Shown here piece after piece: positions 1 through 64,000 of a DNA stretch of 64,000 nucleotides (positions are counted from its first letter, which is position 1; each line of letters opens with the position of its first letter). Position numbers and translations under genes: made by a program. The stretch covers positions 86,928 through 150,927 of IMG/VR virus record IMGVR_UViG_3300049919_000418; one strand, given 5' to 3'. Source of the stretch: a virus (lineage: Duplodnaviria; Heunggongvirae; Uroviricota; Caudoviricetes). The notes beneath the pieces were generated by a model. It was not told where the DNA came from. It did not search any database and saw nothing but the letters and a program-made list of their open reading frames with translations.

Positions 1-345
1 TCATGGGATATTGTTCGAAGCTATGACGAATTCGCGGACTACATTCGGAAAAACGGGGTGCCCCTGACAATCAGTTTCGACAATGATCTGTGCGAGGATC
101 ACGTAAAATACTATTTTGAAGCGGTTGCCAGCGGAGTTTTTGAATGGCGGGGCGCGTCGCCCAAAATGGGCATTCACTGTTTGGAATTAATTTTAAATAT
201 TTGCAAAAATAATGAAATGCCTCTTCCAAAAATTTTTATACACTCGGCGAATCACTTTGGAAGGGCCGAAATGGAGGCGATGCTTGAAATCAATAAAAAA
301 TGTCTTGACTCTTTTTCCGAAGGTGGTATTCTGCTGCCCGAATGA
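1..345 (+). CDS. hypothetical protein, N-terminus probably upstream of window
   Basis: reading frame open from base 1; ORF track 58..345 (GTG internal start). Confidence 0.3.
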   Translation, partial: SWDIVRSYDEFADYIRKNGVPLTISFDNDLCEDHVKYYFEAVASGVFEWRGASPKMGIHCLELILNICKNNEMPLPKIFIHSANHFGRAEMEAMLEINKKCLDSFSEGGILLPE

Positions 346-944
346 GAGGCCAAGTATTAAAATTGAACAAGAACTTTTTTCCTGTTGGAATTTGCAGTTT
401 TCGGGAGGCTATTAAAAATATCTTTTCTTTAGCTGCATTTCCACTTGATATTCAGTATTCCGAGGATCAAACGGGCGAATTTTTGGAACAATACGAGTGG
501 TTTGAACCCATAAAAAAATGGTCGGATTGGGAAAAACTGTCGGTTCGATCTTACGATGATTTTATCGGGACAACCAAGGGTAGGGTTCGAATGCCCTCCG
601 TGGTCGTCTGCTCGGAATATTCGCGTATCAAATGGGGCAAAGTTCTTTTCCCAACAAAAACCAACATTTGGAACCGAGACGGTTGGATTTGCCAGTATAG
701 CGGACAAAAATTAACAAAAGAAAACATTTCCGTTGACCACATTGTTCCCGTTTCAAAGGGCGGCGAGAATACTTGGACTAACCTTGTAACCGCAGAACGC
801 GAGGTGAATCGAATCAAGGCCGATAAAAGCCTTGAGGACAGCGGATTGAAATTATTGAAAAAGCCAACAACCCCGAAAGGTGGAATGGTTTTTCCAATTC
901 TTAAAGCCGAGTGGACTAAATTCATCGCGGAAAGCGCCGCATAA
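342..944 (+). CDS. HNH homing endonuclease
   Basis: translation contains DHIVPVSKGGENTWTNLVTAEREVNRIK (HNH His-Asn-His core); 4-nt overlap with upstream ORF. Confidence 0.65.
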   Translation: MRGQVLKLNKNFFPVGICSFREAIKNIFSLAAFPLDIQYSEDQTGEFLEQYEWFEPIKKWSDWEKLSVRSYDDFIGTTKGRVRMPSVVVCSEYSRIKWGKVLFPTKTNIWNRDGWICQYSGQKLTKENISVDHIVPVSKGGENTWTNLVTAEREVNRIKADKSLEDSGLKLLKKPTTPKGGMVFPILKAEWTKFIAESAA

Positions 945-947
945 TTT

Positions 948-1535
948 ATGAATACTCAACGCGAAATTCAAAACGCGAAAGCTGTAGTAAAGCGTAAAGC
1001 GCAGATTGCGGCTGGAATCTGTCGATGCGGAAGCAAAGCAGCGGAGGGGGTAAAAATGTGTCCAAAGTGTCTTGGCGACGCCAGAGAAGCTAGCAGGAAC
1101 ACTTATCGACTCCGCGTGGGAATTCCGTTGGACGACCCGAAAGCGAAAAGAGGAAGAAAATCAGCGATTAGTGTTCCAAAAAAACGTTCAGAGAGGAAAT
1201 CCGCGACAAGCCTTGTTAAGGGGGTAACTCGACAAACCAGCCGCGACGGCTACGGAAGGGAAGATGATTATTACGTTGCGTCAGTGATGATTAAGGGAAA
1301 GGCCAAGGCTCGCAGATGGTCAATAACGAAATACGGCGAATCCGGCGCAAAACTTGCAGCATCACTTCAAAAACTCTTATGGGTGGTTGAAAACGGATTA
1401 TGGAATCCCGCAGATGGCGACCCACTGGCAATTATGAGTTATTCGGAATCATTTAATGGAAACCGCGATTATGACGATTGCGAAATATCAGATGTAAGTT
1501 CACCATGGATTCAAGAATGTGAAGATTTTGCGTAA
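948..1535 (+). CDS. hypothetical basic protein, possible DNA-binding partner of the upstream HNH nuclease
   Basis: ORF 195 aa, Lys/Arg-rich, CxC..CxxC near N-terminus. Confidence 0.35.
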   Translation: MNTQREIQNAKAVVKRKAQIAAGICRCGSKAAEGVKMCPKCLGDAREASRNTYRLRVGIPLDDPKAKRGRKSAISVPKKRSERKSATSLVKGVTRQTSRDGYGREDDYYVASVMIKGKAKARRWSITKYGESGAKLAASLQKLLWVVENGLWNPADGDPLAIMSYSESFNGNRDYDDCEISDVSSPWIQECEDFA

Positions 1536-1775
1536 CCCATTAAGATATGGAGCAATCGGAACGATCTCCGACAATGCGAGGGTTAGACCCTTGGGGGTGG
1601 CGTGTAGCGAATGCGCTACCGAAGTCCAATATAGCTTAACGACGTTTCACGAAGGGTTTCCGGAAATAAAGTGCCCGGGTTGCAAGCGCGTTGGGTATTT
1701 AATGCGCGGCGCTCGTGAGGGCGGGCGGCTGATATGGTTCCGCAAAAATTCAATTAAAAGTTATTAAAATATATT

Positions 1776-2144
1776 ATGAAACTACGGGTAACCCGGGCCG
1801 ATGAATCCAAAATCAAGCCTGCTATTTTTAAATACAATCTTTTGACGGAAACGCCAAAAAGAAGTTTGAGTAGTGGCGCTTGTGACTGGGTTAACGATGG
1901 TATTTCGATTCAAGGCGGATATCTAATAAAACATAAAAGAGAGCTTGTCGGATGGGCAAGCGCTTTTGGAAATGGAGAGATACACGTTTTTGTGCGGCAG
2001 GATTGCCGTGGAAAAGGCGGCGCAACCAAAGTTATCAAAAGGGCAAAAAAAGAATTTCCCGCCCATGAGTTTTGTCCTTGGACGTTTGATACGAAACGGT
2101 TGTTTGAGAAAAACGGCGCGAATGTTACTTATAAATACTTATAA
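1776..2144 (+). CDS. putative GNAT-family N-acetyltransferase
   Basis: RQDCRGKGGATKVIKRA resembles GNAT acetyl-CoA motif A (Q/R-x-x-G-x-G/A). Confidence 0.4.
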   Translation: MKLRVTRADESKIKPAIFKYNLLTETPKRSLSSGACDWVNDGISIQGGYLIKHKRELVGWASAFGNGEIHVFVRQDCRGKGGATKVIKRAKKEFPAHEFCPWTFDTKRLFEKNGANVTYKYL

Positions 2145-2153
2145 ATTACAACC

Positions 2154-2390
2154 ATGAATCTTGATGAGCTGAGAAATGAAATGCGCGAGTCTTGGAAAAA
2201 AGAGTTCGCAGGTAAAGATTATTTACACTTTTACCTTGACAAAGGCCACCTCTTTGCCACAAGATACTTTTCCCGGCGAGGGGACATTGAAGAAATAGAA
2301 CTTCGAATTGGAACCAAATATGAAATTGTTATTGAAGATACTTGGGTTAAGCTTACTGCTTTGTTGCGAGAGCGCGGGGAAGCAAGCTGA
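2154..2390 (+). CDS. hypothetical protein
   Basis: 78-aa ORF immediately after upstream stop. Confidence 0.35.
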   Translation: MNLDELRNEMRESWKKEFAGKDYLHFYLDKGHLFATRYFSRRGDIEEIELRIGTKYEIVIEDTWVKLTALLRERGEAS

Positions 2391-2700
2391 ATACTTTTGG
2401 GCGAGGGTTACGTATTACACGGGACCACAAACCGCAAGCGGACGAAAGCCCGTTCAAGGTATAACAATCGCGGCTGAGAAAAAATATAAGTTTGGACATA
2501 GGTTTCATATTCCTGATTTAAAAAAGAAGGTTGGTGGAGACGGAGGTTTCGTTGTTCATGATCGCGGACCTGCGGTGGAGGGGAGAAAAGCGAGTCGGGG
2601 TAAACTGCCTGTGATTGACGTTTACGTTACTTCGAGGACTCAACTGCAAAGACTAGCTCAACAAAAGGATAATATTTTTAAAGTTTACCTCAACGAATGA
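2323..2700 (+). CDS. secreted 3D-domain (MltA-like) protein, putative cell-wall hydrolase
   Basis: N-terminal hydrophobic signal MKLLLKILGLSLLLCC; VVHDRGPAVEG...IDVYV resembles the 3D domain Asp triad region. Confidence 0.4.
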   Translation, partial: KLLLKILGLSLLLCCESAGKQAEYFWARVTYYTGPQTASGRKPVQGITIAAEKKYKFGHRFHIPDLKKKVGGDGGFVVHDRGPAVEGRKASRGKLPVIDVYVTSRTQLQRLAQQKDNIFKVYLNE

Positions 2701-2917
2701 AAAACGATAATAAACAAATAAATGTGGCGGCTCGCCCGACGGAAAATCTCAACAAACTTTGTAACTACGATATGCATATGAAAAACGTGATAATGAAAAA
2801 TGATGGCTCTGAAAATTCTCTGGCGAACGTCCAAGAGGACGCACCGCCGCCGTTGGAAAGCGATTGTGCCGCAACTGAGGAGCTTCACGGCGGTTGCTGT
2901 GTCTCGTCTTGTTCGCC
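2697..2917 (+). repeat. attC-like structured repeat copy B1 (leader 2697-2821 carrying an ~86-bp insertion; core 2822-2917 bounded by GGCGAAC...GTTCGCC)
   Basis: shares 5' ATGAAAAACGATAATAAACAAATAAATGTGGCGG and core ..AACGTCCAAGAGGACGCACCGCCGCCG..CGGCGGTTGCTGTGTCTCGTCTTGTT with copies at 57.5, 60.5, 62.5, 63.0 and 63.5 kb. Confidence 0.6.
2751..2829 (+). repeat. direct repeat unit 1 (about 79 bp), duplicated at 3325-3403
   Basis: AACAAACTTTGTAACTACGATATGCATATGAAAAACGTGATAATGAAAAATGATGGCTCTGAAAATTCTCTGGCGAACG recurs almost identically 574 bp downstream. Confidence 0.85.
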
Positions 2918-3078
2918 TATTGAGATTCTGAGTGATGTTGCCGAAGTCTCACGGGAAGAGGCCGAAAAAATGTTGGAAGCTGCCAAATCAGCGTTTGGCA
3001 ATCTGGATGAACCACCTCCCCTTGTCCTGCCATGAAAACAGGAACCAGTCAGGAAAATCCTCGGAATACTTCTCCTTC

Positions 3079-3351
3079 TTACGGAAGGGCGGCCCCGATC
3101 CGCTCCATCAACGCCGAGTAGTCAACACCCTTCCCCAACGTGAAAAGAATCAAAAGTGTGACATATATTAGATCCGTTGAGAAACCCGGCGTCTGTTGCC
3201 ATGACAAGGTGAACTTGTGTGGCTCTTCTGCTTCGGAATCCGGGTCAACATCCAGTAAAAGGCCATTCGACTCCAGACCTTTTGGGGTCTTGGTATAATG
3301 GCGACTCTCCTTCTTTAATCCCTCAACAAGCTTTGTAACTACGATATGCAT
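3079..3351 (-). CDS. hypothetical small protein (cassette-like ORF between repeat copies)
   Basis: 90-aa ORF; its ATG lies inside the duplicated 79-bp block (MHIVVTK...). Confidence 0.3.
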   Translation of the reverse strand: MHIVVTKLVEGLKKESRHYTKTPKGLESNGLLLDVDPDSEAEEPHKFTLSWQQTPGFSTDLIYVTLLILFTLGKGVDYSALMERIGAALP

Positions 3352-3403
3352 ATGAAAAACGTGATAATGAAAAATGATGGCTCTGAAAATTCTCTGGCGA
3401 ACG
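3325..3403 (+). repeat. direct repeat unit 2 (copy of 2751-2829), truncated at the AAC heptamer and followed by a degenerate GC-rich attC-like dyad (3404-3480)
   Basis: identical 79-bp block; sequence switches to GC-rich right after ..GGCGAACG; downstream CACCGGCC..GGCCGGTTG dyad with one extra T. Confidence 0.8.
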
Positions 3404-3475
3404 CAAGAGCGCTGGCACCGGCCACGCTGGAGCCTGAAATCACGAGCGACGTTATGGCCGGTTGACCAAACGACA

Positions 3476-3856
3476 ATGAAAGTAAACTACAACGCCGGAA
3501 CACTGGAAATCGACATGCACTCAATCCTTCAGGACGTGTCGCCAGAAAAGAAAATCGAAATGCTCGAAAGCCTCGCGTGTGATGACGCGATCATCAAGCA
3601 CGTCGCTGCCCAGATCATCGACCGATGGACGGAGAACTCATGCTCGGGAGGATCGAACTGCACGATCCCCGCCGATGCATCACGAGGCACGCCGCTGGAC
3701 GAAGCATGGCGACGGGTCGCGAAAGCATCGGGGGATGTAGCCAAGGATCAAATCGAGCGACTGGAACGCGGCCTTGCTCAACGTGATGAGCAGATCACGA
3801 AGCTGCATGAGCAAATCCGCGAGATGGTCGAACGTCGCAAGTCCATTCTCAGATGA
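3476..3856 (+). CDS. hypothetical protein (GC island)
   Basis: ATG at 3476 in frame of ORF-track 3374..3856. Confidence 0.45.
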   Translation: MKVNYNAGTLEIDMHSILQDVSPEKKIEMLESLACDDAIIKHVAAQIIDRWTENSCSGGSNCTIPADASRGTPLDEAWRRVAKASGDVAKDQIERLERGLAQRDEQITKLHEQIREMVERRKSILR

Positions 3857-3951
3857 CGACAAGGATCTGGCGCGGCGGGCGCTGGACTCCGAATAAACCA
3901 ACAAGGCAGCTCCCGCCGTTGCCAGCATCCACTTGTCAGCCTTTCTTAATT

Positions 3952-4200
3952 ATGACGACCGACGAACTGCAAAGCCAGCTCAACGCGACATGGTGCCGCG
4001 AACAATCCGCCGATGATGCCCACGATACAGTATGGGGCGAGCCGTTCGACGGCGAAACCGTGCGAATCTCTGACATCGCCGAAATCATCGACAAGCCGGA
4101 CTACACGAACCCCGAGGGAATGGTGCGCCGACTCCGCGAGGCTATTCAGGCTAACGACAAAAGTGCTGACACCGGCAGTGAAAGGAGCGCGAATGAGTGA
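3952..4200 (+). CDS. hypothetical acidic protein (GC island)
   Basis: ATG at 3952 in frame of ORF-track 3853..4200. Confidence 0.4.
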   Translation: MTTDELQSQLNATWCREQSADDAHDTVWGEPFDGETVRISDIAEIIDKPDYTNPEGMVRRLREAIQANDKSADTGSERSANE

Positions 4201-4477
4201 AACTGAAAAGCTAGTGCCGGTTGGCCAGCCACGACTTGTTCGGCCTTTTTCGTTCGAGTATCTCGGCGACTTCTCCGCAACTCCAGCGTGGGCTTCGCGC
4301 TCCATGCAGTGCGAAAGCTGCCGCGTATCATGGACGGGATGCTGGGATAACTTCCAGTGCCCGAAATGTGGCGAAGGTGATCTCCCGTCAGCCGACATGG
4401 AAGTGCTACTAGCTGGGTGCGCGGGGGTCATGGCTAAACTTGAAGCGTGTGGAAAATCTCTGCCGAGAACGAAATAG
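4193..4477 (+). CDS. Cys-rich zinc-ribbon-like protein (GC island)
   Basis: AAGGAG SD 6 nt upstream of ATG 4193; CESCRVSWTGCWDNFQCPKCGEG. Confidence 0.5.
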   Translation: MSETEKLVPVGQPRLVRPFSFEYLGDFSATPAWASRSMQCESCRVSWTGCWDNFQCPKCGEGDLPSADMEVLLAGCAGVMAKLEACGKSLPRTK

Positions 4478-4513
4478 CCCAGACGCGGGCGCGAAAAGGA
4501 AAGTAAATGACAC

Positions 4514-5116
4514 ATGGAAACTAACCACACAGTGGGCCACGTTGGATGGTCCCCAGACTATAAAAACACGCAGATGCCGCCCGTGACTGGAAAGCTAATT
4601 GCCCGTCGATCTGCGGCGGCTTGTTCGGCATCTTCATGGTTGCCCATTGAATCCGCTCCCCGTGACGGATCACGGATCTTGGTCGTGATGGGCGGAATTG
4701 TGACGCTGGCCCGCTGGAACGACCAAAAACATCACGCCAATCCGAAGCCTTACTGGTGCGCGGTGGATCAAATCTCAGTGACCCGAGATCGCGAAAATCA
4801 ACCGTCTGTTTGGATGCCTCTTCCATCTCTGCCGAACCCGATCAAGCTCATGGACGCCGACCCTAAATCTCCGCTTCAAGAAGGACGCTCCTCGGCGTTC
4901 CATGCAGCGTCTTGTTCTGTGTCTTTGGATCTGCGCTTGGCGGACTGCACGGAACCCGGATGGTATTTCTTCTATCCATCAGCTCAGAATAAATACGAAT
5001 GCGAAAAGTTCGTTAAAATCGACCAAGACGCTATTGATGACGGCTGGCTCCGATGCAGGAAATACGCAGGAACCTACATGGGGCCGATTACTCCACTATC
5101 TCTGCCGAACGCCTAG
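4514..5116 (+). CDS. DUF551-like repeat protein (GC island)
   Basis: two W..IE.AP.DG..ILV / W-rich units typical of phage DUF551 as recalled; 200-aa ORF. Confidence 0.35.
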   Translation: METNHTVGHVGWSPDYKNTQMPPVTGKLIARRSAAACSASSWLPIESAPRDGSRILVVMGGIVTLARWNDQKHHANPKPYWCAVDQISVTRDRENQPSVWMPLPSLPNPIKLMDADPKSPLQEGRSSAFHAASCSVSLDLRLADCTEPGWYFFYPSAQNKYECEKFVKIDQDAIDDGWLRCRKYAGTYMGPITPLSLPNA

Positions 5117-5154
5117 CTCTCCCGTGGAGGAATAATCACTAACGACTCAACAAA

Positions 5155-5493
5155 ATGAAAAACGAAAACGAAGCGAAAAACGTAGATAAACAGGTGACTT
5201 CCTCCCATCGTGAGGAGCGTCTTGTTCGGCTTCTTACGTGGCTCACAGGACGGAAACCTCGTAATACGAGGAAAGACTGGAAACAGGGGGATGCGATATT
5301 CCTTAAACGCTATCCTGCCGCGATCTGGGAATACGCACCAACGGGCGATTTCTTCTCGCTCAAAATTCATGTCGTAGCATCGCCAAATGTTATTCACCGG
5401 GGACTCCAGCGAGTCGCATTTGGCGTGCGCTACCGTCTTCTGCCGAACAGAGTGTTATCACAATCCGGAAGTGTTGATAACCGACGACCTTAA
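5155..5493 (+). CDS. hypothetical protein (GC island)
   Basis: 112-aa ORF. Confidence 0.35.
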   Translation: MKNENEAKNVDKQVTSSHREERLVRLLTWLTGRKPRNTRKDWKQGDAIFLKRYPAAIWEYAPTGDFFSLKIHVVASPNVIHRGLQRVAFGVRYRLLPNRVLSQSGSVDNRRP

Positions 5494-5661
5494 CAAAAAT
5501 AAATGGGACGAATTACAAAATAATTCTTCACAAACAAAAAACGCGGTGTAAAAGAAAGTAATGAATCTATTAGATCGTCAACAGTATCTCCCGGAGTGGT
5601 TGCAAAACCACGGGGCGAGTGACGTTTAATACTTTTCATTAAAATTCATTTATTTGTGCCG

Positions 5662-5696
5662 CCCCAAGAGACTAGATCTTTTGGGGTTGTTTGTTT
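5662..5696 (+). terminator. hairpin CCCCAA-13nt-TTGGGG followed by TTGTTTGTTT
   Basis: perfect 6-bp GC-rich stem plus T-rich tail between GC island 1 and the tRNA cluster. Confidence 0.4.
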
Positions 5697-5899
5697 AAAT
5701 GACCTATTCCAAGCTAACTTGGAATTTATGTTCTTTGAAATATTCATAATTATTTTTTGAGTTAATAACTCAAAAAGGTGTTGACAGTATCGGATTTTCC
5801 GGTATTGTTCGCACATCAACACGGCGGGTTCTGGGAACAAGAATCTCTCCAAAAGATTTTAGCAGAATTCAATTTTCTGACGCCGTGCTTTTTAACAAA

Positions 5900-5970
5900 A
5901 GAGGATTGGTGTAATGGCAGCACCGGAAATTTTGAATTTCTTAGTCAAGGTTCGAGTCCTTGATCCTCTG
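5900..5970 (+). tRNA. tRNA-Gln(UUG) candidate
   Basis: manual fold: acceptor AGAGGAT/ATCCTCT, T-arm CAAGG-TTCGAGT-CCTTG, anticodon loop TTTTGAA. Confidence 0.5.
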
Positions 5971-5975
5971 CATAT

Positions 5976-6047
5976 GGAGCGTTCGTATAGTGGTTATTAC
6001 CCTAGCCTGTCGAGCTTGTGAGAGGGATTCAATTTTCCTACGCTTCG
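5976..6047 (+). tRNA. tRNA-Asp(GUC) candidate
   Basis: manual fold, 72 nt: acceptor GGAGCGT/ACGCTTC (one G-U), T-arm AGGGA-TTCAATT-TTCCT, anticodon loop CTGTCGA. Confidence 0.45.
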
Positions 6048-6182
6048 CTTAAAAAAACAAAAATAAACGTTGACTTATTTGAGAAATTGGATAGTATAAC
6101 GACATCGTTGGAGAGAATCCGGCGACAAAATTCAAACTTAAGGAGGGTGCGAAAGCGGTCAACTTCTTCTGTTTGAATTAAA

Positions 6183-6255
6183 CAGGGTATAGTGTAACTT
6201 GGTAGCACGGGACGTTTGGGACGTTCTGGTTTCAGTTCAAATCTGAATACCCCGA
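6183..6255 (+). tRNA. tRNA-Pro(UGG) candidate
   Basis: manual fold: anticodon stem GGACG/CGTTC loop TTTGGGA, T-arm TTCAG-TTCAAAT-CTGAA. Confidence 0.45.
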
Positions 6256-6444
6256 CCGTTAAGTAAAAATAACATAGAGTTCAAACATAACGAGTGCGAG
6301 GGAGTAAGAAAACCCGCTAATTTTGGAAATTAGAGACACTAGGAGCATTACCTAGGCATTCGACGTAATCAATAGTATAAATGTATTATAGCGCCCGAAA
6401 GTGGGTTGAAGATGCGGGCTTTGCACCCCGATTGATTATATTTA

Positions 6445-6516
6445 GCTCTCGTCGTCTAGTGGCTAGGACGCCGGTCCTTCAAATCGGAGAAGACGGGTCG
6501 GAACCGTTCGGGAGCA
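6445..6516 (+). tRNA. tRNA-Glu(UUC) candidate
   Basis: manual fold, 72 nt: acceptor GCTCTCG/CGGGAGC, D-loop TAGTGGCTAG, anticodon stem CCGGT/ATCGG loop CCTTCAA. Confidence 0.45.
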
Positions 6517-6714
6517 CATATGGAACATGTTCCAACAAATCGAGAGAAATCTCAGGTAGCAACAAAGCATCTTTATTGGTGTCGATGGTGCGACGGTGAT
6601 CTTGTTGGAAATCATGGGAAGTGTGGGCGTTGTAATAGACGGCAATATAGTAAAAAAAGAAAAATAAAATAAATAGGTCGGTGTCTCCAAACGGAATCTG
6701 TAAAATTCCCGTCT

Positions 6715-7620
6715 TTAAACACTTGGAAAGTTGACATGAGGTGCGTTACCTCCACTGGCCACATTAGAATTTAATTTCTGCCAATATCCCCTTGGGGGTT
6801 TATTGAGTGAATGTTTCTTACAGAATTTGCCTATAGCAGAGTCGGAAACGCCAAGATCTTTGGAAATACTTACAGTTGTCTTTTCAAATAAAAGTTTTTG
6901 CATTTCAAACGGACTCGGCCAAATAGCTTTAGTTTTTTTCATTTTACTGTTTTCTTTAAATCGAATTAATGGGTTTTCTTTCATAATTTTCTTTACACGA
7001 ATATGAAAATTTCTGTCGTAACTAATGCCAAGATAACAATCGAGATGCGATTTGGACGTTACTATCGGGATCGTTTCTTTTATTTGCTCATCTGAGAAGT
7101 TCTTGGTTTTATAATTGCGACCCTCTTGAAATTTGTTTTTGCCTCCGAAAGTGTCGGTTTGAGAGTGGCAGTTTGGACAAAGAAAGCAAAGATTTTCGAT
7201 ACGGTTGTCGTTATTGACACCATTTTTATGCTCTAATTGTAAAACTAATGATGTCCCCATCCAATTTCCAGAGTTTTTGCATTTTTTACAACATTGTTCA
7301 ATTAAATTAAATTTTATTATATTCAATTTAATTGATTGCCTATCTTTTTGACAGTTTTCTACAAGAAACTCCGTGAGGAATCTTTCTTTCGTTATTTTTC
7401 GTGCGAAAACAGAGGATTCGGTTCTGGACATTATGTGAGAGGTATCGAGAGAAAGTTCTTTGATTCTATTTTGAATGTTTTTTGAAATTCCGCCGACATT
7501 CTTGACACCAAAAAAGTCTGAGATATCTTTCATCCTTTTACTGGATGACACTAATTTTACAAATTCTTCGTCAAGGATTGAATAAATAATTGATTTTTTA
7601 ATTTTCATAGTATAAAACAT
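6715..7620 (-). CDS. HNH homing endonuclease with C-terminal helix-turn-helix
   Basis: CPNCHSQTD HNH-type motif; C-terminal ISKDLGVSDSAIGKFCKKHS HTH-like; minus strand among plus-strand genes as typical for free-standing homing endonucleases. Confidence 0.55.
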   Translation of the reverse strand: MFYTMKIKKSIIYSILDEEFVKLVSSSKRMKDISDFFGVKNVGGISKNIQNRIKELSLDTSHIMSRTESSVFARKITKERFLTEFLVENCQKDRQSIKLNIIKFNLIEQCCKKCKNSGNWMGTSLVLQLEHKNGVNNDNRIENLCFLCPNCHSQTDTFGGKNKFQEGRNYKTKNFSDEQIKETIPIVTSKSHLDCYLGISYDRNFHIRVKKIMKENPLIRFKENSKMKKTKAIWPSPFEMQKLLFEKTTVSISKDLGVSDSAIGKFCKKHSLNKPPRGYWQKLNSNVASGGNAPHVNFPSV

Positions 7621-7993
7621 TACACAGAAAGTGTGCTAACGAGAATTAATTTATTGACTTTTTATAAAATCAATTTAAAATGAACACAAAAGCCTCATTA
7701 GTAGAATGGATATAACATTTCGCTTCGAACGAAATAAAGGGGTTTCGATTACCTCATGAGGCGCATATGAAATATTGGCTTATTAAATGTCGCTACGAAT
7801 ATTGGTGTCAAGGTTACGAATGGACAACCGATACTTTTTTAGTTAAAGGAAAAACATTTAAAGCGGCTTGTGAGGTTTTAAAGGTGTCAAAGAAAAACGC
7901 CGAATGTTTCGAGAATATGACAATAGATTAACTTTCATCTTGACAAGATGGGCGAATCCTGTTAAGGTTCGCCCACTACAAATTAATTAATTA

Positions 7994-8644
7994 ATGAAAA
8001 AGAACTATACTCACATTTCAATGATTCTCGACCGCAGCGGTAGCATGACTTCAACTTGGAACGATGTTGTTGGCGGATATAAAAGCATGGTTCAGGAAAA
8101 CAAAGCTACGCCCGGAGATTGCACTTTCACATTGGCGGCATTCGATCATGAATACGAACTTGTTGAAGACTTTACCAATATTCAAAATGTTAATGATGGC
8201 TTGACGATCAAGCCAAGAGGTTCCACGGCATTGCTTGATGCGATTGGCCGCACTGTTGTTTCTGTTGGTGAAAAGCTTGCCAAGTTGAAGGAATCAGAGC
8301 GACCAGAAAAGGTTATTGTGGTTGTGAATACTGATGGGCAGGAGAACGCTTCTACAGAATTTAAAAGAGACGAAATTAAAACGCTAATTGAGGAGCAAAC
8401 CTCTAAATATAATTGGCAATTCCAATTCATTGGAGCGTCTTTAGATTCAGTAAAGGACGCCCAATCTTGGGGTTTTCAAGCCGCGAATACATCTGTGTAT
8501 GATACCAAAAACAGCGGGGATACATTTACGTTACTTGGAAGTAAAATGGCAGCTATGAGGTGCGCGTCGACTCCAGACGCATACGCAAAAGCCGCACAAT
8601 TTAGCGACGAAGATAAGGCAATTTTAAACGCATCAAAGATTTGA
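7994..8644 (+). CDS. von Willebrand factor A (vWA) domain protein
   Basis: MIDAS motif ILDRSGSM (DxSxS) and VVVVNTDGQEN. Confidence 0.65.
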   Translation: MKKNYTHISMILDRSGSMTSTWNDVVGGYKSMVQENKATPGDCTFTLAAFDHEYELVEDFTNIQNVNDGLTIKPRGSTALLDAIGRTVVSVGEKLAKLKESERPEKVIVVVNTDGQENASTEFKRDEIKTLIEEQTSKYNWQFQFIGASLDSVKDAQSWGFQAANTSVYDTKNSGDTFTLLGSKMAAMRCASTPDAYAKAAQFSDEDKAILNASKI

Positions 8645-8649
8645 TTTTG

Positions 8650-8891
8650 GATGGCCAAGTGGCGAAATGGTAAACGCGGCGGCTTCACGTTAAAAAAATA
8701 ATCCGCCATTGGCAAAATGGTAAAGCGCCACCTTAAGGGGGTGGATTTTCCCGATTCGAGTTCGGGATGGCGGACGGTAAGTGGTGAAATGGTAAACACC
8801 GGGCGGCAGTCCGTTTAGGGTTCGATTCCCTTGTTGGACCGCAAGGCGAAGCTAGTTTGGAACATTGCCCGTTCGACTCGGGCCTTACCAA
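8650..8891 (+). other. second tRNA-like cluster with three tandem D-arm-like units (GG[CT][GA]AAATGGTAAA[CG][GA]C) and two T-arm-like hairpins; may include pseudo- or intron-containing tRNAs
   Basis: units at about 8661, 8712, 8783; GGTTCGATTCC and GCCCGTTCGACTCGGGC T-arm-like motifs; boundaries not resolvable by eye. Confidence 0.4.
8703..8774 (+). tRNA. tRNA candidate (72 nt) with unusual anticodon loop TTAAGGG (apparent AAG)
   Basis: acceptor CCGCCAT/ATGGCGG perfect 7 bp; anticodon stem CCACC/GGTGG; T-arm CCCGA-TTCGAGT-TCGGG. Confidence 0.45.
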
Positions 8892-9031
8892 TATAATTTT
8901 GTATGAAAAACACATAGGTATTACCTGCCGGAACAGGTGCAAACGATAAGTTATTCCTTGCAGGAATAAGGGTTAGAATCAAAGAAAACAAAATCAAAAC
9001 ACAAAAATATTAGATCCCCTAAAGGGAAAAT

Positions 9032-9343
9032 TTGGCGATGAGTGGACAAGATACGCAGAGTAAAGTAGAGTGTTGGGATTGCGATGGCAAAGGAGTTGTC
9101 TTTCTGCCATTTCGACCTATTCCTCCCATTACTTTAATATGTGATCGATGCGGCGGCGAGGGACTCTGCCCTAAAATCATGCTGGAGTGGAAAAAAGAGG
9201 GCCAAAAATATAAAGACGGAAGAATCGGGTTGGGTCTTAAATTAAGAGACGCGGCAAGATTTCTAAATATAGACGTAAGGATTATTTCGCGTGCAGAGCG
9301 TGGAATTATTAACCCAAGCATTTTAAATGAATCGCAATTATAA
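9032..9343 (+). CDS. hypothetical Cys-rich protein (CWDCDGKG...CDRCGGEG)
   Basis: 103-aa ORF, two CxxC pairs. Confidence 0.35.
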   Translation: MAMSGQDTQSKVECWDCDGKGVVFLPFRPIPPITLICDRCGGEGLCPKIMLEWKKEGQKYKDGRIGLGLKLRDAARFLNIDVRIISRAERGIINPSILNESQL

Positions 9344-9636
9344 AAAATTAAAATCTATTGAGGATTTCGCCACCCTTGATGCACCAACCTTAATTGCGGA
9401 TAGAGTTCCATTCACGGTTCCAAAGCAAGAGCAGGCGATTTTAAGAATGCTTGTTAGGCCGGAATACGGTTCCTTTAAAATTCCAAAAGAATTGAAAAAG
9501 TTGAAGAAGTAATGAGTAAGAGTTTTGAAAATGAACTTGTAGAAGATATTTTATCTTTGATGGCATCATTTAGTGCGAAAATTTATGGTCGCCGCTCTAG
9601 TCAGAACCGCAAAAAGAAAGAAAAGGAGGAATCGGA

Positions 9637-10344
9637 ATGAGACAAGAAATTTTGTATGGTGATTGTCTTGAGCTATTAAAAAATATCCCCGACAAGTCAA
9701 TCAATTTCATCTGTATTGATCCGCCATACGGTTTAACTGCCCCGAAATGGGATTCTATTGTTTCTTTTGATTCTTTATGGAAAGAGTTTGATAGAATAGG
9801 TAAAAGCGGATATGTTGCGGCTATTTTCGGCTGTCAGCCATTTACAACCAAAGTTATTTCTTCAAACATAGACGAGTTTAAGTATTGTTGGTATTGGAAT
9901 AAAAACCAAGGAACAAATTTCTTTCATGCCAAAAGGATGCCAATTAGAAAAGTCGAAGAAATATCTATTTTTGGCGGCAAAACATATAATCCACAAATCA
10001 CAGACGGACATATTCCTACCAATTCTGCGAAAGGATGCTCAAATGGAAAAGCATATCATGGAACCAATACGCGAGATTATGAAGGTGGGAAAACGACCCG
10101 ATTCCCTGATAACATATTAAATTTTAAATGCGTAGATAATTATTCGAGAGTTCATTCTAGTCAAAAACCCGTAGAACTTTTGGAATATCTTATTAATACA
10201 TATACTAACGAAAATGATGTAGTTTTGGATTGTTTTGTCGGTTCTGGTTCAACTTTAGTTGCCGCTAAGAATTTAAATCGCCAGTTTATCGGCATTGAAA
10301 AAGAAAAAGAATATTATGATATTTGCCTAGAAAGACTAAAATGA
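9637..10344 (+). CDS. DNA methyltransferase (N6-adenine/N4-cytosine family)
   Basis: CIDPPYG (DPPY catalytic motif) and LDCFVGSGST (SAM-binding FxGxG); AAAGGAGG SD upstream. Confidence 0.75.
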   Translation: MRQEILYGDCLELLKNIPDKSINFICIDPPYGLTAPKWDSIVSFDSLWKEFDRIGKSGYVAAIFGCQPFTTKVISSNIDEFKYCWYWNKNQGTNFFHAKRMPIRKVEEISIFGGKTYNPQITDGHIPTNSAKGCSNGKAYHGTNTRDYEGGKTTRFPDNILNFKCVDNYSRVHSSQKPVELLEYLINTYTNENDVVLDCFVGSGSTLVAAKNLNRQFIGIEKEKEYYDICLERLK

Positions 10345-10516
10345 TTCTCCGCGCCTATAAAGTCCAACTAGATGTTAATAGCAAGCAACAAACCTTGTTG
10401 TTACAACATATTGGTTGCGCCAGATGGTCACATAATTGGGCATTGGCTAAAAAGAAAGAATCTTTCGACAAAACTACAAAAAAGGCTTCAGAATATATTA
10501 ATCAATACATTCGGGG

Positions 10517-11023
10517 ATGATCAAACTTTCTTACACCCGCGAAATGGTCAATGAAGCTAAGATTCTTGCGGACGAAATGGGCGAATTAAAAAATTCAATT
10601 ACAAAGGGGTGTGGGACAAAAGCAGGATTTTTGGGGGAAATAGCGATTTGTAACTACCTTGGCGCGAAAAAAGAATCAAAATTTAATCATGATTTGTTGC
10701 TTGGAGATTTAAAAATCGAGGTGAAGTCAAAAAGGCGTTGCGGAAACCCAAAAGATTTTTACGAAGGAAGTGTAGCGCTTTCCAGCGGACACCAACACCC
10801 TGATTTTTTTGCCTTTTTAAGCTTGACCTTTGAGGGGAAACGGGTAAAACAGGGGAGCGAACATTACTTTGGACTTGAGTCCGTATGGTATTGTGGAATG
10901 ATTAGTTACGAAGAATTCATGGAAAAATCAACAATTCATAAAAAGGGTGAGCGCGACCCTTTAAACGGATTCGTGGTGATTGCCGACATGAGAAACATCC
11001 CCTATAGTTATTTAAAGTGCTAA
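10517..11023 (+). CDS. putative PD-(D/E)xK-like nuclease
   Basis: HDLLLGDLKIEVKSK fits D..(D/E)xK core; adjacent to methyltransferase. Confidence 0.3.
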   Translation: MIKLSYTREMVNEAKILADEMGELKNSITKGCGTKAGFLGEIAICNYLGAKKESKFNHDLLLGDLKIEVKSKRRCGNPKDFYEGSVALSSGHQHPDFFAFLSLTFEGKRVKQGSEHYFGLESVWYCGMISYEEFMEKSTIHKKGERDPLNGFVVIADMRNIPYSYLKC

Positions 11024-11205
11024 AAGAAAATGAATCACAGAGCGTGTTTCTGAAAAACGCTGTCATACATAAAGATGCGATGGAAATATATAAAAACCTT
11101 CCTTCAGACGCGCATATCAGGCGACGGGCGCAAAGACTTTGGCATCCGCGAAGTGTGCAAGATCAAATTATTCATTGGGTTCACAAACATAAAAAAACAT
11201 TTTAA

Positions 11206-12336
11206 ATGACAGCAACATTCCCCACACTATATAAAAGAACTTCAACAGGCGCAACCCAAATTTGGAAAATTATAGTTGATGGGCCAACGTATTATACCAA
11301 ATCCGGCCAAATTGAAGGAAAAATAAAGCAAAGCAAACCTACCGTTTGCAAGGCGATGAACGTTGGAAAATCTAACGAGACGACACCCGAGGAGCAGGCT
11401 GTTATTGAGGCCCAAGCAAAGTTCGATAAACAACTTAAATCAAAATATAATAGAAAAATCGAAGATATTGATTGTCAGAGCTTTATAAGTCCAACATTGG
11501 CGAGCCCACTCAAAAAAAGGGCGAAACCCTTAGTATTTCCGGCATTAATACAAACGAAGTATAATGGCGTTTGTTGTATTATTGACAAAGAATTTGGTTC
11601 GCGTAGCCGCAAAGGTGAAGTTTTTTATAATTTGAAACATATTAATAAATCGCTGGAACCATTCTTTATTAAGAATCCAGACGTTGTTCTCCATGGAGAG
11701 CTTTTTAACTATGAAATGCGGCGGAATTTGAATCGCTTGGTTAGGCTTGTTGCTGTTACTCGAAAAGAAAAAGATCTTGACGGGGAATTAATTAGGGATT
11801 CGGAAGAAATCGTTCAGTTTTGGGTTTATGACGGCTATACCAAGGGAGAGGAAAGCAAACCATACCATGAAAGAATTGTTCAAATTCATGAAAAAATAAA
11901 AGGTGTTAAATATTTATTCCCCGCGCCAACGACAGTTGTGAACAATGAAGACGAAATTCAGGAGTTTTTCATGGCAAATTTAGCCGATGGGCAGGAAGGC
12001 GCGATTGTAAAAATGATGAACATGCCCTATCTCCATAAAAGAACCACGGATATTATTAAATTCAAGGAATCAGACTCCAAAGAATTCAAAGTAATTGCTT
12101 TTGTTGAGGGCAACGGCGATTGGACGGGTTGCGCCAAAAAGGCGACATGTTTAATGGACAGTGGCGAAACATTCAATAGCAATATTTACGGAACTATGGA
12201 ATTTTTAAAGTATGCTCTTGAAAATGAAAAAGAGTTTCTACAAAAAATTTATACGGTTGATTTTCAATGCGAATCGGAGTATGGGGTTCCTCAATTACCA
12301 TGGGTAAACATTGAAATACCTAGAGATTATGAGTAA
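11206..12336 (+). CDS. ATP-dependent DNA ligase-like nucleotidyltransferase (motif I KYNGV instead of KYDGxR)
   Basis: TKYNGVCCIIDKE..SRSRKGE resembles T7-type ligase motif I with D-to-N substitution. Confidence 0.4.
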   Translation: MTATFPTLYKRTSTGATQIWKIIVDGPTYYTKSGQIEGKIKQSKPTVCKAMNVGKSNETTPEEQAVIEAQAKFDKQLKSKYNRKIEDIDCQSFISPTLASPLKKRAKPLVFPALIQTKYNGVCCIIDKEFGSRSRKGEVFYNLKHINKSLEPFFIKNPDVVLHGELFNYEMRRNLNRLVRLVAVTRKEKDLDGELIRDSEEIVQFWVYDGYTKGEESKPYHERIVQIHEKIKGVKYLFPAPTTVVNNEDEIQEFFMANLADGQEGAIVKMMNMPYLHKRTTDIIKFKESDSKEFKVIAFVEGNGDWTGCAKKATCLMDSGETFNSNIYGTMEFLKYALENEKEFLQKIYTVDFQCESEYGVPQLPWVNIEIPRDYE

Positions 12337-12790
12337 AATGTATTATCCGCCAAGATATTTTTTCGTTAGCGGAAGATCTATTTTTCTAGCGGGAACAATT
12401 GACGGTGGCGATTCCTATAACTGGCAGGAGGAAATCGCGGTGAAATGTATTGAAAACAATTATAATGTATTCAACCCGCGCCGCCTTGATTTCAACAAGG
12501 ATCTTGAACAATCAGTAAAAAATCCTGATTTTGTTGATCAAGTAAATTGGGGGTTGGACTACATTGATAATGCAGACATTGTTGCCTTTTATTTTGCAAT
12601 TGATTCGAGAAGTCCGATAACTTTATTAGAATTAGGCTTGACATTAGCTAATGATTCTGCTAAATGTGTTGTCTATTGTCCGCATGGGTTTTGGCGAAAA
12701 GGAAACGTTGACATCGTTTGCGCACGGCATAAAGTTAAGGTTTTCGAAATCCAATCTGAGTGGGAAAAAGAACTATTTAAAAATAAATAA
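12311..12790 (+). CDS. hypothetical protein, weak resemblance to nucleoside 2-deoxyribosyltransferase-like fold
   Basis: IFLAGTIDG near N-terminus; low confidence. Confidence 0.25.
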   Translation: MKYLEIMSKMYYPPRYFFVSGRSIFLAGTIDGGDSYNWQEEIAVKCIENNYNVFNPRRLDFNKDLEQSVKNPDFVDQVNWGLDYIDNADIVAFYFAIDSRSPITLLELGLTLANDSAKCVVYCPHGFWRKGNVDIVCARHKVKVFEIQSEWEKELFKNK

Positions 12791-12810
12791 AGTCACAGAA
12801 AAATAAAATC

Positions 12811-13275
12811 ATGAGCAAATTATCCATCAGCCAAGCGCTCAAAGAAAAGAACCGCATTGCGGGCCGCATTGTTAAGCTTCAAGCTCAATTAAAGAACCTC
12901 AACCGCATGGAGGAGGGTAAGCCACGAGATTTCGAGCCGGGAGATATTTATCTAAAACTTCAAGAAGAGTGGGCATATTTGGTTGACATTAAAACGCGTC
13001 TTGCGGCGGCGAATGTTGGCATTGCGGCAGCGCTTATCAAGCTAACGGAAGCCAAAGCTAGCCTTGCATATTGGAATGGATTTACAAATGCTGGACCCGC
13101 AAAGGAAATCGTTTCCAAATCTGTTCGGCGTGGCAACGAATACGTTGAGGAAGATTTTATTTACGTTAGCTATATTTCTTCGAAGGAGGTGGTTGAGCTT
13201 CAGGAAAGCTGTCAAAAATATATTGAAGCCCTTCAAGATGAAATCGACGCATACAACGCGACAACACGAATTTAA
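12811..13275 (+). CDS. hypothetical coiled-coil protein
   Basis: 154-aa ORF. Confidence 0.4.
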   Translation: MSKLSISQALKEKNRIAGRIVKLQAQLKNLNRMEEGKPRDFEPGDIYLKLQEEWAYLVDIKTRLAAANVGIAAALIKLTEAKASLAYWNGFTNAGPAKEIVSKSVRRGNEYVEEDFIYVSYISSKEVVELQESCQKYIEALQDEIDAYNATTRI

Positions 13276-13502
13276 GGTTTCCTCGGAAACCTCGGAATGG
13301 GATTAGGCGGCGAACGGGAGTTGACACTTTCGCTTAAGTGCGAACGAACTCCTAACGGAAAAAAGATAATGAAACTGACAACGATCAAGTCCTTCGGGAT
13401 GGGCAAAACTCAAGCCTCAAAACTTAGTTATCAAAGTTCAAATTTCAAAGTTTAAAATTTAGATCGTTGACAACCGTTCACCGCCGAAACTATTTATTTA
13501 CT

Positions 13503-14150
13503 ATGAATACTATTGAATCGCAAAAAGCACGCATGCCCTATCTAACTCAGGAAAACGCGGATGCCGCGCTCAAAGGATTGAAAAGTATTGCGGATCAATT
13601 AGACCTAACTGCAATTGCGAATGAAGTTCTTAACAACGAGGATTTTGTTGTTTGGACGGGCGCGGCGAAACCGGAAAGTCATCATTACGGAAAGTTTGGA
13701 TTATTACTTCATACTTATGAAGTTTATTTGAATGGAGTAATGATTATGGATGTTAATCAATCCCGTTATGGGTTTGATAAGCTTGATTTGCAAGAGTTTT
13801 TCCTTTCCGCGTTATTTCACGACTACGGAAAGATTTTTGACTACAAAAACACTAGCTATATAAGTGGTCATGGAGAGTATGCCACTTGGGTCGACCGATG
13901 GGGTTCAGCAGATCATAGGAGGAAAATTCATCATATTTCCCGCTCCGCTCTTTTCTTTTCGGAGGTTGCAAAGAAACGCGGTTTGCCGGAAGACTTGATA
14001 GATCGTGTGTTACATAATATTTTGTCCCATCACGGATGCCGCGCCTATGGCAGTCCGGTATCTCCAAACACGCGAATCGCTTGGATTTTGCACCTTAGCG
14101 ATATGGTTAGCGCACGCCTTTACGATTGCGATACTTTAGATAGGTTTTAA
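13503..14150 (+). CDS. HD-domain phosphohydrolase
   Basis: LLLHTYEV ... LFHDYGK (H..HD motif); ATG 13503 within ORF-track 13467..14150. Confidence 0.55.
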   Translation: MNTIESQKARMPYLTQENADAALKGLKSIADQLDLTAIANEVLNNEDFVVWTGAAKPESHHYGKFGLLLHTYEVYLNGVMIMDVNQSRYGFDKLDLQEFFLSALFHDYGKIFDYKNTSYISGHGEYATWVDRWGSADHRRKIHHISRSALFFSEVAKKRGLPEDLIDRVLHNILSHHGCRAYGSPVSPNTRIAWILHLSDMVSARLYDCDTLDRF

Positions 14151-15176
14151 TGGATAAATTCCCAATCTTTGTGTCGCCCTGATTTCGGGTTTTTCTTATT
14201 AATAAAACATTGATTCATAAATCCATTAGATAACCCATGTTTTCTGCAAAACTCCGAAAGGTTTGTCAGTTCAAAAGTTTCTCCGGTTGGTTTATGGTAA
14301 ATGGTTGAAATCCTGTCTTGGGTTTCGAATTCATTTAAATTTAATATAAATTTATTGTATTTTCTCTCAAGTCTTATTTCCGGGGTTGAATCTTTGTAAA
14401 TCCATTTTAAGAAATTTGAAGAGTCTTTTCCCAAATTTAGATAAAAAATATTTTCAGCGGGCTTAGCGAAGATTTTTTCTGTTGAAATACCTAATTTGGA
14501 TAGATAGTTTTTAATAAAACCCACACAAGATTGTGAGTTAATTAAATTAACTTTAAACCAAATTCTTTTTTTAACGGGAGAAACCTTAACGTAAATACTC
14601 CCGTCACCGTCGTAAAGACCCCTAACGAAATGAGAGTAATATTTTTCCTCAATACTTGGAAAGATAAAAACCTTTGACTTGTTTTCGTCAACACCGTGAT
14701 TTTTAATATACTGGCAAAACTCTTTGGAGTTTACTTGTATTTCACACGAATAATTCGTTTTTTTGGTCCTATCGTCAAAATTAGCCCTTTCTGCTACCGG
14801 GCTTCCAGAGTTGATAGCCCTTTGAAAATCCAAAAGAATTTTTTTTGTCTGTTGATTTAAGTTGAAAAGACAGCTTATATCCGCTTTTGTGAATACATCC
14901 GTCTGCCGCAATAAAACCAAGCCAATAAGCTTTTTCATTTGAATCGATATTTTTAAAATAATCAACATTAAGGGAGACTTTTCTGAGGGAGACGACAATT
15001 CCGTTATTTTTTAAAGTCTTCTTTATCCTCCCAACCGTAGTTTTAAACTTTTCTCTAGTTTCCGATAGTTTTCCGCACAGCAAATAATGCTTGACAACTT
15101 CCGATTCTTCATATATAGGTTTGCTCATACAGTATAAGTTGCACCACAATGGATCAAAAAAGAACAAATAATGCAA
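14147..15176 (-). pseudogene. LAGLIDADG homing endonuclease split into two overlapping frames (14781..15176 and 14147..14998)
   Basis: motif 1 WLGFIAADGCI in upstream ORF, motif 2 RGLYDGDGSIYV in downstream ORF; A8/T8 homopolymer at about 14838-14846 near the frame change. Confidence 0.55.
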
Positions 15177-15746
15177 AAAAAAGGGGAAAAGCTTCTTTGG
15201 TGGGATATTGATGAGGCTTTGGTGTCAAGCATGTATTCTCAAAGTGACTCTCATTCAAGCCAATTGATAGATCTTTACGGGCAACATTGGGAGGGCCACA
15301 AGTATTCGACTTCATCCGGGGTTGGCTGGGACGCAGCGAACGAACGATATGTAACATTCGTTCGCCCGTGGGCGAGGGAAGCAATTGCATGGAGCTATGA
15401 AACCTTTGGGCGAGAGAACGTTAAGGTTTTAACTCAAGGCACGGCGGATTACATTTTCAAAATGTTGAGGGTGACGGGGCTTGACTTCCATGAGAAAAGC
15501 GTGTTCACGAGAGAAAATATTGAATACCCGAAACATAATTTTGATAAATTTAACAATGTTTTAGTTGACAACGAGACTTACATTTATCACACTGAAGACA
15601 AGTTCAATAAGGTTGACTTCTTGAGTGGAATTTCACCCGACAAATACGTTCAAGTAAAACATTTTGACGTTCGGTATTTTTTGCCAGAGCATGATCTTGG
15701 GTATCTTGAAGAAGTTAAACAAAATATTATTAAGGCATTCGGATGA
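15171..15746 (+). CDS. hypothetical protein
   Basis: 191-aa ORF. Confidence 0.4.
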   Translation: MQKKGEKLLWWDIDEALVSSMYSQSDSHSSQLIDLYGQHWEGHKYSTSSGVGWDAANERYVTFVRPWAREAIAWSYETFGRENVKVLTQGTADYIFKMLRVTGLDFHEKSVFTRENIEYPKHNFDKFNNVLVDNETYIYHTEDKFNKVDFLSGISPDKYVQVKHFDVRYFLPEHDLGYLEEVKQNIIKAFG

Positions 15747-15887
15747 AACTATTTTTTATAATTTTAAAAACAATCTTTGTCGGCGTTCATAGGGCGAGGC
15801 GAGCCAAAAAGCAATTCGCGCAAAAAAGACGCGTCGAATGGGCGAAAAAAGCTTGACGCGCTGCGAATGATTTCTTAATCTTCACGC

Positions 15888-16430
15888 ATGTCAAGGTTCC
15901 CTATTAACACCCAATATCTGCGCGGCCTTCCGATTAACGCGCACCCCGGCGCGTTTGGCGCGGCTCGAAAGCATAATTTCCATGAAGGAATCGATCTTTA
16001 TGGAAAAGAGGGGATGTGGGTTTATGCGATCAACCCCGGCGTCGTGATTTCCAACTCAAGATTCACCGGACCATCTGTTGGGCATGATTGGTGGTATGAA
16101 ACGGATGCCGTTACAATCAAATCCGATACGGAATATTTCGTTTACGGGGAACTCAAAAGCGGATTAAAACCGGGCGATGTTGTCAAGGCTGGAAGCAAAA
16201 TTGGCGAACTTGTTCCCGTGCTTCCGGTTGAGAAAATCCGTAGTTACATCCCTCAGCATTCAAATGTGATGCTTCATCTTGAGAAATGGAATTTTCTATA
16301 CGATGAAGAGGCTGGTTGGGCAAATTGGCCAAACAGACTTTCAAGGCCAAAGTGGTTGGAAGACCCGACAAACGATCTAATTGCTATTTTAATGAAAAAC
16401 TATCAAAAAGTTAGACTACTTAGCCTTTAA
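15888..16430 (+). CDS. M23 family peptidase (peptidoglycan endopeptidase-like)
   Basis: HEGIDLYG (HxxxD) and VMLHLE (HxH) zinc-binding motifs. Confidence 0.55.
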   Translation: MSRFPINTQYLRGLPINAHPGAFGAARKHNFHEGIDLYGKEGMWVYAINPGVVISNSRFTGPSVGHDWWYETDAVTIKSDTEYFVYGELKSGLKPGDVVKAGSKIGELVPVLPVEKIRSYIPQHSNVMLHLEKWNFLYDEEAGWANWPNRLSRPKWLEDPTNDLIAILMKNYQKVRLLSL

Positions 16431-16574
16431 TGTTTTTATACCAATGCGCCAACTGTAAATTAAAGCTTTTTAAGGGCGAAAAGCGGTTGCCGTCACTTTG
16501 GGTTTCGGCGGAGAAGCAAATATTTTGCCATTATTGTAATTTACAATATGGAATATCCCATTTAAAATATATAA

Positions 16575-17219
16575 ATGAAAATACTAATTACAAGTGGTGG
16601 TTGCAGGATGCCCATAGATGATGTAAGGCATATGTCTAATTTTAGTTCGGGGAGATACGGAGCCGAGATTTTTAAACAATTTTTCCTTAGTGGACATGAA
16701 GTGATATTTTTTCACGAAAGGGGAAGCAGAACGCCAGAGCTTAACGTGGTTGGCGAAAATTTAAAAGCTCCTAAACTTATAGAATATAAAGATTATTGGG
16801 AGTATTTATCTGTCAAAGAGGTAATAATTAGAGAGCAACCAGACATAATAATTTCGGCATCAGCGATTAATGATTATATTTTTTCGAAAATCGATGGGAA
16901 AATCAGTTCTTCCGACGACACGCTTACCCTAACACTTACAAAGGGCGAAAAAGTTATTAAAAGTTTTCGTGAGCTTGCGCCGAAGGCGCTTATCGTTGGT
17001 TTTAAACTTCTTGTTAGTCCATCGAAAACCGAATATTACAATGCAATTGACAAAGCACTTGAGGGCGATTATGTTGACCAAGTTGTTTATAACGATTTAA
17101 CCGAATTAAAAAAGGGAAATCAAAAACGTTTGGTTATTGGGAGATTTAGATCCCATTATTATGAAGCGAACGATGCGGGCCAATTGGTGGATTACATTAT
17201 AAAAAAATCGGGCAGATGA
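16575..17219 (+). CDS. phosphopantothenate-cysteine ligase (CoaB)-like protein
   Basis: MKILITSGGCRMPIDDVRHMSNFSSGRYG matches CoaB N-terminal ITSGGT.EPID.VR.I.N.SSG pattern. Confidence 0.45.
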   Translation: MKILITSGGCRMPIDDVRHMSNFSSGRYGAEIFKQFFLSGHEVIFFHERGSRTPELNVVGENLKAPKLIEYKDYWEYLSVKEVIIREQPDIIISASAINDYIFSKIDGKISSSDDTLTLTLTKGEKVIKSFRELAPKALIVGFKLLVSPSKTEYYNAIDKALEGDYVDQVVYNDLTELKKGNQKRLVIGRFRSHYYEANDAGQLVDYIIKKSGR

Positions 17220-17548
17220 ATTTTTTGGTATTTAGTTTTGGCGACAATGATTTTGGGTATGGATTATACTCGGCGGTGGAATATGCCAAAGAAAACAATT
17301 TTTTTGAGAGGGCGGGCGAGGACTGTAAGTGGTGGAAAAGTTATGTAATTCAATTTGCATTGGCGTATTACGCTATGCGCCACTTTCGCGACGAAGAGGA
17401 TTTAAATCAAATAAAAGGATATTTTGAGCAAGGACTAACCGTTTACGCTTCTCGTAATTGGCCAACCCACGACGGAACGACCCCATTAGACCACGACGGC
17501 GGTTCCGTTGTTTTCGACCTTAACACAAAACTCGTATCACTTATTTAA
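17216..17548 (+). CDS. hypothetical protein
   Basis: 110-aa ORF with ATGA overlap. Confidence 0.35.
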   Translation: MNFLVFSFGDNDFGYGLYSAVEYAKENNFFERAGEDCKWWKSYVIQFALAYYAMRHFRDEEDLNQIKGYFEQGLTVYASRNWPTHDGTTPLDHDGGSVVFDLNTKLVSLI

Positions 17549-17549
17549 A

Positions 17550-17834
17550 ATGAATTCAATAGATAAAATCGCAATGGGCGCGAAGCCCGATCCATACAAT
17601 TTCAAATTGGTAGAGTTGCGCCTTGTAAACGGAAACACTATCATTACGGCAAACTATCCCGGAAGTTTGACTTTCGGCGGCAATAAAATGATGTTGCTTA
17701 AGGGCGACTTTACTCAGCACGATTTTGAAACATTGGACCCTCACTTTTTGGATGACGATTACGCCGTTGTGGCTCGGTTTGTTCCAAATGCTGCGGGGAA
17801 AAAACTAGCCATCGCTTGCGCGAAACTGTTATGA
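17550..17834 (+). CDS. hypothetical protein
   Basis: ATG 17550 inside ORF-track 17508..17834. Confidence 0.35.
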   Translation: MNSIDKIAMGAKPDPYNFKLVELRLVNGNTIITANYPGSLTFGGNKMMLLKGDFTQHDFETLDPHFLDDDYAVVARFVPNAAGKKLAIACAKLL

Positions 17835-18349
17835 AAATTCTATTAGGAGTAACAGGCAGCGTTGCGGCAACCCTCACGGGAAAGATGCAAGATCAACTTT
17901 ACGGAATGGGCCATACATTTAAAACGGTTGTTACAAATTCAGCTTTAAATTTCAACGACGACGAGTGGAGCGGTTATCTTACCGATGAAAGTGAATGGAA
18001 TGAATACAAATACTATAGAAAAGTATTACACATCGACCTTATCAAATGGGCCGATGTTTTCCTCGTTGCGCCATGCACCGCTAACACGCTTGCCAAAATG
18101 GCAAACGGGATTTCCGATAACCTTCTGACAAATTGCGCATTGGCTTGGCATTACTACGACAAACCCTTTTATTTCGCCCCTTCAATGAATGTAAAAATGC
18201 TTTCGCACCCTGCAACAATCAAAAATACGGAAACATTAAAATCTTTTGGCGCGATTTGCATTGAGCCGCAGGAAAAGAAATTGTTTTGCGGCGATATCGG
18301 AAACGGCGCGATGGCGGATATTTCAGAAATTTGTAAATTATTTCGTTGA
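17831..18349 (+). CDS. flavoprotein of the phosphopantothenoylcysteine decarboxylase (CoaC) family
   Basis: MKILLGVTGSVAA flavin-binding N-terminus; ATGA overlap with upstream ORF. Confidence 0.45.
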   Translation: MKILLGVTGSVAATLTGKMQDQLYGMGHTFKTVVTNSALNFNDDEWSGYLTDESEWNEYKYYRKVLHIDLIKWADVFLVAPCTANTLAKMANGISDNLLTNCALAWHYYDKPFYFAPSMNVKMLSHPATIKNTETLKSFGAICIEPQEKKLFCGDIGNGAMADISEICKLFR

Positions 18350-18380
18350 CACGGGCCGGATTATTTTTTAATCTTTCGGC

Positions 18381-19415
18381 ATGAAAGAGCAGAAATTATT
18401 AACCCGAACCGAATTCCGCGAAGGTTGCCTGAAAAGAGACGGCAACTGTTGCGTGATTTGCGGAGAGACAGAAAATCTGTCCGTTCATCACATCATTGAA
18501 CGAAGGCTTTTCGAAAACGGGGGATATTTCATACAAAATGGCGCAACTTTGTGTGGGCCATGCCACATTGCGGCGGAAACAACTGAGCTTTCGTGTTTCG
18601 ACATTCGGGCGGCGGCGAAAATTGATTTTATTTTGCTTCCAGAGGATTATTACCCGGATCACGAATATACAAAGTGGGGCGACGTTGTGATGCCAAACGG
18701 GACGAGAATGAAGGGGCCTCTTTTCGATGACGAAAGCGTTCAGAAGGTTTTGGCCATGGGGCCGAATTTAAATCTTTATACACATTATGTAAAATATGGA
18801 AGAACATACCATTTGCCATTCAGTGAGGGTGTTTCGAAAGACGACAGAGTTTTAAAGGACTGCAAGAATTTTGAAGGCAAAGAAGTCGTTGTTACAACAA
18901 AGTTAGACGGGGAAAATTCAAATTTATACCGTGACTACTTTCACGCTAGGTCAATTGACGGTAGAAACCATTGGTCAAGATCGTGGGTAAAGAATTTGCA
19001 CGCTAAGATATCTTATGAAATTCCTGATAAATGGAGATTGGTAGGAGAAAATTTATTTGCAAAGCATTCTATTAAATATACTGACTTGGAAAGTTTCTTT
19101 TATTTGTTTTCAGTCTGGAACGACAGAAACATTTGCCTGAGTTGGGACGAGACATGCGAATACGCGTCTCTGCTTGGCCTTGTAACCGCTCCTGTTCTTT
19201 ATCGTGGAGTTTGGGACGAAAAATTAATCAAGGGCCTCTACGACGATTCTAAGCGTGATTTTATGGAGGGATACGTTGTCAGAGTCGCCAGTGAATTCCA
19301 TTACAGGGACTTTTCTACAAGTATCGCAAAAAGAGTTAGGAAAAACCATGTTAATCCTGATAGCCATCATTGGTTTAGTAGCGCAATTGAAAAAAATGAA
19401 TTACGAATAAAATAA
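18381..19415 (+). CDS. HNH nuclease fused to a ligase-like nucleotidyltransferase domain
   Basis: N-terminal CVICGE..HHIIERR..CGPCH (HNH); central TTKLDGENSNLYR fits KxDG(x)R nucleotidyltransferase motif I. Confidence 0.45.
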   Translation: MKEQKLLTRTEFREGCLKRDGNCCVICGETENLSVHHIIERRLFENGGYFIQNGATLCGPCHIAAETTELSCFDIRAAAKIDFILLPEDYYPDHEYTKWGDVVMPNGTRMKGPLFDDESVQKVLAMGPNLNLYTHYVKYGRTYHLPFSEGVSKDDRVLKDCKNFEGKEVVVTTKLDGENSNLYRDYFHARSIDGRNHWSRSWVKNLHAKISYEIPDKWRLVGENLFAKHSIKYTDLESFFYLFSVWNDRNICLSWDETCEYASLLGLVTAPVLYRGVWDEKLIKGLYDDSKRDFMEGYVVRVASEFHYRDFSTSIAKRVRKNHVNPDSHHWFSSAIEKNELRIK

Positions 19416-19416
19416 T

Positions 19417-19821
19417 ATGGAAAAAGAAATAGATTACTTTGTAAGGAGTGACGGAACAAAATTCCTCAAAGAGGGTGACTTCTTTCTTATGGAGAGAACA
19501 AAAGAGCGGATGCCAACAATTTGGAAATCGTATTTATATAGAGAGAATTATCTTCTTTCTTGCGCTCCTGAAATTATTCCAATTTATAAAAATCCACCCG
19601 CGCCGCCGAAATGCGCCTGCGAGTGGTGTTCCCGCACCCACCCGAAGGTTAACGAAATACTTGCCGTTCTTCCAGAAGAATTAAAACCAATATTCGAAAA
19701 TATCGTTAGTCGCATGATGCACGCTGAAACCGACGCCGAATACTATCGTGCTTGTTTGCATGGGGATTGGCCGGGTTTCGAATGGATTAAAGAAGCGAAA
19801 ATTAAAGCAAATATAAAATGA
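19417..19821 (+). CDS. hypothetical protein
   Basis: 134-aa ORF. Confidence 0.35.
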   Translation: MEKEIDYFVRSDGTKFLKEGDFFLMERTKERMPTIWKSYLYRENYLLSCAPEIIPIYKNPPAPPKCACEWCSRTHPKVNEILAVLPEELKPIFENIVSRMMHAETDAEYYRACLHGDWPGFEWIKEAKIKANIK

Positions 19822-20072
19822 TTATACCAAGAGATAAAATTGAAAAAGAATACGCCACCCTTTGGGATAAGGGGTATGAAGTCGGATATCGTTCGCGCCC
19901 GCATGCAGATCAATTCCTTCAAACAGAGTGGAATAAGCGCGTTGTTTACGGAAAAGAACCTTATTTCGAGTTCAAAGCGTGGGAAGCGGGATATTGGAGT
20001 TCGCGCAGGGATTGCTTTTGGGGTCTTGGAAGGTTTGATGAGTACGCAAATGACGAATACGACGATTGATTT

Positions 20073-20441
20073 ATGAGTAATGATTTCTATCCGGACGATT
20101 GGAGCCCGAAGCTTGGGCAAGAGAAATCTATTCCAATTGAAAGAATAACAAAAAGAATTAGCCGCGCCAGTGGCAAACCCGGAATTGATTGTTTTCGCGG
20201 CACATTGTTTGGCAATCCTTTTACAAGTATTCGGGGCAAAAAAACGAAGGCCGAATTTATTGTTGATTCACTTGATGAATGTCTTGACAAACACAATATT
20301 TACTTTATAAATCGGGTTGAGACAGACGAGATTTTCAGAAAAGCCGTGCTTAACCTGCGCGGAGAGTCGTTAATTTGTTATTGTCGTGAAAGTGCGCGTT
20401 GCCATGTGGATAACATAATTGAGTGGATCGAAAATAATTAA
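20073..20441 (+). CDS. DUF4326-like protein
   Basis: GTLFGNPF ... CYCRESARCHVD as recalled for DUF4326. Confidence 0.35.
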   Translation: MSNDFYPDDWSPKLGQEKSIPIERITKRISRASGKPGIDCFRGTLFGNPFTSIRGKKTKAEFIVDSLDECLDKHNIYFINRVETDEIFRKAVLNLRGESLICYCRESARCHVDNIIEWIENN

Positions 20442-20452
20442 CAAAATCGGAT

Positions 20453-21058
20453 ATGAAGATTAATAAAACACCGCAAGAGTTTGGATATGTTATCCAACAT
20501 AATTTGTGTTTATTTTTGAGGGGTCCACTCAGTCAGTGGTGGTCGAGCTTCGCGGGCCAAGAGGGCGGCGGAATTAAAATTGAAGCTTATAAATTTTACT
20601 GCCCCGTTCACATGGGTGAGGTTTATAAATATATTTGTGAGCAATACGGGGTTGACGGAATCATGTCGTTCAACTGTCTTGAGCAATGGATGATGGCATG
20701 CAAAGCCGCCGTTTTTGACGACCTCGAAACCCTCAAGAAGATTATGGCGACTAATTATGCGAAAGAGCAAAAAGCTCTTGGGCGGCTAGTTAAAAACTAC
20801 GATCAAAAAGTTTGGGATCAGCATAAATATCATGTCGTTTTAACTGGAAATCAATTTAAGTTCGAACAAAACGAAAATGTTCGCGAATTTTTAATGCAAT
20901 TTAATAAAAATACTTTATTTGTTGAGTGCAATAAATATGACAAGGTTTGGGCATGCGGGCTGGCAATTGACGATCCAAGAGCGTTGGACGTTTATGCTTG
21001 GCAAGGGGAAAACCTACTTGGTGAGGTTATTCGAGAGGTTCGGCGCGGATTAAATTAA
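20453..21058 (+). CDS. hypothetical protein
   Basis: 201-aa ORF. Confidence 0.4.
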   Translation: MKINKTPQEFGYVIQHNLCLFLRGPLSQWWSSFAGQEGGGIKIEAYKFYCPVHMGEVYKYICEQYGVDGIMSFNCLEQWMMACKAAVFDDLETLKKIMATNYAKEQKALGRLVKNYDQKVWDQHKYHVVLTGNQFKFEQNENVREFLMQFNKNTLFVECNKYDKVWACGLAIDDPRALDVYAWQGENLLGEVIREVRRGLN

Positions 21059-21061
21059 GTC

Positions 21062-21445
21062 ATGCAGCAAAAAATTAAATTAAGCCCCGGAACATACTCG
21101 GGAAAGGATCAGCTTAAAAGCGACAAGGCCAACAAATTTATTGGGCGGGGCTCTTTTCGATCCTCCACGCATAAATATATGCTTGATTGGGGTGATTTGG
21201 CCAACTGCGGGGTTTATAAAAAAGACGACGTTGTTTTCGTTTCGGCAGAAGGAAACAGGTCTGGAAGATTAGCCCCAGATTTTGAAGAGGTTTCTAAGGC
21301 GATCCGTGTGGGGGTTACGTTTATAACGGACGACAAGCAAAATAGAAGCAGAGCTTATAATATTGGGGAAAGAGAAATAGAGGCTTATTTGGTTTCATTC
21401 GGATATGAAGAGGTGGAACCCGGAATGTGGAGGGAAACAGCGTGA
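21062..21445 (+). CDS. hypothetical protein
   Basis: 127-aa ORF. Confidence 0.35.
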   Translation: MQQKIKLSPGTYSGKDQLKSDKANKFIGRGSFRSSTHKYMLDWGDLANCGVYKKDDVVFVSAEGNRSGRLAPDFEEVSKAIRVGVTFITDDKQNRSRAYNIGEREIEAYLVSFGYEEVEPGMWRETA

Positions 21446-21825
21446 GATTCAAAATTTTCAGCATTAAATTAGACGCATACGTTGACTCCAGCGAGTATTT
21501 TCTTAACGGGGCGGGCGACGTATTCTTTTTTGATCTAATGGACGGCGAATTGGTTAAGGGAAACCGGGCAGATTTTACTATCAAACAATTTACGGGATGC
21601 CTTGACAAAAATGGAAGGGAAATATACGAGGGCGACGTTTGCAAATGGTGGTGGGATAGCGAAGAAGATGGCTGCGGAATTGGTTGTGGCGGGTTAATCA
21701 TTCAGGAAGAACCCGTAATTATTGAAAAAATAAATTCTTTTTTTGGGTTCAGGGCGGCGACAAAGAACTATTGTTTGAATGGGCCTGAATTTCATTCGGA
21801 ACAAGAGCTTGAAATTATCGGATGA
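21427..21825 (+). CDS. hypothetical protein
   Basis: 132-aa ORF. Confidence 0.35.
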   Translation: MEGNSVRFKIFSIKLDAYVDSSEYFLNGAGDVFFFDLMDGELVKGNRADFTIKQFTGCLDKNGREIYEGDVCKWWWDSEEDGCGIGCGGLIIQEEPVIIEKINSFFGFRAATKNYCLNGPEFHSEQELEIIG

Positions 21826-22574
21826 TTTTATTCCAAACTGATTATTTTGAAGATGAACTTCCTCTATGGGAAGCGGTTGGCGCAAAATGTATAACAGGAT
21901 TATGCCGGGACGAAGACATAACCGAATTCGGCCCAATTATTCCACGAGGAACGATTGCGTTTTTTAATAGTGTTAAATTCTCCCTTCGCAACAAGGGATA
22001 TCCCGATATTACATGGCCGTTTAACAACAATTGGAATCGCTATTCCTATTTAAGTTGGACAAGCTGTGACGATTTATTAAATAATGATTTTAAAACATTT
22101 TACGGCTTCGAAGATTTAAAAAAACATATTAAAATTAATGGGCCGCGATGGGTTAGAAGTAATTCCGGCAGTAAGATTTTCACCGGGGGAGTTTTCGACT
22201 TAGAGAGTATCATTGTTGAGGAAGAATATTTCAAACAGCACGGCGGGACAAATGTGGAGTTTGTTGCCGCAAGTCCAAAACAAATAGATAAGGAATGGAG
22301 ACTAATTATCGTTGGCGGCGAAATCGTTTGTTCGTCAATGTATATGTATAAGGGCGAACCGAACGAAAAGCGCGGCGCACCAAATAATTTGTTGCTTTTT
22401 GCAGAAGGATGGGTTAAAAAACACGCGCACCTTTTCGTTCATTCCTATACGATGGATATTTGCGATTCTGGAGGACGATATTTTTTGGTGGAGGTTAATA
22501 ACCTCTTAACTTCAGGCTGGTATTTCGCAGACAAAGAAAAAATAATTAATAAAATAGTAAACATTAAAAAATGA
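21822..22574 (+). CDS. hypothetical protein
   Basis: 250-aa ORF with ATGA overlaps on both sides. Confidence 0.4.
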   Translation: MILFQTDYFEDELPLWEAVGAKCITGLCRDEDITEFGPIIPRGTIAFFNSVKFSLRNKGYPDITWPFNNNWNRYSYLSWTSCDDLLNNDFKTFYGFEDLKKHIKINGPRWVRSNSGSKIFTGGVFDLESIIVEEEYFKQHGGTNVEFVAASPKQIDKEWRLIIVGGEIVCSSMYMYKGEPNEKRGAPNNLLLFAEGWVKKHAHLFVHSYTMDICDSGGRYFLVEVNNLLTSGWYFADKEKIINKIVNIKK

Positions 22575-23389
22575 TCAGCGCCAAAATAATTGCAGACAGC
22601 GTTTCGCACGCCAATAAACGTATCACAACTTTTGAATTGGAGTTTCCAAAATACCTGTTGGCCGAGTTCAACACGCATAGAATGCTTTCTCGAAACGCAG
22701 CCAGTTCAAGGGCGATCCCAGTCGAAACGACTATTCGACAAATTGAAAATGACCCCGCTGTGCCTATTTTTTGGGGAAAAAACCAAGCGGGCATGTCGGC
22801 TAAAGAAGAGCTTAATTTGGCTGACCAAATTCAAGCAAGGCAAATTTGGTTAGAGGCCCGTGATGAAGCGATTAAACACGTTAGGCGATTGGTGGGGCTT
22901 GGGCTCCACAAGCAAACAGCCAATAGAATTTTAGAATGCTGGGTGACAGTTAAGGTCGTTGCAACGGCAACCGATTGGGATAATTTTTTTCACCTTAGAA
23001 ATCATTCCGATGCTCAACCGGAAATTCACGAGCTTGCGCGGCAGATGGTTCAATTGTATTACAATAATGATCCAAAGCTTTTGGCGTATGGTCAATGGCA
23101 CCTTCCTTATGTTGACCAAGGAGAGTTTAAAGGCGAATCTGTTGAAAATTTACTTAAGCTTTCGACATCTCTTTGCGCTCAAACGTCATATAGAAAGGCC
23201 GACGACTCTATTGAGAAAGCTGTCATTATTTATGATAAATTGGTAACTTCCGTTCCTGTTCACAGTTCACCAACTGAGCATCAAGCTACGCCCCTTGAGG
23301 ATGTTAACGAGGTTTCGGGCAATCTTCGAGGCTGGAAACAATTTAGAAGTTTAATTCCAAAAAATACTTGTTATAGTTACGATCCATGA
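22571..23389 (+). CDS. thyX: flavin-dependent thymidylate synthase ThyX
   Basis: ThyX signature RHRMLSRNAASSRAIP (RHRxxSxxxxSxR); 272 aa. Confidence 0.8.
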   Translation: MISAKIIADSVSHANKRITTFELEFPKYLLAEFNTHRMLSRNAASSRAIPVETTIRQIENDPAVPIFWGKNQAGMSAKEELNLADQIQARQIWLEARDEAIKHVRRLVGLGLHKQTANRILECWVTVKVVATATDWDNFFHLRNHSDAQPEIHELARQMVQLYYNNDPKLLAYGQWHLPYVDQGEFKGESVENLLKLSTSLCAQTSYRKADDSIEKAVIIYDKLVTSVPVHSSPTEHQATPLEDVNEVSGNLRGWKQFRSLIPKNTCYSYDP

Positions 23390-23674
23390 TGGCCCAATTA
23401 TTCGTGATGGCAATGGTTCCATTGTTGGAGATTATTGCGACCCTGACAAGGCTCCCAATCAGGGTGCGTTTATCAAAACAATCAAAAAATAGCAGAATAT
23501 CTTATATATGAATATAAAATCAGCAATCAAAAGGCTCGAAAAACAAAAAATATTGCTTGGAGTGCGACGAGACGCTTTGCGTGAACTTGCGTCCGAGTTA
23601 GAAGATTTAAAAGAAACATGTGAAACCGCCTACGACGATCTTGATAGGGTGATTGACAAACTTAGCGAATTGGT

Positions 23675-23968
23675 ATGAGTAAAAATAATATTACGGGTGC
23701 GGATATCCAAACAAAATCGTATTCAAAAGATGGGCGCGAAAATCACGATTTTATATTTAGAAAACAAAATGCGACCCAATGGTGCAAGGAAATTTATAAT
23801 GACGAAAGTGTAATCATTGATGGAGACGGATTTCGCTGGAACGATGGGGTAACGATGGAAACGCCGATTAATCGTGCCGAATTTGATCGAAGATTTCAGC
23901 ATTGCACCGTAAAGTTGAGGCTTTTTCCAGTGGAGGGGGACGGGTTTCAGATTTTGGATGGAAAATAA
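23675..23968 (+). CDS. hypothetical protein
   Basis: 97-aa ORF. Confidence 0.3.
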   Translation: MSKNNITGADIQTKSYSKDGRENHDFIFRKQNATQWCKEIYNDESVIIDGDGFRWNDGVTMETPINRAEFDRRFQHCTVKLRLFPVEGDGFQILDGK

Positions 23969-24005
23969 AGCTTGCAAGGCTCGAAGAATTAATTAATGTT
24001 GCGGC

Positions 24006-24818
24006 ATGCCAAAATTTTTACAACAAGGAAAAGAAATGAAAACACTTATATTTGGATCAACCGCACTTAAACATTTTTACCCGGAATTTAGAGAACCGGG
24101 CGACTTGGATATTATGTCCCCAGAGCCTAAAATGGAAAGGCTGGAGCAGCACTATTGGATTCCCGAGTTTGAAGAGTTAATTAAAAGCAACAAGGATGAC
24201 AAATATCTTGATCCTGACAAAATGTTGACACTAAAGGCTTCTCATTCCGGCTTTGGAATGCATTGGCAGAAAACGATGTCCGATATTGTGTTTTTAAAAT
24301 CCAAGGGGTTCAAAATGGATAAACCCCTTTACTATAAGCTCGTTAAGGCGTGGAAAAGGGTTCACGGAGTCAAGTGGGCCAGCTTAAAAGATAAGGACTC
24401 GGAAAGCTTCTTTAAGGATGCCGTTAAAAGAAAATATATCCACGATGATTTGCACCTTTGCTGTGCTTATTATGATGAACCTCTTTATTTTAAAATACTA
24501 AAAGACGGAAGCGGAAGCGTGAATTGCTGCGAAAATAAATTTAATTTATTGAGTTATGAAGATCAAATTAAACTGGTTAAAGAAGAAGTTTTCGTAACCG
24601 CACTTGAAAGGTACTTAATTGTTAACGAATTTGGTTTTAGTCGCAAGTTGGCTTATCACCGTTCACTGCAAAAACTCATGGTTTCTATGTCGTCGGGGTG
24701 GTTTAAATATTTTATGATTGATAATTATGAAGATTTGCGAAGTCATAAGGATATGTCCTTTGTGGAAAAATTTAAAGAATGGGAAAAGGCCGGAAAGCTT
24801 CGGCTGGTTGAAAAATGA
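24006..24818 (+). CDS. hypothetical protein
   Basis: 270-aa ORF. Confidence 0.4.
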   Translation: MPKFLQQGKEMKTLIFGSTALKHFYPEFREPGDLDIMSPEPKMERLEQHYWIPEFEELIKSNKDDKYLDPDKMLTLKASHSGFGMHWQKTMSDIVFLKSKGFKMDKPLYYKLVKAWKRVHGVKWASLKDKDSESFFKDAVKRKYIHDDLHLCCAYYDEPLYFKILKDGSGSVNCCENKFNLLSYEDQIKLVKEEVFVTALERYLIVNEFGFSRKLAYHRSLQKLMVSMSSGWFKYFMIDNYEDLRSHKDMSFVEKFKEWEKAGKLRLVEK

Positions 24819-24936
24819 GTTCGGGGTATTTTAAATTTTTTATCCTTGACAATTACGATAAACTCTATATTAATCGCGACTCAACTTACATTGAAAAATT
24901 CAAAATAGCAGAAAAAAACAAACAATTAAGATTGGC

Positions 24937-25380
24937 ATGAACCAAAAAGAGCTGGAAAATTTTGAGGCTTCTTTTGAGCCTACCACGCCAAAGATTAAAA
25001 AATTACTGGAGTTTGCGGATGAGCTTAACAATTACTACGGGGAGGAAGCGGACGATCTTTTTGATGTAGAAATTCAAGAGAGGTTTGGTGCGGCTTACGA
25101 AACCCTAACGGAGGAGTCGTATCGGGGTTCGAAACCGGAACCTTTTGTTTTCGGCGGGTGGAATTTGCTCTGCAAGGAACAGGACGGCGGCGAAGGTCAG
25201 GGTGACGATTATTGGGTTGTTATCGAAGCTGCAAAAAAGGGCGAGGAATCGAAATTCTTCAAAGTTCCCGGATGGTATTCATCTGGCAACGGAAGCGAGT
25301 TAACATTTAGCGAAACCTTCCGTGTTCAACCCGTTCAAGTTTTGGTAAATCAGTGGCAAAAATATAAAAAACAAAAATAA
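24937..25380 (+). CDS. hypothetical protein, paralogue A of tandem pair
   Basis: EGQGDDYWVVIEAAKKGEESKFFKVPGWYSSGNG similar to downstream ORF. Confidence 0.4.
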   Translation: MNQKELENFEASFEPTTPKIKKLLEFADELNNYYGEEADDLFDVEIQERFGAAYETLTEESYRGSKPEPFVFGGWNLLCKEQDGGEGQGDDYWVVIEAAKKGEESKFFKVPGWYSSGNGSELTFSETFRVQPVQVLVNQWQKYKKQK

Positions 25381-25760
25381 TGGAAAACGAAGTGGAGATT
25401 AAAGAGGAATTCGTTCTTTCGGAAGAAAGCGTTCGCGAATTGGTGTTGGGTTGGAGAAGGAACCGGGATGATACCGAGTTTCTTACCGAAAAATATAATC
25501 CAGCTTACAGTTGGGGCAAACCTGAAGAGCATTTTGGATATACCTTTGGTAACGAAGAAACACACGGTGGCAGCGAGGGAGACGGGGAAGAATATTGGGT
25601 TGTCTTTTCCGCTAAAAAAGATGGCGTCAAAACTTACTACAAGATTCCCGGATATTACGCTTCTTACGACGGCGGAAACCTTGATTGGGGATACCTTTTT
25701 GAGGTCGAGCCATATGAAAAAACCGGTCTCGACTGGAGAGCTCCGACGAAAAAAGATTAA
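25380..25760 (+). CDS. hypothetical protein, paralogue B of tandem pair
   Basis: SEGDGEEYWVVFSAKKDGVKTYYKIPGYYASYDGG similar to upstream ORF. Confidence 0.4.
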   Translation: MENEVEIKEEFVLSEESVRELVLGWRRNRDDTEFLTEKYNPAYSWGKPEEHFGYTFGNEETHGGSEGDGEEYWVVFSAKKDGVKTYYKIPGYYASYDGGNLDWGYLFEVEPYEKTGLDWRAPTKKD

Positions 25761-25766
25761 AAATAG

Positions 25767-26489
25767 ATGGTGCGCGAAATTAAATGTGAATTAATTGTTT
25801 TGATTGGGGATATCCACGGCGAGTGGCAATCCCTCTACAAGAAAATTGAGCATAACAAACTGAAAGATTGCCTCATGATTCAAGTGGGCGATCTTGGCGC
25901 GGGATTTCACGGCGGACTCGACCGTGATTTCACCAAGCGCAATCGGTGGTTCAAATCGCGCAACATTGAATTTTTGGCAATTAGAGGTAATCACGACAGC
26001 CCCGCTTATTTTGACGGGCATGTAAATTTTAGTAATTTTAAACTATTAAAAGATTACACGCAACTCAAGATTAACAACGAACTTTGGTTGTTTGTTGGCG
26101 GGGCGGTTTCGGTTGATCGAAAAGCGATTGATTCCTACGGCGACCCCTATCGATTAGAAGGACGTAGTTGGTGGAAGGATGAAATTTTTGTTCTTGACGA
26201 AAGCCGTGCGGTGCGTTGTGATGTTTTGGTGACTCACACTTGTCCGCAATGGACTGGACCTAACGTAAAAAGTCAATTCGTTGCAGGATACTTTGATCGA
26301 GACGTTCATTTGTTGCACGATTTAAACGAAGAGCGTAGGCTTGTAACAATTCTCTATGACGACCTTTGTAGGCCCAAAAAAGCCTTTCAGGGGCATATGC
26401 ATCGTAGCGAGTGGATTAAGCATCATACGCACAATTATGAGTGTGATTCGAGAATCTTGGACATTTTGGAATTCGCAGAATACAGATGA
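25767..26489 (+). CDS. calcineurin-like metallophosphoesterase
   Basis: VLIGDIHGEW (GDxHG) and IRGNHD (GNH[DE]) motifs. Confidence 0.6.
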   Translation: MVREIKCELIVLIGDIHGEWQSLYKKIEHNKLKDCLMIQVGDLGAGFHGGLDRDFTKRNRWFKSRNIEFLAIRGNHDSPAYFDGHVNFSNFKLLKDYTQLKINNELWLFVGGAVSVDRKAIDSYGDPYRLEGRSWWKDEIFVLDESRAVRCDVLVTHTCPQWTGPNVKSQFVAGYFDRDVHLLHDLNEERRLVTILYDDLCRPKKAFQGHMHRSEWIKHHTHNYECDSRILDILEFAEYR

Positions 26490-26818
26490 AAGTTAAGTTA
26501 ATGATCGACCACAAAGCAATCTATCACACGATTATCGCAACTCGTTCTGCGGCAAAAATGTCCGCGATCAAGGTGCAACCAACAATGATCAAAATCAACG
26601 GCGAGTTGTTTTTCACAGAAAAAGGTAAAAGCCTTTGGAAAACTCCGGGACATGCTAAATCGGCCCTGAGAAACGACATGGCCAACTATTTTTATCGTTA
26701 TGAGAACCGCAACGTTAGTTACACGGTGCGAGAGGACATCATTTTGGAGGTGATGGCGGCGGCGGAATTTATTTCCGTTGAAATCTCAAAAGAGATGATG
26801 AGTAATTTAAAGTTTTGA
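26486..26818 (+). CDS. hypothetical protein
   Basis: 110-aa ORF. Confidence 0.35.
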   Translation: MKVKLMIDHKAIYHTIIATRSAAKMSAIKVQPTMIKINGELFFTEKGKSLWKTPGHAKSALRNDMANYFYRYENRNVSYTVREDIILEVMAAAEFISVEISKEMMSNLKF

Positions 26819-27183
26819 AAGATATCAAATTAATTCCCCGCGCTTCCTCCTACCAAGAATGGGCGGATGTAACGTGCGACGCCCTTGGAAAACCAAGGCG
26901 TCCGAATGCGCGGCCCGATGAACTTTTACTTAATTTATTAAATTTAAACAATATGGAAAAAACAAAAATACTATGCAGCGCCCAATGGTGCGTGCCTTGC
27001 CAAGGACTTAAGAAACAGTTGGCGGCGAGGGAAATCGTAATGGAAATCAAGGACGCGGATGATGATCGCCAGTTTTTTATTGATCATGGCGTTAAAAGCG
27101 TGCCAACTCTGTTGGTTTTTGAGAACGGTCTTTTGCTTGAAAAGGTTACGGGATCGTTTGAAATTTTAAAGCAGCTTCCATGA
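26815..27183 (+). CDS. thioredoxin-like protein
   Basis: active-site WCVPC (CxxC). Confidence 0.55.
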   Translation: MKDIKLIPRASSYQEWADVTCDALGKPRRPNARPDELLLNLLNLNNMEKTKILCSAQWCVPCQGLKKQLAAREIVMEIKDADDDRQFFIDHGVKSVPTLLVFENGLLLEKVTGSFEILKQLP

Positions 27184-27633
27184 AAGGTTTTTTAATTAAT
27201 TGCGTTAACTGGAGTTTCGAATCTCACGCAATTTCAATGCCCGGTTGGGCATGGATTGTTGCTCCAATTATCGGGACGATTGCTTTATGGTTTATTATCG
27301 CCCTTGTTGTTGGGGGGATAATCGAGCACGTTTTTGGTGGATTTTGGAATCGATAAATATCAATACGTCCAAAGGCATTCTTTGAATTTTTTTCGAAAAC
27401 CTTTTAAAACCCTTAAAACTGGAGAAAAGTTTTTAAGACCGTAGAACACTACGATTTCTTTAGAATCCTTCCAAACTTTTATTAAATTTCCTTCTAGGTC
27501 AAACTGCTTAATGTTTTCTATTTTTTTTCGATAGTTATTTCCAATAGATTTTTCTCGAAGGAGCTCTGAACGCTCCTCGCAATAATGATAAAAAATCCTT
27601 GACTTTTTAAAAAAAATATCGTAAATTCCGCTT

Positions 27634-28995
27634 ATGCGTTTATCAAAATCAGAAAATCACAGTCCAAATTATCTCGCCACCGTAGTAATGCTTGATAATT
27701 TAAAAGATCACCCCGGCGCTGACCGCTTAGAAATTGTAGAATTATTCGGCGGAAATGTTATCGTTGGGAAGGGAATTTATTCCTTGGGGGAGACCCTTGT
27801 ATATTTCCCGATTGAGTCTAGCCTTGATGCGGAGTTCTTGTCTTGGGCAAATTTATTTGATGAAAACACTTTGAACGCTGACGGAGTTACAAAATCCTTT
27901 TTTCAAGCGAAGGGGCGGCGGGTGAAGCCTCTGAAATTACGCGGCATTCCAAGCGAAGGATTTTTGTATCCCGCGAACAAGCTTGCTGAGTTTTGCAAGG
28001 TTGATGTTTCTATTTTTAAGATTGGCGAATCTTTCGATCAAATCGGAGAGAAAGTCATTCTGGAAAAATGGATTTCTGGCGGCAAACAAAACGAACCTGT
28101 TGAGAAGAAAGTAAAAATTCCAGCGTGGATTCAAAAACTGCCGCGCCCGATTAGAAAATTCATTGGAAATCGTTTTTACAGCGCGAGGGACGAAGGAATC
28201 AAATCCGCCATCGTCGCGGGACAGTTCAATTTTCACTACGACACAAATAATCTCGGAAAGTCCCATTTCGTTGTAAAACCAGACGATCAAATCACTATTT
28301 CTGATAAATGGCATGGCACTTCCGCAGTTTTTGCTAACGTGCTTTGTTATCGCCAACGTAAGTGGTGGGAAAAAGCGATTGGTGTTCCATTTGAAAAGCT
28401 TTCAAAAGAATACAAACTTATTTATTCAAGCCGAAGCGTTATCAAAAACCGCAAAGATGGCAAGTGGACTAATGATCCGTGGGGCCGTTGGGCAGAAATC
28501 GTTGAGAGTAAAGGAATTCCAGATGGGGTCACAATTTATTCTGAGATTGTCGGCTATGTAAATAGCGGCAAGATGATCCAAAAAAATTACGATTACGGAT
28601 ATACGCCGGGTCAAAATGGAATGCATATTTACCGGATTTCTCACACTGACGGCGCGGGCAAGATTAATGAATTTTCTTTTGAAGAAATTCTTGACTTTTG
28701 CGCCACTTACGATTTGAAAGCCACTCCGGTTCTTTATCAAGGTAAAGCGGGCAAACTGTTTCCTGAAATTCCAAACGATGAAAATTGGAGCAAAGAGTTT
28801 GTTAAAAAGCTTGGCGAGAAATACCTTGAAAAGAATTGTGAATTCTGCAAAACTAAGGTGCCAGCGGAAGGCGTTGTTTTAAAGCTTGAATCCAAAGAAG
28901 GGCGACCTGTTTTCAAGCACAAGTCTTTCGCCTTCAAAAGCAAGGAAAGCGCTGAGCGCGATAAGGGGGAATCTAACTTGGAGGAAGAAAGTTAG
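27634..28995 (+). CDS. ATP-dependent RNA ligase, Rnl2-like
   Basis: EKWHGTSAV fits Rnl2 motif I K-x-HG-T/N. Confidence 0.45.
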   Translation: MRLSKSENHSPNYLATVVMLDNLKDHPGADRLEIVELFGGNVIVGKGIYSLGETLVYFPIESSLDAEFLSWANLFDENTLNADGVTKSFFQAKGRRVKPLKLRGIPSEGFLYPANKLAEFCKVDVSIFKIGESFDQIGEKVILEKWISGGKQNEPVEKKVKIPAWIQKLPRPIRKFIGNRFYSARDEGIKSAIVAGQFNFHYDTNNLGKSHFVVKPDDQITISDKWHGTSAVFANVLCYRQRKWWEKAIGVPFEKLSKEYKLIYSSRSVIKNRKDGKWTNDPWGRWAEIVESKGIPDGVTIYSEIVGYVNSGKMIQKNYDYGYTPGQNGMHIYRISHTDGAGKINEFSFEEILDFCATYDLKATPVLYQGKAGKLFPEIPNDENWSKEFVKKLGEKYLEKNCEFCKTKVPAEGVVLKLESKEGRPVFKHKSFAFKSKESAERDKGESNLEEES

Positions 28996-28996
28996 T

Positions 28997-29275
28997 ATGA
29001 AGGAGATACTAGAATTAACGCCGGAAGAAGGTCGTCGCATTATATGGAGCGATACGGACGAGTTTAAAACCATTAACACGGAAATTGTTGATACGGGCAG
29101 ATGGTCGATTCACAAAGAGGCAATTGTTCAGCGGTTTTCTGATGGTAAATTTTTTAAAACGGGCTTTTCGGTGGGAGCGACAGAATCGCAAGAAGAACGC
29201 CCCTTTGAATATGATTCGAAAGCATTTTTTATAGAAGTAGTTCCCGTTGAAAAAACTATCATTGTTTACGAATAA
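28997..29275 (+). CDS. hypothetical protein
   Basis: ATG 28997 in frame of ORF-track 28886..29275. Confidence 0.35.
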   Translation: MKEILELTPEEGRRIIWSDTDEFKTINTEIVDTGRWSIHKEAIVQRFSDGKFFKTGFSVGATESQEERPFEYDSKAFFIEVVPVEKTIIVYE

Positions 29276-29280
29276 TAAAT

Positions 29281-29694
29281 ATGAAAATTAATTTAAAAGC
29301 ATTTGAAAACGTCAAAAGAGGCAGCTATAAAGAGTGCTCGGACGCATGGGACAAAGCCGTTGACGAACTAAATCCCCGAAGTTGGGAAACGTATGGTGGG
29401 GAAATCTGCGGGGAGTGGTCCGTTTTTTCCATGTATGATTCAGTGGAGCCGGGAGAAGGCGAAGATTGGGACGAAGATTACGTTTTATATCCCGACTTTG
29501 AATCGAACCCCTTGGTTTGCGAAGGCAACCTTGAGATCGAAATTTGCGATTGGACTAAAGCTTCTGTCACCCTAACAAGTCCTCGAATTAACGACGTATT
29601 TCGGTTTTTTGCAAACAATCACGATGGTCACCACGGATTTCTTGAAGCTGTAAATTACGAAAAAAATAAACTAATCCTTCATTCAGGATCTTGA
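29281..29694 (+). CDS. hypothetical acidic protein
   Basis: 137-aa ORF. Confidence 0.35.
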   Translation: MKINLKAFENVKRGSYKECSDAWDKAVDELNPRSWETYGGEICGEWSVFSMYDSVEPGEGEDWDEDYVLYPDFESNPLVCEGNLEIEICDWTKASVTLTSPRINDVFRFFANNHDGHHGFLEAVNYEKNKLILHSGS

Positions 29695-29784
29695 AGGGGG
29701 CAAATTATGGAAACAGCCATTATTCTTGTCGTTATTTTTATTTGCTGCTTGGCGCACGTATTGAGGGATTAAATAGTTAAATAA

Positions 29785-30528
29785 ATGAATAAATTTTTAA
29801 ATAATATTTCCGCCGAAATCAAACCGGAATTAATGTGCGCCCTTGTGGCGGGTTCCCACCTCTACCAAATGGAGACAGGGGATTCTGATACCGATTATAG
29901 AATTATCTTTAAAGCAACAAACCCTATTTACGTTTATGGTCTTAAAGGCGCGGGAACGGTTTGCACAACTTCCGACGAAGAAGACGCCGCAAAATATGAG
30001 TTTAGACACTTTATGGGTTTAATGAGGAAAACTAATACGCAAATGGCCGAAATCCTCTTCGCTAAAGACGAAAGCTTGATTTTTTGCTCTGAGGATTTCC
30101 GTAGAGTGCGCGAGAATAGGTTTCGCTTGTTAGACTCAGAAAAGTTATTTAAAAGCCTTTGCGGGTATCTCCAGAACGAAAGACGCCTTGCCATGGGCGA
30201 GAGGGTTGGCCAACTTGGCGGAAAACGCAAAGAGGCCCTTAACAAGTGGGGTTTCTCGCCAAAAAACTGTTCTCATTTTATCCGTCTATCTGCGGTGGGT
30301 TGCGGACTGTTTCTGGAAGGAGATTATACAGTGGGAATGAAAAACCATCCACTTTTTGATTTATTAATGAATATTAAATTAAATCCCGGCGAGTTTTCTA
30401 AAGAAAGTTTGTCAGATTTGCTTGATAAGCATGAACAATTACTTTTAGATGCCTACGCAGGGCGCAAATTCAACTTCACGTTTGATGATGAACTTGCAGG
30501 AGAACTTTTAAAGCAGGCTTACCATTAA
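29785..30528 (+). CDS. putative nucleotidyltransferase (Pol-beta superfamily)
   Basis: GSHLYQMETGDSDTDYRII fits G[GS]-x(9-13)-DxD NTase core. Confidence 0.4.
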   Translation: MNKFLNNISAEIKPELMCALVAGSHLYQMETGDSDTDYRIIFKATNPIYVYGLKGAGTVCTTSDEEDAAKYEFRHFMGLMRKTNTQMAEILFAKDESLIFCSEDFRRVRENRFRLLDSEKLFKSLCGYLQNERRLAMGERVGQLGGKRKEALNKWGFSPKNCSHFIRLSAVGCGLFLEGDYTVGMKNHPLFDLLMNIKLNPGEFSKESLSDLLDKHEQLLLDAYAGRKFNFTFDDELAGELLKQAYH

Positions 30529-30906
30529 ATAATGTCAAACGAACCAACGCCCGAAGAAATCCATCGCAAAAATACGATGGAGTGGGCGAATCACCTTGCG
30601 AATCTTGTTGTAGGCGGGCCGCAGTATTTTGTTGACGGACGGTTTGATTTAAGCTTCAATACGGGCGAGGAAATTATTAAAATTAGCCTTAGCCGCGAAC
30701 CGAATAACGTCATCCCTTTTCCAGTTAAAAAGCCACTACCAAAAAGAATATGATTTATATTAACCTTATAGCCGCGCTTGTTTCGCTATTTTTTACATTT
30801 TTTTCTATTTATCAGGAGCTACCGGGATGGACGGTGGGAATAAATCTTTTTGCACTTGTTTTAAATGCAGCCTCTGTGGCTCACGCCCTTATTATAAAAT
30901 AAAGAT

Positions 30907-31275
30907 ATGTTAGAGGTAACCTTGGTTTTTACTTTAATAATTGGGGGAGCTGCGTCTATTGCAGTCCTTTCAACTGATCGGGGAGCAGGAATTGTTATGG
31001 CTTTTATTGTAGTCATCCTCGCTCTTGTTTTTTCTATAATTCCCGTAAAGGAAACGCACACTTATTCAGACGCAATCGCAACAAAAGCGGGTGGTGAAAT
31101 TTTTGTTCAAGCGCCGGGGTTTAAAACGATGATTGTCACCGACATGAAATTTATTGATAAACCTTTGGTTTTTAAAAAAGTTATCGCGCAGAATATTTAC
31201 GGATGCACACCTTCAATTGATTATTTTGTCACACAAAGTGTGGAAATTAAACAACAACCAGAATCAAATAAATGA
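30907..31275 (+). CDS. membrane protein
   Basis: two long hydrophobic segments. Confidence 0.35.
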   Translation: MLEVTLVFTLIIGGAASIAVLSTDRGAGIVMAFIVVILALVFSIIPVKETHTYSDAIATKAGGEIFVQAPGFKTMIVTDMKFIDKPLVFKKVIAQNIYGCTPSIDYFVTQSVEIKQQPESNK

Positions 31276-31523
31276 AATATATATACTTACTATTATCGAT
31301 GGCGTTTGCCATTGCGGCCTATCGTTTTGGATGGGTTTTCGAGGGTGGCGAAGCGATTGCTGCCGTGGGCCAAGTGCGACGGGGCTTTGATTATGCAGAG
31401 GCTCGCGCCGGAATGGAATTTTGGCAAAGCGGCCTTTTAATCTGCCAATTCCTTTCGGGGATATTTTTCGGATTATTTCTCTTTACAACCTTCAAGAAAA
31501 AGAATAAAAAACAAACGACATGA
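31272..31523 (+). CDS. small membrane protein
   Basis: hydrophobic 83-aa ORF. Confidence 0.3.
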   Translation: MKYIYLLLSMAFAIAAYRFGWVFEGGEAIAAVGQVRRGFDYAEARAGMEFWQSGLLICQFLSGIFFGLFLFTTFKKKNKKQTT

Positions 31524-32497
31524 GAAATAAAACATTAAAATTGGCGGCGGGACTTTGTGCATTGGCGCTTTGCTCTTGTATGAAACCTGTTCGCGTTGAC
31601 CCTATCAAGGAAATCGAACCAAACGAAACGGCATTTGTGATCCCCTTGGAGCTCGGATCAGAGAATCAAGAGCGGCTTGAAAGCGTCGAGTATTTGAAAG
31701 CGAATCAGGTGGCGGCAAAGCGGATTATCATTCCTCAGCGAGAGCGGCAAATTGGCCGCATGGGACATCAGGTTGAATGGATTCCAACCGTAAGGGTTAT
31801 CACCGTTGACCGCACACCAGTTACTCGAAACTGGATTTACGATCCAAAAGAATACTCAAAGGATAACGGAACATCGACAAGAACATTTGGCGTTGAATCA
31901 AAGGATAGTATCGGTTTTAACGTTGGCGTGAATGCATCCGCTTATGTTGAGGAGGCCGACACCGCTATTTATTTATATTATTATCGTGGCGGTGATCTAA
32001 AAGACGTTATGGATAGAAATATTCGCGAAAAGGTTCACACTGTATTGTCTCAGGAATTTGCAAATAGAACCTTACAGGATTGTAAAACACAAAAAAACGA
32101 AATAACAACCGCGCTTAAAGAGCAGGTTGCCAAGCACTTTAAAGCCTATGGAATTACAATCACATCTATCGGGATGGCAGAAGGTTTGGTTTTTGACCAG
32201 CCAGAAATTCAGAAAGCAATTAATGACGCATATGTAGCAGAAATGCTTGTTGAGCAGGAAAAACAAAAAACTTTTCAGCAAGCTGAAGTTAACAAGCGCC
32301 TTTTGTCGGAAGCTCAAGGTCAAAAAGCGCAAGCCATGGAGTTCGCGGCAGCAGCGGAAGAACGGAAAAAGTTAGTTGATATTGAAATCCAAATGATCAA
32401 AGCTAAAGCCCTGTCGGAAGCAGTTAATAAGTGGGACGGCAAAACGCCAACTATGATTACAGGGGAAGCGACAAACCTCTTGATGCAGCTTAAGTAA
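31520..32497 (+). CDS. lipoprotein with SPFH/band-7-like region
   Basis: lipobox-like LALCSC after signal; C-terminal Ala/Glu/Gln-rich coiled coil as in HflK/C-type proteins. Confidence 0.35.
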   Translation: MRNKTLKLAAGLCALALCSCMKPVRVDPIKEIEPNETAFVIPLELGSENQERLESVEYLKANQVAAKRIIIPQRERQIGRMGHQVEWIPTVRVITVDRTPVTRNWIYDPKEYSKDNGTSTRTFGVESKDSIGFNVGVNASAYVEEADTAIYLYYYRGGDLKDVMDRNIREKVHTVLSQEFANRTLQDCKTQKNEITTALKEQVAKHFKAYGITITSIGMAEGLVFDQPEIQKAINDAYVAEMLVEQEKQKTFQQAEVNKRLLSEAQGQKAQAMEFAAAAEERKKLVDIEIQMIKAKALSEAVNKWDGKTPTMITGEATNLLMQLK

Positions 32498-32508
32498 GTT
32501 TAAAATGA

Positions 32509-32534
32509 TAGGCGGGTGTAAAAGCCCGCCTATT
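32509..32534 (+). terminator. rho-independent terminator-like hairpin TAGGCGGG-TGTAAAA-GCCCGCCTA
   Basis: 8-bp perfect stem 12 nt after stop of 31520..32497, followed by TT. Confidence 0.45.
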
Positions 32535-32545
32535 AACATTAATAA

Positions 32546-32848
32546 ATGAAAAAGATTTTTAAATACCCCCTTCCGGCGAAGGAGAAGTATGAATTGGAAT
32601 TGCCGCTAGGCGCTCAGATTATTCGTGTTGAAGACGTTGATGGGTTGTTTTTTCTTTGGGCGGCTGTCAACCCAGAGGAGCATTTAACAGAATCGAGATA
32701 CTTGGAGTTCTATAAGACCGGGCAGGAAATTCACACTCCGATGAGGGATTTAAAGTTTCTTGGCATCTGCAAAATGTTTATCATGCAAGAATTATGCTTG
32801 TATGTTTTTGAAAATACGCAAAAATATCGAAAAAATACCCTATTTTGA
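32546..32848 (+). CDS. hypothetical protein
   Basis: 100-aa ORF. Confidence 0.35.
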   Translation: MKKIFKYPLPAKEKYELELPLGAQIIRVEDVDGLFFLWAAVNPEEHLTESRYLEFYKTGQEIHTPMRDLKFLGICKMFIMQELCLYVFENTQKYRKNTLF

Positions 32849-33468
32849 AGAATTACGGCGCGGCACCACATTTGTTGGGAAACTACTCGGTTGATGCCGG
32901 GGAAATGTTTTTATATCAATATTTACCAATTAAATTGGTCGGATCTTCTGAGTTAAAATACGAGGAAAGGTTAAAGATTTTTGATGAAATTATTGGCCGC
33001 GCCGCATGCGACTTTATCGGAGTGCGAGGATTGGACGAATACGTTGAAAGTTACATTTATGTTACTGCAAAGCGTATGTTTGTGAAGCCGGGTTGCGGCT
33101 ATAACCGGGGAAATTTTCACTCAGATTCGTTCGGAACAAATGAAATTAATTACATTTGGTCGGACAAATTTCCAACAATCTTTAATAGGACGCTCTTCAA
33201 GCTACCCGATGACGACCGAGAGTCTTTGTTGGCCATGGCCGCTCAAGCAGCGCCACGGAACGACTACAGCTTTAAAGAAGGCGACCTGTTAAGATTAACG
33301 GAGCTTAACATTCACAAAGTCGCGCCAATCACTGAAGTTTGCATGCGAACATTTATTAAAATATCATTTAGTAAAAATAAATGGGCGCTGGTGGGGAATA
33401 GTAAGAACTTTCTCTTGTCTTACAATTGGGAAATGGCTACACGTTCTCTCGAAAGAAATATTCCATAA
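32845..33468 (+). CDS. hypothetical protein
   Basis: 207-aa ORF. Confidence 0.4.
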   Translation: MKNYGAAPHLLGNYSVDAGEMFLYQYLPIKLVGSSELKYEERLKIFDEIIGRAACDFIGVRGLDEYVESYIYVTAKRMFVKPGCGYNRGNFHSDSFGTNEINYIWSDKFPTIFNRTLFKLPDDDRESLLAMAAQAAPRNDYSFKEGDLLRLTELNIHKVAPITEVCMRTFIKISFSKNKWALVGNSKNFLLSYNWEMATRSLERNIP

Positions 33469-33833
33469 TGACCAAAGAAGAAAAAAATAATTTAATCGCG
33501 ACAAGTAAGGGTTGGACCAACATCAAAGAGCGGATTTTCCTTTCCGCTTGCATGAAAACGCCTGTCGGCTACGCCCCGGGAACGGATGGACCCTACTATT
33601 CAACCATTCCAGATTACAGCGGCGACTTGAATTTGATTCACGACGCAATTAATGATGAGCTTGATAGAATTGACCAAGAATTTTACCATCGGTTGGAAAC
33701 GGTTTGTTACGAAAATAGAAACCTTTTGCCCTGTCCTGCTGGAAACAGGGAGATTGGTTTTTCTGGTTGGATTGCTCACGCAACGGCGGAAAACCTTTGT
33801 GACGCTTATATCGCTTATTTTAAACTTTCTTAA
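33468..33833 (+). CDS. hypothetical protein
   Basis: ATG 33468 in frame of ORF-track 33426..33833; ATAATGA overlap. Confidence 0.35.
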   Translation: MTKEEKNNLIATSKGWTNIKERIFLSACMKTPVGYAPGTDGPYYSTIPDYSGDLNLIHDAINDELDRIDQEFYHRLETVCYENRNLLPCPAGNREIGFSGWIAHATAENLCDAYIAYFKLS

Positions 33834-33835
33834 AT

Positions 33836-34318
33836 ATGAAATCTTACTTCGCCCCAAAATTAACGTTAGAAAAAGACGAGGTTTTCGTTTTTGGAGGCAA
33901 CAAACATGGGTTTTCTGGCGCTGGCAGCGCGGGATACGCTACTTTCAATAAACCCGGCAATCATTGGCGTGCGGAAAAATACGACGAACGCCCGCACGGT
34001 TGGTTAGGTTGTTGGAACGTTAAGGGTTGCGCCGAGGGGTTTCAAGTCGGAACAATCGGCAAAAGCTACGCGATCCCAACGGTTACAAAACCGGGCGAAA
34101 AGAAAAGCATTAGTTTGCACGATATTGGTTTGAGCGTGAGAAGTTTTTATGCGTTTGCAATTTCTCGCCCAAACTTGAATTTTTTTGTTGCGCAGGGCGG
34201 AAAAATAGGGCTAAATGGGTGGAGTCCAGAGGAAATGGCATCCTGCTATTTGGTGATGCGTCCACCGGAAAATGTTTATTTCGAAGACGCTTTTTATAAA
34301 ATATTAAAATCAAAATGA
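33836..34318 (+). CDS. hypothetical protein
   Basis: 160-aa ORF. Confidence 0.4.
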   Translation: MKSYFAPKLTLEKDEVFVFGGNKHGFSGAGSAGYATFNKPGNHWRAEKYDERPHGWLGCWNVKGCAEGFQVGTIGKSYAIPTVTKPGEKKSISLHDIGLSVRSFYAFAISRPNLNFFVAQGGKIGLNGWSPEEMASCYLVMRPPENVYFEDAFYKILKSK

Positions 34319-34794
34319 AATTCCCAACTTGCAGTAAATTTGGCCAACGCCATTGGATTGTTAATTGTTTTATCGAGGTTGAACTTGATAAAGCATTAAA
34401 AAACCTTGTTTTTGATTTCGGCGACACCGAAAAACAATTAACGCGCAAGCAAAAAAACTCAATGATTCGCGCCGCGAAAACTCATTTGGTTCGTAAGTTG
34501 GTTTGCGATACGCTTGCAGAGTGGCGCGAACGATTTCCTGATATTGGGTGCGGGCCAATTAAAATTCGGCGCTACGGGATAGAATATATTTACATGCGCA
34601 GTCCGGTAACATTTCTTTATGAGTGGCGGCGGAATAATTGTCTTGATGAGTCGTTCGCTCCTAATTACTGTGAGTCACTACGAATGATAAAGCTCTTTAC
34701 TCAGGCACTATGGAATAAGCATGAGGAAAACGTTGGGCTTGAATTTGCCGAAAGAAAAGCAAGGATTGAAAGAGCATATCAAAATTTTAAATAA
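34315..34794 (+). CDS. hypothetical protein
   Basis: 159-aa ORF. Confidence 0.4.
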   Translation: MKFPTCSKFGQRHWIVNCFIEVELDKALKNLVFDFGDTEKQLTRKQKNSMIRAAKTHLVRKLVCDTLAEWRERFPDIGCGPIKIRRYGIEYIYMRSPVTFLYEWRRNNCLDESFAPNYCESLRMIKLFTQALWNKHEENVGLEFAERKARIERAYQNFK

Positions 34795-35482
34795 TCTTGC
34801 TAACAAAACTATGCACTCTCTTTATCCACTCCAGCCATTCATTAAGGGGTAAGGTTGATTTAGAATTGTTGCAAATTTTACAACACGGAACGCAGTTGTC
34901 GGAAACATAACCAATTTTATTGTCAACTCTATCCACGCCATTATGAAGAAACTCCTCTTTCACATGCTTTAATCTATTGTTGTCCTGAAGTGAATTTTCA
35001 AGGCCGCAATAGTGACAGGGCTTTAAAATTATTTCTTTAAATTGCTCTAACGTTAACTCAAAATCATATTTCCTTCTAAGGGCAGCGGATTTATAATTTT
35101 TGTAAATTTTATTTAAAGCAGAAACACCAAATCCCTTGTAAACTCTTTCTGACATTTTTTCTTTTGCCAAGCAACCACACGAAGCGTGTTTTCCGTTTTT
35201 AAGAGAGGAGCTATGGGCGGTTGTATAGCTCCCGCAATCACAAAGACATTTGTATCCAGCGTATCTTCCTTCGTTTTTCTCAACGACTGTTAACCTACCA
35301 AATTTCTGACCAATAAAGTTTTTAACTTTCGAGTGGCACGCGCCTTTAGAACACGAAGAAATCTTTCCCGAATCAACTTTATACTTTACAGCCGAGAATT
35401 TTCGTCCACAATCACACAAGCATTCGCAATAAAGGGCTTTCCCGGTTTTAAAATTTTTTTGAAACTCTTTTAATACTTTCAT
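34787..35482 (-). CDS. HNH homing endonuclease (HNH_3-type)
   Basis: GVDRVDNKIGYVSDNCVPCCKICNNSK matches D-R-I-D-N..GY..NC..CC..CN HNH pattern; minus strand. Confidence 0.65.
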   Translation of the reverse strand: MKVLKEFQKNFKTGKALYCECLCDCGRKFSAVKYKVDSGKISSCSKGACHSKVKNFIGQKFGRLTVVEKNEGRYAGYKCLCDCGSYTTAHSSSLKNGKHASCGCLAKEKMSERVYKGFGVSALNKIYKNYKSAALRRKYDFELTLEQFKEIILKPCHYCGLENSLQDNNRLKHVKEEFLHNGVDRVDNKIGYVSDNCVPCCKICNNSKSTLPLNEWLEWIKRVHSFVSKII

Positions 35483-35522
35483 ACTTTACATTACACTAAA
35501 AACAAGATAATTTGATTAAAAA

Positions 35523-36923
35523 ATGAATAATATTCTATTTCAAACAGATAGCTACAAAGTTTCCCAATGGAAAGTTTATCCAGAAAAAATGACCAAAATG
35601 TTTTCGTATCTCGAAAGCAGAGGGGGCGAAGCGGACGAAACGATGTTTTTTGGTCTTCAATATTTTATTAAAAAATACCTTACAGGTGTTCGCGTCACTC
35701 GTGAAGGAATAGACGAAATGGAAGAATTTTGTTTGGCTCACTTTGGGAGAAACGATGTTTTCAATAAACGCGGCTGGGAGTATATTTTGGAAAATCATGG
35801 CGGACGTTTGCCGGTTTCCATTAAATCTGTTCTTGAGGGAACGGTTGTGCCAACGAAAAACATTTTGGTATCTGTTGAAAACACAGATCCGAATTGCGCT
35901 TGGCTTGTCAACTATCTTGAAACCTTAATTTTGAAAATTTGGTATTCGATTTCCGTTGCAACTCGTTCGCACGAAATCAAAAAAAATATCGTAAGGCATT
36001 TAGAAAAAAGCGGCACGCCAGAAGCGGCACCCTTTAAAGTTGTGGATTTCGGATATCGTGGTTGCTCGTCTGAAGAGCAGGCTGGAATTGGCGGGCTAGC
36101 CCACTTGGTTTCTTTTTCCGCAACCGACACTATCGCGGCAATCGTTTTGGGGAAAGAGTTTTATGATAGTGGAGTGTGCGGATTTTCGATTCCCGCTACA
36201 GAACATTCTGTAATGGTTGCAAAAGGTAAAGGTGGCGAACTTGAGCAATGCAAACGATTTCTTGAACAGTATCCCGATGGATTGGTTGCTTGCGTATCCG
36301 ATACTTACGATATTTTCAATTGCTGCGAAAATATTTGGGGCGGAGAGTTAAAAGATATTGTTGAAAACCGAAACGGAACTTTAGTTATTCGACCAGACAG
36401 CGGAGACTTTTTTGAAGTTGTTCCAAGTTTGTTGAATATTCTTTCAAATAAATTTGAATTTTATGTTAATGCAAAGGGCTACCGGGTTCTTAATGATAAG
36501 GTGAGGTTAATTCAGGGTGATGGAATGAACCCTCGCACTATGGACCGGCTTTATGAAAAAATCATTGAGTTGGGGTGGAGCGCAGACAACCTAACTGTTG
36601 GTTCTGGGGGCGGATTATTGATTGAAGGGCTTACGAGAGACACGCATAAATTCGCCATTAAAGCATCTTGGGCTGAAATTGATGGGAAATCGGTTGAGCT
36701 ATTTAAGTCCCCGATTACTGATTCTGGAAAATCTTCCAAGGCGGGCCGACTAAAGCTCGTCAAAGAAATTCGAAAGGACGGGGCTTCTAAATATAAAACA
36801 TTTACAAGCAGCCATCCTTTGTTCCACGATTTCAAAGATGAACTTGTTGAAGTTTTCCGCGATGGTAAACTTTTAATTGATCAAACTTTTGCTGAAATTC
36901 GGGCGCGGGCCGATCAATTTTAA
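35523..36923 (+). CDS. nicotinamide phosphoribosyltransferase (NAMPT/NadV-like)
   Basis: 466-aa ORF, length and overall similarity recalled for phage NadV (KVP40-type); not verifiable without search. Confidence 0.5.
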   Translation: MNNILFQTDSYKVSQWKVYPEKMTKMFSYLESRGGEADETMFFGLQYFIKKYLTGVRVTREGIDEMEEFCLAHFGRNDVFNKRGWEYILENHGGRLPVSIKSVLEGTVVPTKNILVSVENTDPNCAWLVNYLETLILKIWYSISVATRSHEIKKNIVRHLEKSGTPEAAPFKVVDFGYRGCSSEEQAGIGGLAHLVSFSATDTIAAIVLGKEFYDSGVCGFSIPATEHSVMVAKGKGGELEQCKRFLEQYPDGLVACVSDTYDIFNCCENIWGGELKDIVENRNGTLVIRPDSGDFFEVVPSLLNILSNKFEFYVNAKGYRVLNDKVRLIQGDGMNPRTMDRLYEKIIELGWSADNLTVGSGGGLLIEGLTRDTHKFAIKASWAEIDGKSVELFKSPITDSGKSSKAGRLKLVKEIRKDGASKYKTFTSSHPLFHDFKDELVEVFRDGKLLIDQTFAEIRARADQF

Positions 36924-37216
36924 TTATATGAACGCAAAAGAAGCCAAGCAATTATCCGAAGAAAATCTTAAGGGTGCTGTAATCGCGCCCTTTATGGTGG
37001 AGATTTACAAAAAATTGAGGTGGCCGCGAAAGAGGGGAAATTCTCTATCACAAATCCATTTAGTTTTGGTCGAAGCCCGTCGCCAAGTTGGGAAGCCGAA
37101 AAGGAAATGATGAATGTCTTAAGGGCGGAAGGTTATCAAATTGTGAATCATCCCGATCCAGATCCCGGCGACATGCGTTCGGGCGGCGGATACACAGAAT
37201 TGAGCTGGAAATAGAA

Positions 37217-37855
37217 ATGAATTACAAAAAAATACTTAACGGCCTCGCTATCTTAAGTGTCGTGGCGTATTTTATTGAAGTTGGCGCGGAGGTTCCGGGC
37301 CAATTTTGTTTTTTGTGCTTTGAAAGGTTTGTTGCGGCGGTTTTCACGCTGGAATTGATTTGGCAGTTACGAACGGAAAAGCAGTATTGGAAAACGGGAG
37401 AATTTGTTGTTGACTTACTTTCGATTCTCCCCTTTTATGTCGGCTTCTTTGTCGCGCCGGAACACATGGAGTTCATTCGAACCCTGCGCGTGTTGAGATT
37501 GCTTAAGCTTTTCTGGCACAACGAAGCGTTTGAAGTGATGAAGGTTGCCTTTGCGTTAGCTTGGCCATCGCTGAAAAACGTTGGCTTCTGTCTGATTTGT
37601 CTGAGTCTTTTTTGCGCGGCGGTGTTGTTCCAAGTCGAGAAAGAGACATTCGGCACAATTGGAAATACTTTGTATTTTGTGTTGACAACGACAACAACAA
37701 TCGGATTCGGGGATTTCTCTCCGAAAACCCCGGCTGGAAAAATCATCACAATTGGATTGCTTTACGGCCCGTCATTGCTGGTTTGCGGTTCATTTGTTGG
37801 TGTGGTTTGTAGCTCGTATCAAACGGCGCTGGAGAATTTTAAGAAGAAGAAATAA
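37217..37855 (+). CDS. potassium channel protein (voltage-sensor-like S4 plus pore)
   Basis: selectivity filter TTTTIGFGD (TxGYGD-type); Arg-periodic RTLRVLRLLKLF segment; multiple TM helices. Confidence 0.55.
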   Translation: MNYKKILNGLAILSVVAYFIEVGAEVPGQFCFLCFERFVAAVFTLELIWQLRTEKQYWKTGEFVVDLLSILPFYVGFFVAPEHMEFIRTLRVLRLLKLFWHNEAFEVMKVAFALAWPSLKNVGFCLICLSLFCAAVLFQVEKETFGTIGNTLYFVLTTTTTIGFGDFSPKTPAGKIITIGLLYGPSLLVCGSFVGVVCSSYQTALENFKKKK

Positions 37856-37860
37856 TTATA

Positions 37861-38658
37861 ATGAAATATATATTAATAGCAACTTGCATTATGGTTTGTA
37901 TTGGCGCGTGGGCAATTGAAAGGAACCATAAAGAATCCGAAAGGCTCGCCCTACAAAAAGAATTGAGGGAAGAGATTCAAAGAGAATCACTTTCAAACGC
38001 CAAGCTTATTGTGGCGGAAGAGCGCCCAAAGGTAGAAGAAATTAAACCAACTGCCAGAATTGAAGCCCCAGTTTTCGTGCCCGAAATTAAAAAGATTTTG
38101 GTTGACAACCAAGCGAACCGAGAAAAGGATATTGGCGCAAAACTTCCGAAATTAATTATTAACGATAGGGACTACCTAGACGTAACAATTACAAAGATTG
38201 ATCCAGATAAAATTTATATTCGACATTCTACGGGAACTAGGGGAATCGATTACAATCAATTCCCAATCGAATACACAAAAAATTGGACATTCAATGAAAA
38301 CGAGGTTGCACAGTTTAATCAAAAAATGGCGACCCTTTATGTTCCAACTGAAGAGCCTGAGTCAGCAAAAGAAGTTCCCCAAAACCAACCCGTAGTTAGT
38401 CCTGAGGCACGGGAAAAGAAGAACTCTATAATTGCACACTATAAAAGTATTATTTCGCAAAACGAAAGTGAGATAGGCAGGCTACAGAGTGAATTACAGA
38501 ATGACACTCGGGATTATAATTATAATAAAAATATTGTTCGAGATAGGGCTAGGGGTGGTTCGAAAAGAAGTCCCGCCGACATAAGTAGGGATATTTCTTC
38601 AAGGCGAGAGCAAAATCGTAGGTTGTTGGCAGAGATAGCCAATTTACAATCCAAATAA
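37861..38658 (+). CDS. hypothetical coiled-coil protein with N-terminal TM
   Basis: 265-aa ORF. Confidence 0.4.
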   Translation: MKYILIATCIMVCIGAWAIERNHKESERLALQKELREEIQRESLSNAKLIVAEERPKVEEIKPTARIEAPVFVPEIKKILVDNQANREKDIGAKLPKLIINDRDYLDVTITKIDPDKIYIRHSTGTRGIDYNQFPIEYTKNWTFNENEVAQFNQKMATLYVPTEEPESAKEVPQNQPVVSPEAREKKNSIIAHYKSIISQNESEIGRLQSELQNDTRDYNYNKNIVRDRARGGSKRSPADISRDISSRREQNRRLLAEIANLQSK

Positions 38659-38921
38659 TAAAAATATGAATAAAAATACAATTGGCGGCATTTTCTTCTT
38701 TCTCTTGGGTCTTTTTGCTCCGTTTTATATTGGGTGCGAATTACTGCCCGATGGGTGGGTCGGGAATCAAGAGCCGGGGTTTTGGTGGACAATTCCGGCT
38801 GTAGTTTGCTTGATTTTTGGGGGAATCATGTCGATTATTTTTGGGCTCGCCACATTTTTTGAAGATTAATCGTTGACAAGTAGGATCATTAGTTTATGAT
38901 TCGCCCCTACGACAAAATATC

Positions 38922-40037
38922 ATGCTAAAGTTACCGAATCCAGAACAGTTTAACTTCAAAGACGTTACCGTTTTCGGTGACGAATGCTGGCTAATCACTC
39001 CAAATCACATTGGAGTGAAGTGGACTGATGAAGATTCTCGTTTTCGAAGCTGTATCGTGCGAAAGTCAGACTTTCTTTGTGTTAGTCAAGGGCTGCCAAA
39101 ATTTAAGAATTGGTCCGAAGACCCTGAGTTTCAACCTTGGGATTTGTCGTGGCAAATTACGGCAATGCACAAAAAGGACGGAAGTTTGATCATTTGCTCA
39201 TATCATAATGGGGGTTTTATTGTTCGCACAAGGGGCGTTTCCTCGGTTCTAACCCAAGAAACCGGGCAAGAGGTTTTGGATTTATTTGATTCCTTTCCAC
39301 TTCTAAAGGACATGATTCGAAGCGCAGAGGGAAACAGCTTTTTGTTTGAGCATACAACGCCAAACAGGGTGATTGTTTTAAGGGAGGACGCCAAACCAAC
39401 GTTAACCTTGCTTGCAATCATTTCTAATTTTTCCGCACGGTTAGAACAACAAAGTTACTGTGATAGAGTTGCAGCTATTTGCGGAATTCCAAGACCACAA
39501 AAGTATTATTACAATTCTGTCCAAGAATGCATTAATGACGTTGCCGCTTGGAAAGGAGCTGAGGGGGTAGTTTTATATAGCCCCGATGGAAACACATTAA
39601 AAAAAATCAAGTCAGAATCATACTTGGCGGCGCACCGTCTTTGCACGGGAATTAAAACAATCGACCACATTGTTGATTTATTTTTATCATCAGGTGATAA
39701 ATTTACCGATCCAAAGGATTTTCATTTTTTTGTTTCATCCACCATTGACTTTGAGTTGGCGGAAAAAATTAAAGACGAAATGGAAAAGATTTGCGCCGCC
39801 TATTCAAATGTATTGATTTGTATTGAAAGGGTAAAAAAAGTTGTTGCTGGAGTTAGCGGCGAATCGTTCTCCCGCAAGGAGCAAGCACTTGAAATCATTC
39901 AGCATTACGACGGCTCATGGAAAAAAAATGCTGGTTTCCTTCTTTTAGATAAAAAAGAAGTAAGCGATACGGTTATTAGAAAAGGTATAGAAGAGGAGTT
40001 AAATAAACTTGCATTTGTCAAAGTGCCATCGCTTTGA
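38922..40037 (+). CDS. ATP-dependent RNA ligase, Rnl1-like
   Basis: AMHKKDGSL matches T4 Rnl1 motif I (K-E/K-DGSL). Confidence 0.5.
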   Translation: MLKLPNPEQFNFKDVTVFGDECWLITPNHIGVKWTDEDSRFRSCIVRKSDFLCVSQGLPKFKNWSEDPEFQPWDLSWQITAMHKKDGSLIICSYHNGGFIVRTRGVSSVLTQETGQEVLDLFDSFPLLKDMIRSAEGNSFLFEHTTPNRVIVLREDAKPTLTLLAIISNFSARLEQQSYCDRVAAICGIPRPQKYYYNSVQECINDVAAWKGAEGVVLYSPDGNTLKKIKSESYLAAHRLCTGIKTIDHIVDLFLSSGDKFTDPKDFHFFVSSTIDFELAEKIKDEMEKICAAYSNVLICIERVKKVVAGVSGESFSRKEQALEIIQHYDGSWKKNAGFLLLDKKEVSDTVIRKGIEEELNKLAFVKVPSL

Positions 40038-40459
40038 ATTCTGTGGCGAGCACTTTTCTTGCAATGTGGACACTCCAAGTTCGTTCTATTTTTTGCCGCA
40101 AAGATGACCTTTTGTTCGGGATCGCATGTCCATTGTCTCCCCAACATAAACTTTGTCATTTATTAAATTGGTAAAAATATAAATAGCGGGCTTTGCTTCA
40201 AAATCGTCCGTCAACCTCATTTCAGAAACCCTTTCAAAATCATTTTTATCACTCCTGCCATTGTGCCGCCAACAGATTCAGCGTGCGCTTTTAATTTTGC
40301 CTTAAGTTCCGAATCCAAGTAAATTTCTACCTTTTCTTTATTTTTCATATTACATTTAATTACACGTAAAAACATGTATTGTGAAAATTATGTTTGACAA
40401 AAAAACCTTAGACAATAAAATCATTCGCAGTGGAATTGAATACTTTTTAAATAATTAAT

Positions 40460-40834
40460 ATGAAATCATATGCAGCAAGCATCGGGAAACCCGAAATCAA
40501 CTGGAGTAAATTACTCAAAAATCTTTCGCGGCGAAAAACGCCTCCAACCCAAGAAGAGCAAGGGGAGATTTACAATTATGCGCGGGATTGGAAAACTTGT
40601 CCATGCGGGCAGTTGAGTGAGCTTTTGCCTCGTCATAAAGGGCGTGACAGCGAGATTATGGATGCCGAACTTAAAGATTTGGGTCTTGAGTTTTTTAGCT
40701 GTGTTGAAATTAAGGATTGGGAATCTGCAAAATCTGTTTTAGCCGACATTAAAAGGGCTGGAGGCAAATTGACAAAGCAAATTAAGTTTAAGGCAATTGA
40801 AATGCTTAGATCGTTAGGCTACAAATCACTATAA
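40460..40834 (+). CDS. hypothetical protein
   Basis: 124-aa ORF. Confidence 0.35.
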   Translation: MKSYAASIGKPEINWSKLLKNLSRRKTPPTQEEQGEIYNYARDWKTCPCGQLSELLPRHKGRDSEIMDAELKDLGLEFFSCVEIKDWESAKSVLADIKRAGGKLTKQIKFKAIEMLRSLGYKSL

Positions 40835-41119
40835 TGGATATTAATTATTGGGAAACAATCGTTAAGCATATGCTCTCTGGAAATAGAACTCTAGGAGAGG
40901 GCGGGCTAAGTGAAATTGGTTTCAATATTAGCGATTGGGAGAATAATCCTGAAAAGGTTTTTCAAGGTTTTTTGCCCGAAGGGGTTGAGGAAAGCTCTGA
41001 GCTGACATTACTTATGTTTAGCTTTTTTGATAATATCGAAGACGAAAGTTGGTTGCAGGCGTTCGGAGATTTGGAGGAGATCAAACAACTAATCGAATAA
41101 ATACATAAATATCTTTATA

Positions 41120-41587
41120 TTGGATTATGACGCGAAGAAAAACGCGGAATATCACGTTGACAGGCATATGAAAATGCTCCTAGAGGGAATGCAATTAGTT
41201 TGCACCGCTTTTCACTTGCAGGGCGTGAATGCACCTTACAAACCGACCCACATAAACCACCCGAGCGCAATTTTTACACGAGCATCGTCGGAAAATTTTC
41301 AATTTGTAATTGATTATGTCGAGGCACTGAGCGAAGAGAACGTTTTCCGATATGGGAAGATTCATAAAAGCTCAATGCTTTTAAAGTGGGTTGACGATAA
41401 CCGACACCTCATGACCTTTCCCAAGGTTAAAATGACCGAATTCGCCCTTGCAATGCCTGAAAAATACAAAGACTCGGATGCCGTTAAGGCGTATAGAAAA
41501 TACTATGTCGGGGAGAAGCAGCACATTTTCAACTGGAAGAACAGGAGAACCCCCGGCTGGATAAAAATTTTGGAAGAAATTGGTTGA
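41120..41587 (+). CDS. hypothetical protein
   Basis: 155-aa ORF. Confidence 0.35.
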   Translation: MDYDAKKNAEYHVDRHMKMLLEGMQLVCTAFHLQGVNAPYKPTHINHPSAIFTRASSENFQFVIDYVEALSEENVFRYGKIHKSSMLLKWVDDNRHLMTFPKVKMTEFALAMPEKYKDSDAVKAYRKYYVGEKQHIFNWKNRRTPGWIKILEEIG

Positions 41588-41612
41588 CATGCGGCGAATG
41601 ATTAATTAATCT

Positions 41613-42071
41613 TTGCCTGTGGAATTCGAAAGAGAACAGTGGATAAAGGCTCGTGGCATATTTTTGGTTGAGCCAAAAATGGGGCGGATTGTTCTTGGAT
41701 TGGGCCATGACTTTACCAGACTTTACGCGTATTTCTTAGAAGAAGCTCACAAGCAACGATATAGCTACTCTGCATTTGGGGGTCATATTAGTATCGCACT
41801 GGAAAAAATTCACAAAAAAATAAACTACGCGGCGGCAAATCAATTTCGCGGCGAATGGGTTGATTTTGAATACAATCCAGACATGATTACTGGCGGAAAA
41901 AAAAGCGGAGTGCCTAACTATTGGTTGCGAGTTAGAAGTTCTCGAATTGATGAAATTAAAAAGATCATCGGAGTGGTGGACGATTATCGACACTTGGGAA
42001 GCCATATTACAATCGCTTCTCATAAAAACGGTGTTCGCAAATATCAGAAGCAAGCGATTGAAATTCGATAA
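41613..42071 (+). CDS. hypothetical protein
   Basis: 152-aa ORF. Confidence 0.35.
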   Translation: MPVEFEREQWIKARGIFLVEPKMGRIVLGLGHDFTRLYAYFLEEAHKQRYSYSAFGGHISIALEKIHKKINYAAANQFRGEWVDFEYNPDMITGGKKSGVPNYWLRVRSSRIDEIKKIIGVVDDYRHLGSHITIASHKNGVRKYQKQAIEIR

Positions 42072-42089
42072 TTTACAAATAAAAAACAA

Positions 42090-42461
42090 ATGAAAGTATT
42101 CAATAAAGACGGCAAGATTAATTTTGTGGACGACAACAACGTGTTTGTTGGATTTGACTATTCGGAAAACTGCTGCGAATATTTTGGCTGGTTTCTAACT
42201 AAACAGTTTCCTACAGGCGAAGACGTTCGCCGTTTGGAAGAACCTAGCAACATAGATCCTGACGGATATCAGTTTGACCCCAATTTTTTCGAACAAAACC
42301 TAGAGGGCTACGACTTTGACGAGGGGGGAGCGGCAATTTTTAAATTGGTAAAGGGGCATGACCACCTTTTTCTAACTCTTTTCAACAGCCATAACGGGTA
42401 TTATGGACATGGTTTTGAAGTGAAACATGGCGGGATTACCGTTAATAGCGGTTGTTTGTAA
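42090..42461 (+). CDS. hypothetical protein
   Basis: 123-aa ORF. Confidence 0.35.
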   Translation: MKVFNKDGKINFVDDNNVFVGFDYSENCCEYFGWFLTKQFPTGEDVRRLEEPSNIDPDGYQFDPNFFEQNLEGYDFDEGGAAIFKLVKGHDHLFLTLFNSHNGYYGHGFEVKHGGITVNSGCL

Positions 42462-42462
42462 T

Positions 42463-43110
42463 ATGAGAATCATAAGCAAACAAAAAGATTATTTCGATTC
42501 TAGCGGCTTCATCGACCCTACGCTTATTTACAAGCGTGACGAAATCAAAATCGACCTTGAGAAAGAAAAAGAGTTTCTAAAGAAATTCGTGTTTCCTTCC
42601 TCAGACATAAAATATAATCGCAAAACTGAGCGGTGGGAAGAGGAATTTGGCTTTGTTTATATTTTCTTTTGTGGGAAAATTTATTGCGGCGCAAGAATGC
42701 TTAGGCCGTATAAGAGTGCATGGGTTTTTGGAAAAGAAATCAAAAACATTTATAATTTAAAGAAAAACGCTTTTGGCAACCTTCGCTTTTTCGAATTTTT
42801 TAATCTTCACGGTATCGATTATCATGAGCTGCATCTTAAATACGATTGCCCGATTTTAACCTATCTAAAGCCTCGCTATGGAAGCGACGCGGGTAATTTA
42901 ATTAAAAACGGTATGCTTTCACAATATGGTTTTGCCTCTGTTCTTGATCCGTTTCAAGCGAGGCAAGCAATTGAGCAATTTTTAAGAAATGATTTGGCAA
43001 AAGAGCTTGACGTTCCGGTAAAAATATCAGATAAAGATCGCGCCAAGGCGCACGGATACAACGAATGGTCTTTCCGGAAAGATACACCGCCAAATAGAAA
43101 AGTTAAATGA
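42463..43110 (+). CDS. hypothetical protein
   Basis: ATG 42463 within ORF-track 42427..43110. Confidence 0.35.
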   Translation: MRIISKQKDYFDSSGFIDPTLIYKRDEIKIDLEKEKEFLKKFVFPSSDIKYNRKTERWEEEFGFVYIFFCGKIYCGARMLRPYKSAWVFGKEIKNIYNLKKNAFGNLRFFEFFNLHGIDYHELHLKYDCPILTYLKPRYGSDAGNLIKNGMLSQYGFASVLDPFQARQAIEQFLRNDLAKELDVPVKISDKDRAKAHGYNEWSFRKDTPPNRKVK

Positions 43111-43971
43111 TTACTCCTGACCTAGCATATAGAATTAGATTCGAGAGGGGACTTGCGCTCAGTCCAAATGCGGAATTTTCTATTCCACGATTAAAGGAAA
43201 TAGCAGTAGAGTGGGATTTGCTCTGGAAGAAAATAAAGTCTCTTGACAACGAAATTGAAAAAATTTATATTAAGGATAAAGAGCAATGACCCACAATCAA
43301 AACATTGACGCTTTTCTTGAAAAGGCGAAGCGTCTCGAATCAAACGAGCTAGAGTTCGCCGTTTTTCAAGTGAAGGTTGGCGGAAAACCTATCCGTATTT
43401 TTGAAAGCCCCTTCTGGAGAACAGAAGCTCTCGCCAGAAGCGCCGTTCGAAATTTTTATTCCTGCGAACTGAGATTAAGTAATCCAGAGTGGGGTTATAA
43501 AGATTTTTTACCAAATAAAAACGAATTCTTTCTTGACTTGGAGGCCAAGGGCATTGTAGAAATTGTGCCTACAAAATTAATTTATAAATATGATACTTAG
43601 AATAATTAAACTTCGCGCCAGATATTATTTTGGTAAAATTGTCGCTTTTTTTGGCGTTTGTTATCGCTGTCGATGCTCAGTCAATTATACTCGATCCGGC
43701 GCACTTTGTCCGAATTGCAGATCAAGATTTTAAAATTATGGAACTGTTTATCAATATTTTGGCAGTAACGGTGTTTGTGATTTGCACTCCGGTTAACCTT
43801 TTGAGCCTGCTTAAAATCGGGCTTGTCTTATTCGATGGCACGCCACTCAAAAAGGGAGAAATCATCATTCAACCAGTTTTCTTCCTGTGGCAGGCACAGT
43901 CAGTGTGGCCAATCGTGTATTGGATTATGAAATAAATCTCAACAAATAATAAACAATAAAATAATAAAAAA

Positions 43972-44709
43972 GTGATTAAGCGATTCGTAAACATTATCAA
44001 AGGCTTCCTTGGCATCTTCCTAAGCGGTGTTGAGAAGAATAACCCCGAAGCTCTTTTGCAAGTTGAAATGGAGGGCCTTCGAAAGCACACTGCGGATTTC
44101 AACCAAGCGCTTGCTCAACAAGCGGGCCTTTTGGAATCCTTAGTTACAAGGTCAAAATCGTTGGAAACTGAGGAAAAGTCCCTAACTCAAAAAGTTGAAA
44201 GCGTGCTTCGCGCCGGAAAACGGGAGTTGGCTTCACAACTGGCCCTTAAACTTCAAAACGTTACGGTTGAATTGGCGGATGTTCGGGAGCAATTGGCGGG
44301 ATGTGAAACCCAATATAAGGAATTAACTCGTTCTCGTGACGTTTCGGTGCAAGCGGCAAAGCAACGCATCGAATCTATCTCTCGTGGAATCAACGATATG
44401 AAATTGAAAAAGGCGGCGGCGGAAGTAACAGAAATGGCCAATGGCATGATTTCAAACCTTGGCGCTGGTGGCGACAACCTTAATCGTATCGAAGCGATGG
44501 TTAACGAAGAGCGAAGCAAAGCGGCGGGACGAATCCGAGTTGCCAAAGATGCAACGGACGTTAGTTCGCTTGAAGCAAACGAAGGACTGCAACAAGACCT
44601 TGCGGAAATCGCATTACTGGACTTTGAAGCAAAGTTCGGGCTTTCCCCGAAGGTTGAGGGAAACGAAAAGGTTGAAAAGCCTGTTCTCAAAAGCATGTCT
44701 GTAAACTGA
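43972..44709 (+). CDS. PspA/IM30 (Vipp1) family protein
   Basis: N-terminus MIKRFVNIIKGF..EKNNPEALLQVEMEGLRKH.. and extended coiled coil typical of PspA. Confidence 0.5.
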   Translation: MIKRFVNIIKGFLGIFLSGVEKNNPEALLQVEMEGLRKHTADFNQALAQQAGLLESLVTRSKSLETEEKSLTQKVESVLRAGKRELASQLALKLQNVTVELADVREQLAGCETQYKELTRSRDVSVQAAKQRIESISRGINDMKLKKAAAEVTEMANGMISNLGAGGDNLNRIEAMVNEERSKAAGRIRVAKDATDVSSLEANEGLQQDLAEIALLDFEAKFGLSPKVEGNEKVEKPVLKSMSVN

Positions 44710-44738
44710 AAAACAAAAACGAAACCAAGGGTAAGAAT

Positions 44739-45425
44739 ATGAAATATATTAAAAATGTAATGGCGGCGCTTTTGATCGTGGCGTTGAGTTCAACCGGAGC
44801 AATGGGAAAAAGCAGCGGCTTTTCCTCCTCGTCTTCAGGAAGTTCCAGTTCGTCAAGTCGTAGTTTTAGCAGTAGCTCTAGTTCAAAGCCAAGCAGCTTT
44901 ACTTCCAATAGTAAATCCTACACCGCGCCCAAGGCAACCTCTAGCGGCTCGTCTAGCGGCTCTAGCAAGCCCTACACGGCGTCTCCGCAAACTTCTGGCA
45001 GAGTAACCTCAAATGTGGATACAGCACGCTACAAGGCCGCTTCACAGTCAGGAACGGCTTTCAAGACTCGTGAATCTGCCGTGGCGGATTTCAAAGCTAA
45101 GAAAGCGTCGTCTTACACAAGCCGATATAACTCCGAACCTGCTTCGCGTCCAACTCATATTCCTTCAACCTATCGGGAGGGGGGAACTAACCGCACGATT
45201 ATTTACAATCAGAGTTCTGGAGGCTACGGTTTTTATAATTCTTTGGGCGCTTTTATGATATATGACGCTATGTCAGATAGCCAGAACCTCAACAAGCTAA
45301 TGTCTCAAAATAATTACTATGTTGGTCAGCCCCCTTCGACTCATTTCGGGGCGCTAAGTATATTTTTTATTATCTTGGCGTTGGTGGCAGGGGGAGCCTT
45401 TGTTTGCTGGCTGTTATTTAAATAA
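44739..45425 (+). CDS. Ser-rich secreted protein with C-terminal TM anchor
   Basis: signal-like N-terminus, long poly-Ser tract, C-terminal LSIFFIILALVAGGAFVCWLLF. Confidence 0.4.
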   Translation: MKYIKNVMAALLIVALSSTGAMGKSSGFSSSSSGSSSSSSRSFSSSSSSKPSSFTSNSKSYTAPKATSSGSSSGSSKPYTASPQTSGRVTSNVDTARYKAASQSGTAFKTRESAVADFKAKKASSYTSRYNSEPASRPTHIPSTYREGGTNRTIIYNQSSGGYGFYNSLGAFMIYDAMSDSQNLNKLMSQNNYYVGQPPSTHFGALSIFFIILALVAGGAFVCWLLFK

Positions 45426-45687
45426 CGAACCTCCAAAGGTAGCCGCGATATTCTTTGAGGTTTTTGCAGGAGGAAGCCAAGCTTGATCTTATCAAAGATT
45501 TTAATTAAATTTCCTTGAGTATCGTAACAGGCTACGGGTTTTCTGGTTTTGTCGAGAACTAAAGGGGGAGCGGTTTTTTCCCCGCAAAAAGAATCTTTGA
45601 AAAACATATTAACAGATTTTCATGAAAAGTGAATGAAAATTTCATTAATTAATTGACATCGATAGAAAACAGCATAACATATACAAT

Positions 45688-46257
45688 ATGAATCAATTTA
45701 AATCATGCGTCGTTGGCGGCGTGTTAACGGTTAACGAAGCGGATCTTTTTATTGAATTTGACGATCTTCCAGAGTGCAAGGGCAAGCGCCCGGACTTTTT
45801 CATCAAAGACAAGGTTTCCCTGCAAGACGGAAAGAATGGATACGTTCTGTTAATTCTTGATCATATCGGTAGCGACCTTGAACGATTGCTTGTTTGCAGC
45901 TACTACGAAGGGGGCAAGGAAACGGTTATGGACGTTAAGCTTTATGCTCGTCCTGACTTTTTCACCCCGGATCGTCGTTGCGAGCTTGAAAAGTCGGACA
46001 ACGGATGGATTTTCGACGGCGAGGGTTTCGCACAGGAAATTTATAGCGGCGAGGGTGAGGAAAAAATCACTTACAAAAAGAAATTCCAAAACGAATCCTT
46101 TGGCGATAGCTGTATCGCTGAATGGGTAACAGAGTCGGAAATTCTCAATTACGAGCTGTTTGTCTTCGAAAAGGGATCTACAAATCAGTTTGGTGGTTGG
46201 GTTGAGTTCTACGAGGGACGGACAATCAACGCGCTGGATGTGGTTTTTCAGGCATGA
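45688..46257 (+). CDS. hypothetical protein
   Basis: 189-aa ORF. Confidence 0.35.
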   Translation: MNQFKSCVVGGVLTVNEADLFIEFDDLPECKGKRPDFFIKDKVSLQDGKNGYVLLILDHIGSDLERLLVCSYYEGGKETVMDVKLYARPDFFTPDRRCELEKSDNGWIFDGEGFAQEIYSGEGEEKITYKKKFQNESFGDSCIAEWVTESEILNYELFVFEKGSTNQFGGWVEFYEGRTINALDVVFQA

Positions 46258-46579
46258 GCAGGATTTGCGTTATCTGCGGGGCGAGGGTGAGAAACATTAA
46301 TCCAAAATGTGTTACATGCTCTTCACCCTGCACAAATGCAAAAAACTTTAACCTTACTCGGGAGCGGGCAGTTGCCCTTTTCGGGGTGGGATTAGCTTCA
46401 AACGAACCAACGAATCAAAAGAAATTAAACAATGGACATTCAGCGCGCAATTGAGAGACTACTTACGCCTGACGGCGCGGGAAGAAAGGAAAAGGGGGAG
46501 GTTTTAATCGAATTGTGTCAAACTTTTAATGCGAATTTGGTTCCAGAAGAAATCGAAAAATTTTTTAAATCATTGCCCT

Positions 46580-47695
46580 ATGGAGAGAAAGTTTAAACAT
46601 TCAAATCAGAAATTTTCGATAGCTATAACCGGGGGGTCATCTCTTTTCTTAAGTGATAGGCTTTGCGAGGGCGGCGCGTCAAATTGGTTGGTATCTGCTT
46701 TCGTGCCGTATGACACTGCGGCACTTGAGAAATTTGTTGGTGGACTGAGGGAAAAGGCGTGTTCTGAGAGTTCGAGCCGTCAAATGGCGGTTGCCGCCGA
46801 GGACTACGCAAAAAGCATTGGAATCAATGCTATTGGGGTAGGGATAACCTGTAGCCTAACAAAAGGTGATAACGAGCGGGTTGGCCGGACTCATTCAATT
46901 TTTGTTGCAGCGAAATATAACGAACATTGCGTTAGCCTTGAATGGGAGCATGCGGGGCAAAAATACACCCGATTGGAGGAGGAGAAAATCGCCGCAAGCC
47001 TAATTCGTGAGGTTTCGGAAACGTTCGGGGAATATATTTCCGGATTGTCCCACTTAACAAATACAAATTTGGAAACTCTTTTTAATTGGGCGAAGGTCGG
47101 GCACCCTTTCCACAAAATCAAAGTAAATGTTGCAACCCAAAGGGCGCACGAAATTACATCCAACATTTCGAAGTATGGTATTAAATTAAATGCTCATTGC
47201 TCGGAAAGTTATTTGGCTTTCAGAAGTGAGCGGGAAAAGATTTGTATCTATTCAGGGAGTTTTTCCCCAATGCATGACGATCACAGACGTAATTTTAGAG
47301 CATGTGAAGAGATATACGGCCCCGAAAATTGCTTTTTGGAGCTTTCTGTTTCGAATTTTGAAAAACCAGCCTTAGATAGTATTGAGTTGTCCAAAAGGCT
47401 AGTGGACATGCGAAACTTGACAAAAAACATCTTAATAACTTTGGCCCCAACCTTTGCTGAGAAGCGAGATCTTATCGCTAGAGGAGCAACGGGCAATCCA
47501 AAAATAATTTTTGCCGTAGGCCACGATACCTTTACGAGGGTGGAGCCAGTAGATAATTGTTCGTTTCTGGTTTTTCCGCGCGATGGGAAAAGGGTTGACG
47601 TTATGAATTTTTCTGGTAAGAATATCGAACCGGAAAGCTACAGGCTAACGGAAGGCCAAAACCTAGCAAGCCGGAAACTGAGGGCTAGAGGCTAA
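46580..47695 (+). CDS. fusion of CinA C-terminal (NMN deamidase PncC-like) domain and NMN adenylyltransferase-like domain
   Basis: N-terminal IAITGGSSLFLSDRLCEGGASNWLVSAFVPYD (CinA_C-like); C-terminal IYSGSFSPMHDDH (GxFxPxHxxH nucleotidyltransferase motif). Confidence 0.45.
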   Translation: MERKFKHSNQKFSIAITGGSSLFLSDRLCEGGASNWLVSAFVPYDTAALEKFVGGLREKACSESSSRQMAVAAEDYAKSIGINAIGVGITCSLTKGDNERVGRTHSIFVAAKYNEHCVSLEWEHAGQKYTRLEEEKIAASLIREVSETFGEYISGLSHLTNTNLETLFNWAKVGHPFHKIKVNVATQRAHEITSNISKYGIKLNAHCSESYLAFRSEREKICIYSGSFSPMHDDHRRNFRACEEIYGPENCFLELSVSNFEKPALDSIELSKRLVDMRNLTKNILITLAPTFAEKRDLIARGATGNPKIIFAVGHDTFTRVEPVDNCSFLVFPRDGKRVDVMNFSGKNIEPESYRLTEGQNLASRKLRARG

Positions 47696-48757
47696 ACGAT
47701 ATGAATTGGGTTAAAAGCAAAGAAGACGTTAAAAAGTTGAATAAAATTCACTTTGCGGCGTTAAAATTCATCACGATGGCAACGCCGGGGTTATGATGCG
47801 GCGACCCAATTGACTACACTGAAGTTCGCGAGTATATTGCTTTTGCCGATGAAGCGGAAATGAGCGGGTGGGCCATCAATCAGGAAATGCCTAAGCATGG
47901 TAGCCCAATAAAAATTATATAATCATCCGGTCTGAGCTTCTTGAGGTTGAAATCAAAACAAATATCGTTATTAAGTGACTAATAGATCTAAATTTATTGT
48001 ATTTCGGGATATTGATGATCCAGAAATCCAAGTATGTCTTGACAACGGGGAAAATGTTGTTATAGTTTTGGGCAAGGAGCACTTCGAGATGAAATCGCGG
48101 TATAATTCACTTGGGATCTTTTTGAGTTTACATGATTTTGGAAGAGACGATTGCATTTACGGAAAACACCTTTCGCGGGACTGCGAAGATATTGAAACAT
48201 TTTTAAAATTAGCAAAACAATACTTAGGATTATGATCGACGCGCAAGACGCCAAAAGAATGGCAGACGAAAAACTGGCGATTAGTTGGGTGGAAGTAAAA
48301 TAACATGAAAACATTTTATCGGGTTTGTAATCCAAACACTCAGCAAGGACTTTGGTATGATTTTGAAGGTAATTTTACCGGATTGATTCATGACAAATTT
48401 TCTTTTTGCGCAAATTCAGAACTGGAAATGGATTTCGATCCTGAATTGGTGGGTTGGTTGTCCGCTACGGATAATTACCCCGATCTTTTAAAATGGTTTC
48501 CAGAAAAAGACATTTTGGAGTTGCAAAAAGATGGTTGGCATGTTCACACTTACGAAACCGAAAATTACAGGCTTTACGAGAGATTCCAACATTACGTGAT
48601 TTGTCAAAAAACAAGTCGGCTTGTTGATAGGCTATTGATTATGCCTCAAAATGAAAAACAAATGGAAAATAATAACATCCGCGCCTTGTTCAGCTCTTCG
48701 GGGGTGGAGTGAAAATAAATGATTTAAAATGTTGACGTTAATCAAACTGTAAAATAG

Positions 48758-48805
48758 GGTCTTCTCAGTTGCAGCACGAAGCGCAACCCAAACAACCAAA
48801 TCAAA
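48758..48805 (+). promoter_or_regulatory. conserved island leader GGTCTTCTCAGTTGCAGCACGAAGCGCAAC + A/C-rich spacer + ATG (copy 1)
   Basis: near-identical to 58319..58365; contains hairpin GTTGC-N-GCAAC. Confidence 0.6.
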
Positions 48806-49099
48806 ATGAAAATCAACCGCACCACTAACAGTATCGCCGCCGCCACCGAAATCCTTGACTGGCTCAATGACCGCGCAGAGCGGGGAATCCAAGATCCCGT
48901 CATCAGCGTCCGCGATGGCGACCTCCTGTTTTACAACGCCGCCTGTGGCATTCAGGACGACGAGACTGTCCTCATCGAACGTGCCGAGCAAGATTCATTC
49001 GGGATGGGATGGGGTGATGCCGAGGCCACAGCCGAGGACGTGCTGGCATGGATCGAAGGCAACTGTGAACCGCAAGAAGGGGAGTTCGAGGATAACTGA
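48806..49099 (+). CDS. hypothetical acidic protein (GC island 2)
   Basis: 97-aa ORF, GC-rich codons. Confidence 0.45.
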   Translation: MKINRTTNSIAAATEILDWLNDRAERGIQDPVISVRDGDLLFYNAACGIQDDETVLIERAEQDSFGMGWGDAEATAEDVLAWIEGNCEPQEGEFEDN

Positions 49100-49108
49100 A
49101 ATCCAAGG

Positions 49109-49351
49109 ATGAAAAATGAACCAATGAAATACGAAGCTCAAATAAACGCCGCGCTTGATCACATCTTCAGAGGCATGGAGAAGCCGTGGATGGATGACGA
49201 TGACAAACGACAAATCCGAGAAGAAACGCTAGCCCAAATGGCCAGTCAGGGCGCAACGAAAGAAGTGATGAATGCACAGATCGAAGAAGGGGTGAAGAAT
49301 GGATACAGCGTCGAACGTCAACTGGCGATCATTCGAGAGTTCCTCTGCTAA
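49109..49351 (+). CDS. hypothetical protein (GC island 2)
   Basis: 80-aa ORF. Confidence 0.4.
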   Translation: MKNEPMKYEAQINAALDHIFRGMEKPWMDDDDKRQIREETLAQMASQGATKEVMNAQIEEGVKNGYSVERQLAIIREFLC

Positions 49352-49394
49352 CGCTGAGGTATCCCACGGGGATAGCGAAAAAAGACCATGAATG

Positions 49395-49480
49395 CAAAAC
49401 CGACTCCGCCGCTATCCCCGTTAGAGCACGCGCCGCCGCCGTTGAGTGGCGAGGCGAGGTTTACGCGAATACCCTCTCTT
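49395..49480 (+). repeat. degenerate attC-like fragment (GAGCACGCGCCGCCGCCGTTGAGTGGCGAGG)
   Basis: matches the left arm of B-type copies (compare 57560-57600). Confidence 0.4.
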
Positions 49481-49612
49481 TCGTTCAAAACAACCTTGAA
49501 ATTTTAAATCAATGATAGACCCATACACAGAAAAGGAGCTTTTCACTTGGATGATGGCGAAACCGGATAGCAAGCTTGTTGACAAAATCTTAGAATTAAT
49601 TAATATAAACGC

Positions 49613-50281
49613 ATGGCATCTAAAATAATTTTATTGAGGCACGGGATTTCACACGGAAATGTGGATAGAAAATCCTATGAAGACTTTCCTGACTACGCGA
49701 TCCGGTTAACAAAAAAGGGCGCGGAACAAGCAAGAGGGGCGGGAAGCAAATTGAAAGAAATCGCAGGAGACTTTGATGTATATGTTAGTGATTACTTTAG
49801 AACCCGCGCCACTTTCGATTATCTTCAAGAAACCCTTGGCGAGAATAGGGTAAACTCTGTTAAATATTCGCATTTAATTCGTGAGCAGGAGTGGTGCGGG
49901 AGTCCTAAGCCCTACGATGATGTTGGGGACGAGTGGCGCAATAAAATTGGCTCGTTTTATTATCGGTTTGAGCATGGGGAATCGGGCGCTGATACGTTCA
50001 ACAGGATGTTAATTTTTCACGAATTAAAGGTGTTACCTTTGATCAAGTCGGGAGGGGCAGAAAATATTTTAATCGTGGCTCATGGATACAGCCTTCGGAT
50101 TTACCTTAAAATTCTTTTGGATTTAAATGTTCAAGAATTCGAAATGATTAGAAATATGAAAAACTGTGAGATCATCCAACTCTCTATCGAAGAAAACGGG
50201 CAATTTAAGCTTGATAGCCAGCTTAATATTCGCCCCAAAAGGGTTGCAGGATTCCACTACGACAAAAACGATTTGGCATAA
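49613..50281 (+). CDS. histidine phosphatase superfamily (phosphoglycerate mutase-like) protein
   Basis: IILLRHGISHGN (RHG catalytic motif). Confidence 0.5.
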   Translation: MASKIILLRHGISHGNVDRKSYEDFPDYAIRLTKKGAEQARGAGSKLKEIAGDFDVYVSDYFRTRATFDYLQETLGENRVNSVKYSHLIREQEWCGSPKPYDDVGDEWRNKIGSFYYRFEHGESGADTFNRMLIFHELKVLPLIKSGGAENILIVAHGYSLRIYLKILLDLNVQEFEMIRNMKNCEIIQLSIEENGQFKLDSQLNIRPKRVAGFHYDKNDLA

Positions 50282-50291
50282 ATATAAAATA

Positions 50292-50603
50292 ATGGTAAAA
50301 ATAACTAAGGTGGCGATTGCGCCAGACGCAGAATTCAAAACAGCCGATTGGAAAAATTGGGTTTGCGGGCAGGAAAACGAGGGGCAAAGTCCGCCGATTG
50401 ACTATACGGTGAAGGGTAAACTTGCTTGGCCAATCGAGGAGGGAAATACAATTCACCTTCACAGAACCGAGCGAAACGGAATACAGTCTTTAGGTATTTT
50501 TGTAAGCAGCAAGATTTTGCAAATCGCTTCGAATGAGCGGGCAAAGGTGGTTATAACGAGAAACAGCGTATATCTTTGCGAAGAAATTGCCGACGAAGAT
50601 TAA
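50292..50603 (+). CDS. hypothetical protein
   Basis: ATG 50292 within ORF-track 50166..50603, avoids overlap. Confidence 0.35.
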   Translation: MVKITKVAIAPDAEFKTADWKNWVCGQENEGQSPPIDYTVKGKLAWPIEEGNTIHLHRTERNGIQSLGIFVSSKILQIASNERAKVVITRNSVYLCEEIADED

Positions 50604-50644
50604 ATAATCGTTGACGAGCGGGCGAAAATGCGTATTCTCAGCGC

Positions 50645-52618
50645 ATGGAGTTACAGAAAACAACAATAGAGGGATCATTAGACAAATGCGTAATGGGCAT
50701 CGCAACAAGTGGGTTGGGTCAAATGTCAATGATGCTTCGGGATCAAATTTATTCAAACAAGAATATGGCCGTTGCTCGCGAATTCATCACAAACGCGGTT
50801 GACGAGCATATAACCCACCAAATTTCGCGCTCACCTCTTATTCACGTTCCCTCGCCGGAAGAGCCGTGGTTTTCGGTTAGAGATTTTGCGAAAGGGCTGG
50901 CGAAAGAAGACGTTTTTAATGTTTTCTTTCAATACTTCACCAGCACAAAGAAAAACGATAAAAAAACAGGAGGTTTCTTTGGGCTGGGATCTAAGGTTTG
51001 GGCGGCGATTTCCCAAACTGTTGTTGTAACTTCGTGGCACGAGGGAATTAAAAGCGTTTACGCTGGGGTGATTATTGATAGCCACTCTGAGGGACATTTA
51101 AATAGTCAAGACCCTTCGGATGAAGAATCGGGCATTGAAGTTTTAATCAATTTGCCGGAAAATAAGATTTATAATTTTAATAGTAATTTTTATGAATTCT
51201 ATAAAGCGTATCGACACTATCACAATCTTGAGGTTGTTAACCTTTTGGCTGAGCAGGTTGAAAGCGAATTCGTAAAGCGGATTTACAACGGATACCTTGT
51301 GCAAGGCGACAAGGTTTACGGGCAAAACGACAAAGTTCTTTACAAAGGGGTGGTTTATTCTTTGCCATGGACCTTGGACGAAAACGGGTATAGAACTTCT
51401 TCAGTTTTCAAAATCGAGGATCACGTTTCGCTGGATCTTCATCCCTCCCGTGAGCGATTGCAGGAAAGCGAAAAAAACAAAGACGTAATCGGTGTTTTGT
51501 TTGAAGCTGCAAAGAACAAAACCGTTGCGGATTTTGAATCCAAAATTCCATCCGACTTTTTTGAACGGTGGGTTTTTTGCTGCGAGCATAAAAATTATAT
51601 TATATTTCTTCGCAATCGCGGCGCGAAGCATATTCAAAAAATTCCCGATGAGATTGTTATAGGATCAAAGAATGATTTTTGGTTTTACTCCAAGCAAAAC
51701 GGAAAGCTGAAAAGGCGCAAGGATAAATGGAGCGGCGAATCGTCAGTATCGATTTTATCTTCAAACAGCACAAAAAGAATTCATTTTATTTCTCAAACCG
51801 TGATTGGCTCGGGAATTGAGAGAACGCTTGATGCGCTTTTTGGTGGAAGCTATACAATTGCTTGTCCCCGCAAAGACGTTGAGCCAAGCACGTTTGCTGA
51901 TCTTCAAGCGATTTGCGAAAGCGTTGGCGAGGGATACTCAAATTTCGTTGTAGATCAAAGCCACCTGCAACCAACAAAAGCGCCCCGAATCGTTCAAACC
52001 AAGGAAGCACAGGTTGGCGACGTTCGAGCCTTCATTTTTGGAGTGGGAAACTTCGGAACCGGAAGCTTTGAAAAGATAACTTTTAAATATAAAAATAGTA
52101 ATTATCAAAATAACAATAAATTTTATTGGGTGCCGATTTCAGGCAATGGAGACATTCAGATTAAAGGGTTTACCTCTTCTCAGATTATGGAATGCGAGAA
52201 GTTTTTGGGTTGTAAAATCTTGGGATTGAATCGCAACAATCGCGATGGACTTCCCGACAATTGCATTTCAGCGGTTCCAATTTTAAAGGCTATGCGCCGC
52301 AATGCACACAAAGCGGTTGATTGGAGTCTCAATAAGATTGTCTGCCCGTATCCTTTCGATAGATCGAATTTTAAGTTTTTAGGACTGTATCGTGCATTAG
52401 GTGATGAAGACAAAGTGACATGGCCATTTAAACCCCATGCAAAAAAGGTTAGAACGCGTTCTGATGTTTTGGAAAACAATGAAAAAGTTAAAAAAATAAA
52501 AGAACTGGCGGCGACGAACGTTACCTTTTACGCCTACTCACAAGCATTAAAAAATAGTTCAGATTTCGCTGGACAGATTGAGGATGCGATGCTAGAACTT
52601 ATTCGTAGCGATTCATAG
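50645..52618 (+). CDS. GHKL (HATPase_c)-type ATPase domain protein, 657 aa
   Basis: N-box EFITNAVDE, G1 RDFAKGL, G2 GGFFGLGSK in N-terminal 110 aa. Confidence 0.45.
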   Translation: MELQKTTIEGSLDKCVMGIATSGLGQMSMMLRDQIYSNKNMAVAREFITNAVDEHITHQISRSPLIHVPSPEEPWFSVRDFAKGLAKEDVFNVFFQYFTSTKKNDKKTGGFFGLGSKVWAAISQTVVVTSWHEGIKSVYAGVIIDSHSEGHLNSQDPSDEESGIEVLINLPENKIYNFNSNFYEFYKAYRHYHNLEVVNLLAEQVESEFVKRIYNGYLVQGDKVYGQNDKVLYKGVVYSLPWTLDENGYRTSSVFKIEDHVSLDLHPSRERLQESEKNKDVIGVLFEAAKNKTVADFESKIPSDFFERWVFCCEHKNYIIFLRNRGAKHIQKIPDEIVIGSKNDFWFYSKQNGKLKRRKDKWSGESSVSILSSNSTKRIHFISQTVIGSGIERTLDALFGGSYTIACPRKDVEPSTFADLQAICESVGEGYSNFVVDQSHLQPTKAPRIVQTKEAQVGDVRAFIFGVGNFGTGSFEKITFKYKNSNYQNNNKFYWVPISGNGDIQIKGFTSSQIMECEKFLGCKILGLNRNNRDGLPDNCISAVPILKAMRRNAHKAVDWSLNKIVCPYPFDRSNFKFLGLYRALGDEDKVTWPFKPHAKKVRTRSDVLENNEKVKKIKELAATNVTFYAYSQALKNSSDFAGQIEDAMLELIRSDS

Positions 52619-52640
52619 GGAACAAATAACAAACAAAAAA

Positions 52641-53636
52641 ATGAAAATATTCGGAACAAATCATATCTCGCTCTTTTCGGGCGGCAAGCAATACCAACTA
52701 GAAGATTCTGATCCTCGCTACGTAGAAGGTTACGGTCTGCTTTCGGGCGGGCGGGAAAGTGAATTTATTTCTCTTTTTAACACTTCACTCGAAAAGATTG
52801 TTGAGAAGCAGGTTGACGATTTTATTGTCGAGAACGGCAATCTTACGTATCACCACTTTGAAATTAAAGGCGCACTAATGAACAAGATTCTTGCGCTTAA
52901 AAAGGCTGGGCTAAGCACAGCGCCGTTTGTCCTTTTCTGCCAGAGATTGCTTTTGAATCCCTCTAATTCGGCAGTTTTGGAGCTTTTCGATTTCCTTTCG
53001 TATCGCGCCCTACCAATTACAGAAGACGGATTCTTCTTGGCTTACAAAGGAGTGAATAACACTTATTTCAGCGTAAACGGAAACGTCAAAACAGTTGTTT
53101 TGGAAGGCGAGGTTGATGCGGGCGGGCATATTTTAAATTCAATTGGAGCGAAGATTTCCATTGAGCGCAATTGCGTTACAGATGATCGAAACAACGATTG
53201 TGGACCGGGATTGCACGCTGGATCTTTGGATTACGCGAAAGGCTGGGGGCAAAGAGTAATTGTAATTAAAATCGATCCCAAGGATGCCGTTAGTGTTCCT
53301 TTGGGCGACCGATGCCAAAAGCTGCGGTGTTGCGCTTACGAAGTCATTGCGGATTTTCAAAAGGAAATTGTCTCGCCTTCCGTGACAATCGAGAAGTCTG
53401 AAGTTTTAGGAAAAACCGAAAATACGATTGTCGAAGATGTTTCAGAAGAAACCCGAATTGTCAAGCGAATTCGCAATTACCTAGCAACCAAAGCGGCACT
53501 TGGCCTAGACTTTGTGAGGGTTAAAGCGGTTCGGGGGAGCCTTAGTCCTGCCAAAATCAGCAAAGAAGAGGCTGAGCGAATCATTAAAAGCAACGGTTAC
53601 AAGTTGGATTCCGAGGGGAACGTTATCTTTTTATAG
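52641..53636 (+). CDS. hypothetical protein, partner of GHKL ATPase
   Basis: 331-aa ORF 22 nt downstream. Confidence 0.4.
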   Translation: MKIFGTNHISLFSGGKQYQLEDSDPRYVEGYGLLSGGRESEFISLFNTSLEKIVEKQVDDFIVENGNLTYHHFEIKGALMNKILALKKAGLSTAPFVLFCQRLLLNPSNSAVLELFDFLSYRALPITEDGFFLAYKGVNNTYFSVNGNVKTVVLEGEVDAGGHILNSIGAKISIERNCVTDDRNNDCGPGLHAGSLDYAKGWGQRVIVIKIDPKDAVSVPLGDRCQKLRCCAYEVIADFQKEIVSPSVTIEKSEVLGKTENTIVEDVSEETRIVKRIRNYLATKAALGLDFVRVKAVRGSLSPAKISKEEAERIIKSNGYKLDSEGNVIFL

Positions 53637-53639
53637 GAA

Positions 53640-54083
53640 ATGTTAAAAAATACAATTAACGCCGACCTTGTAGCGGCGATGAAAGAACGTAACGCGTTGA
53701 AATGTAACGTGTTGCGGGTTGTCAAGGGTGCAATCGCGGCGGCTGAAAAAGAAGCAAAAAATGCGGAGCTTTCGGACCTTGACACGGTGAGCATTATTCG
53801 CAAAGAATCCAAAAAGCGAGAGGATTCTATCCAATTGTTCGAGTCGGGCGGAAGGTATGAGCTGGCGGACGTAGAACGAAAGGAAAAGGAAATCCTCGCT
53901 CTTTACCTCCCCACCGAAATTACCCCCGAGAACCTTGATATTTTGGTTGACTTAATAATCAAGGAGCTTCAAGCTACGGGCAAGAAGGATATGGGGAAAG
54001 TGATCAAGGAGACTGTTTTGCGTGTTAACGGCGCGGCAGATAACAAAACCATTTCGTCTGCTGTCACCCAAAAATTAAAATAA
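53640..54083 (+). CDS. GatB/YqeY domain protein
   Basis: whole-length similarity to YqeY as recalled (ADLVAAMKERN..VKGAI..E..K). Confidence 0.5.
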   Translation: MLKNTINADLVAAMKERNALKCNVLRVVKGAIAAAEKEAKNAELSDLDTVSIIRKESKKREDSIQLFESGGRYELADVERKEKEILALYLPTEITPENLDILVDLIIKELQATGKKDMGKVIKETVLRVNGAADNKTISSAVTQKLK

Positions 54084-54295
54084 AAACACACCCATGTTGG
54101 TTAACCTTGAAGAACTGAAAGCCCACCTTAAAACTCTGCTGCCCGGATTTGAATCCGGTGATCGAAAAGTAGCCGAGGAAGATAAAAAAAGCGTAGATAT
54201 TGTGCTTGATATTTACCTTTGGGCGGAAGCCCGTGGGGAAGAATTAAAATTAGAGCAAAAAAATAATAAGCCAAAAAAGATTAGGAAGTTGAAGG

Positions 54296-54865
54296 ATGAA
54301 GCCGCTTAAAAGTAATTTAAAAAATATATTAATTATTGCCGCCGCGATTGCCGCGCCGTTAATGATGCTCATGTCTGAAGACGCCATTGCGGCGGCTTCG
54401 ACAACGATTAACCTTCAATGGAATGCTAATCCAGAGGAGGAGCAGGTTACAAGCTATGAGGTTTCTATCGGGATTTCGCCGGGTGTTTACTCTAGCACCT
54501 ACATCGCTTCAACCCCGTCGTATTCGGTTGGGTTGGCCGATGGGCTTTATTACGCTTCTGTCAAGGCTCGAAACGTAAAAGGACTTTCCCCAGCAAGTGG
54601 GGAAATCTCTTTCAGAATTGGGCAGCCGCAGTTCTCTTTAGTAATTCAGCGTGCGTCAACAAATGGCCAGACTTGGACCACGAACACGACAATTACATCC
54701 ACGCTTTACGATCCATCACCAAAAAGGTTTTGGAGGATGAAACTAACTGATACTCAGGCGATTGTGGAAACCTCTACCGATTTGATCAACTGGAGCACAC
54801 TTCAAACAATCGCTTCAACGGGCGCGAACACGCGGCTTTGGAGAATTAATTTAAATAAATTGTAA
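54296..54865 (+). CDS. secreted fibronectin-type-III-like protein
   Basis: signal peptide MKPLKSNLKNILIIAAAIAAPLMML; NLQWNANPEEEQVTSYEVSIG FN3-like. Confidence 0.35.
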   Translation: MKPLKSNLKNILIIAAAIAAPLMMLMSEDAIAAASTTINLQWNANPEEEQVTSYEVSIGISPGVYSSTYIASTPSYSVGLADGLYYASVKARNVKGLSPASGEISFRIGQPQFSLVIQRASTNGQTWTTNTTITSTLYDPSPKRFWRMKLTDTQAIVETSTDLINWSTLQTIASTGANTRLWRINLNKL

Positions 54866-56138
54866 TGTTTACTGAAAACTTTCACGATTACGATTTCTCA
54901 GGACGGCACGGACTTGTTGTTAATATAAATTATGGACATAAGGAGGGCGCGGAAAAAATAGCGCAAAGCATGAAGGATGGGGGTTTTTGCGAAAACGATG
55001 TTGAATTTATTTTCAACCCTAAACCCGATATTTGGATCTACGTTTGGCCCGATGGTGTAACAGTAGATATGCCTAACATTATTGGGGTTGCTTCAAGATT
55101 CCCCCAATATTGGCGCGTCGAAACCCTTCACAATTACATTCGAAATGAATCCAAACAATAAAAAGTTAGTTAGCCCGAAACCTTCATGCCTCAACGCTTA
55201 TCAAATCACCTGCGAGAATTCGCTTGACGAGTTTTTAACGAATGAGGTGAGAGAGTTCGATTCAATTCATAAAACGGGAAAGTTTGTAAAAGTTAGCTTT
55301 GGCGGCAAGAAACTTTTTAGTTTTGAATTTGGGGAATGGTTAGTTGTCTTTTCTGACAACAATATTAAAAATTACAACAACGATGAACTCTTGGAAAACT
55401 TTACTTTTGTGGTTTAATCTCAGGAAACTGATCAGGTCGAGGGCGAGATACCTTCGTCTTATTTCAGGTATGGAGAATACACATTTTAAATCAAAATGCG
55501 ATCTTCCGGAATTGTTGGAAGCAACCATTAATACGCGCAAAACCTACCAACAAAATGCGATTGTGCTTGACGGACAGGGGTTTCACAAAATTTCAGATCA
55601 ATTTACGATTCTAAAGGAAGTCACACGAGACATTGAAGCAATTATAAGAACTTGGACAGAGGGGGACGAAACAGATGGCGACCGAAACATTACTTGAAAT
55701 CTGCCTTTTTGGCGGCGCGGCAGACGGCGCGACAGCCGCAATTGAAAATTGCAAAGAAAGAGTGAGGATTGGAACAAATCAATATTCCGACAGTTTTTTT
55801 GTTGACAAGGATGGGCGGGCAATCTATTACGCAAGCAAAGGACCGGGAAGGCTTACTCCGGGATATATTAAAAAGCTATTTAAAGAAGATTAAATCATGA
55901 TTCGCTGGAAAAACAAAAACAAGGAATTCAGGAAAGCCTTGGACGAGGAAGAGATTGAGGAAGCGTTGATGCCATTTCGCGCCCAACTTCAAAGACTCGC
56001 CGAGGAAAACAAGGGGGTTAAGGGCTACAGCGTTAAAGTTGCGTATAGGGAAACGCGGGCAGTTCTTTTGGAGGAACTGAGGATTAATTTTGCTTTACTG
56101 GATGCGGCGGCGTACGAAGAGAATATTTTGATTAAAAA

Positions 56139-56280
56139 ATGAAAACTAATAAAATTGGAGCGGCAGCCCCTCTTGAATCTCTGCCGAACGTCAAATGTCC
56201 GCCCACGGGCGCGAACAAAAAGGAGATTGAACCGCAACAGGAAAGCTTATCGCCCGTTGGTACGCGACAGCTTGTTGTGC
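56139..56280 (+). repeat. attC-like repeat A1 (leader 56139-56182; 98-bp core 56183-56280, GCCGAAC...GTTGTGC)
   Basis: core identical in length and near-identical in sequence to A2/A4/A5. Confidence 0.65.
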
Positions 56281-56409
56281 CTTCTTCATTTTTGTGGGAA
56301 AGGATGCTTAAGGAACAGCCATGGGCGGAAGCTGAAGCAAAGGTAATAAATGCGGACGATGAGGTTCTAAAATATATCCTTGATAACGGAAGGGGCTTCC
56401 CGTCCGAAA

Positions 56410-56862
56410 TCACACAGATTCAGTTGTGTCGGAACATTCAGAAGTTGGTAAATCAAATGGAAGACCCACGGATGAGTAAAAATCCAGAGCATCTTGAGAA
56501 CAAGGCCAGTGCTCTAAAAGAGCTTCGCGAAAGTATGGACCATCCATCCTATATTGTGAATCCCCCACGGGAACCTTAAGCTTGGAAATCGTAAAATGGT
56601 AAATATTCACGCTATCTTCGCCCTTGTCTGTGTTTGGATTAGGTTCGTGCGCCAGAAAATCAATCCCGACAATCGCCAAATTCTTATTGAGAACCTTTGG
56701 AGTCACGCAACAACCGCTGGCGTAAACGGCAAACAAATCATCCTTGCGATGGACACGGGGAAGATTATCCCAACGGGCAGGAGGGATATCGTGAATCTGC
56801 CAATCCTGCAAACCCCTCAATGAACTAAAAAGATCTTCTGTTAAATAATAGGACTTGGACAT
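56410..56862 (-). CDS. hypothetical protein (array cassette ORF)
   Basis: 150-aa ORF with ATG; start abuts repeat A2. Confidence 0.45.
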   Translation of the reverse strand: MSKSYYLTEDLFSSLRGLQDWQIHDIPPARWDNLPRVHRKDDLFAVYASGCCVTPKVLNKNLAIVGIDFLAHEPNPNTDKGEDSVNIYHFTISKLKVPVGDSQYRMDGPYFREALLEHWPCSQDALDFYSSVGLPFDLPTSECSDTTESV

Positions 56863-56865
56863 AAT

Positions 56866-57016
56866 ATGAAAACTAATAAATTAAAATTAAACGCCGCCGA
56901 AAAGGAATCTTCGTTTCTGCACAACGTCAAATGTCCGCCCACGGGCGCGATTGAAAAAGTGGTTGAATCGAAACAGGAAAGCTTATCGCCCGTTGGTGCG
57001 CGACAGCTTGTTGTGC
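56866..57016 (+). repeat. attC-like repeat A2 (leader 56866-56918; 98-bp core 56919-57016, GCACAAC...GTTGTGC)
   Basis: fills the entire gap between two minus-strand ORFs. Confidence 0.7.
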
Positions 57017-57058
57017 CTTCTTCATTTTCTTCTGTGGGTGGAACTCCATACACAATGC

Positions 57059-57535
57059 TCATGGGGATACAGGGAGCGCAAAAACAAGGTCGGTTATTCG
57101 AATCGCCTCTGGACCCTCTAAGGGGAAAGAATCTTTCACTGTTTGGCGTCCCTCCCCATTGCCTTCTTCGCTATACTTCGACAAAAGGTGAACCTGTCCC
57201 TCCCGAACATCATCTACAATCCATCCGTGACATGATGAACCATCACGGTTCAAACAATACAAACCAACTATTCGTCCCGACTTCAGTTCTTCTTGAAGAC
57301 GGTCGAGAAATGATTGGCCTGTGGATTGATCGTGGATCTGGAAATGTAACCCCTCAATATCTTGGTCACGAAAATGCGTTAAGCCCACGTTCTCGTCCCG
57401 ATACTTATGCTGAAGATCGTAGAAACCCATCGGCACCTTCTCATATGCCTTCAGAATCATCTCAATCAACGACGGCGAGCATGAAGCAAGATACTTTTGG
57501 TGGTGCTGGTCAACAACTTGAGAGATTGGAATCAT
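57059..57535 (-). CDS. hypothetical protein (array cassette ORF)
   Basis: ORF-track 57059..57574 trimmed to internal ATG (MIPISQ). Confidence 0.4.
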   Translation of the reverse strand: MIPISQVVDQHHQKYLASCSPSLIEMILKAYEKVPMGFYDLQHKYRDENVGLTHFRDQDIEGLHFQIHDQSTGQSFLDRLQEELKSGRIVGLYCLNRDGSSCHGWIVDDVREGQVHLLSKYSEEGNGEGRQTVKDSFPLEGPEAIRITDLVFALPVSP

Positions 57536-57647
57536 TGGAGTCTTCGTTTCTGCACAACGTCCCAGAGCACGCACCGCCGCCCCTGAGTGGCGAGGGCGTT
57601 GAAACTGAACCGCTTATGGGCGGTTGTTGTGTCTCGCCTTGTTCGGC
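57531..57647 (+). repeat. attC-like repeat B2 (partial leader; 96-bp core 57552-57647, GCACAAC...GTTCGGC)
   Basis: B-type middle GAGCACGCACCGCCGCC..GGCGGTTGTTGTGTCTCG. Confidence 0.65.
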
Positions 57648-57748
57648 TTCTTGTCTTCGACTGGAGATTGTTGATTCAAAAGACGGCGCAGCGATAACAT
57701 GGGTAGAGATAAAAGTAGGGGCGATAAGCCGTGAAACGGTGAGAATGG

Positions 57749-58096
57749 TTAAGGCGTTCGAAATTCTACTTCGTGATCTCCAATATAAGGAGGCAAAGTC
57801 CCGCCCCAATAGCTCGGTATATCTTCTTCAGGTTGTGTGGCCAGATGGATCGCGAAGTCCTTCACAATCTCTTGCAGAGTGGACAGCGGAACTTGAAGGC
57901 GAGCTTCGCTAAAACTCAATGTCTCTGTCGCTAATACGTTGTCGAAAATATCCACGATGATGTTCCTCGCTTGTAAATACTCGCGGAACTTCCAAACGAG
58001 GGCTTCTGGACCAATACAGGAAACGCCATCTACGTTTTCTTTGGGTTCCAGCTCTTCTTTGATTGCTTTGGCTTCTGTTATTTCTCGTTGTGTCAT
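57749..58096 (-). CDS. hypothetical protein (array cassette ORF)
   Basis: 115-aa ORF with ATG. Confidence 0.45.
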   Translation of the reverse strand: MTQREITEAKAIKEELEPKENVDGVSCIGPEALVWKFREYLQARNIIVDIFDNVLATETLSFSEARLQVPLSTLQEIVKDFAIHLATQPEEDIPSYWGGTLPPYIGDHEVEFRTP

Positions 58097-58109
58097 AAAT
58101 AAAAATAAT

Positions 58110-58245
58110 TAAATGAATAGTAATAAAATAAACGGCGCGGCAGCGCCTCTTAATATTCTGCCGAACGCTGAGCCCATCCGCGCCGGGGTGGACTCCGCTT
58201 AAAACAATACGGCTTATCGGCGTCGGATGCGGCGTCTTGTTCTGG
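58110..58245 (+). repeat. divergent attC-like repeat (leader ATGAATAGTAATAAAATAAACGGCGCGGCAGCGCC; 86-bp core 58160-58245, GCCGAAC...GTTCTGG)
   Basis: same terminal heptamer pair and GGCTTATCGG centre; dyad ATCCGCGCC/GGCGTCGGATGCGG. Confidence 0.55.
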
Positions 58246-58318
58246 GTCTTTTTGAGCTCGGAAAAGAAAGTGAAAATAAATTGAAATAGTGCTTGCGGAA
58301 AATCAAACCGTGAACTAA

Positions 58319-58365
58319 GGTCTTCTCAGTTGCAGAACGAAGCGCAACTGAACCAACCAAACAAA
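58319..58365 (+). promoter_or_regulatory. conserved island leader GGTCTTCTCAGTTGCAGAACGAAGCGCAAC + spacer + ATG (copy 2)
   Basis: near-identical to 48758..48805. Confidence 0.6.
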
Positions 58366-58821
58366 ATGCAAACCATCAAAATCCTCGCCATCGTCAAAAC
58401 CGGAACCACCGAGTCTCTGATGCGCGTCCCTCAAGTCACCGTCCGCGAGGATGGAACTCTCTGGGCCAACAACAACACGATGCCGCTCACCAATAGCAGC
58501 GGCACGCTGAACAAGGACAGCCTCCTGCCACTGATGACCGCCAAGGCATGGGACAAGATCCCCGCCGATAACTTCCTCCGCCTCGGGGTCAATCCGGGAG
58601 AAAAAGAAGCCATGGACGACAAAGACGTGGACGCCCGCCGCATCGACAGCCGGACACCGGAAGAAAAAGCAGCACACGCCGCAGCAGCGGACCGCGCCAA
58701 GAAAGCGCGTCAATACGACCTGATCCACAATGAGGGCGGAGAAGGCTACAACCCATACCGCGATCAAGCTGAAATGGTCGATAACACCCCATGGATGAAG
58801 GGCGACGACCAAGCCGACTGA
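58366..58821 (+). CDS. hypothetical protein (GC island 3)
   Basis: ATG 58366 in frame of ORF-track 58330..58821; GC-rich. Confidence 0.45.
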   Translation: MQTIKILAIVKTGTTESLMRVPQVTVREDGTLWANNNTMPLTNSSGTLNKDSLLPLMTAKAWDKIPADNFLRLGVNPGEKEAMDDKDVDARRIDSRTPEEKAAHAAAADRAKKARQYDLIHNEGGEGYNPYRDQAEMVDNTPWMKGDDQAD

Positions 58822-58850
58822 AACTCAAAACCCCAACAGAAATCACGAAA

Positions 58851-59075
58851 ATGAAAACGATAAATCTCAAGCACAGCCTCGCCAGTGGAGGAAATCTCAT
58901 GCCACAGCAAGCAGGCGCAAAGCCCGGCTATCGCAACGGCTGCATGCCCGCATGGCTCGACAACGTGGACGCATCGCAGGCCGGGAAGAATCTCTACCGC
59001 GCCGAAAACCTCACAGAAAACCAGCTCGCCACCGTACCAGACTGGTATCGCGAAAAATACTGCCAACCCTCATGA
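58851..59075 (+). CDS. hypothetical protein (GC island 3)
   Basis: ATG 58851 in frame of ORF-track 58791..59075. Confidence 0.4.
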   Translation: MKTINLKHSLASGGNLMPQQAGAKPGYRNGCMPAWLDNVDASQAGKNLYRAENLTENQLATVPDWYREKYCQPS

Positions 59076-59260
59076 CTCCAAAACCAACCAGAGGCGGAAC
59101 AAGAAAAGGCGCGGGGCGCAAGCCCCGCGATACTCCCCGCGAAGCAATCACCGTGCGGATCGAGCCGCAGGACGCGGACAAGCTGCGGGATCTCTGTAAT
59201 GCACGGGAGATGTCTCAGGCCGATTGGATCACCGAAAAAATCAGAAAGTCCCGCCAATGA
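59072..59260 (+). CDS. small Arg-rich ribbon-helix-helix-like DNA-binding protein (GC island 3)
   Basis: ATGA overlap; TVRIEPQDADKLRDLCNAREMSQADWITEKI resembles RHH (CopG/Arc) fold. Confidence 0.4.
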   Translation: MTPKPTRGGTRKGAGRKPRDTPREAITVRIEPQDADKLRDLCNAREMSQADWITEKIRKSRQ

Positions 59261-59261
59261 T

Positions 59262-59365
59262 TTCTCCCCAGAACGTTAAATGTCCGCCCACGGGCGCGAA
59301 CAAAAAGGAGGTTGAACCGCAACAGGAAAGCTTATCGCCCGTTGGCGCGTGACGCCTTGTTAGCC
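59262..59365 (+). repeat. attC-like repeat A3 (no conserved leader; 98-bp core 59268-59365, CCAGAAC...GTTAGCC)
   Basis: starts 2 nt after the RHH stop; GC island occupies the position of the usual leader. Confidence 0.65.
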
Positions 59366-59578
59366 TTCTTGAATTTCTCTTATGTATTTTTCGGTTTCAG
59401 ACTCTTCCCGGTTGGGATTTTCTTTGCATTCTTTTAATTGGTGTCTCCTAACGTCATTCTCAGATTCAGTCATCGCGCCCAAATCATCTTTTGATGTCGA
59501 TGGGTGCTGTGATAAATAACCGCAAAACTCACAAACCGCATACGCAATCTTCCCATCGGAACTATAATAGGTCTTCAT
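59360..59578 (-). CDS. hypothetical protein (array cassette ORF)
   Basis: 72-aa ORF with ATG. Confidence 0.4.
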   Translation of the reverse strand: MKTYYSSDGKIAYAVCEFCGYLSQHPSTSKDDLGAMTESENDVRRHQLKECKENPNREESETEKYIREIQEG

Positions 59579-59796
59579 AAATAAAAATAAGTAATAAAGA
59601 AAATGTATCCACTAAATAAAATCGGCCCTTACGCGGCGTTGCCGGGGAAAACCATAAAAGATGTATCGCACGAAAACGCAAAATACGGAGGGTTCCAACT
59701 TTTCTTTACGGACGGTTCGGACATTCTTTTCGATTTTCCTGACAGGGGAAGCGGGCCAACGTTGACAGCTTATCCCGGAGAGTCTTTTAATTTCTT

Positions 59797-59924
59797 GGCT
59801 AACGTCAAAGAGCACGCAACCCTATCAGCGGGAGCGAGCGTCGATCACGGGGTTGAGGTTGGAACTACGCAGGAGCATGTGAACAGGGCGGCTGATAGGG
59901 GTTGCGTGTCTCGTCTTGTTGGTT
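59797..59924 (+). repeat. attC-like repeat B3 (128-bp core, GGCTAAC...GTTGGTT, longer variable centre)
   Basis: shares AACGTCAAAGAGCACGCAA 5' block and GTGTCTCGTCTTGTT 3' block. Confidence 0.55.
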
Positions 59925-59977
59925 GCTCTTCATTTTCTTTGAACGGTTTTGTGCCGACTGGACACCCGCCGATGTAT

Positions 59978-60421
59978 TCACCTGACCAAGCAGAGGCCAT
60001 GGCACTTCTTGTCCACCCAGAATTGGTTACTAAATGAAGGGAGAAAACCTGAACTTCCATCTTGAAAAGAAGTCCACAACTGAAACGAATCAGGCGTAAT
60101 CGAATGCAAAACGCTTGCATGATTCAGCTCGCTTGAGTCGCCTTCATTGAGTGAAACATGAGACAAAACGATAACCTTGGAATCCGAGTCAAACTTGCCC
60201 CGAACCACTTCAAAATCCCACTCGTCAGAAACGCCTAAAAATCCAAGACCGCTTAAAATAATCCCAAGTTTATCGTCTTTGGGCATTCCGAAATACTCCT
60301 CGCGAAAATAAACACTGTAACTGGCGCAAAAATCTTCAATCGAGGGCAAGCCGCAAATCTCCATGATGGCTCGCGACATACATCCATACTTCTTAAATTC
60401 TTCTTTTTGATATTCGATCAT
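59978..60421 (-). CDS. hypothetical protein (array cassette ORF)
   Basis: ORF-track 59978..60442 trimmed to ATG (MIEYQKEEF). Confidence 0.45.
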   Translation of the reverse strand: MIEYQKEEFKKYGCMSRAIMEICGLPSIEDFCASYSVYFREEYFGMPKDDKLGIILSGLGFLGVSDEWDFEVVRGKFDSDSKVIVLSHVSLNEGDSSELNHASVLHSITPDSFQLWTSFQDGSSGFLPSFSNQFWVDKKCHGLCLVR

Positions 60422-60563
60422 ATTATGAAAAACAATACGCAAATTAACGACAGACTCTTAAATTCTTCAACCAACGTCAAAGAGCACGCACCGCCGCAGA
60501 AGAAAAGCGACGGGAGCGCAACTGAGGAGCTAAACGGCGGTTGCTGTGTCTCGTCTTGTTGTG
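60407..60563 (+). repeat. attC-like repeat B4 (variant leader; 96-bp core 60468-60563, AACCAAC...GTTGTGC)
   Basis: B-type middle. Confidence 0.65.
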
Positions 60564-60868
60564 CCTCTTCATTTGGGGTAGAGGACGCTAAAAAACTATT
60601 CAACGATCCTTTAGTGGGAGCAATCAAAACAGAGGACTACGCGACATCATTACGCCTTGAGGATTATGTCAACCTCGATGGTATAGGTGACGCCTTTGTC
60701 TGGTCTTGCGCGCTCCTTGAGATACTCGATACCGAGAATCAAAGTGGCAGCAGTCTCACTCAGGGGGCCAGTGTTGGTGACTCGCCAAGTTCCTCCGGTA
60801 ATCGGATCAATCGTGGTAAGTTCTGATTCTGAAATGCGGGTAAATTCCATTGTGTTGTTTATGTATTG

Positions 60869-61435
60869 TTATTGTGCGAGCGACTTCATCGCGGAAATGA
60901 CCTTCTTGGCTTTACCTGCCGCCTCTCCAAAATCAATCGCGGCAAGCTGGCCACCGCGAATATTCTGCTTCCCACTTCCATGAACGGCAAACCAAAACGG
61001 CTCACGCTCCTCAATAGAAATGGAACAGGACGCCCCGCTCCACGAACCCCATGTCATTCCCGTCTCAAAAGCGACGAATCCATGGCCTATATCGGTAACA
61101 GTGTTGCCGTTCTGACGGATAGCCTTCTGCGCAAGACTCAACATCTGTTCCATCGTGGCGTTGAACTTCTTGTATTCCCTATTATACACGGGACGCTGTG
61201 GGATCATCTGCGCGAAAATCTCCTCATGAGACTCAAAAATCACCCATTCGGCAGTCGCGTCGTCCTTGGAGCAGGCGTGCAAAATGTGGACCTGTAACTG
61301 AGGCGCGTTGTCCTTGATGGCCTTGACATCCAACAGGGTCTTGGTGTGCGGGGAGGGATTGCCGCCAACCGCTACAAACCAATCGTCCTCAACCCCGTTC
61401 GCGTATTGCCAGCTTAGAATCTGATCGTAAGTCAT
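60869..61435 (-). CDS. hypothetical protein (array cassette ORF)
   Basis: 188-aa ORF with ATG; protein-like composition. Confidence 0.5.
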   Translation of the reverse strand: MTYDQILSWQYANGVEDDWFVAVGGNPSPHTKTLLDVKAIKDNAPQLQVHILHACSKDDATAEWVIFESHEEIFAQMIPQRPVYNREYKKFNATMEQMLSLAQKAIRQNGNTVTDIGHGFVAFETGMTWGSWSGASCSISIEEREPFWFAVHGSGKQNIRGGQLAAIDFGEAAGKAKKVISAMKSLAQ

Positions 61436-61449
61436 AAACCGTAATTAAA

Positions 61450-61597
61450 ATGAAAGACAAAAAATTAGTATTAAACGTCGAAGAGGAATCTTCATTTCTG
61501 CACAACGTTAAATGTCCGCCCACGGGCGCGACTGAAAAAGCTAAAGAACAGCAACAGGAAAGCTTATCGCCCGTTGGTGCGCGACGCCTTGTTCGGC
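61450..61597 (+). repeat. attC-like repeat A4 (leader 61450-61499; 98-bp core 61500-61597, GCACAAC...GTTCGGC)
   Basis: A-type middle TGTCCGCCCACGGGCGCGA..TCGCCCGTTGGTGCGCGAC. Confidence 0.7.
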
Positions 61598-61624
61598 TTT
61601 CTTCATATTCATTCAAGCTTAGAG

Positions 61625-61972
61625 TCAAATGGCGTTTGGAACGGGCATTGAAGTCTCTTCCAAGAATCTCAAAACTGCCTTATATCCGAAATCTTGACCT
61701 GCCCCGATCAGGCGTAGGGTCGCTTCTTCCTCATATGATACCTCGAACAGATTGGGAAATCCAACCCGAGCAGCTAAATACGTTATCCCCATGCCCACGG
61801 GACAAGGCGATGTTGATACGATCCGAGCGCCATTATTATAGTCTTCTAGCACTATGGCCTCGCAATGCAAAACGGGGACTGTCTGTCCCGAAGACAAAAG
61901 AAGAATCTGTTTCTTTTGCAAATTTTGTAACTCACGGGCTTCAGACGGGGAGATTTCTATCAACTTACTCAT
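61625..61972 (-). CDS. hypothetical protein (array cassette ORF)
   Basis: ORF-track 61625..62002 trimmed to ATG (MSKLIEISP). Confidence 0.45.
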   Translation of the reverse strand: MSKLIEISPSEARELQNLQKKQILLLSSGQTVPVLHCEAIVLEDYNNGARIVSTSPCPVGMGITYLAARVGFPNLFEVSYEEEATLRLIGAGQDFGYKAVLRFLEETSMPVPNAI

Positions 61973-61986
61973 GGGTGGATTGTTTT

Positions 61987-62084
61987 CTGCCGAACGTCCC
62001 ATGTCCGCCCACGGGCGCGACTGAGAAGGAGGTTGAAAAGTGACAGCGGAGCTTATGGCCCGTTGGCGCGTGACGCCTTGTTAG
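61987..62084 (+). repeat. attC-like repeat A5 (no leader; 98-bp core GCCGAAC...GTTAGCC)
   Basis: A-type middle, most similar to A3. Confidence 0.65.
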
Positions 62085-62429
62085 CCTCTTTCTTTATTTT
62101 TTTCTGTGGCATCGTATCGCCTGAGTCTCCGTGTGGGGACTTGGGCTTTCGGGTGCAATGAAATATAAAGTAAATAAATCAAATATAAAAAATGGTCTTC
62201 GTCGCTGCGAAATGTCGGCCATTATAGCAAAGCTTGCGCTGAGTGACGAAGATCTTCGGCTCGCTTGTCGTTCTCTTTCGCGCTCGCTAAAAGCTGCGAC
62301 TTCTGAGGCTCGGGAATATTCTAAGCGATCAATTCAAGTATCGCTGCCTGCTTCGTGGTCAGGGATGCTACACATTCAATCAGCGGGCGGATAATATCTT
62401 TTATTTCTTTTGTTATCATGGAATTTGCA

Positions 62430-62577
62430 ATTATGAAAAGTGACGAAATGGTTAAAAATGTTGAAGTCGGGAAATTTTCTTTGGCTAACGTCCAAGAGCA
62501 CACGCCGCCGCCGTTGGAAAGCCAAGAAACCGCAACTGAGCCGTTAGGGGCGGTTGCTGTGTCTCGACTTGTTGGCC
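62430..62577 (+). repeat. attC-like repeat B5 (variant leader; 95-bp core 62483-62577, GGCTAAC...GTTGGCC)
   Basis: B-type middle. Confidence 0.65.
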
Positions 62578-62820
62578 TTATTTTTCTTCTTTTGGGTTGT
62601 GCAGTCTATTGTGGTGAAAACCAGACTTGTGAATCGCCCCGACAATCGCTTGCTTTGCAGTATCGTGCGGAAAACTTTCGTCCTTGTATTCCCCTTCTGG
62701 ACAGGATCGGCACTCAATGTAGCCAGTCCACGAACCTTCAACAAACTTGGCGTGAACGTAATAGGAGATACCGTCTCGCTCAATCAACTGCCAATCGTCT
62801 CCTTGTGTAATTATATTCAT
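62578..62820 (-). CDS. hypothetical protein (array cassette ORF)
   Basis: 80-aa ORF with ATG; stop abuts repeat B5. Confidence 0.45.
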   Translation of the reverse strand: MNIITQGDDWQLIERDGISYYVHAKFVEGSWTGYIECRSCPEGEYKDESFPHDTAKQAIVGAIHKSGFHHNRLHNPKEEK

Positions 62821-62999
62821 TATTATTTTATGTTAAAAGAATCATTAAATCAGTTCGAGAACATCCTTCGCGGGAAAACCATTAAAAGCGTGAGCGCCGA
62901 ATACCATCGGCTTAGGCTAACTTGCGAGGACGGTGAGGAAATCATCGTAAAAAGTGAATTGGCGAAAGATGCGCCTCTTGGTTGTTGTCTTTTTGTTCT

Positions 63000-63094
63000 G
63001 GCCAACGTCCAAGTGCATACACCGCCGCAAGCGGAAAGAGACAGAAGCGCAACTAAGCCGTTATCGGCGGTTGCTGTGTCTCGTCTTGTTGTGC
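63000..63094 (+). repeat. attC-like repeat B6 (95-bp core GGCCAAC...GTTGTGC)
   Basis: B-type middle. Confidence 0.6.
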
Positions 63095-63220
63095 CATCTT
63101 CATCTTCCGATTATGTTAATCTGGGCGGCGGATTCCGGGACGACAAAAATAAGGTGTTCTACGAAAAGATAGGAGATAAAACGTATGAAATCCCATTCGA
63201 ACACATGGCCGTCTTGGTTA

Positions 63221-63493
63221 CTAGAATTGTAACTCAGGGTGTAATGACGGGCTTGCTCTCACTCGAATATCTTGAGACTCTTCTAAAAGGATATGAGGGG
63301 GTAAGGGGAAAAAAGATGATGTATTCGACTGTGCCCTTGTGCGCCGCGCCCTCCAGTCAACAATTAACGCCTTCGCCCGTTCAAAATCAATAGGTTTGTC
63401 ACTGTAAACAGAAAACAATATATTGCTAGTTGGGTCCGATACGGCAAAATAATGCTCGGGTAATTCAGCGGGAATATATTCAATAGTATTCAT
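63221..63493 (-). CDS. hypothetical protein (array cassette ORF)
   Basis: ATG (MNTIEYIP) is directly back-to-back with the ATGAAAAGTAAT leader of B7 (CATATG junction). Confidence 0.4.
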   Translation of the reverse strand: MNTIEYIPAELPEHYFAVSDPTSNILFSVYSDKPIDFERAKALIVDWRARRTRAQSNTSSFFPLPPHILLEESQDIRVRASPSLHPELQF

Positions 63494-63639
63494 ATGAAAA
63501 GTAATAATAAACAAATAAATGTCGCGGCGGAATCTTCAATTCTGCACAACGTCAAAGAGCACGCACCGCCGCAAATGGAAAGCCAAGAAACCGTGACTGA
63601 GGAGCTTCACGGCGGTTGTCGTGTCTCGTCTTGTTGTGC
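63494..63639 (+). repeat. attC-like repeat B7 (leader 63494-63543; 96-bp core 63544-63639, GCACAAC...GTTGTGC)
   Basis: B-type middle; best-conserved B copy. Confidence 0.7.
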
Positions 63640-63749
63640 TTCTTCCATTTCTCAGTGGATTGATTACGATGGACGACCAGTAATTCAGGTGAATGGTAAA
63701 ATGCAAATTGATTATCCAGTTCAGAAGCAAGCCCCGATTACCCTTTGGC

Positions 63750-63949
63750 TTATCTCTCTTCTAACGAAACGAGTCGATAGGATTCGCCGTCACAGTCATC
63801 TAAGACCCACTCCACTTCCGTCACGCGAGCGTCAACGTGCCTCTGCCCATTATAATGTTTAATCAAGTCGCCAACCCTGAAATTCAGTTCGGTTTCAATC
63901 GAATTCGGAATCGGTGCATCAGTATATGTAGTTTGGAATTTAGTAATCA
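63750..63949 (-). CDS. hypothetical protein (array cassette ORF)
   Basis: ATG start MITKFQTT; ORF-track 63750..63965 uses an upstream TTG. Confidence 0.4.
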
Positions 63950-63952
63950 TAA

Positions 63953-64000
63953 ATATGGAAAACAATAAATTAAAATTAAATGCCGCCGAAGAGAAATCTT
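63953..64000 (+). repeat. start of a further repeat leader (ATGGAAAACAATAAATTAAAATTAAATGCCGCCGAAGAGAAATCTT), truncated by window end
   Basis: matches A2/A4-type leader. Confidence 0.6.

Follow-up and report, generated by a model that had tools for sequence, protein, structure and literature searches.

Three GC-rich islands in a T4-like phage genome as probable integron-type gene cassettes

The DNA analysed here (the window, 64,000 nucleotides) comes from a T4-like phage, in which a rIIA-like gene lies beside a match to Pfam Phage_T4_rIIB; the phage also encodes an RNA ligase that resembles gp63. Three long minus-strand genes are homing endonucleases. Cultured phages include no close relative, NAMPT being at most 50% identical, and no relatives of the rIIA-like protein were found in IMG/VR. 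When GC content is recomputed in windows it is not uniform, and three islands stand out with values of 0.556 (3404-5140), 0.535 (48758-49480) and 0.567 (58319-59260) against a backbone mean of 0.407 (sd 0.027, maximum 0.484, 900-bp windows). A first-pass annotation of the sequence had reported 58-60% GC for these islands; the enrichment holds, but that figure is reached in 400-bp sub-windows only. Each island carries two to four co-oriented ATG ORFs on the plus strand with a GC3 of 0.53-0.72, in agreement with the GC-rich ORFs described earlier.

Such islands might be native phage genes of deviant composition, or an assembly chimera, with nothing acquired. Phage GC does vary locally, and the whole array region described below is mildly raised (~0.46), but the islands exceed the backbone by 5-6 sd. 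The same junctions were assembled independently in at least five samples, and close homologues (88% nucleotide identity, 90-93% amino acid identity) occur in high-GC genomes with different flanks. The samples and the copies on contigs L056 and L057 already largely exclude this reading, which we regard as very improbable. Contigs L011-L017 match the window collinearly at 99.9-100% identity and show no variation in cassette content; the apparent differences among them were only gene-calling differences.

The repeats associated with the islands are all co-oriented and form arrays at ~2.8-5.5 kb and 56-64+ kb, in variable regions adjoining rIIA/rIIB. Their plus strand, which corresponds to the "bottom strand" of integrons, reads in order AAC (R'), spacer, L stem, variable loop, L stem, 5-nt spacer and GTT (R''). 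A covariance model (R1) gave 16 matches in the window at E <= 0.04, and several weaker or decayed sites were found in addition, at three loci. Sites that were not used for training were matched at 3849, 4829 and 58158, all on the plus strand, and the model also matches the independent contigs L056, L057, L005, L006 and L009.

AAC and CTTGTT are invariant in all 15 aligned sites, and the R' boxes (GCACAAC, GCCGAAC or GGCTAAC) approximate RYYYAAC. The L helix is 95% paired, compared with 30-54% in slid controls, and 8 of its 15 pairs have changed on both sides. Known attC sites are roughly 57-141 nt long; those found here range from 58 nt (L005) to ~135 nt. Counting from the 3' end, R'' occupies 7 nt and is followed by a 5-nt spacer, 3 bp and an extrahelical base at position 16. 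The A- and B-type sites have extrahelical bases at 16 (T/C), 20 (T) and 24 (T), and the X-type sites and site 4829 have C16 and T23. The rules published for attC (PMC5027507) ask for an R box RYYYAAC and, on one arm only, for extrahelical bases at 16, at 23/24 (a conserved T) and, as an option, at 20. The sites follow these rules but depart from the usual G at position 16, where they have T or C. The repeats are structurally canonical attC sites.

Other identities for the repeats were considered and rejected. The plus-strand frame through the sites is not conserved, with 1-nt indels in two B-type sites and an in-frame TGA in two A-type sites; a shared N-terminal peptide was discarded on these differing frames and stop codons. 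MITEs or RPE-like selfish palindromes are unlikely given the compensatory changes and the attC geometry. An Rfam scan returned tRNAs only, and searches of IMG/VR with the A-type and B-type cores and with a gapped pattern for the X-type site gave no matches.

A minus-strand ORF fits all 10 of the inter-site spaces in 56-64 kb, and the island genes are antisense to this canonical cassette orientation. Because orientation is mixed and some plus-strand ORFs cross sites, with coding potential on both sides, a simple rule of one ORF to one attC does not apply. A promoter next to the site is absent in most cases. To the left of many sites there are conserved blocks of 50-70 nt, which is not a feature of classical cassettes. 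No tyrosine recombinase was present among the matches listed for the 86 ORFs of the window (25 of 31 Pfam families), and none was annotated in the 10 kb upstream, in all 74 kb of a genome of at least 166 kb; neither attI nor Pc was identifiable. As no intI was found, the system is at most a CALIN and not a complete integron.

Island 1 and its left border contain the following features.

3322-3405: near-identical duplicate of 2748-2831 (82 nt), the identity stopping exactly at GGCGAACG, GGCGAAC|G
3393-3470, plus strand: partial attC-like site opening island 1, with a weak covariance-model match at 3416-3464
3476-3856, plus strand: ORF1, 126 aa, coiled-coil phage protein (phrog_32847, E 6e-11)
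3849-3942, plus strand: attC-like site (covariance model 6.8e-8), outside the training set
3952-4200, plus strand: ORF2, 82 aa, coding score 0.62
4147-4245, plus strand: attC-like site, B-like, whose loop holds the ATG of ORF3
4193-4477, plus strand: ORF3, 94 aa, containing the zinc-ribbon-like motif CxxC...CxxC (weak match to Pfam Zn_ribbon_6, E 0.014)
4514-5116, plus strand: ORF4, open frame of 200 aa spanning the sites 4532-4630 (weak) and 4829-4921
4829-4921, plus strand: attC-like site of aadA7-type geometry (covariance model 1e-4)
5102-5226, plus strand: site-like palindrome closing island 1, CTGCCGAAC GCCTAGCTC...CGTCTTGTTCGG

Read on the minus strand, the block at 3322-3405 forms the 5' end of a cassette. 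The start of island 1 had been placed at the AAC of a truncated repeat, followed by a degenerate dyad. The start stands, since the 82-nt identity ends there, but the dyad is an attC-like site without its 3' box: at 3393-3470 the R' box CTGGCGAAC is followed by a spacer and by the stem GGCACCGGCCA/TGGCCGG-T-TG, and the R'' box is absent. ORF1 has distant homologues in Pseudoalteromonas, Yersinia and Vibrio phages, and a family search with ORF2 gave no match. Site 4829-4921 consists of 6 bp, T, 6 bp, C, 3 bp, a 5-nt spacer and GTTCTG. Because its frame runs through sites, ORF4 may represent two or three fused cassette ORFs. The closing palindrome was not detected by model R1, and its 5' half is also found after island 3 on contig L056. 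No second context was found for the island 1 cassettes.

Island 2 lies apart from the arrays.

48674-48694, plus strand: X-type attC-like remnant, internally deleted relative to the intact site at 4841-4928 of L057, with AAC ATCCGCGCC|TTGTTCAGC
48709-48760, plus strand: putative promoter region, GTGAAAATAAAT followed by putative -35 and -10 boxes, conserved with island 3, L056 and L057
48758-48805, plus strand: leader, GGTCTTCTCAGTTGCAGCACGAAGCGCAAC followed by an A/C-rich spacer, with the palindrome GTTGC (48768-48772) / GCAAC (48783-48787)
48806-49099, plus strand: ORF1, 97 aa, sharing 93% identity with a protein encoded on L057, a contig of a high-GC phage
49109-49351, plus strand: ORF2, 80 aa
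49343-49495, plus strand: decayed sites closing island 2, with a 5' box CTGCTAAC and a 10-bp stem GGGGATAGCG/CGCTATCCCC

The remnant just upstream of the island was overlooked in the first-pass annotation. The degenerate repeat fragment reported behind island 2 is confirmed, the 5' half of a B-type site lying at 49423-49454 after the box and stem at the island end. Island 2 is an isolated insertion with decayed sites. The putative -35 is TTGACG (48732-48737) and the putative -10 is TAGGGT (48755-48760), with a 17-nt spacer between them; the A/C-rich spacer of the leader is without a Shine-Dalgarno sequence. Contig L057 is from a phage with a GC content of 0.577 and a major head protein (phrog_283, 2.7e-5). 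It carries the site, leader and first gene of island 2, with 88% nucleotide identity over 48681-49106, and there the leader and first gene stand behind the intact X-type site. ORF2 shares only its first five codons (MKNEP) with the RHH-like gene of L057. This internal breakpoint at 49106 is off any site, which indicates that other recombination also shapes the islands.

Island 3 is enclosed by two sites.

58158-58246, plus strand: X-type attC-like site of the island 3 cassette (covariance model 1.3e-5)
58270-58321, plus strand: putative promoter region, GTGAAAATAAAT followed by putative -35 and -10 boxes
58319-58365, plus strand: leader, with the palindrome CAGTTGC (58327-58333) / GCAACTG (58344-58350)
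58366-58821, plus strand: ORF1, 151 aa, with 31 homologues
58851-59075, plus strand: ORF2, 74 aa
59072-59260, plus strand: ORF3, 62 aa, candidate ribbon-helix-helix (RHH) regulator (weak profile matches, AF2 model)
59266-59366, plus strand: A-type attC-like site of the neighbouring cassette (covariance model)

The position of island 3 between two repeats, described earlier, is supported by the covariance-model matches on both sides. The X-type site comprises CTGCCGAAC, GCTGAG, the stem CCCATCCG-CGCCG / CGGCG-T-CGGATG-C-GG, GTCTT and GTTCTGG. Island 3 is found again on contig L056 with its own attC site and the same leader but other neighbours, and there the stem of the X-type site is fully compensated, with the extrahelical T and C kept. 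Homology between the window and L056 begins at TCTTAAT.TTCTGCCGAAC and stops exactly at the AAC of the A-type site, CCCAGAAC|G (59272-59274); the flanks are unrelated and the type of the downstream site differs. In these two contexts the right junction coincides exactly with the AAC box, and the left one lies no more than ~19 nt from AAC. Together with the 82-nt duplicate, these junctions place boundaries at or near AA|C, and the islands are discrete modules at repeat sites, as had been proposed.

The N-terminal ~100 residues of island 3 ORF1 are conserved and confidently modelled (pLDDT 81), but despite the confident model the fold gave no Foldseek match, in PDB or in BFVD. No match was found among cultured phages either. 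Its homologues occur in phage contexts, namely L009 (with terminase, portal and capsid), where the gene sits between head-morphogenesis genes, L005, and L055 (with an SU10-type portal). Homologues of the island 3 gene lie beside short attC-like sites in three other phage contexts of 53-56% GC. ORF3 had been called RHH-like. As a small candidate regulator it stands, on weak matches to Pfam RHH_1 (E 0.037, which fails the cut-off) and phrog_876 (4.5e-4); a single-sequence AF2 model has an extended segment followed by two helices (pLDDT 71) but was not informative, and no PDB match was obtained by sequence profile or by fold.

The 30-bp motif said to be common to islands 2 and 3 does occur exactly twice within three mismatches, where shuffled sequences give an expectation of zero, and the shared stretch is in fact ~100 nt long, from GTGAAAATAAAT through the ATG. 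A search of IMG/VR with the leader motif gave no matches. In island 3 the putative -35 is TTGCGG (58293-58298) and the putative -10 is TAAGGT (58316-58321), again 17 nt apart. A consensus promoter scan did not list the putative promoters of islands 2 and 3, and we assign them tentatively; they may be of the MotA-box or the sigma-70 kind. The palindrome GTTGC-N10-GCAAC begins 6 nt downstream of the putative -10, and the leader RNA of island 3 is predicted to fold into a hairpin of -10.7 kcal/mol (z -3.5). From its sequence, the leader would be a shared promoter/5'UTR module, which fits co-regulation. Being inverted, the island genes presumably depend on a promoter of their own. The annotation had suggested a second type of mobile or co-regulated module; the shared leader favours co-regulation, but the islands are inverted cassettes of the same system with their own putative promoter and not a separate type.

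These promoter-like regions bear on another explanation, in which the hairpins would be terminators or RNA structures with early promoters, as in PeSL-type modules, and the islands would have been shuffled by homologous recombination with no integrase. The phage is T4-like with its arrays next to rIIA/rIIB, and all sites share the strand that is transcribed in the backbone. In islands 2 and 3 the promoter-like region comes straight after the hairpin and a short T-run, 11 consecutive T follow the L005 site, and the search of the window and the 10 kb upstream returned no integrase among the matches listed. PeSLs are, moreover, documented mediators of modular shuffling (PMC2839356, PMC4122927). 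However, the known stem-loops are short (GN-loop-CN or A3-4G3-loop-C3T3-4), whereas these sites measure 58-135 nt and have invariant AAC and GTT boxes, an unpaired spacer and extrahelical bases at exactly the attC positions. The junctions fall at AAC or within ~19 nt of it, and at AAC in the 82-nt duplicate, not inside long homology, and the same site type is present in non-T4 phages. We therefore consider an origin by PeSL-type shuffling unlikely.

The palindrome may act as an operator, a 5' RNA hairpin or both, and the RHH-like product of island 3 might repress the operons of both island 2 and island 3 through it. Island 3, L056 and L057 share a layout of small genes followed by a small putative DNA-binding gene, with an inverted repeat at the putative promoter. 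A precedent is the RHH-type regulator Aca14, which binds to an inverted repeat situated at the -10 and, in addition, controls nearby operons that bear this repeat (bioRxiv 10.64898/2026.07.27.740549). An earlier hint at toxin-antitoxin-like cargo was not borne out, as no toxin domain was found in Pfam, PHROGs or PADLOC and the RHH-like gene is third and last in its operon; by analogy, the layout resembles an acr-aca-type regulator more closely than an antitoxin. The cargo would then probably be early accessory or anti-defence genes of an acr-aca-like kind. Searches of the cargo in Pfam, PHROGs, PADLOC, PDB and BFVD showed no homology to Acr or defence families, and the promoter, operator and anti-defence roles are suggested by position and analogy.

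Spacers against the islands occur in a type I-C CRISPR array carried by a contig of 60% GC. Three of 77 unique spacers match the window, all with a TTC PAM, and all three fall in islands 2 and 3, with none in the other 62 kb. If matches were spread evenly, the chance of all three lying in the 1.67 kb of islands 2 and 3 would be ~2e-5. The stretch 48755-48787 of island 2 is identical to a spacer (33/33). In island 3, protospacers lie in the leader (58316-58349, followed by GAA, the TTC PAM on the other strand), in ORF2 (58970-59003, 28/31, TTC PAM) and in ORF3 (59210-59243, 33/34, TTC PAM). The CRISPR repeat turns up across many phyla, and of 377 spacers taken from genomes none matched.

The spacers argue against the islands being chromosomal DNA of the CRISPR-bearing organism, and they weigh on the earlier suggestion that the islands are host-derived. 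On that view they would be pieces of the bacterial host chromosome, for example of a chromosomal integron, taken up by the phage. The GC content of the islands (0.54-0.57) is near that of the CRISPR-bearing contigs (0.58-0.60), and attC sites are classically a bacterial feature. The R'' box motif occurs in two further spacers, and that organism has therefore met such cassettes. On the other hand, a cell normally keeps no spacers with a correct PAM against its own chromosome. Every homologue context that was recovered is a phage or phage-like contig (53-60% GC), island 1 ORF1 falls within a family of phage proteins, and a scan of a genome collection by the CRISPR repeat, which is taxonomically promiscuous, tied no bacterial genome to the sites. 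The suggestion thus finds little favour, and we consider a host origin quite improbable.

Taken as a whole, the evidence is best explained by the three islands being integron-type gene cassettes that were acquired horizontally, and we think this is probably the case. The likeness to integron cassettes drawn in the first-pass annotation is apt because the sites conform to canonical attC geometry and the AAC box marks the junctions or adjoins them. As a T4-like phage of 40% GC shares cassettes with unrelated phages of 53-60% GC, viruses appear to trade genes in this way. The 40%-GC phage may have gained its cassettes from a pool that resides in high-GC phages sharing its host community. The gain would have occurred by site-specific recombination at AA|C, with an integron integrase supplied by the host or encoded elsewhere. 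A wider proposal, which we hold as possible but doubtful, is that the cassettes form a phage-to-phage exchange network across T4-like, HK97-like and SU10-like phages of one high-GC host. They would then travel as self-promoted, RHH-regulated early or anti-defence operons, moved by a host integrase during co-infection or by a phage recombinase. If such a network exists, the hyperplastic regions of T4-like phages would in effect be viral integron arrays.

To our knowledge, integrons have been viewed as bacterial gene-capture devices, and clusters of attC sites in phages have so far been small curiosities. Here a lytic T4-like phage has at least 16 attC sites of canonical geometry at three loci, and single cassettes could be followed across phages that differ by 15-20 GC points. 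If the sites are active, they would provide a testable mechanism for the spread of ORFan and anti-defence genes among unrelated phages and would explain how hyperplastic regions build up, and the shared module of promoter, palindrome and RHH would make a portable unit of expression. The cassette boundaries and the leader motif also give a handle for mining phage accessory genes.

The closest known case is that of CALINs without intI in virulent phages, where phage attC sites were recombined by IntI1 (Qi et al. 2023, PMC9892861). As in those phages, attC-type sites and cassettes lie in the genome of a lytic phage, with no intI among the matches listed for 74 kb, and some of those phages have sites diverging in direction or several ORFs between sites. 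That survey asked for at least two attC sites per CALIN, whereas the window has 16 matches plus weaker sites at three loci. In contrast to the earlier case, the carrier is T4-like and the same cassettes were traced between unrelated phages of very different GC. A shared promoter/leader module on some cassettes and CRISPR spacers against cassettes also set the present case apart.

Sedentary chromosomal integrons contain inverted cassettes with their own promoter, for example toxin-antitoxin cassettes. The islands resemble these in having genes antisense to the attC orientation, their own putative promoter and a small RHH-type candidate regulator; they differ in having no toxin domain, an RHH-like gene that is last and not first, and a phage carrier. 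PeSLs are likewise hairpin-plus-promoter repeats that flank small ORFan genes in T4-like hyperplastic regions and are tied to gene gain and loss (PMC2839356, PMC4122927), but they are short, simple stem-loops recombined by homology, in contrast to the attC anatomy and the junctions at or next to AAC seen here. With the Aca14 acr-aca operon, island 3 shares the order of promoter, small genes and RHH gene last, and the same repeat precedes a second operon that lacks its own regulator. In contrast, no sequence or fold similarity to Acr or Aca appeared in Pfam, PHROGs, PADLOC, PDB or BFVD, and the repeat, instead of overlapping the putative -10, comes just after it. Mu-like acr loci lie between head-morphogenesis genes, and the L009 homologue is placed among such genes in the same way. 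Integrase-mediated insertion of cassettes outside att sites has been reported (bioRxiv 10.1101/2022.09.11.507474); such insertion would explain the single island 2 and the capsid-adjacent cassettes of L009 and L057, which lie away from arrays.

The GC content of the three islands was recomputed as 0.556 (island 1, 3404-5140), 0.535 (island 2, 48758-49480) and 0.567 (island 3, 58319-59260), against a backbone that averages 0.407 (sd 0.027) and nowhere exceeds 0.484 in windows of 900 bp. The elevation reported in the first-pass annotation is therefore real, but its figure of 58-60% is attained in sub-windows only. Its description of the genes holds for every island: the ATG ORFs are co-oriented on the + strand and have a GC-rich codon usage, with GC3 values of 0.53-0.72. 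As set out below, the islands are probably phage-borne integron cassettes.

The backbone is that of a large virulent phage. Its genes lie nearly all on the + strand and include NAMPT, RNA ligase, DNA ligase, Thy1 and NADAR. A gene for a rIIA-like ATPase adjoins a Pfam Phage_T4_rIIB gene, and there is a gp63-like RNA ligase; an identical rIIA-like protein is found on a 166-kb contig. The tRNA cluster at 5900-8775 contains four tRNAs according to ARAGORN (Gln, Pro, Arg, Leu) and six according to Rfam, with the extra ones at 5976-6047 and 6445-6516. Shine-Dalgarno sequences are absent from backbone and island genes alike. Three minus-strand genes with a GC content of 0.33-0.36 interrupt the + strand backbone, with matches to HNH phrog_10822 (1e-37), a LAGLIDADG-like protein and EndoVII/HNH.

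6715-7620, minus strand, homing-endonuclease-like gene
14147-14998, minus strand, homing-endonuclease-like gene
34787-35482, minus strand, homing-endonuclease-like gene

The precomputed annotation also contains a 59-aa HTH_OrfB_IS605 fragment in the backbone (contig L061, 19939-20118; window ~10280-10459).

Repeats adjoin all three islands, as had been noted, and island 2 has an additional left site remnant (48674-48694) that was missed earlier. The repeats form two main sequence families, A (~100-135 nt) and B (~99 nt), besides divergent copies. They share a + strand layout of TTCTG..AAC, a 6-7-nt spacer, a 15-bp stem, a variable loop, a return stem broken by single unpaired bases, a 5-nt spacer and CTTGTT... 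In an alignment of 12 sites the inner helix is 95% paired, compared with 30-54% for slid partners, and both sides have changed in 8 of its 15 pairs. The AAC and GTT are invariant, and the four outer box positions pair in only about half of the cells, which is what one would predict for a half-box that is part of the adjacent cassette. The sites themselves are non-coding, since the + frame shifts among copies and two copies contain in-frame stops.

Counted from the + strand 3' end, there is a box of 7 nt, a spacer of 5 nt and then 3 bp. Types A and B have unpaired bases at 16, 20 and 24; sites 58158 and 4829 have them at 16 and 23. According to the published rule, the bottom strand of an attC site has an unpaired base at 16, optionally one at 20, and one at 23 or 24, the last being a conserved T, as in VCR2 (G16, T20, T24) and aadA7 (G16, T23) (PMC5027507). 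The sole departure of the window sites from this geometry is a T or C in place of G at position 16. A covariance model trained on 12 sites, all from this window, finds further sites at 3849-3942, 4829-4921, 58158-58246 and 59803-59918, in every case on the + strand. No tyrosine recombinase was found among the matches listed for the window and 10 kb upstream, so that the arrays are structurally attC clusters lacking an integrase (CALINs). CALINs have a precedent in virulent phages, in a survey that required two or more attC sites per cluster (PMC9892861). Terminator-promoter motifs of the PeSL type, recombined through homology (PMC2839356, PMC4122927), would also suit a T4-like setting without an integrase, but they leave both the attC-specific geometry and the junctions at AAC unexplained, and we regard them as an unlikely source of the islands.

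In attC terms, island 3 is one cassette, extending from the crossover in site 59266 (59272-59274) to its own site at 58158-58246, and its three genes run against the canonical cassette orientation. The same unit, with the same leader and promoter region, is present on contig L056 (1.6 kb, from an unrelated run), where the first gene has 90% protein identity. The stem of the X-type site differs between the two by compensatory changes, from CCCATCCG-CGCCG/CGGCG-T-CGGATG-C-GG in the window to CTATGACA-CGGCG/CGCCG-T-TGTCAT-C-AG on L056, with the unpaired T and C retained. Homology sets in 19 nt to the left of the AAC in the X-type site and ends exactly at CCCAGAAC|G. Past this right junction there is an A-type site in the window and a site of the window-5102 type on L056, and to the left the two have different genes, on the minus strand in both cases.

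In island 1, an 82-nt near-perfect duplicate stops exactly at GGCGAAC|G, and at least three further sites split the island into units of 200-400 nt; no second context was found for it. Island 2 has an internal deletion in its left site and decayed sites on its right. A contig of GC 0.577 (L057), which carries a gene for a major-head-like protein and belongs to the sample series that also yielded the window phage, is 88% identical to window 48681-49106 and has an intact X-type site, nearly identical to window 58158-58246, ahead of the leader and first gene of island 2. The last gene of its unit is RHH-like and resembles that of island 3. The breakpoint within island 2 is not located at a site. 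Cassette insertion appears to have lengthened the ORF at 48305-48712, because its last ~23 codons are read from a decayed attC-like remnant; the match to phrog_23161 is limited to residues 2-112 of 135. At L057 5925-5950, an island-2-like cassette terminates in TCTGCTGAAC TAG TTGTTCG, the R' (AAC) and R'' (GTT) outer boxes back to back without a stem, which may be an empty site, a recombination scar or an attI/attG-like target.

Assembly artefacts can be dismissed as a source of the islands, because at least five samples yielded contigs that are collinear with the window and match it at 99.9-100% identity. Together with the different flanks of the island 3 unit on L056 and the diverged copy of island 2, this makes native composition or an assembly chimera a most improbable explanation.

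The first gene of island 3 has 31 homologues. They occur in the contexts listed here, on contigs with a GC content of 53-57%.

L009, 49-kb phage contig with terminase, portal and capsid: homologue between head genes
L005, 57-kb phage-like contig: homologue
L055, contig with an SU10-type portal: homologue

Short attC-like sites adjoin the homologue in L005-L009. The N-terminal domain of the 151-aa island 3 protein was modelled confidently and has no match among PDB or viral structures.

A metagenome scan for the leader returned two contigs only, both type I-C CRISPR loci (GC ~0.58-0.60) in which the leader motif is a spacer. Three of the 77 unique spacers match the window:

Leader spacer: 33/33 at island 2, 30/31 at island 3, 31/31 on L056
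Island 3 ORF2 spacer: 28/31
RHH-like gene spacer: 33/34

GAA (a TTC PAM) follows each protospacer, for the leader at island 3 and L056 but not at island 2. Neither the remaining 62 kb of the window nor those parts of the high-GC phages that were sampled are matched by any of the 77 spacers. Spacers 69 and 70 of the reverse-complemented L003 array hold the R'' box motif (..GCGTCTTGTTAGCC.., ..GTCTTGTTCGGC..) and have no window match, indicating that other members of this cassette family have also supplied spacers to the same organism. The spacers matching the islands imply that the array carrier, whose CRISPR repeat is present in many phyla, has encountered these cassettes, probably on several vehicles, which speaks against the islands having come from that organism's own chromosome. 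Since none of the recovered contexts backs a host chromosome as the source either, the host derivation suggested earlier is disfavoured, and we consider it quite improbable.

The integron analogy and capture at repeat sites, both raised in the first-pass annotation, are instead substantiated: the cassettes have attC-like sites, junctions at or near the AAC box, recurrence in different genomes, inverted genes, and a conserved promoter-like region with a palindromic leader. An integrase, supplied by a host or by a part of the phage genome outside view, would have recombined them into the phage at AA|C. A pool carried by high-GC phages is the putative source, which would explain the island composition.

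The 30-nt motif described for islands 2 and 3 occurs exactly twice (0 expected by chance) and is part of a common stretch of ~100 nt, running from GTGAAAATAAAT through the promoter-like region to the ATG. Since any transcription at array level would read their genes in antisense, the cassettes would bring their own promoter, GAAAATAAAT followed by TTGNNG, 17 nt and TA(A/G)GGT. The palindrome CAGTTGC-N10-GCAACTG begins 6 nt past the putative -10. Its RNA folds into a 5' hairpin with -7 to -13.5 kcal/mol (z -2.1 to -4.3), and the DNA could plausibly serve as operator for the 62-aa RHH-like protein. In island 2 the palindrome comes without a regulator gene in the same island, for which reason we propose control in trans, as recently demonstrated for the RHH-type anti-CRISPR-associated protein Aca14 (bioRxiv 10.64898/2026.07.27.740549). 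The parallel suggests that the cargo may be early anti-defence genes; a TA-like nature, suggested initially, is wrong or unsupported. Early promoters of this promoter/palindrome type seem to be general among these high-GC phages. A leader variant, TTGAAA-17-ATTGTC followed by TCCTCAGTTGC-ACGAC-GCAAC, is present in a 60%-GC contig (L060; 2430-2510 and 3200-3272 listed), which also holds a second GAAAATAAAT...TTGAAA promoter-like region.

The gene content between sites is more complex than one ORF and one attC, with coding potential on both strands. Long ORFs run through attC-like sites:

62830-63393, + strand, reading frame through a site
4514-5116, + strand, reading frame through a site
56866-57912, + strand, reading frame through a site

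The first two have same-frame coding potential on either side of the crossed site, and the JGI gene caller places a + strand ORF across each site at 62481, 62998 and 63542. Either the sites lie within genes, or the genes start just past the sites. At L005 10850-10962, L057 4520-4636 and window 4147-4245, the + strand gene that follows has its start codon inside the variable loop of the attC-like hairpin.

Directly left of many sites there are conserved AT-rich blocks of 50-70 nt (repeat families D6, D7, D9, D12 and D13):

56863-56916, AT-rich block left of a site
61447-61495, AT-rich block left of a site
63491-63539, AT-rich block left of a site
63952-64000, AT-rich block left of a site
2696-2731, AT-rich block left of a site
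56131-56190, AT-rich block left of a site
58108-58167, AT-rich block left of a site

On the minus strand these blocks are the cassette 5' ends, and they resemble GTTTAA-17-TCATAT promoters just ahead of an ATG. What is new here is the scale, the traceable phage-to-phage distribution and the portable regulatory module of the cassettes. Classical integron cassettes have only about 6 nt in common at their 5' ends, whereas the conserved 5' blocks of the window cassettes extend over 50-70 nt.

Follow-up and report, generated by a model that had tools for sequence, protein, structure and literature searches.

The question raised by this locus is whether the structured repeats that separate a run of small genes in a phage genome are integron recombination sites and, if so, how a phage that seems to bring no integrase would use them. 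The window, the whole 64,000-nucleotide stretch of viral DNA that was analysed, belongs to the genome of a distant T4-like phage, with most phage genes on the + strand and with rIIA, DNA and RNA ligases, and ThyX among the products recognized by a Pfam scan of its ORFs. The larger of its two repeat arrays, array 2, begins directly downstream of rIIA/rIIB; this linkage is real, as an independent contig likewise places rIIB and YqeY beside the array, and the rIIB-to-array junction is reproduced in independent assemblies at 99.99-100% identity. A 166-kb database contig encodes one cassette protein of the same phage. In agreement with the original observation that an integrase is lacking, Pfam revealed no tyrosine or other recombinase in the ORFs scanned, which comprised those of the array, a selection from the minus strand and, as far as 56.2 kb, + ORFs of at least 100 aa; the arrays are therefore CALINs and would depend on a host IntI. 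The elements are very probably genuine attC sites of the sedentary chromosomal integron family of Verrucomicrobiota, carried by a T4-like phage as two integrase-less arrays; they would be served in trans by the IntI of the host.

Two covariance models describe the element, R1 and R2, the latter built from host copies alone. E-values of 1e-6 to 1e-29 exclude chance as the source of the repeat array; R2 matches 17 window sites at 30-91 bits, and array 2 sites score on par with host sites against it. By covariance model, array 2 holds 12 co-oriented copies at 56183-63639 and two just beyond the window end, in total at least 14 attC sites from 56183 to ~64.6 kb, with its right end ~600 nt past the window at a right box GTTCGGC (Table 1). 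All 12 window copies and the one at 2822-2917 had been foreseen on the + strand, two of them 1-2 nt from their present positions (60469-60564 and 61989-62086), and the expected lengths, 95-98 nt apart from one 86-nt and one 128-nt copy, were borne out. The extent of the system had been underestimated: another six copies or remnants between 3386 and 5230 had escaped notice, as had the lone box at 5443-5449 and the fragment near 49412-49455. Array 1 (2.8-5.5 kb), delimited by covariance model and sequence inspection, has ~7 sites and is more decayed than array 2; its terminal lone box occupies the position of the attI junction of host integrons, although the sequence there resembles host attI regions only weakly.

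Table 1. Sites, cassettes and related features of the two arrays, in window coordinates (R1 and R2, covariance models; boxes given as left/right).
Feature	Position	Strand	Description
attC, first of array 1	2822..2917	+	family B; GGCGAAC/GTTCGCC; both models
truncated attC	3386..3465	+	left box GGCGAAC (fits preceding right box), inner stem, no right box; part of 110-nt duplication of 2748-2857
degenerate attC	3851..3941	+	right box GTCAGCC; R1 34 bits
attC	4149..4244	+	GGCTAAC/GTTCGGC; R1 60.8, R2 67.3 bits; loop has AAAGGAG and ATG (4195) of + gene
attC, enlarged loop	4464..4629	+	166 nt; right box GTTCGGC; both models; + gene (ORF 4514-5116) begins in loop
degenerate attC	4831..4920	+	GCCGAAC/GTTCTGT; both models; in frame within + ORF 4514-5116
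degenerate attC	5104..5230	+	GCCGAAC/GTTCGGC; both models
lone left box	5443..5449	+	GCCGAAC; end of array 1; then AGAGTGTTAT...
isolated attC left-arm fragment	49412..49455	+	after two higher-GC + genes (48806-49351)
attC 1	56183..56280	+ (bottom strand)	family A, 98 nt; GCCGAAC/GTTGTGC; R1 101, R2 80.3 bits
cassette gene, 150 aa	56410..56862	- (top strand)	ORF and coding potential
attC 2	56919..57016	+	family A; GCACAAC/GTTGTGC; R1 103.3, R2 87.3 bits
cassette gene, 158 aa	57059..57535	-	ORF and coding potential; ATG 16 nt from attC 3 left box
attC 3	57552..57647	+	family B, 96 nt; GCACAAC/GTTCGGC; both models
cassette gene, 115 aa	57749..58096	-	ORF and coding potential
attC 4	58160..58245	+	86-nt variant, family C; GCCGAAC/GTTCTGG; R1 42.3, R2 46.3 bits
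large cassette	58246..59267	+ (inverted genes)	GC 0.55, host-like; flanks GTTCTGG ... CCAGAAC; first 66 nt also at 48740-48805
genes of large cassette	58366..58821 (from ATG); ORFs 58791-59075, 58952-59260	+	
attC 5	59268..59365	+	family A; CCAGAAC/GTTAGCC; both models
cassette gene, 72 aa	59360..59578	-	ORF and coding potential; small + ORF from 59603 in same cassette runs into attC 6
attC 6	59797..59924	+	128-nt variant, long terminal loop; GGCTAAC/GTTGGTT; R1 30.6, R2 42.8 bits; folded
cassette gene, 147 aa	59978..60421	-	ORF and coding potential; 147 aa also as called in independent contigs
attC 7	60469..60564	+	family B; AACCAAC/GTTGTGC; both models
two-gene cassette	60650..61435	-	66 aa (60650-60850) and 188 aa (60869-61435)
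attC 8	61500..61597	+	family A; GCACAAC/GTTCGGC; R1 103.2, R2 91 bits
cassette gene, 125 aa as called	61625..62002	-	alternative internal ATG near 61972 possible
attC 9	61989..62086	+	family A; GCCGAAC/GTTAGCC; both models; GAAGGAGG then GTG in loop
attC 10	62483..62577	+	family B, 95 nt; GGCTAAC/GTTGGCC; both models
candidate cassette ORF, 80 aa	62578..62820	-	top coding potential in cassette; gene caller chose overlapping + ORF
attC 11	63000..63094	+	family B, 95 nt; GGCCAAC/GTTGTGC; both models
attC 12	63544..63639	+	family B; GCACAAC/GTTGTGC; both models
attC 13, conserved left flank	63952..64000	+	attC 13 and attC 14 just past window, seen in contig L126

The + strand can fold into an R-box of AAC/GTT, an unpaired spacer forming a 6/4-nt internal loop, then a 14-bp L-stem with two to three extrahelical bases, and a variable loop. 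No window copy departs from AAC and GTT, as claimed, and both triplets occur in ~97-100% of 150 aligned genome copies. The extra bases, expected on the 3' arm and mostly as T, are found there only, as two to three single-base bulges of which the innermost is T in 144 of the 150 copies (96%); many copies of this element family have three bulges whereas textbook attC sites have two, which counts against the identification. The two main sequence families, A and B, keep the same pairing by compensatory changes, seen at 6 of 18 pairs when the window copies are compared and at 14 of 14 stem pairs in the 150 genome copies; in the latter, 97.9% of cells are paired (23-47% in slid controls) and 418 cells are compensatory (84.6 in shuffles). 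A G-T wobble is invariant and further G-T pairs occur. The motif GGAAAGC, attributed earlier to both families, is present in just part of B and does not hold for that family as a whole. No Rfam family matches the element.

Each element had been described as having perfectly complementary heptamers at its two ends, which is true of only three of 13 (56919, 63544 and 2822); elsewhere the two boxes differ, and across arrays full complementarity within an element is found in only 29 of 217. This inaccuracy hid the strongest evidence, namely complementarity between neighbouring elements. At all 11 window junctions the left box of an element, reverse-complemented, reads as the right box of the element before it, a rule that extends past the window end (L126) and is perfect (7/7) at 89 of 121 junctions across related arrays, against a mean of 7.7 and a maximum of 16 in shuffles; each box's four variable bases travel with the neighbouring cassette. 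Box complementarity between successive elements is a signature of integron cassettes, and the strength with which it holds supports what is expected for cassettes recombined between G and TT.

Long arrays of the same element family are present in Verrucomicrobiota genomes (Akkermansiaceae, Luteolibacter), and in four verrucomicrobial loci the array adjoins an integron integrase (TIGR02249, 324-413 bits, cutoff 265), all four array-adjacent proteins containing the IntI-specific insertion; a lone box and an attI region lie between host array and intI. The family is a homogeneous attC family of sedentary chromosomal integrons of Verrucomicrobiota, and this phylum (Akkermansiaceae- or Luteolibacter-like) is likely the host group of the phage. 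Three independent lines identify the + strand as the attC bottom strand, with minus-strand genes co-oriented as proposed: the bulges on the 3' arm; intI at the right-hand array end in four of four complete integrons, as predicted by this assignment; and a longest ORF on the strand opposite +, the top strand, in 79 of the 98 host cassettes whose longest ORF is at least 50 aa. The observation that opened this inquiry is partly confirmed, and its interpretation as an attC-like, integron-like CALIN array is supported by the four integrase-adjacent loci, the strand evidence and the box rule.

One site for every minus-strand gene proved an approximation, since the cassette at 58246-59267 carries + genes and that at 60565-61499 two genes, and the assignment of minus-strand genes is putative in the last four cassettes. 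GC in the 14-site array is mostly a phage-like 0.41-0.46, the host-like range being 0.51-0.57, and no cassette shared with the phage occurs among ~120 sampled host loci. The 188-aa gene recurs in another attC array (L158) among different neighbours, together with its 5' leader and GCACAAC left box, and the opposite flank there has a degenerate ATTGTGC where the window has GTTGTGC; the gene's homolog in a bacterial locus (L156) adjoins a homolog of the 150-aa gene, similarity extending to 56422. The same attC family is found in ~20 other viral contigs that otherwise have nothing in common with the window, some bearing portal, major head, protease or terminase genes, and the site at 2822..2917 is 93.5% identical to a copy in one of these unrelated phages (L002). 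The few independent contigs show neither polymorphism of the array nor an excision junction.

The sites might instead be attC by descent and now inert, host integron blocks having been captured by illegitimate or homologous recombination and reshuffled by the phage's own homologous recombination without any integrase, a reading that is possible but rather unlikely. Recombination between ~96-bp repeats would resemble what has been proposed for the PeSL modules of T4-type phages, which recombine efficiently over short homologies, and the absence of an integrase from the window, the truncated and degenerate sites of array 1, and the lack of polymorphism in the sampled contigs all fit. Moreover, a crossover anywhere in the conserved core would also keep box and cassette together, so the box rule alone is no proof of site-specific exchange. 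However, phage-like cassette GC together with the lack of a match in sampled host arrays makes recent en bloc capture unlikely, and array 2 sites equal those of the host under the host-only model, the outermost boxes are complementary as insertions into one resident attC predict, and an unrelated phage has the 93.5% identical site described above.

Readings that dispense with integrons fare far worse. That the elements serve mainly as RNA signals in + transcripts (long hairpins acting as terminators, as RNase III-type processing sites, or in translational control through a loop that presents the ribosome-binding site and start codon) would agree with the G-T pairs, which imply that the + strand folds, with the + orientation of most phage genes, and with a Shine-Dalgarno and start codon in several loops (window 4195 and ~62030; L004; L003), but leaves the box rule, the integrase-adjacent arrays and the top-strand bias of most cassette genes unexplained and finds no Rfam match; it is very unlikely, and an RNA role would be at best secondary for attC sites. 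Still more improbable is a protein-coding role, in which the repeat would encode a peptide (..L-x-N-V-K..) conserved at the N terminus or in a linker of a family of + strand proteins. Of 13 window copies, 9-10 can be read through without a stop in the + frame that makes AAC an Asn codon, upstream + genes here and in other phages enter the element in that frame, and gene callers predict ORFs through it; yet the 2-nt length difference between families A and B puts the right box in different frames, it is base pairing, not the amino acids, that substitutions leave intact, several copies (58160, 59268, 61989) have in-frame stops, the frame is open in just 18% of host copies, a bacterial homolog spans the whole of the overlapping minus-strand ORF 56410-56862, and no Pfam or PHROG family matches.

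On the favoured reading, host IntI would act in trans on the folded bottom strand of genuine attC sites during infection, crossing over between AA and C (between G and TT on the top strand) and so inserting, excising and reordering cassettes. The two outermost boxes of the 14-site array, GCCGAAC and GTTCGGC, have stayed complementary, and for this reason the array may be the product of repeated cassette insertion into a single ancestral phage attC. T4-like phages usually shut the host down quickly, leaving scant time for IntI expression, which counts against such activity, as do the lack of an integrase in the 64-kb window, of array variants among the few independent contigs and of shared cassettes in the ~120 host loci, and part of the system may be inert, several array 1 sites being degenerate and lying within + ORFs. 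Among 10,705 phage genomes, virulent phages included, Qi et al. 2023 (PMC9892861) reported 17 CALINs, mostly of 2-3 sites, and showed experimentally that phage CALINs are recombined by IntI1. The original view that attC arrays were unknown in such phages is accordingly outdated, and the window arrays are a large new instance of phage CALINs, unusually so at at least 14 and ~7 sites. More broadly, the phage-like GC of most cassettes suggests a cassette pool exchanged not just between phage and host but also from phage to phage, and phage CALINs are a rare, already reported means for phages to keep swappable gene cassettes.

The analysis supports the original prediction that the repeated elements are integron attC sites and that together they form an integrase-less array. 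When a covariance model built from 12 window copies was used to scan the window, all copies in the array running from 56.1 kb to the window end (array 2) were recovered on the + strand with E-values from 1e-6 to 1e-29, and the repeats are thus present there as had been described. Six further + strand matches lie in a second, compact group at 2.8-5.5 kb (array 1). The sites are densely packed, with 12 in 7.5 kb in array 2 (14 with the extension provided by L126, a contig that continues past the window end) and about seven in 2.6 kb in array 1, and their lengths range from 86 to 128 nt in the former and up to 166 nt in the latter. The positions of these and other features are collected in the table. 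In a 110-nt direct repeat, whose copies are 88% identical, the left half of an attC is duplicated together with its left flank, and the second of the two runs on into a truncated site that has no right box (a box being the heptamer at either end of the element, xxxxAAC on the left and GTTxxxx on the right). Rfam at its gathering threshold returned tRNAs only and no family matching the element, blastn found nothing matching the array in 50,697 phage records, and nhmmer with a sequence-only profile was far less sensitive than the covariance model.

Positions of features in the window and in related contigs
Feature	Sequence	Position	Strand	Remark
attC sites of array 2 (12)	window	56183-63639	+	covariance model
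attC match	window	2822-2917	+	covariance model
attC match	window	3851-3941	+	covariance model
attC match	window	4149-4244	+	covariance model
attC match	window	4464-4629	+	covariance model
attC match	window	4831-4920	+	covariance model
attC match	window	5104-5230	+	covariance model
Truncated attC copy	window	3386-3465	+	by eye
Lone left box	window	5443-5449	+	by eye
Isolated attC left-arm fragment	window	near 49412-49455	+	by eye
110-nt direct repeat	window	2748-2857, 3322-3431
tRNA cluster	window	5900-8775
301-aa ORF between tRNAs	window	6715-7620	-	HNH-like by eye, no Pfam match
Promoter-like motif	window	15846-15882, 18339-18375, 41577-41613
66-nt sequence	window	48740-48805, 58301-58366
Higher-GC gene block outside array 2	window	48806-49351	+
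Higher-GC cassette	window	58246-59267
Gene with PHROG match	window	from ATG 3477 within ORF 3374-3856	+	unknown function
188-aa cassette protein	window	60869-61435	-
Second cassette protein with bacterial homolog	window	56410-56862	-
AT-rich leaders	window	56863-56911, 61447-61495, 63491-63539, 63952-64000
ORFs through attC	window	56139-63862, 2697-3035, 4514-5116	+
ORF through attC	viral contig L002	~3230-4025	+
ORF through attC	viral contig L004	1626-2528	+
Loop start signals	window	4178-4197, ~62015-62032
Loop start signal	viral contig L004	~641-660
Loop start signal	viral contig L003	~1885-1900
attC sites (7)	viral contig L144 (46 kb)	546-4095
IntI-like gene	viral contig L144	5025-5990
Group II intron reverse transcriptase	metagenomic contig L158	~2040-3060		RVT_1 + GIIM
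Two adjacent cassette-protein homologs	bacterial locus L156	5001-6066

An attC site is defined by RYYYAAC and GTTRRRY boxes, by an L''/L' stem and by a length of tens to about 140 nt. Folded on the + strand, the consensus element is closed outermost by a 4-bp AACG:(C)TTGTT helix with an invariant G-T wobble, followed by a 6/4-nt internal loop that forms an unpaired spacer between the R and L boxes, by a 14-bp stem that in the window consensus carries three single-base bulges 3 bp apart, all on the 3' arm, and by a variable terminal loop of 40-110 nt. The extrahelical bases that had been predicted appear consistently on the 3' arm and only there, both in the consensus fold and in 150 genome copies, and among the matches listed for those copies the innermost bulge is a T in 96%, the outer one is either C or T, and about 70% also have a middle bulge. 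Each copy therefore has two to three bulges, whereas textbook attC sites have two extrahelical bases; in canonical attC, their asymmetric placement on the bottom-strand arm sets the choice of strand. Likewise, the AAC and GTT triplets are invariant in the window copies and present in 146-150 of the 150 genome copies among the matches listed, and the four outer box bases often stray from the strict R/Y pattern. In that same set of listed copies 97.9% of cells are paired, compensatory changes occur at 14 of 14 stem pairs, and covariation scores 0.49, where shuffles give 0.115 and slid partners 0.03-0.08, values somewhat biased towards the structure since the alignment was fitted to the model.

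Each element had also been thought to be bounded by a perfectly complementary heptamer pair, which is true of only 3 of 13 copies. Complementarity runs between neighbors: the right box of one element is the reverse complement of the left box of the next at 11 of 11 window junctions (for example GTTCGGC > GCCGAAC, GTTCTGG > CCAGAAC, GTTAGCC > GGCTAAC, GTTGGTT > AACCAAC, GTTGGCC > GGCCAAC). Over phage and host arrays together, the host part drawn from the matches listed, the rule is perfect at 89 of 121 junctions, against a mean of 7.7 and a maximum of 16 over 1000 shuffled pairings, and the four variable bases are fully complementary inside a single element in only 29 of 217 cases (all sources, matches listed). 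Consequently, these four bases are passed on together with the gene segment lying between two repeats, not with a repeat itself, a pattern that matches exactly that of integron cassettes. Integron crossover takes place at G|TT in the R' box, the outer part of which belongs to the next cassette, and a cassette is accordingly bounded by a complementary core and inverse-core pair. Given that the first left box of array 2 (GCCGAAC) is complementary to its last right box (GTTCGGC), the array probably grew by repeated insertion into one ancestral phage attC.

The same element is found in bacterial integrons. A scan of one genome per species yielded at least 120 loci, strongly enriched for Verrucomicrobiota (Akkermansiaceae, Luteolibacter, Haloferula, Prosthecobacter), and the approximately 170 element copies among the matches listed form co-oriented arrays with about 400-1000 bp spacing and up to 8 copies per 6 kb. 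Integrons have already been reported in Verrucomicrobia (Cury et al. 2016, PMC4889954). In four of the host loci (L007, L038, L041 and L070) a tyrosine recombinase adjoins the array; all four score 324-413 bits with TIGR02249 'integron integrase' (cutoff 265) and carry, by eye, the IntI-specific insertion (..SW.WFW.FP....DPR....RRHH..). With the element in model orientation, intI sits at the right-hand, predicted end of the array in 4 of 4 loci, and between it and the last cassette stands the attI junction, a lone xxxxAAC box matching the right box that precedes it. Two of these loci have the canonical divergent intI and in two it is transcribed towards the array, so that both orientations occur within one attC family (L007 and L070 compared with L038 and L041). 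The longest ORF lies on the strand opposite the element in 79 of the 98 host cassettes having an ORF of at least 50 aa, among the matches listed. Because the bulge-bearing arm, the position of intI and the opposite-strand ORFs agree, the + strand of the window corresponds to the attC bottom strand, as had been proposed. A second covariance model, built from host array copies only, recovers 17 window sites at 30-91 bits.

A complete integron has intI, attI and Pc at one end of its array, a definition that does not extend to the window, which has no intI. Pfam searches of + strand ORFs of at least 100 aa up to 56.2 kb, of selected minus-strand ORFs and of array ORFs on both strands found no recombinase of any kind; the earlier reading of the sequence had likewise seen no tyrosine recombinase, and with at least two clustered attC sites and no recombinase among the ORFs scanned the arrangement is an integrase-less (CALIN) array, as it had been called. 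The 301-aa minus-strand ORF beside the tRNAs was considered as an integrase and set aside, having no recombinase match. The lone box at the end of array 1 occupies the attI position, and the sequence downstream aligns only weakly with host attI regions; the last site of array 2 is a complete attC, beyond which lies phage sequence.

The genome that carries these arrays has an rIIA gene, recognized by tblastn to T4-type phages, together with genes for an ATP-dependent DNA ligase, several RNA ligases, ThyX, NAMPT and an N6/N4 DNA methylase and a cluster of tRNAs (six by Rfam; four, for Gln, Pro, Arg and Leu, by ARAGORN). Upstream of + strand phage genes a promoter-like motif recurs (TTGAC..N..TAATCTT). 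Phage_T4_rIIB and YqeY are annotated directly before the array in an independent contig, a 166-kb contig carries a window cassette protein (one database cluster), and the junction between the rII region and the array is reproduced at 99.99-100% identity in independent JGI and Logan assemblies from several samples. Since the independent assemblies agree, the array is not an assembly chimera. One contig runs 743 nt past the window end, where it contains attC 13 and 14 and, beyond the latter, an AT-rich promoter-like stretch and then a + strand gene. All of the few independent assemblies are colinear with no variants of cassette order, the sole variant being one small indel in the high-GC cassette.

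The cassettes are for the most part phage-like in composition. The phage backbone has a GC content of 40%, most cassettes of the 14-site array 41-46% and the host loci 51-57%, and the cassette at 58 kb and those at 3.4-5.4 kb reach a mostly host-like 49-57%. The cassette proteins gave no Pfam matches and no function from PHROGs, a + strand gene in array 1 being the sole PHROG match, and tblastx found nothing convincing in common between the phage cassettes and the approximately 120 host loci listed. The most informative case is a 188-aa protein with an 84% identical homolog in the metagenomic contig L158, again within an attC array and with neighbors that differ from those in the window. The L158 cassette keeps the conserved 5' leader and the GCACAAC left box, its other side reads ATTGTGC where the window has GTTGTGC, and the adjoining attC seems to have been invaded by a group II intron: the intron reverse transcriptase stands at the expected attC place beside a remnant TTGTGC box, and the intron resembles attC-targeting group IIC introns. 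Finding this cassette amid other neighbors is the strongest indication in the analysis that the mobile unit is the single cassette and not the whole array.

A 72% identical homolog of the 188-aa protein occurs in an ordinary bacterial locus, followed by a homolog of a second cassette protein. Adjacency of the two homologs at this locus, which lies beside T2SS and GH77 genes, suggests that the two proteins act together; the corresponding phage cassettes are 4 kb apart. The bacterial homolog of the second protein further indicates that its minus-strand ORF is real and that the overlapping + strand ORF 56139-56579 probably is not. For the last four cassettes a coding-potential score favors the minus-strand ORFs; the gene caller picked + strand ORFs. 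Unrelated window cassettes and the L158 cassette share a conserved AT-rich 5' leader (top strand) of about 50 nt, located between left box and minus-strand start codon. Integron cassettes do not usually have such a leader; it may act as a promoter or as a signal for translation. Similarly, a 66-nt sequence present in two copies (85% identical) precedes two higher-GC + strand gene blocks, one of them a cassette of array 2 and the other followed by the isolated attC left-arm fragment, and may be a cassette-borne promoter or leader.

Other families of intergenic repeats deserve consideration, as does the possibility that the element is protein-coding. REP/BIME and MITE-like palindromes are likewise abundant imperfect palindromes, of about 100 nt or shorter, between genes. 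REP elements occur scattered over the chromosome, in association with RAYT transposases; the copies described here, unlike REP/BIME, are grouped into co-oriented arrays next to integron integrases and follow the box rule of cassettes. Dispersal of the REP/BIME type is rejected in that every model-found copy lies in or at the edge of a co-oriented array in the phage and host loci listed, and the covariance model found no copies in the phage backbone between 6 and 48 kb. Closer in setting are the promoter-early stem-loops (PeSLs) of T4-type phages, reportedly described by Arbiol and colleagues in 2010 as 'mobile regulatory cassettes' and said to have been proposed to serve modular gene shuffling via circular intermediates. 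They too are repeated structured intergenic elements flanking small ORFans in plastic regions of T4-like genomes; PeSLs are units of promoter and stem-loop recombined by homology and are not known to be linked to an integrase. Unlike PeSLs, the present elements are attC sites with R and L boxes and extrahelical bases, common to host integrons. A coding role is suggested by the + frame that reads AAC as Asn, which meets no stop in 9-10 of the 13 phage copies, compared with an open frame in 18% of the host copies listed, and upstream co-oriented genes in the window and other phages enter the site in that frame with no stop. Yet a reading of the element as a conserved peptide of + strand proteins is rejected, for families A and B (its two main sequence families) have their right boxes in different frames, and in-frame stops, substitutions that preserve pairing and the scarcity of open host frames speak against it as well. 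In view of the frame difference and the pairing-preserving changes, the open frames, which lie on the phage's main transcribed strand, are treated as a lineage effect or tolerated read-through and not as the element's function. Genes that run into a site include glycosyltransferase-like (L002, by eye) and RNA-ligase-like (L004) genes of viral contigs and the small window genes at 59603 and 62831. In several attC loops a strong Shine-Dalgarno sequence (AAAGGAG / GAAGGAGG) stands at a suitable distance before an ATG or GTG, and there a bottom-strand ORF begins inside the loop.

As integron attC sites, the elements closely resemble those of sedentary chromosomal integrons such as the Vibrio cholerae superintegron with its VCR repeats, sharing long, co-oriented and homogeneous arrays at about 400-1000 bp spacing, cassettes with a single small ORF that lies mostly on the top strand, and a box pair common to each cassette. 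Whereas the chromosomal host loci have intI and attI at one end, the phage arrays lack intI and a convincing attI; they differ also in lying within a phage genome of about 40% GC beside rIIA/rIIB, and array 1 in its inverted (+ strand) genes starting in the attC loop. About 20 viral contigs besides the window also carry this attC family, and portal, major head, protease or terminase genes are present in some of them. Four loci had come up first, in scans of viral contigs for the exact pattern; they share only the element with the window, obey the box rule, and include a copy 93.5% identical to the window copy at 2822. One viral contig (L144) has an IntI-like tyrosine recombinase after its seven attC sites, with TIGR02249 as best family at 194 bits, under the cutoff of 265, and may be a complete integron in a temperate phage. 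A second ORF beside this gene resembles a phage-type tyrosine integrase by eye, and L133 and L150 carry the same region.

Arrays of attC sites had been taken not to be a known feature of such phages, a view overtaken by a survey of 10,705 phage genomes that reports three complete integrons, one In0 and 17 CALINs, the CALINs partly in virulent phages and with cassettes mostly of unknown function, and in which IntI1 recombined five of the six phage attC sites assayed (Qi et al. 2023, PMC9892861). Those CALINs share with the present case integrase-less attC arrays and gene cassettes in a phage genome. In the available portions of that report, however, the arrays are described or drawn as small, with a minimum of two sites and three in TJE1, against 14 plus about seven here in one genome; likewise, no Verrucomicrobia phage is among those named in these portions, and 'T4-like' is absent from the report's text. 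By the same comparison, the present attC family is tied to host chromosomal integrons with IntI, recurs in about 20 viral contigs, and mostly brackets cassettes of phage-like composition. Phage-borne CALINs as that report presents them are thus already known, and what is notable here is the size, the host tie with its candidate integrases, the cassette composition and the recurrence.

How such arrays arise and change may be envisaged from their structure. A host IntI would act in trans on the folded + strand during infection, and crossover at AA|C would allow cassettes to be inserted, excised and reordered; array 1, with its terminal lone box, could stem from insertion by recombination between an attC and a secondary site. 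Insertions outside att sites are reported in bacterial genomes (bioRxiv 10.1101/2022.09.11.507474). Alternatively, the arrays may be inherited relics in which homologous recombination between 96-bp repeats is today the only source of reshuffling, an explanation with which the small set of independent contigs accords in showing neither an excision junction nor an order variant. It is possible, though short of probable, that Verrucomicrobia phages, both large T4-like and several unrelated ones, borrow the host integron integrase for gene capture, keeping resident attC sites in plastic regions and trading small cassettes from a phage-adapted pool among themselves and with host chromosomal integrons. 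Under this borrowing of a host integrase, anti-defense or host-takeover genes may be candidate cargo.

The implications reach beyond this one genome. Integron cassettes are among the fastest routes of bacterial gene gain. Many cassettes of chromosomal integrons are reported in recent work to encode anti-phage defense systems, and the approximately 20 ORFan cassettes may be counter-defense genes. The defined phage attC sites, the candidate cognate integrases and these cassettes provide material for experiments, and the attC sequences tie an uncultured T4-like phage to its probable host group, the Verrucomicrobia. Further, the combination of about 20 host-type attC sites, phage-like cassettes and some 20 viral contigs suggests that phages, at least in Verrucomicrobia, are regular participants in the cassette economy, in contrast to accidental carriers. 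If phages do borrow host integrases in this way, integrons would be a two-way gene market between phage and host and between phage and phage, and not a purely bacterial device.

Follow-up and report, generated by a model that had tools for sequence, protein, structure and literature searches.

A CALIN-like array of integron attC sites and gene cassettes in the accessory region of a T4-like phage

Organization of the locus

The sequence examined, referred to below as the window, is a 64,000-nt stretch of IMG/VR record IMGVR_UViG_3300049919_000418 (positions 86,928 to 150,927). Its genes include rIIA, rIIB, NAMPT, RNA and DNA ligases and tRNAs, and nearly every phage gene lies on the + strand. 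An element of approximately 95-130 nt is present in 12 copies, all on the + strand, from 56.18 to 63.64 kb. Two further copies just outside the window bring this main array to 14 copies, and in window-equivalent coordinates it runs from 56129 to about 64,596. Six + strand copies make up a second array at 2818-5239 (2818-2926, 3847-3950, 4145-4253, 4458-4638, 4827-4929 and 5100-5239; cmsearch scores of 30-94 bits), and these are more degenerate than those of the main array. The limits drawn in a preliminary description of this DNA were thus too narrow, although the repeat that it described is real and far above chance: GTCTCGNCTTGTT occurs seven times against 0.2 expected, and a covariance model built from the copies recovers the 12 in the main array of the window with E values of 2e-9 to 3e-27 (cmsearch). 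The GC content is 47.6% in the main array and 53.7% in the second, compared with 40.8% in the backbone. Neither end of the main array shows a clean G|TT junction; the low end is a leader remnant, and at the high end a repeat abuts the backbone directly. The same junctions are present in contigs independently assembled from about ten samples.

The copies, which we number c1 to c12 and regard as attC sites for the reasons given below, fall into several sequence classes. Class A comprises c1 (56183..56280, boxes GCCGAAC ... GTTGTGC, 103.8 bits by cmsearch, with the pairing table in agreement), c2 (56919..57016, GCACAAC ... GTTGTGC, 115.9 bits), c5 (59268..59365, CCAGAAC ... GTTAGCC, 97.3 bits), c8 (61500..61597, GCACAAC ... 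GTTCGGC, 112.2 bits) and c9 (61989..62086, GCCGAAC ... GTTAGCC, 99.1 bits). Class B comprises c3 (57552..57647, GCACAAC ... GTTCGGC, 97.2 bits), c7 (60469..60564, AACCAAC ... GTTGTGC, 99.7 bits), c10 (62483..62577, GGCTAAC ... GTTGGCC, 95.7 bits), c11 (63000..63094, GGCCAAC ... GTTGTGC, 98.7 bits) and c12 (63544..63639, GCACAAC ... GTTGTGC, 111.3 bits). The divergent c4 (58160..58245, GCCGAAC ... GTTCTGG) was recognized by its score of 46.4 bits and its fold, and c6 (59797..59924, GGCTAAC ... GTTGGTT, 65.5 bits) forms a long-loop class.

Structure of the repeat and cassette boundaries

A single structure accommodates all 12 copies in the window: 7-nt RYYYAAC/GTTRRRY boxes, an unpaired spacer of 6/5 nt, a 15-bp stem from which three bases bulge, at positions 16/20/24 (numbered from the GTTRRRY end), and a variable loop; the DNA fold of c2 has each of these parts, from R box and spacer to bulged stem and loop. 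The bulge positions match those of the extrahelical G16/A20/T24 of attCoxa2, and the + strand of the phage repeat carries RYYYAAC at its 5′ end, as described for the attC bottom strand (Nivina et al. 2016, PMC5027507). Among 99 distinct phage and bacterial copies, the L stem is 94.5% paired, two-sided changes occur in 15/15 pairs, and the covariation score reaches 0.519, whereas shuffles give 0.147 and slid controls no more than 0.116.

The outer boxes behave differently from the stem. In 12 of 13 neighbouring pairs, the 3′ box of one copy and the 5′ box of the next are fully complementary, whereas only 2 of 14 hairpins have boxes that match each other, a pattern that 200,000 permutations never reached. 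In bacterial arrays of this element, complementarity is perfect for 35/55 neighbours, compared with 5% of random pairs. This combination of matching neighbours and mismatched hairpins is the signature of crossover inside the box, and agrees with the 'chimeric attC/attC sites' described previously (PMC4889954).

Reading frames through the repeat and AT-rich leaders

The preliminary description had proposed that the repeat is conserved as nucleic acid and that long + strand ORFs through it are artefacts, and the seven such ORFs that it listed, together with the minus-strand ORFs they overlap, are all correctly placed according to the ORF list. Its peptide readings are also correct, except that 63494..63862 reads GGCRVSSCCASS rather than GGCCVSSCCASS. 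It took AVAVSRLV and QLVVPSSF for different frames, but they share one phase relative to the CTTGTT block and reflect two repeat sequence classes. That block is read in phase 0 in c1, c2, c6, c8, c10 and c11 and in phase 1 (CC) in c3, c7 and c12; a third phase arises only where the ORF at 62554 starts within c10, and the ORFs entering c5 and c9 terminate inside the copy. For 180 phage and bacterial copies, repeat length modulo 3 is distributed 92/52/36 and any one frame is open in at most 46% of the copies; these values, together with the compensatory changes in all 15 stem pairs, confirm a DNA/RNA-level feature rather than a protein motif. The Cys-rich and Lys-rich 'peptides' are by-products of read-through across the repeat. 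What the preliminary description missed is the identity of the element as an integron attC site.

An AT-rich leader of about 55 nt is common to six cassettes. Alignment places type 1 at the cassette 5′ end, between the crossover box and the minus-strand ATG (56863..56918, - strand), with further copies at 61444-61499, 63488-63543 and 63950-64000; its reverse complement gives the 'ATGAAA... MK.N.K' peptide described earlier. Type 2 occurs on the minus strand at 56129..56182, as a remnant that is not followed by an ORF and that overlaps the stop codon of the + gene 55897..56142, and at 58106-58159, preceding the minus ORF 57749..58096; on the minus strand, both carry a small hairpin followed by a T-run. 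The leader had been said always to begin with ATGAAA, but within the window only 4 of 12 copies are preceded by an ATGAAA leader, of type 1 at c2, c8 and c12 and of type 2 at c1, with the variants ATGAAT at c4 and ATGGAA at c13. Indels between leader copies are multiples of three. The type-1 leader was found only in the phage, nhmmer giving no matches in the bacterial loci, and we infer that this phage-specific sequence drives cassette expression.

Genes of the cassettes

For most cassettes the coding strand is the minus strand, 62086-62483 and 63094-63544 lying outside this assignment. The ORF list and gene calls in the public JGI contigs give minus-strand ORFs of 150 aa (56410..56862, which has no match in Pfam or PHROG), 115 aa (57749..58096), 147 aa (59978..60421) and 125 aa (61625..62002), and JGI also calls both genes of a two-gene cassette (60650..61435) encoding 188 aa (60869..61435) and 66 aa (60650..60850). 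The 188-aa protein has homologues in 153 representative clusters, 92 of them at E<=1e-10. Two minus-strand ORFs form divergent pairs with + ORFs, namely a Cys-containing one of 72 aa (59360..59578, opposite a + ORF starting at 59603) and one of 80 aa (62578..62820, opposite a + ORF starting at 62830). The 158-aa ORF 57059..57535 (- strand) has full-length homologues of 52-65% identity, two of them within other attC arrays in the same orientation, and substitutions in it are most frequent at the third position of its own codons, equivalent to the second position in the + frame. Its structure model (pLDDT 86.5) shows weak C39/CdiA-CT fold matches, Cys and His residues are conserved, and the protein probably adopts a papain-like cysteine peptidase fold.

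The 348-aa + ORF 56866..57912, considered as a gene, was rejected as an antisense artefact. It crosses two independent cassette boundaries, shows an excess of substitutions at its second codon positions, and its frame contains two stops in the homologue at locus L134. Its database 'homologues' cover no more than 62% of its length unless they are near-identical, and the one whose contig we fetched (P0011 in L135) is an antisense call running through an attC. Such long ORFs arise because, by chance, neither the attC sites nor the antisense strand of the cassette genes contains stop codons.

Nevertheless, at least two short + genes and one + cassette look real, so the earlier blanket rejection of + ORFs, sound for most of them, was too broad. 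A + ORF of about 55-65 aa, belonging to an 'L.GKTI..V...DG' family of three paralogues with 28-39% identity, stands at the start of, or lies within, each of the ORFs 59603..60037 and 62554..63393. From their sequences, both 59603..59796, which runs into c6, and 62830..62999, the second GKTI member, which runs into c11, are probable genes; the former gave no database homologues, and the rest of ORF 59603..60037 beyond 59796 is read-through. The cassette 58254-59264 is reversed relative to its neighbours and carries three + genes within 58330..59260, of 163 aa (58330..58821), 94 aa (58791..59075) and 62 aa (59072..59260), with a GC content of about 51% and weak matches to RepB-RCR_reg and RHH_1; the 62-aa protein is RHH-like. 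The second array, and three or four cassettes of the main one, have their best ORFs on the + strand, which is the minority orientation in bacteria, where the longest ORF lies opposite the repeat model in 41/46 cassettes of the same element. The earlier preference for minus-strand models holds for most cassettes, on the evidence of homologues, codon positions and the bacterial arrays, but not for all. Codon-usage scoring, which the preliminary description had proposed as a check, did not by itself separate the strands.

Relatives in bacteria

The covariance model recovered more than 330 copies in same-orientation arrays, mostly in loci from Verrucomicrobiota MAGs. In nine loci, BLASTP placed an IntI homologue next to the array, in every case on the side that the bulge-bearing strand predicts, and the five of these that were tested against TIGR02249 all scored 331-390 bits (cut-off 265). 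Some phage sites resemble bacterial sites more closely than they resemble one another: c6 shares 91% identity with bacterial attCs in L071, L038 and L112, compared with 62% within the phage, and the corresponding values for site a1 are 93% and 81%. The attC family is that of the chromosomal integrons of Verrucomicrobiota (Luteolibacter, Akkermansiaceae, Haloferula, Prosthecobacter), and such hosts are the most likely source from which the phage acquired its cassettes, although the phage cassette proteins had no homologue in the approximately 0.8 Mb of bacterial arrays sampled. No IntI was found in the window (tblastn) or in the 5.8 kb beyond the main array, and the locus is therefore classed as a CALIN, a cluster of attC sites that lacks an integron integrase. 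The 16 metagenome contigs representing this phage are colinear without exception, so no gain, loss or reordering of cassettes was seen.

Discussion

We conclude, with a probability of roughly 0.9, that the repeats are integron attC sites and that the locus is a CALIN situated downstream of rIIA/rIIB, within the accessory region of a T4-like phage genome. At least 20 mobile cassettes, of the same type as those in Verrucomicrobiota integrons, are carried by this phage. Each attC is an imperfect palindrome whose + ('bottom') strand would fold as single-stranded DNA into an R box (RYYYAAC with GTTRRRY), the 6/5-nt spacer, the 15-bp L stem with its three extrahelical bases and the variable loop. 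An integron integrase cuts the AAC triplet between its A and its C and exchanges strands, which makes the mobile unit [TTRRRY - leader - ORF(s) - hairpin - G]; since this unit is bounded inside the box, the half-boxes flanking an ORF match while those of one hairpin usually do not. Host IntI acting in trans on the phage DNA during infection could insert or reshuffle cassettes, and we infer such an action on this array.

The array adjoins rIIB in an accessory region, the setting in which PeSLs operate (PMC2839356, PMC4122927), and it could instead be a phage-specific regulatory and recombination module of that kind, with a hairpin terminator, a leader promoter and homologous shuffling, in which IntI has no present role. 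The six leaders found only in phage, the hairpin and T-run of type 2 on the minus strand, and a combined leader and attC repeat of about 170 nt, 80-89% identical and sufficient for homologous exchange, fit this explanation. However, the hairpins match attC geometry and bulge positions exactly, the same element flanks cassettes adjoining bona fide bacterial IntI genes, and neither promoter-like (12 vs 8.4 +/- 2.8) nor terminator-like sequences (17 vs 10.1 +/- 2.9) are enriched over shuffles. We consider such a module unlikely; it could account for the maintenance of the array in the phage, but not for the origin or form of the repeats. A structured RNA, either a cis-regulator or a small RNA transcribed from the + strand with the phage genes, would explain the covarying hairpin, and the + strand of the array is probably transcribed, since nearly all phage genes lie on it. 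A single-stranded DNA hairpin predicts the covariation equally well, Rfam gave no match even at E<=1, the bacterial copies are tied to IntI, and outer-box complementarity tracks cassette boundaries rather than the hairpin, a pattern that an RNA does not need; the RNA explanation is thus very improbable.

It is scarcely credible that the conserved blocks code for genuine peptides, whether leader peptides, RiPP precursors or targeting sequences, and that the long + ORFs are genes, even though all + ORFs enter the 5′ block in a single phase, five of the long ones are called as genes in the public JGI annotation and the leader indels preserve the frame. ORFs cross the 3′ block in two or three phases, two copies stop the entering ORF, repeat length and openness show no frame constraint, Pfam and PHROG give no matches, and the 348-aa ORF fails on its cassette boundaries, its second-position excess and its L134 stops. 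An assembly chimera joining phage DNA to a bacterial integron would be in keeping with repeats that break assemblies, with the many contigs ending within the array and with a GC content unlike that of the backbone. We regard it as highly improbable, because contigs from different samples bridge both junctions at 99.9-100% identity (backbone to array in L001, L130 and L131; array to backbone in L144), two separate arrays in the window are each flanked by phage genes, and the leaders are phage-specific.

Phage CALINs have already been published, and the present case is a large and clear new member. Qi et al. (2023, Front Microbiol, PMC9892861) reported 17 CALINs from a set of 10,705 phage genomes and demonstrated that phage-borne attCs are recombined by IntI1. 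As in those loci, which include virulent-type phages, attC sites and cassettes of mostly unknown function occur without a neighbouring intI. Here, however, one T4-like phage genome holds 14 + 6 sites of one coherent attC family traceable to Verrucomicrobiota integrons, with an intact cassette-boundary signature and a phage-specific leader common to several cassettes, and the system is known from sequence only, whereas recombination by IntI1 was shown there.

With sedentary chromosomal integrons such as the Vibrio superintegron (Cury et al. 2016, PMC4889954, the source of the IntegronFinder definition of attC and CALIN), the phage locus shares long same-orientation arrays of similar and chimeric attCs, an ORF spacing of 0.4-1 kb, cassettes that are mostly ORFans, and some reversed cassettes with their own expression signals. 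It differs in its phage replicon, in having no intI, attI or Pc promoter, and in the conserved AT-rich 5′ leader of several cassettes, bacterial cassettes being normally promoterless. The PeSLs of T4-type phages (Arbiol et al. 2010, PMC2839356; Comeau et al. 2014, PMC4122927) likewise place repeated short modules around small accessory ORFs in plastic regions, and in both systems the modules could mediate modular shuffling and, in principle, release mini-circles. PeSLs, however, are small terminator/promoter composites that recombine by homology, whereas the phage element described here is an attC of about 100 nt with integrase-type boxes, and it also occurs in bacterial integrons.

Anatomy of the repeat copies

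Repeat finding in the window gave families of 99–135 nt with three to six copies each, and a core, GTCTCGNCTTGTT, that occurs seven times against 0.2 expected. In a hand-checked alignment, the 12 copies on the + strand at 56183-63639 (c1–c12) fell into two main sequence classes, class A being TGTCCGCCCACGGGCG...CGCCCGTTGGTGCGCGACA and class B GAGCACGCACCGCCG...CGGCGGTTGCTGTGTCTC, and the outliers c4 and c6 likewise fitted the architecture common to all 12. On the + strand, every copy has at its 5' side a 7-nt box ending in AAC, followed by six unpaired nucleotides and a 15-bp stem, the 3' arm of which carries three single-base bulges, after three, six and nine pairs; on the 3' side there are five unpaired nucleotides and then a 7-nt box beginning with GTT. 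The unpaired central spacer is thus 6 nt (GTCAAA) opposite 5 nt (GTCTT), the loop is variable in sequence and about 40–75 nt long, and the size from box to box is 86–128 nt. Most stem positions differ between classes A and B, yet all of the pairs are kept.

A covariance model was built on the shared hairpin structure, and a search with it returned c1–c12, six copies at 2818-5239 and two more (c13 and c14) past the window end in overlapping contigs. Covariation was tested on 99 distinct copies, phage and bacterial together; in this set the stem is 94.5% paired, both sides change in 15 of the 15 pairs, and the covariation score is 0.519, compared with 0.147 for shuffles and at most 0.116 when the partners were slid. 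AAC and GTT are present in 12/12 of the aligned copies, and the three inner box pairs are conserved in 97–98 of 98 in the set of 99 distinct copies. Rfam, which contains no attC family, gave no match in the array region either at the gathering threshold or at E ≤ 1.

An attC site of an integron is defined by an R box, an unpaired central spacer, an L box with extrahelical bases and a variable terminal structure (PMC5027507). Its bottom strand carries 5'-RYYYAAC-3' at the 5' end, pairing with 5'-GTTRRRY-3', and has the extrahelical bases near L''; in attCoxa2 these are G16, A20 and T24 (PMC5027507). The bulges of our repeat lie at 16, 20 and 24 counting from the GTTRRRY end, as in attCoxa2, and the + strand would therefore be the attC bottom strand. 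Most bulged bases are T rather than G, and the strict R/Y consensus is not always followed at the outer four box positions (for example, GCACAAC). The copies have the R boxes, the bulged L stem, the spacer, loop and size, the chimeric boxes and, for the site family, the association with IntI; the predicted anatomy of the repeat is that of an integron attC site.

Boundaries of the cassettes

The 3' box of one copy and the 5' box of the next are perfect complements in 12 of the 13 pairs of neighbours, and the two boxes within a hairpin in only 2 of 14, the outer four box positions being frequently mismatched within one hairpin. The matching boxes of neighbours are GTTGTGC/GCACAAC, GTTCGGC/GCCGAAC, GTTCTGG/CCAGAAC, GTTAGCC/GGCTAAC, GTTGGTT/AACCAAC and GTTGGCC/GGCCAAC, and the observed value was reached by 0 of 200,000 permutations. 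Bacterial arrays of the same family behave in the same way, with perfect complementarity in 35 of 55 neighbouring pairs vs 5% of random pairs. The attC sites in arrays are chimeric (PMC4889954), and the signature is the product of integrase crossover inside the box, the half-boxes that flank an ORF belonging to one circularisable cassette. Because of this signature there is strong support for the view that each unit would have originated by IntI-type recombination.

Related sites and integrases in bacteria

A search of genomes with a 22-nt pattern from the 3' arm matched at least 120 loci and, among the matches listed, almost all were in metagenome-assembled genomes of Verrucomicrobiota (Luteolibacter, Akkermansiaceae, Haloferula, Prosthecobacter and Rubritalea). 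The pattern also matched three IMG/VR contigs; L007, L008 and L009, which are IMG/VR contigs classified as viral, have one to three copies each of the same attC family. In the bacterial loci listed, the model found more than 330 copies, forming arrays of the same orientation with up to 13 copies per 8 kb. An IntI1-like ORF adjoins the array in nine of the Verrucomicrobiota loci listed, with 42–49% identity in eight and 37% in the ninth (L039), where the ORF is cut by the contig end. Five of the nine homologues were tested against TIGR02249, 'integron integrase', and all five passed its cut-off of 265 bits, with scores of 331–390. The integrase lies on the 3' side of the model in 9/9 loci, in agreement with the attI/intI position predicted from the bulge-based strand assignment. 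The longest ORF is opposite the model strand in 41 of 46 bacterial cassettes, covering a median of 88% of the interval.

Some of the phage attC sites are nearer to bacterial copies than to other phage copies (91% vs 62% for c6, 93% vs 81% for a1 and 88% vs 83% for c9), which speaks for repeated acquisition and against duplication inside the phage. No shared cassette was found by tblastn of all array ORFs against about 0.8 Mb of bacterial integron loci. When IMG/VR was searched for phage-borne IntI, the sole full-length IntI-like gene was on one unrelated 6-kb contig.

Reading frames within the array

The seven long + strand ORFs and the compact minus-strand ORFs of the preliminary description were recovered position for position, and its peptide read-outs of the repeats were correct overall, except that the second 'GGCCVSS' is actually GGCRVSS. 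Its view that the conserved 3' block is read in different frames by different ORFs holds in so far as the exit phase varies, being phase 0 from copies of 95, 98 and 128 nt and phase 1 from the 96-nt copies, but the peptides AVAVSRLV and QLVVPSSF share one phase, on different classes. Entry into the 5' block is in one phase for all + ORFs, and in c5 and c9 the + ORF stops inside the copy.

Codon usage had been proposed as a means of deciding between the strands. With log-odds trained on genes of the phage itself, + and minus ORFs were not told apart: the + ORF 56139..56579, for example, reached 0.26 per codon, level with true genes. Homology and substitution patterns were therefore used in its place. 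Another proposed check was for homologues in other genomes without the flanking repeat; homologues were found for two minus ORFs, 57059..57535 and 60869..61435, two of those of the former beside attC sites. The 158-aa protein of 57059..57535 has six full-length homologues of 52–62% identity; a further one, of 65% identity, lies between two attC sites in contig L135, and in contig L136 the homologue is followed by an attC, both opposite the model strand. Comparison of 57059..57535 with three homologues gave differences at minus codon positions 1/2/3 of 37/39/58, 38/37/48 and 50/38/67, and the position in excess is the second codon position of the + frame. The predicted structure of this protein (pLDDT 86.5) has weak but consistent fold matches to papain-like cysteine peptidases (the C39 domain of PCAT1, a CdiA-CT toxin and IdeS), with an invariant histidine (H103) and a cysteine conserved in the family consensus (SCSPS). 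The 348-aa + ORF of the same region (56866..57912) has two in-frame stops in contig L134, and its database matches are short and partial, bar one 97% variant; P0011, the one match examined in its contig (L135), was called antisense and reads through an attC. We conclude from these comparisons that the 348-aa ORF is an artefact.

Among representative clusters, the minus ORF 60869..61435 (188 aa) matched 153, including 92 at E ≤ 1e-10. Its protein has two domains, and the C-terminal ~110 aa, for which no Pfam family was found, are shared by more than 100 protein clusters that differ in their N-termini; in some of these relatives they are fused to GYF_2 or zinc-ribbon domains. The preference of the preliminary description for minus ORFs as the gene models is thus upheld for these two, by homology in both and by substitutions in the first, but some + ORFs look real. 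Cassettes c5–c6 (59360-59796), c10–c11 (62578-62999) and c13–c14 (170-646 of contig L002) share a divergent two-gene layout, the minus member being a small cysteine-containing ORF (72, 80 and 55 aa, respectively) and the + member having a conserved 'L.GKTI..V...DG' N-terminus, 28–39% identity and an ORF that runs into the attC. A database search gave no outside homologue of this family, so the case for these + ORFs rests on the three paralogues. The cassette at 58254-59264 is GC-rich and has + strand genes, one with a weak RHH match, and in those at 62086-62483 and 63094-63544 the genes may lie on either strand. Pfam and PHROGs searches with the ORFs of both strands gave weak matches only, and tblastn against cultured phages gave none. 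In the public JGI annotation of this same phage (L001, L143 and L145), five of the seven run-through + ORFs are listed as genes (133, 144, 130, 187 and 122 aa), and the minus ORFs 62578..62820, 63221..63514 and 63750..63965 are missing.

The ATGAAA leader, previously described as always present, precedes only some of the copies in the alignment. Its peptide is the reverse complement of an AT-rich segment of ~55 nt that separates the crossover box from the start codon of the minus strand and thus forms the 5' end of the cassette. A type 1 leader, with a GCACAAC box, precedes four cassettes, and a type 2 leader, with a GCCGAAC box, precedes one cassette and is left as a remnant at the low end of array 1, the array of c1–c14; the ~0.8 Mb of bacterial arrays gave no match to either type. 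Two leaders have a mini hairpin followed by a T-run, and consensus promoter and terminator scans were not above shuffles. It is plausible that the leader is a phage-specific promoter or UTR.

Array 2, the six attC sites at 2818-5239 (+), lies just upstream of a tRNA cluster. Its boxes are more degenerate, with GAC/GTC in place of AAC/GTT in one site, and the + strand has its most protein-like ORFs (3374..3856, ~3950-4200 and 4514-4826), which in bacterial arrays is the less common orientation.

Array ends and the replicon

The ORFs of the window are almost all on the + strand. Besides tRNAs, the window carries an RNA ligase, an ATP-dependent DNA ligase, a clear NAMPT gene (nicotinamide phosphoribosyltransferase; 35523-36923, +) and, at 14147-14998 (-), an ORF with a weak LAGLIDADG_3 match, possibly a homing endonuclease. 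NAMPT is typical of large T4-like phages. After a distant rIIA, 24% identical to those of T4-like phages, come a protein of the Pfam family Phage_T4_rIIB and a YqeY protein. The replicon is a T4-like phage. The tRNA cluster at 5900-8775 has six tRNAs by Rfam and four by ARAGORN, those at 5976-6047 and 6445-6516 being seen by Rfam only.

Array 1 begins about 2.5 kb past rIIB and ends with c14 at window-equivalent ~64,596. Beyond c14, in the 6.4 kb of further sequence given by contig L144, + strand genes resume with a 97-aa ORF, a 360-aa RuvB_N/AAA protein and a SprT-like protein, and the 5.8 kb past the array end has no further attC and no IntI. No IntI-like sequence was found in the 64-kb window, and the intI, attI and Pc that stand beside the array in a complete integron were absent from the window and the 5.8 kb beyond the array. 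For IntegronFinder, a CALIN (cluster of attC sites without an integron integrase) has two or more attC sites on the same strand and no intI within 4 kb (PMC4889954). Array 1 has 14 sites, every one on the + strand and none more than 1.0 kb from the next, and no IntI was found in the window or the 5.8 kb beyond; by this definition it is therefore a CALIN, not a complete integron. A JGI contig of 166 kb (166,137 bp), which has the 158-aa protein, is on record for the phage genome; exact-pattern scans for sequence beyond the window matched neither viral nor metagenome contigs, and a 71-aa ORF was not on record.

The GC content is 47.6% in array 1, 53.7% in array 2 and 40.8% in the backbone. Sixteen contigs from about ten samples are colinear and 99.9–100% identical across both junctions, and no cassette turnover was seen among them; an apparent rearrangement in contigs L003 and L005 was a gene-calling difference only, all contigs being colinear by BLAST. 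At the low end of array 1 (56129-56182), the leader remnant overlaps the stop codon of the + gene 55897..56142, and at the high end (~1835 of L144) the last attC directly abuts an AT-rich phage intergenic region. Neither end is a clean G|TT junction, so the array is as likely to have entered through illegitimate or homologous recombination involving a host array as through IntI insertion at a secondary site.

Origin and maintenance of the arrays

The best explanation of these results is that the repeats delimit cassettes that came from integrons of Verrucomicrobiota and that a T4-like phage carries in the form of two CALINs; at present, the cassettes would be mobile through host IntI acting in trans. 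A change in GC content at the arrays might be expected of an assembly chimera, but the 16 colinear contigs, identical across both junctions, argue against one. That the repeat is a structured RNA would suit the covarying stem, and that its conserved blocks code for peptides would suit the long + ORFs, but both are disfavoured by the anatomy of the copies, the box signature, the IntI-linked bacterial arrays and the evidence on which ORFs are real. A rival reading is a role like that of the PeSL, which in T4-type phages joins a strong sigma-70-like early promoter to a terminator stem-loop in one small composite (PMC2839356, PMC4122927). Shuffling by homology, with local promoters, in a plastic region of the T4 type is compatible with the upkeep of the array in the phage, but leaves the form of the repeat unexplained. 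The array leaders are AT-rich and two have the mini hairpin and T-run; the consensus scans do not rise above shuffles.

We consider it unlikely that the phage keeps a working, phage-adapted cassette system, in which Verrucomicrobiota cassettes joined to a phage promoter/leader are reshuffled by IntI, rather than a dead fragment of a host integron. In such a system the phage-specific promoter/leader would express the cassettes without a Pc, and the arrays would be reshuffled during infection, whether the integrase is the host IntI or one encoded at another place in the ~166-kb genome. A virulent phage would then hold an integron-like store of accessory genes, possibly anti-defence, with two-way cassette traffic between phage and host.

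The cassette origin explains a puzzling repeat family and corrects gene models in the public JGI annotation, and, by way of the attC family, it ties a T4-like phage that is uncultured to hosts in the Verrucomicrobiota. The leader, being specific to the phage, hints at a way in which cassettes that lack a promoter could function outside an integron. Phage-borne CALINs are already known as a kind: Qi et al. (2023; PMC9892861) described integrons, attC sites and CALINs in phage genomes, those of virulent phages included, with 17 CALINs in 10,705 genomes, and found that IntI1 recombines five of six tested phage attC sites. Against this background, the present arrays are an unusually large and clean case in a virulent-type phage, and support the idea of cassette exchange between phages and chromosomal integrons; they are new in their scale, two arrays with 20 sites between them, in the phylum of the host and an attC family that can be traced, in lying in a T4-like phage, in having kept the cassette signature intact and in their phage-specific leader.
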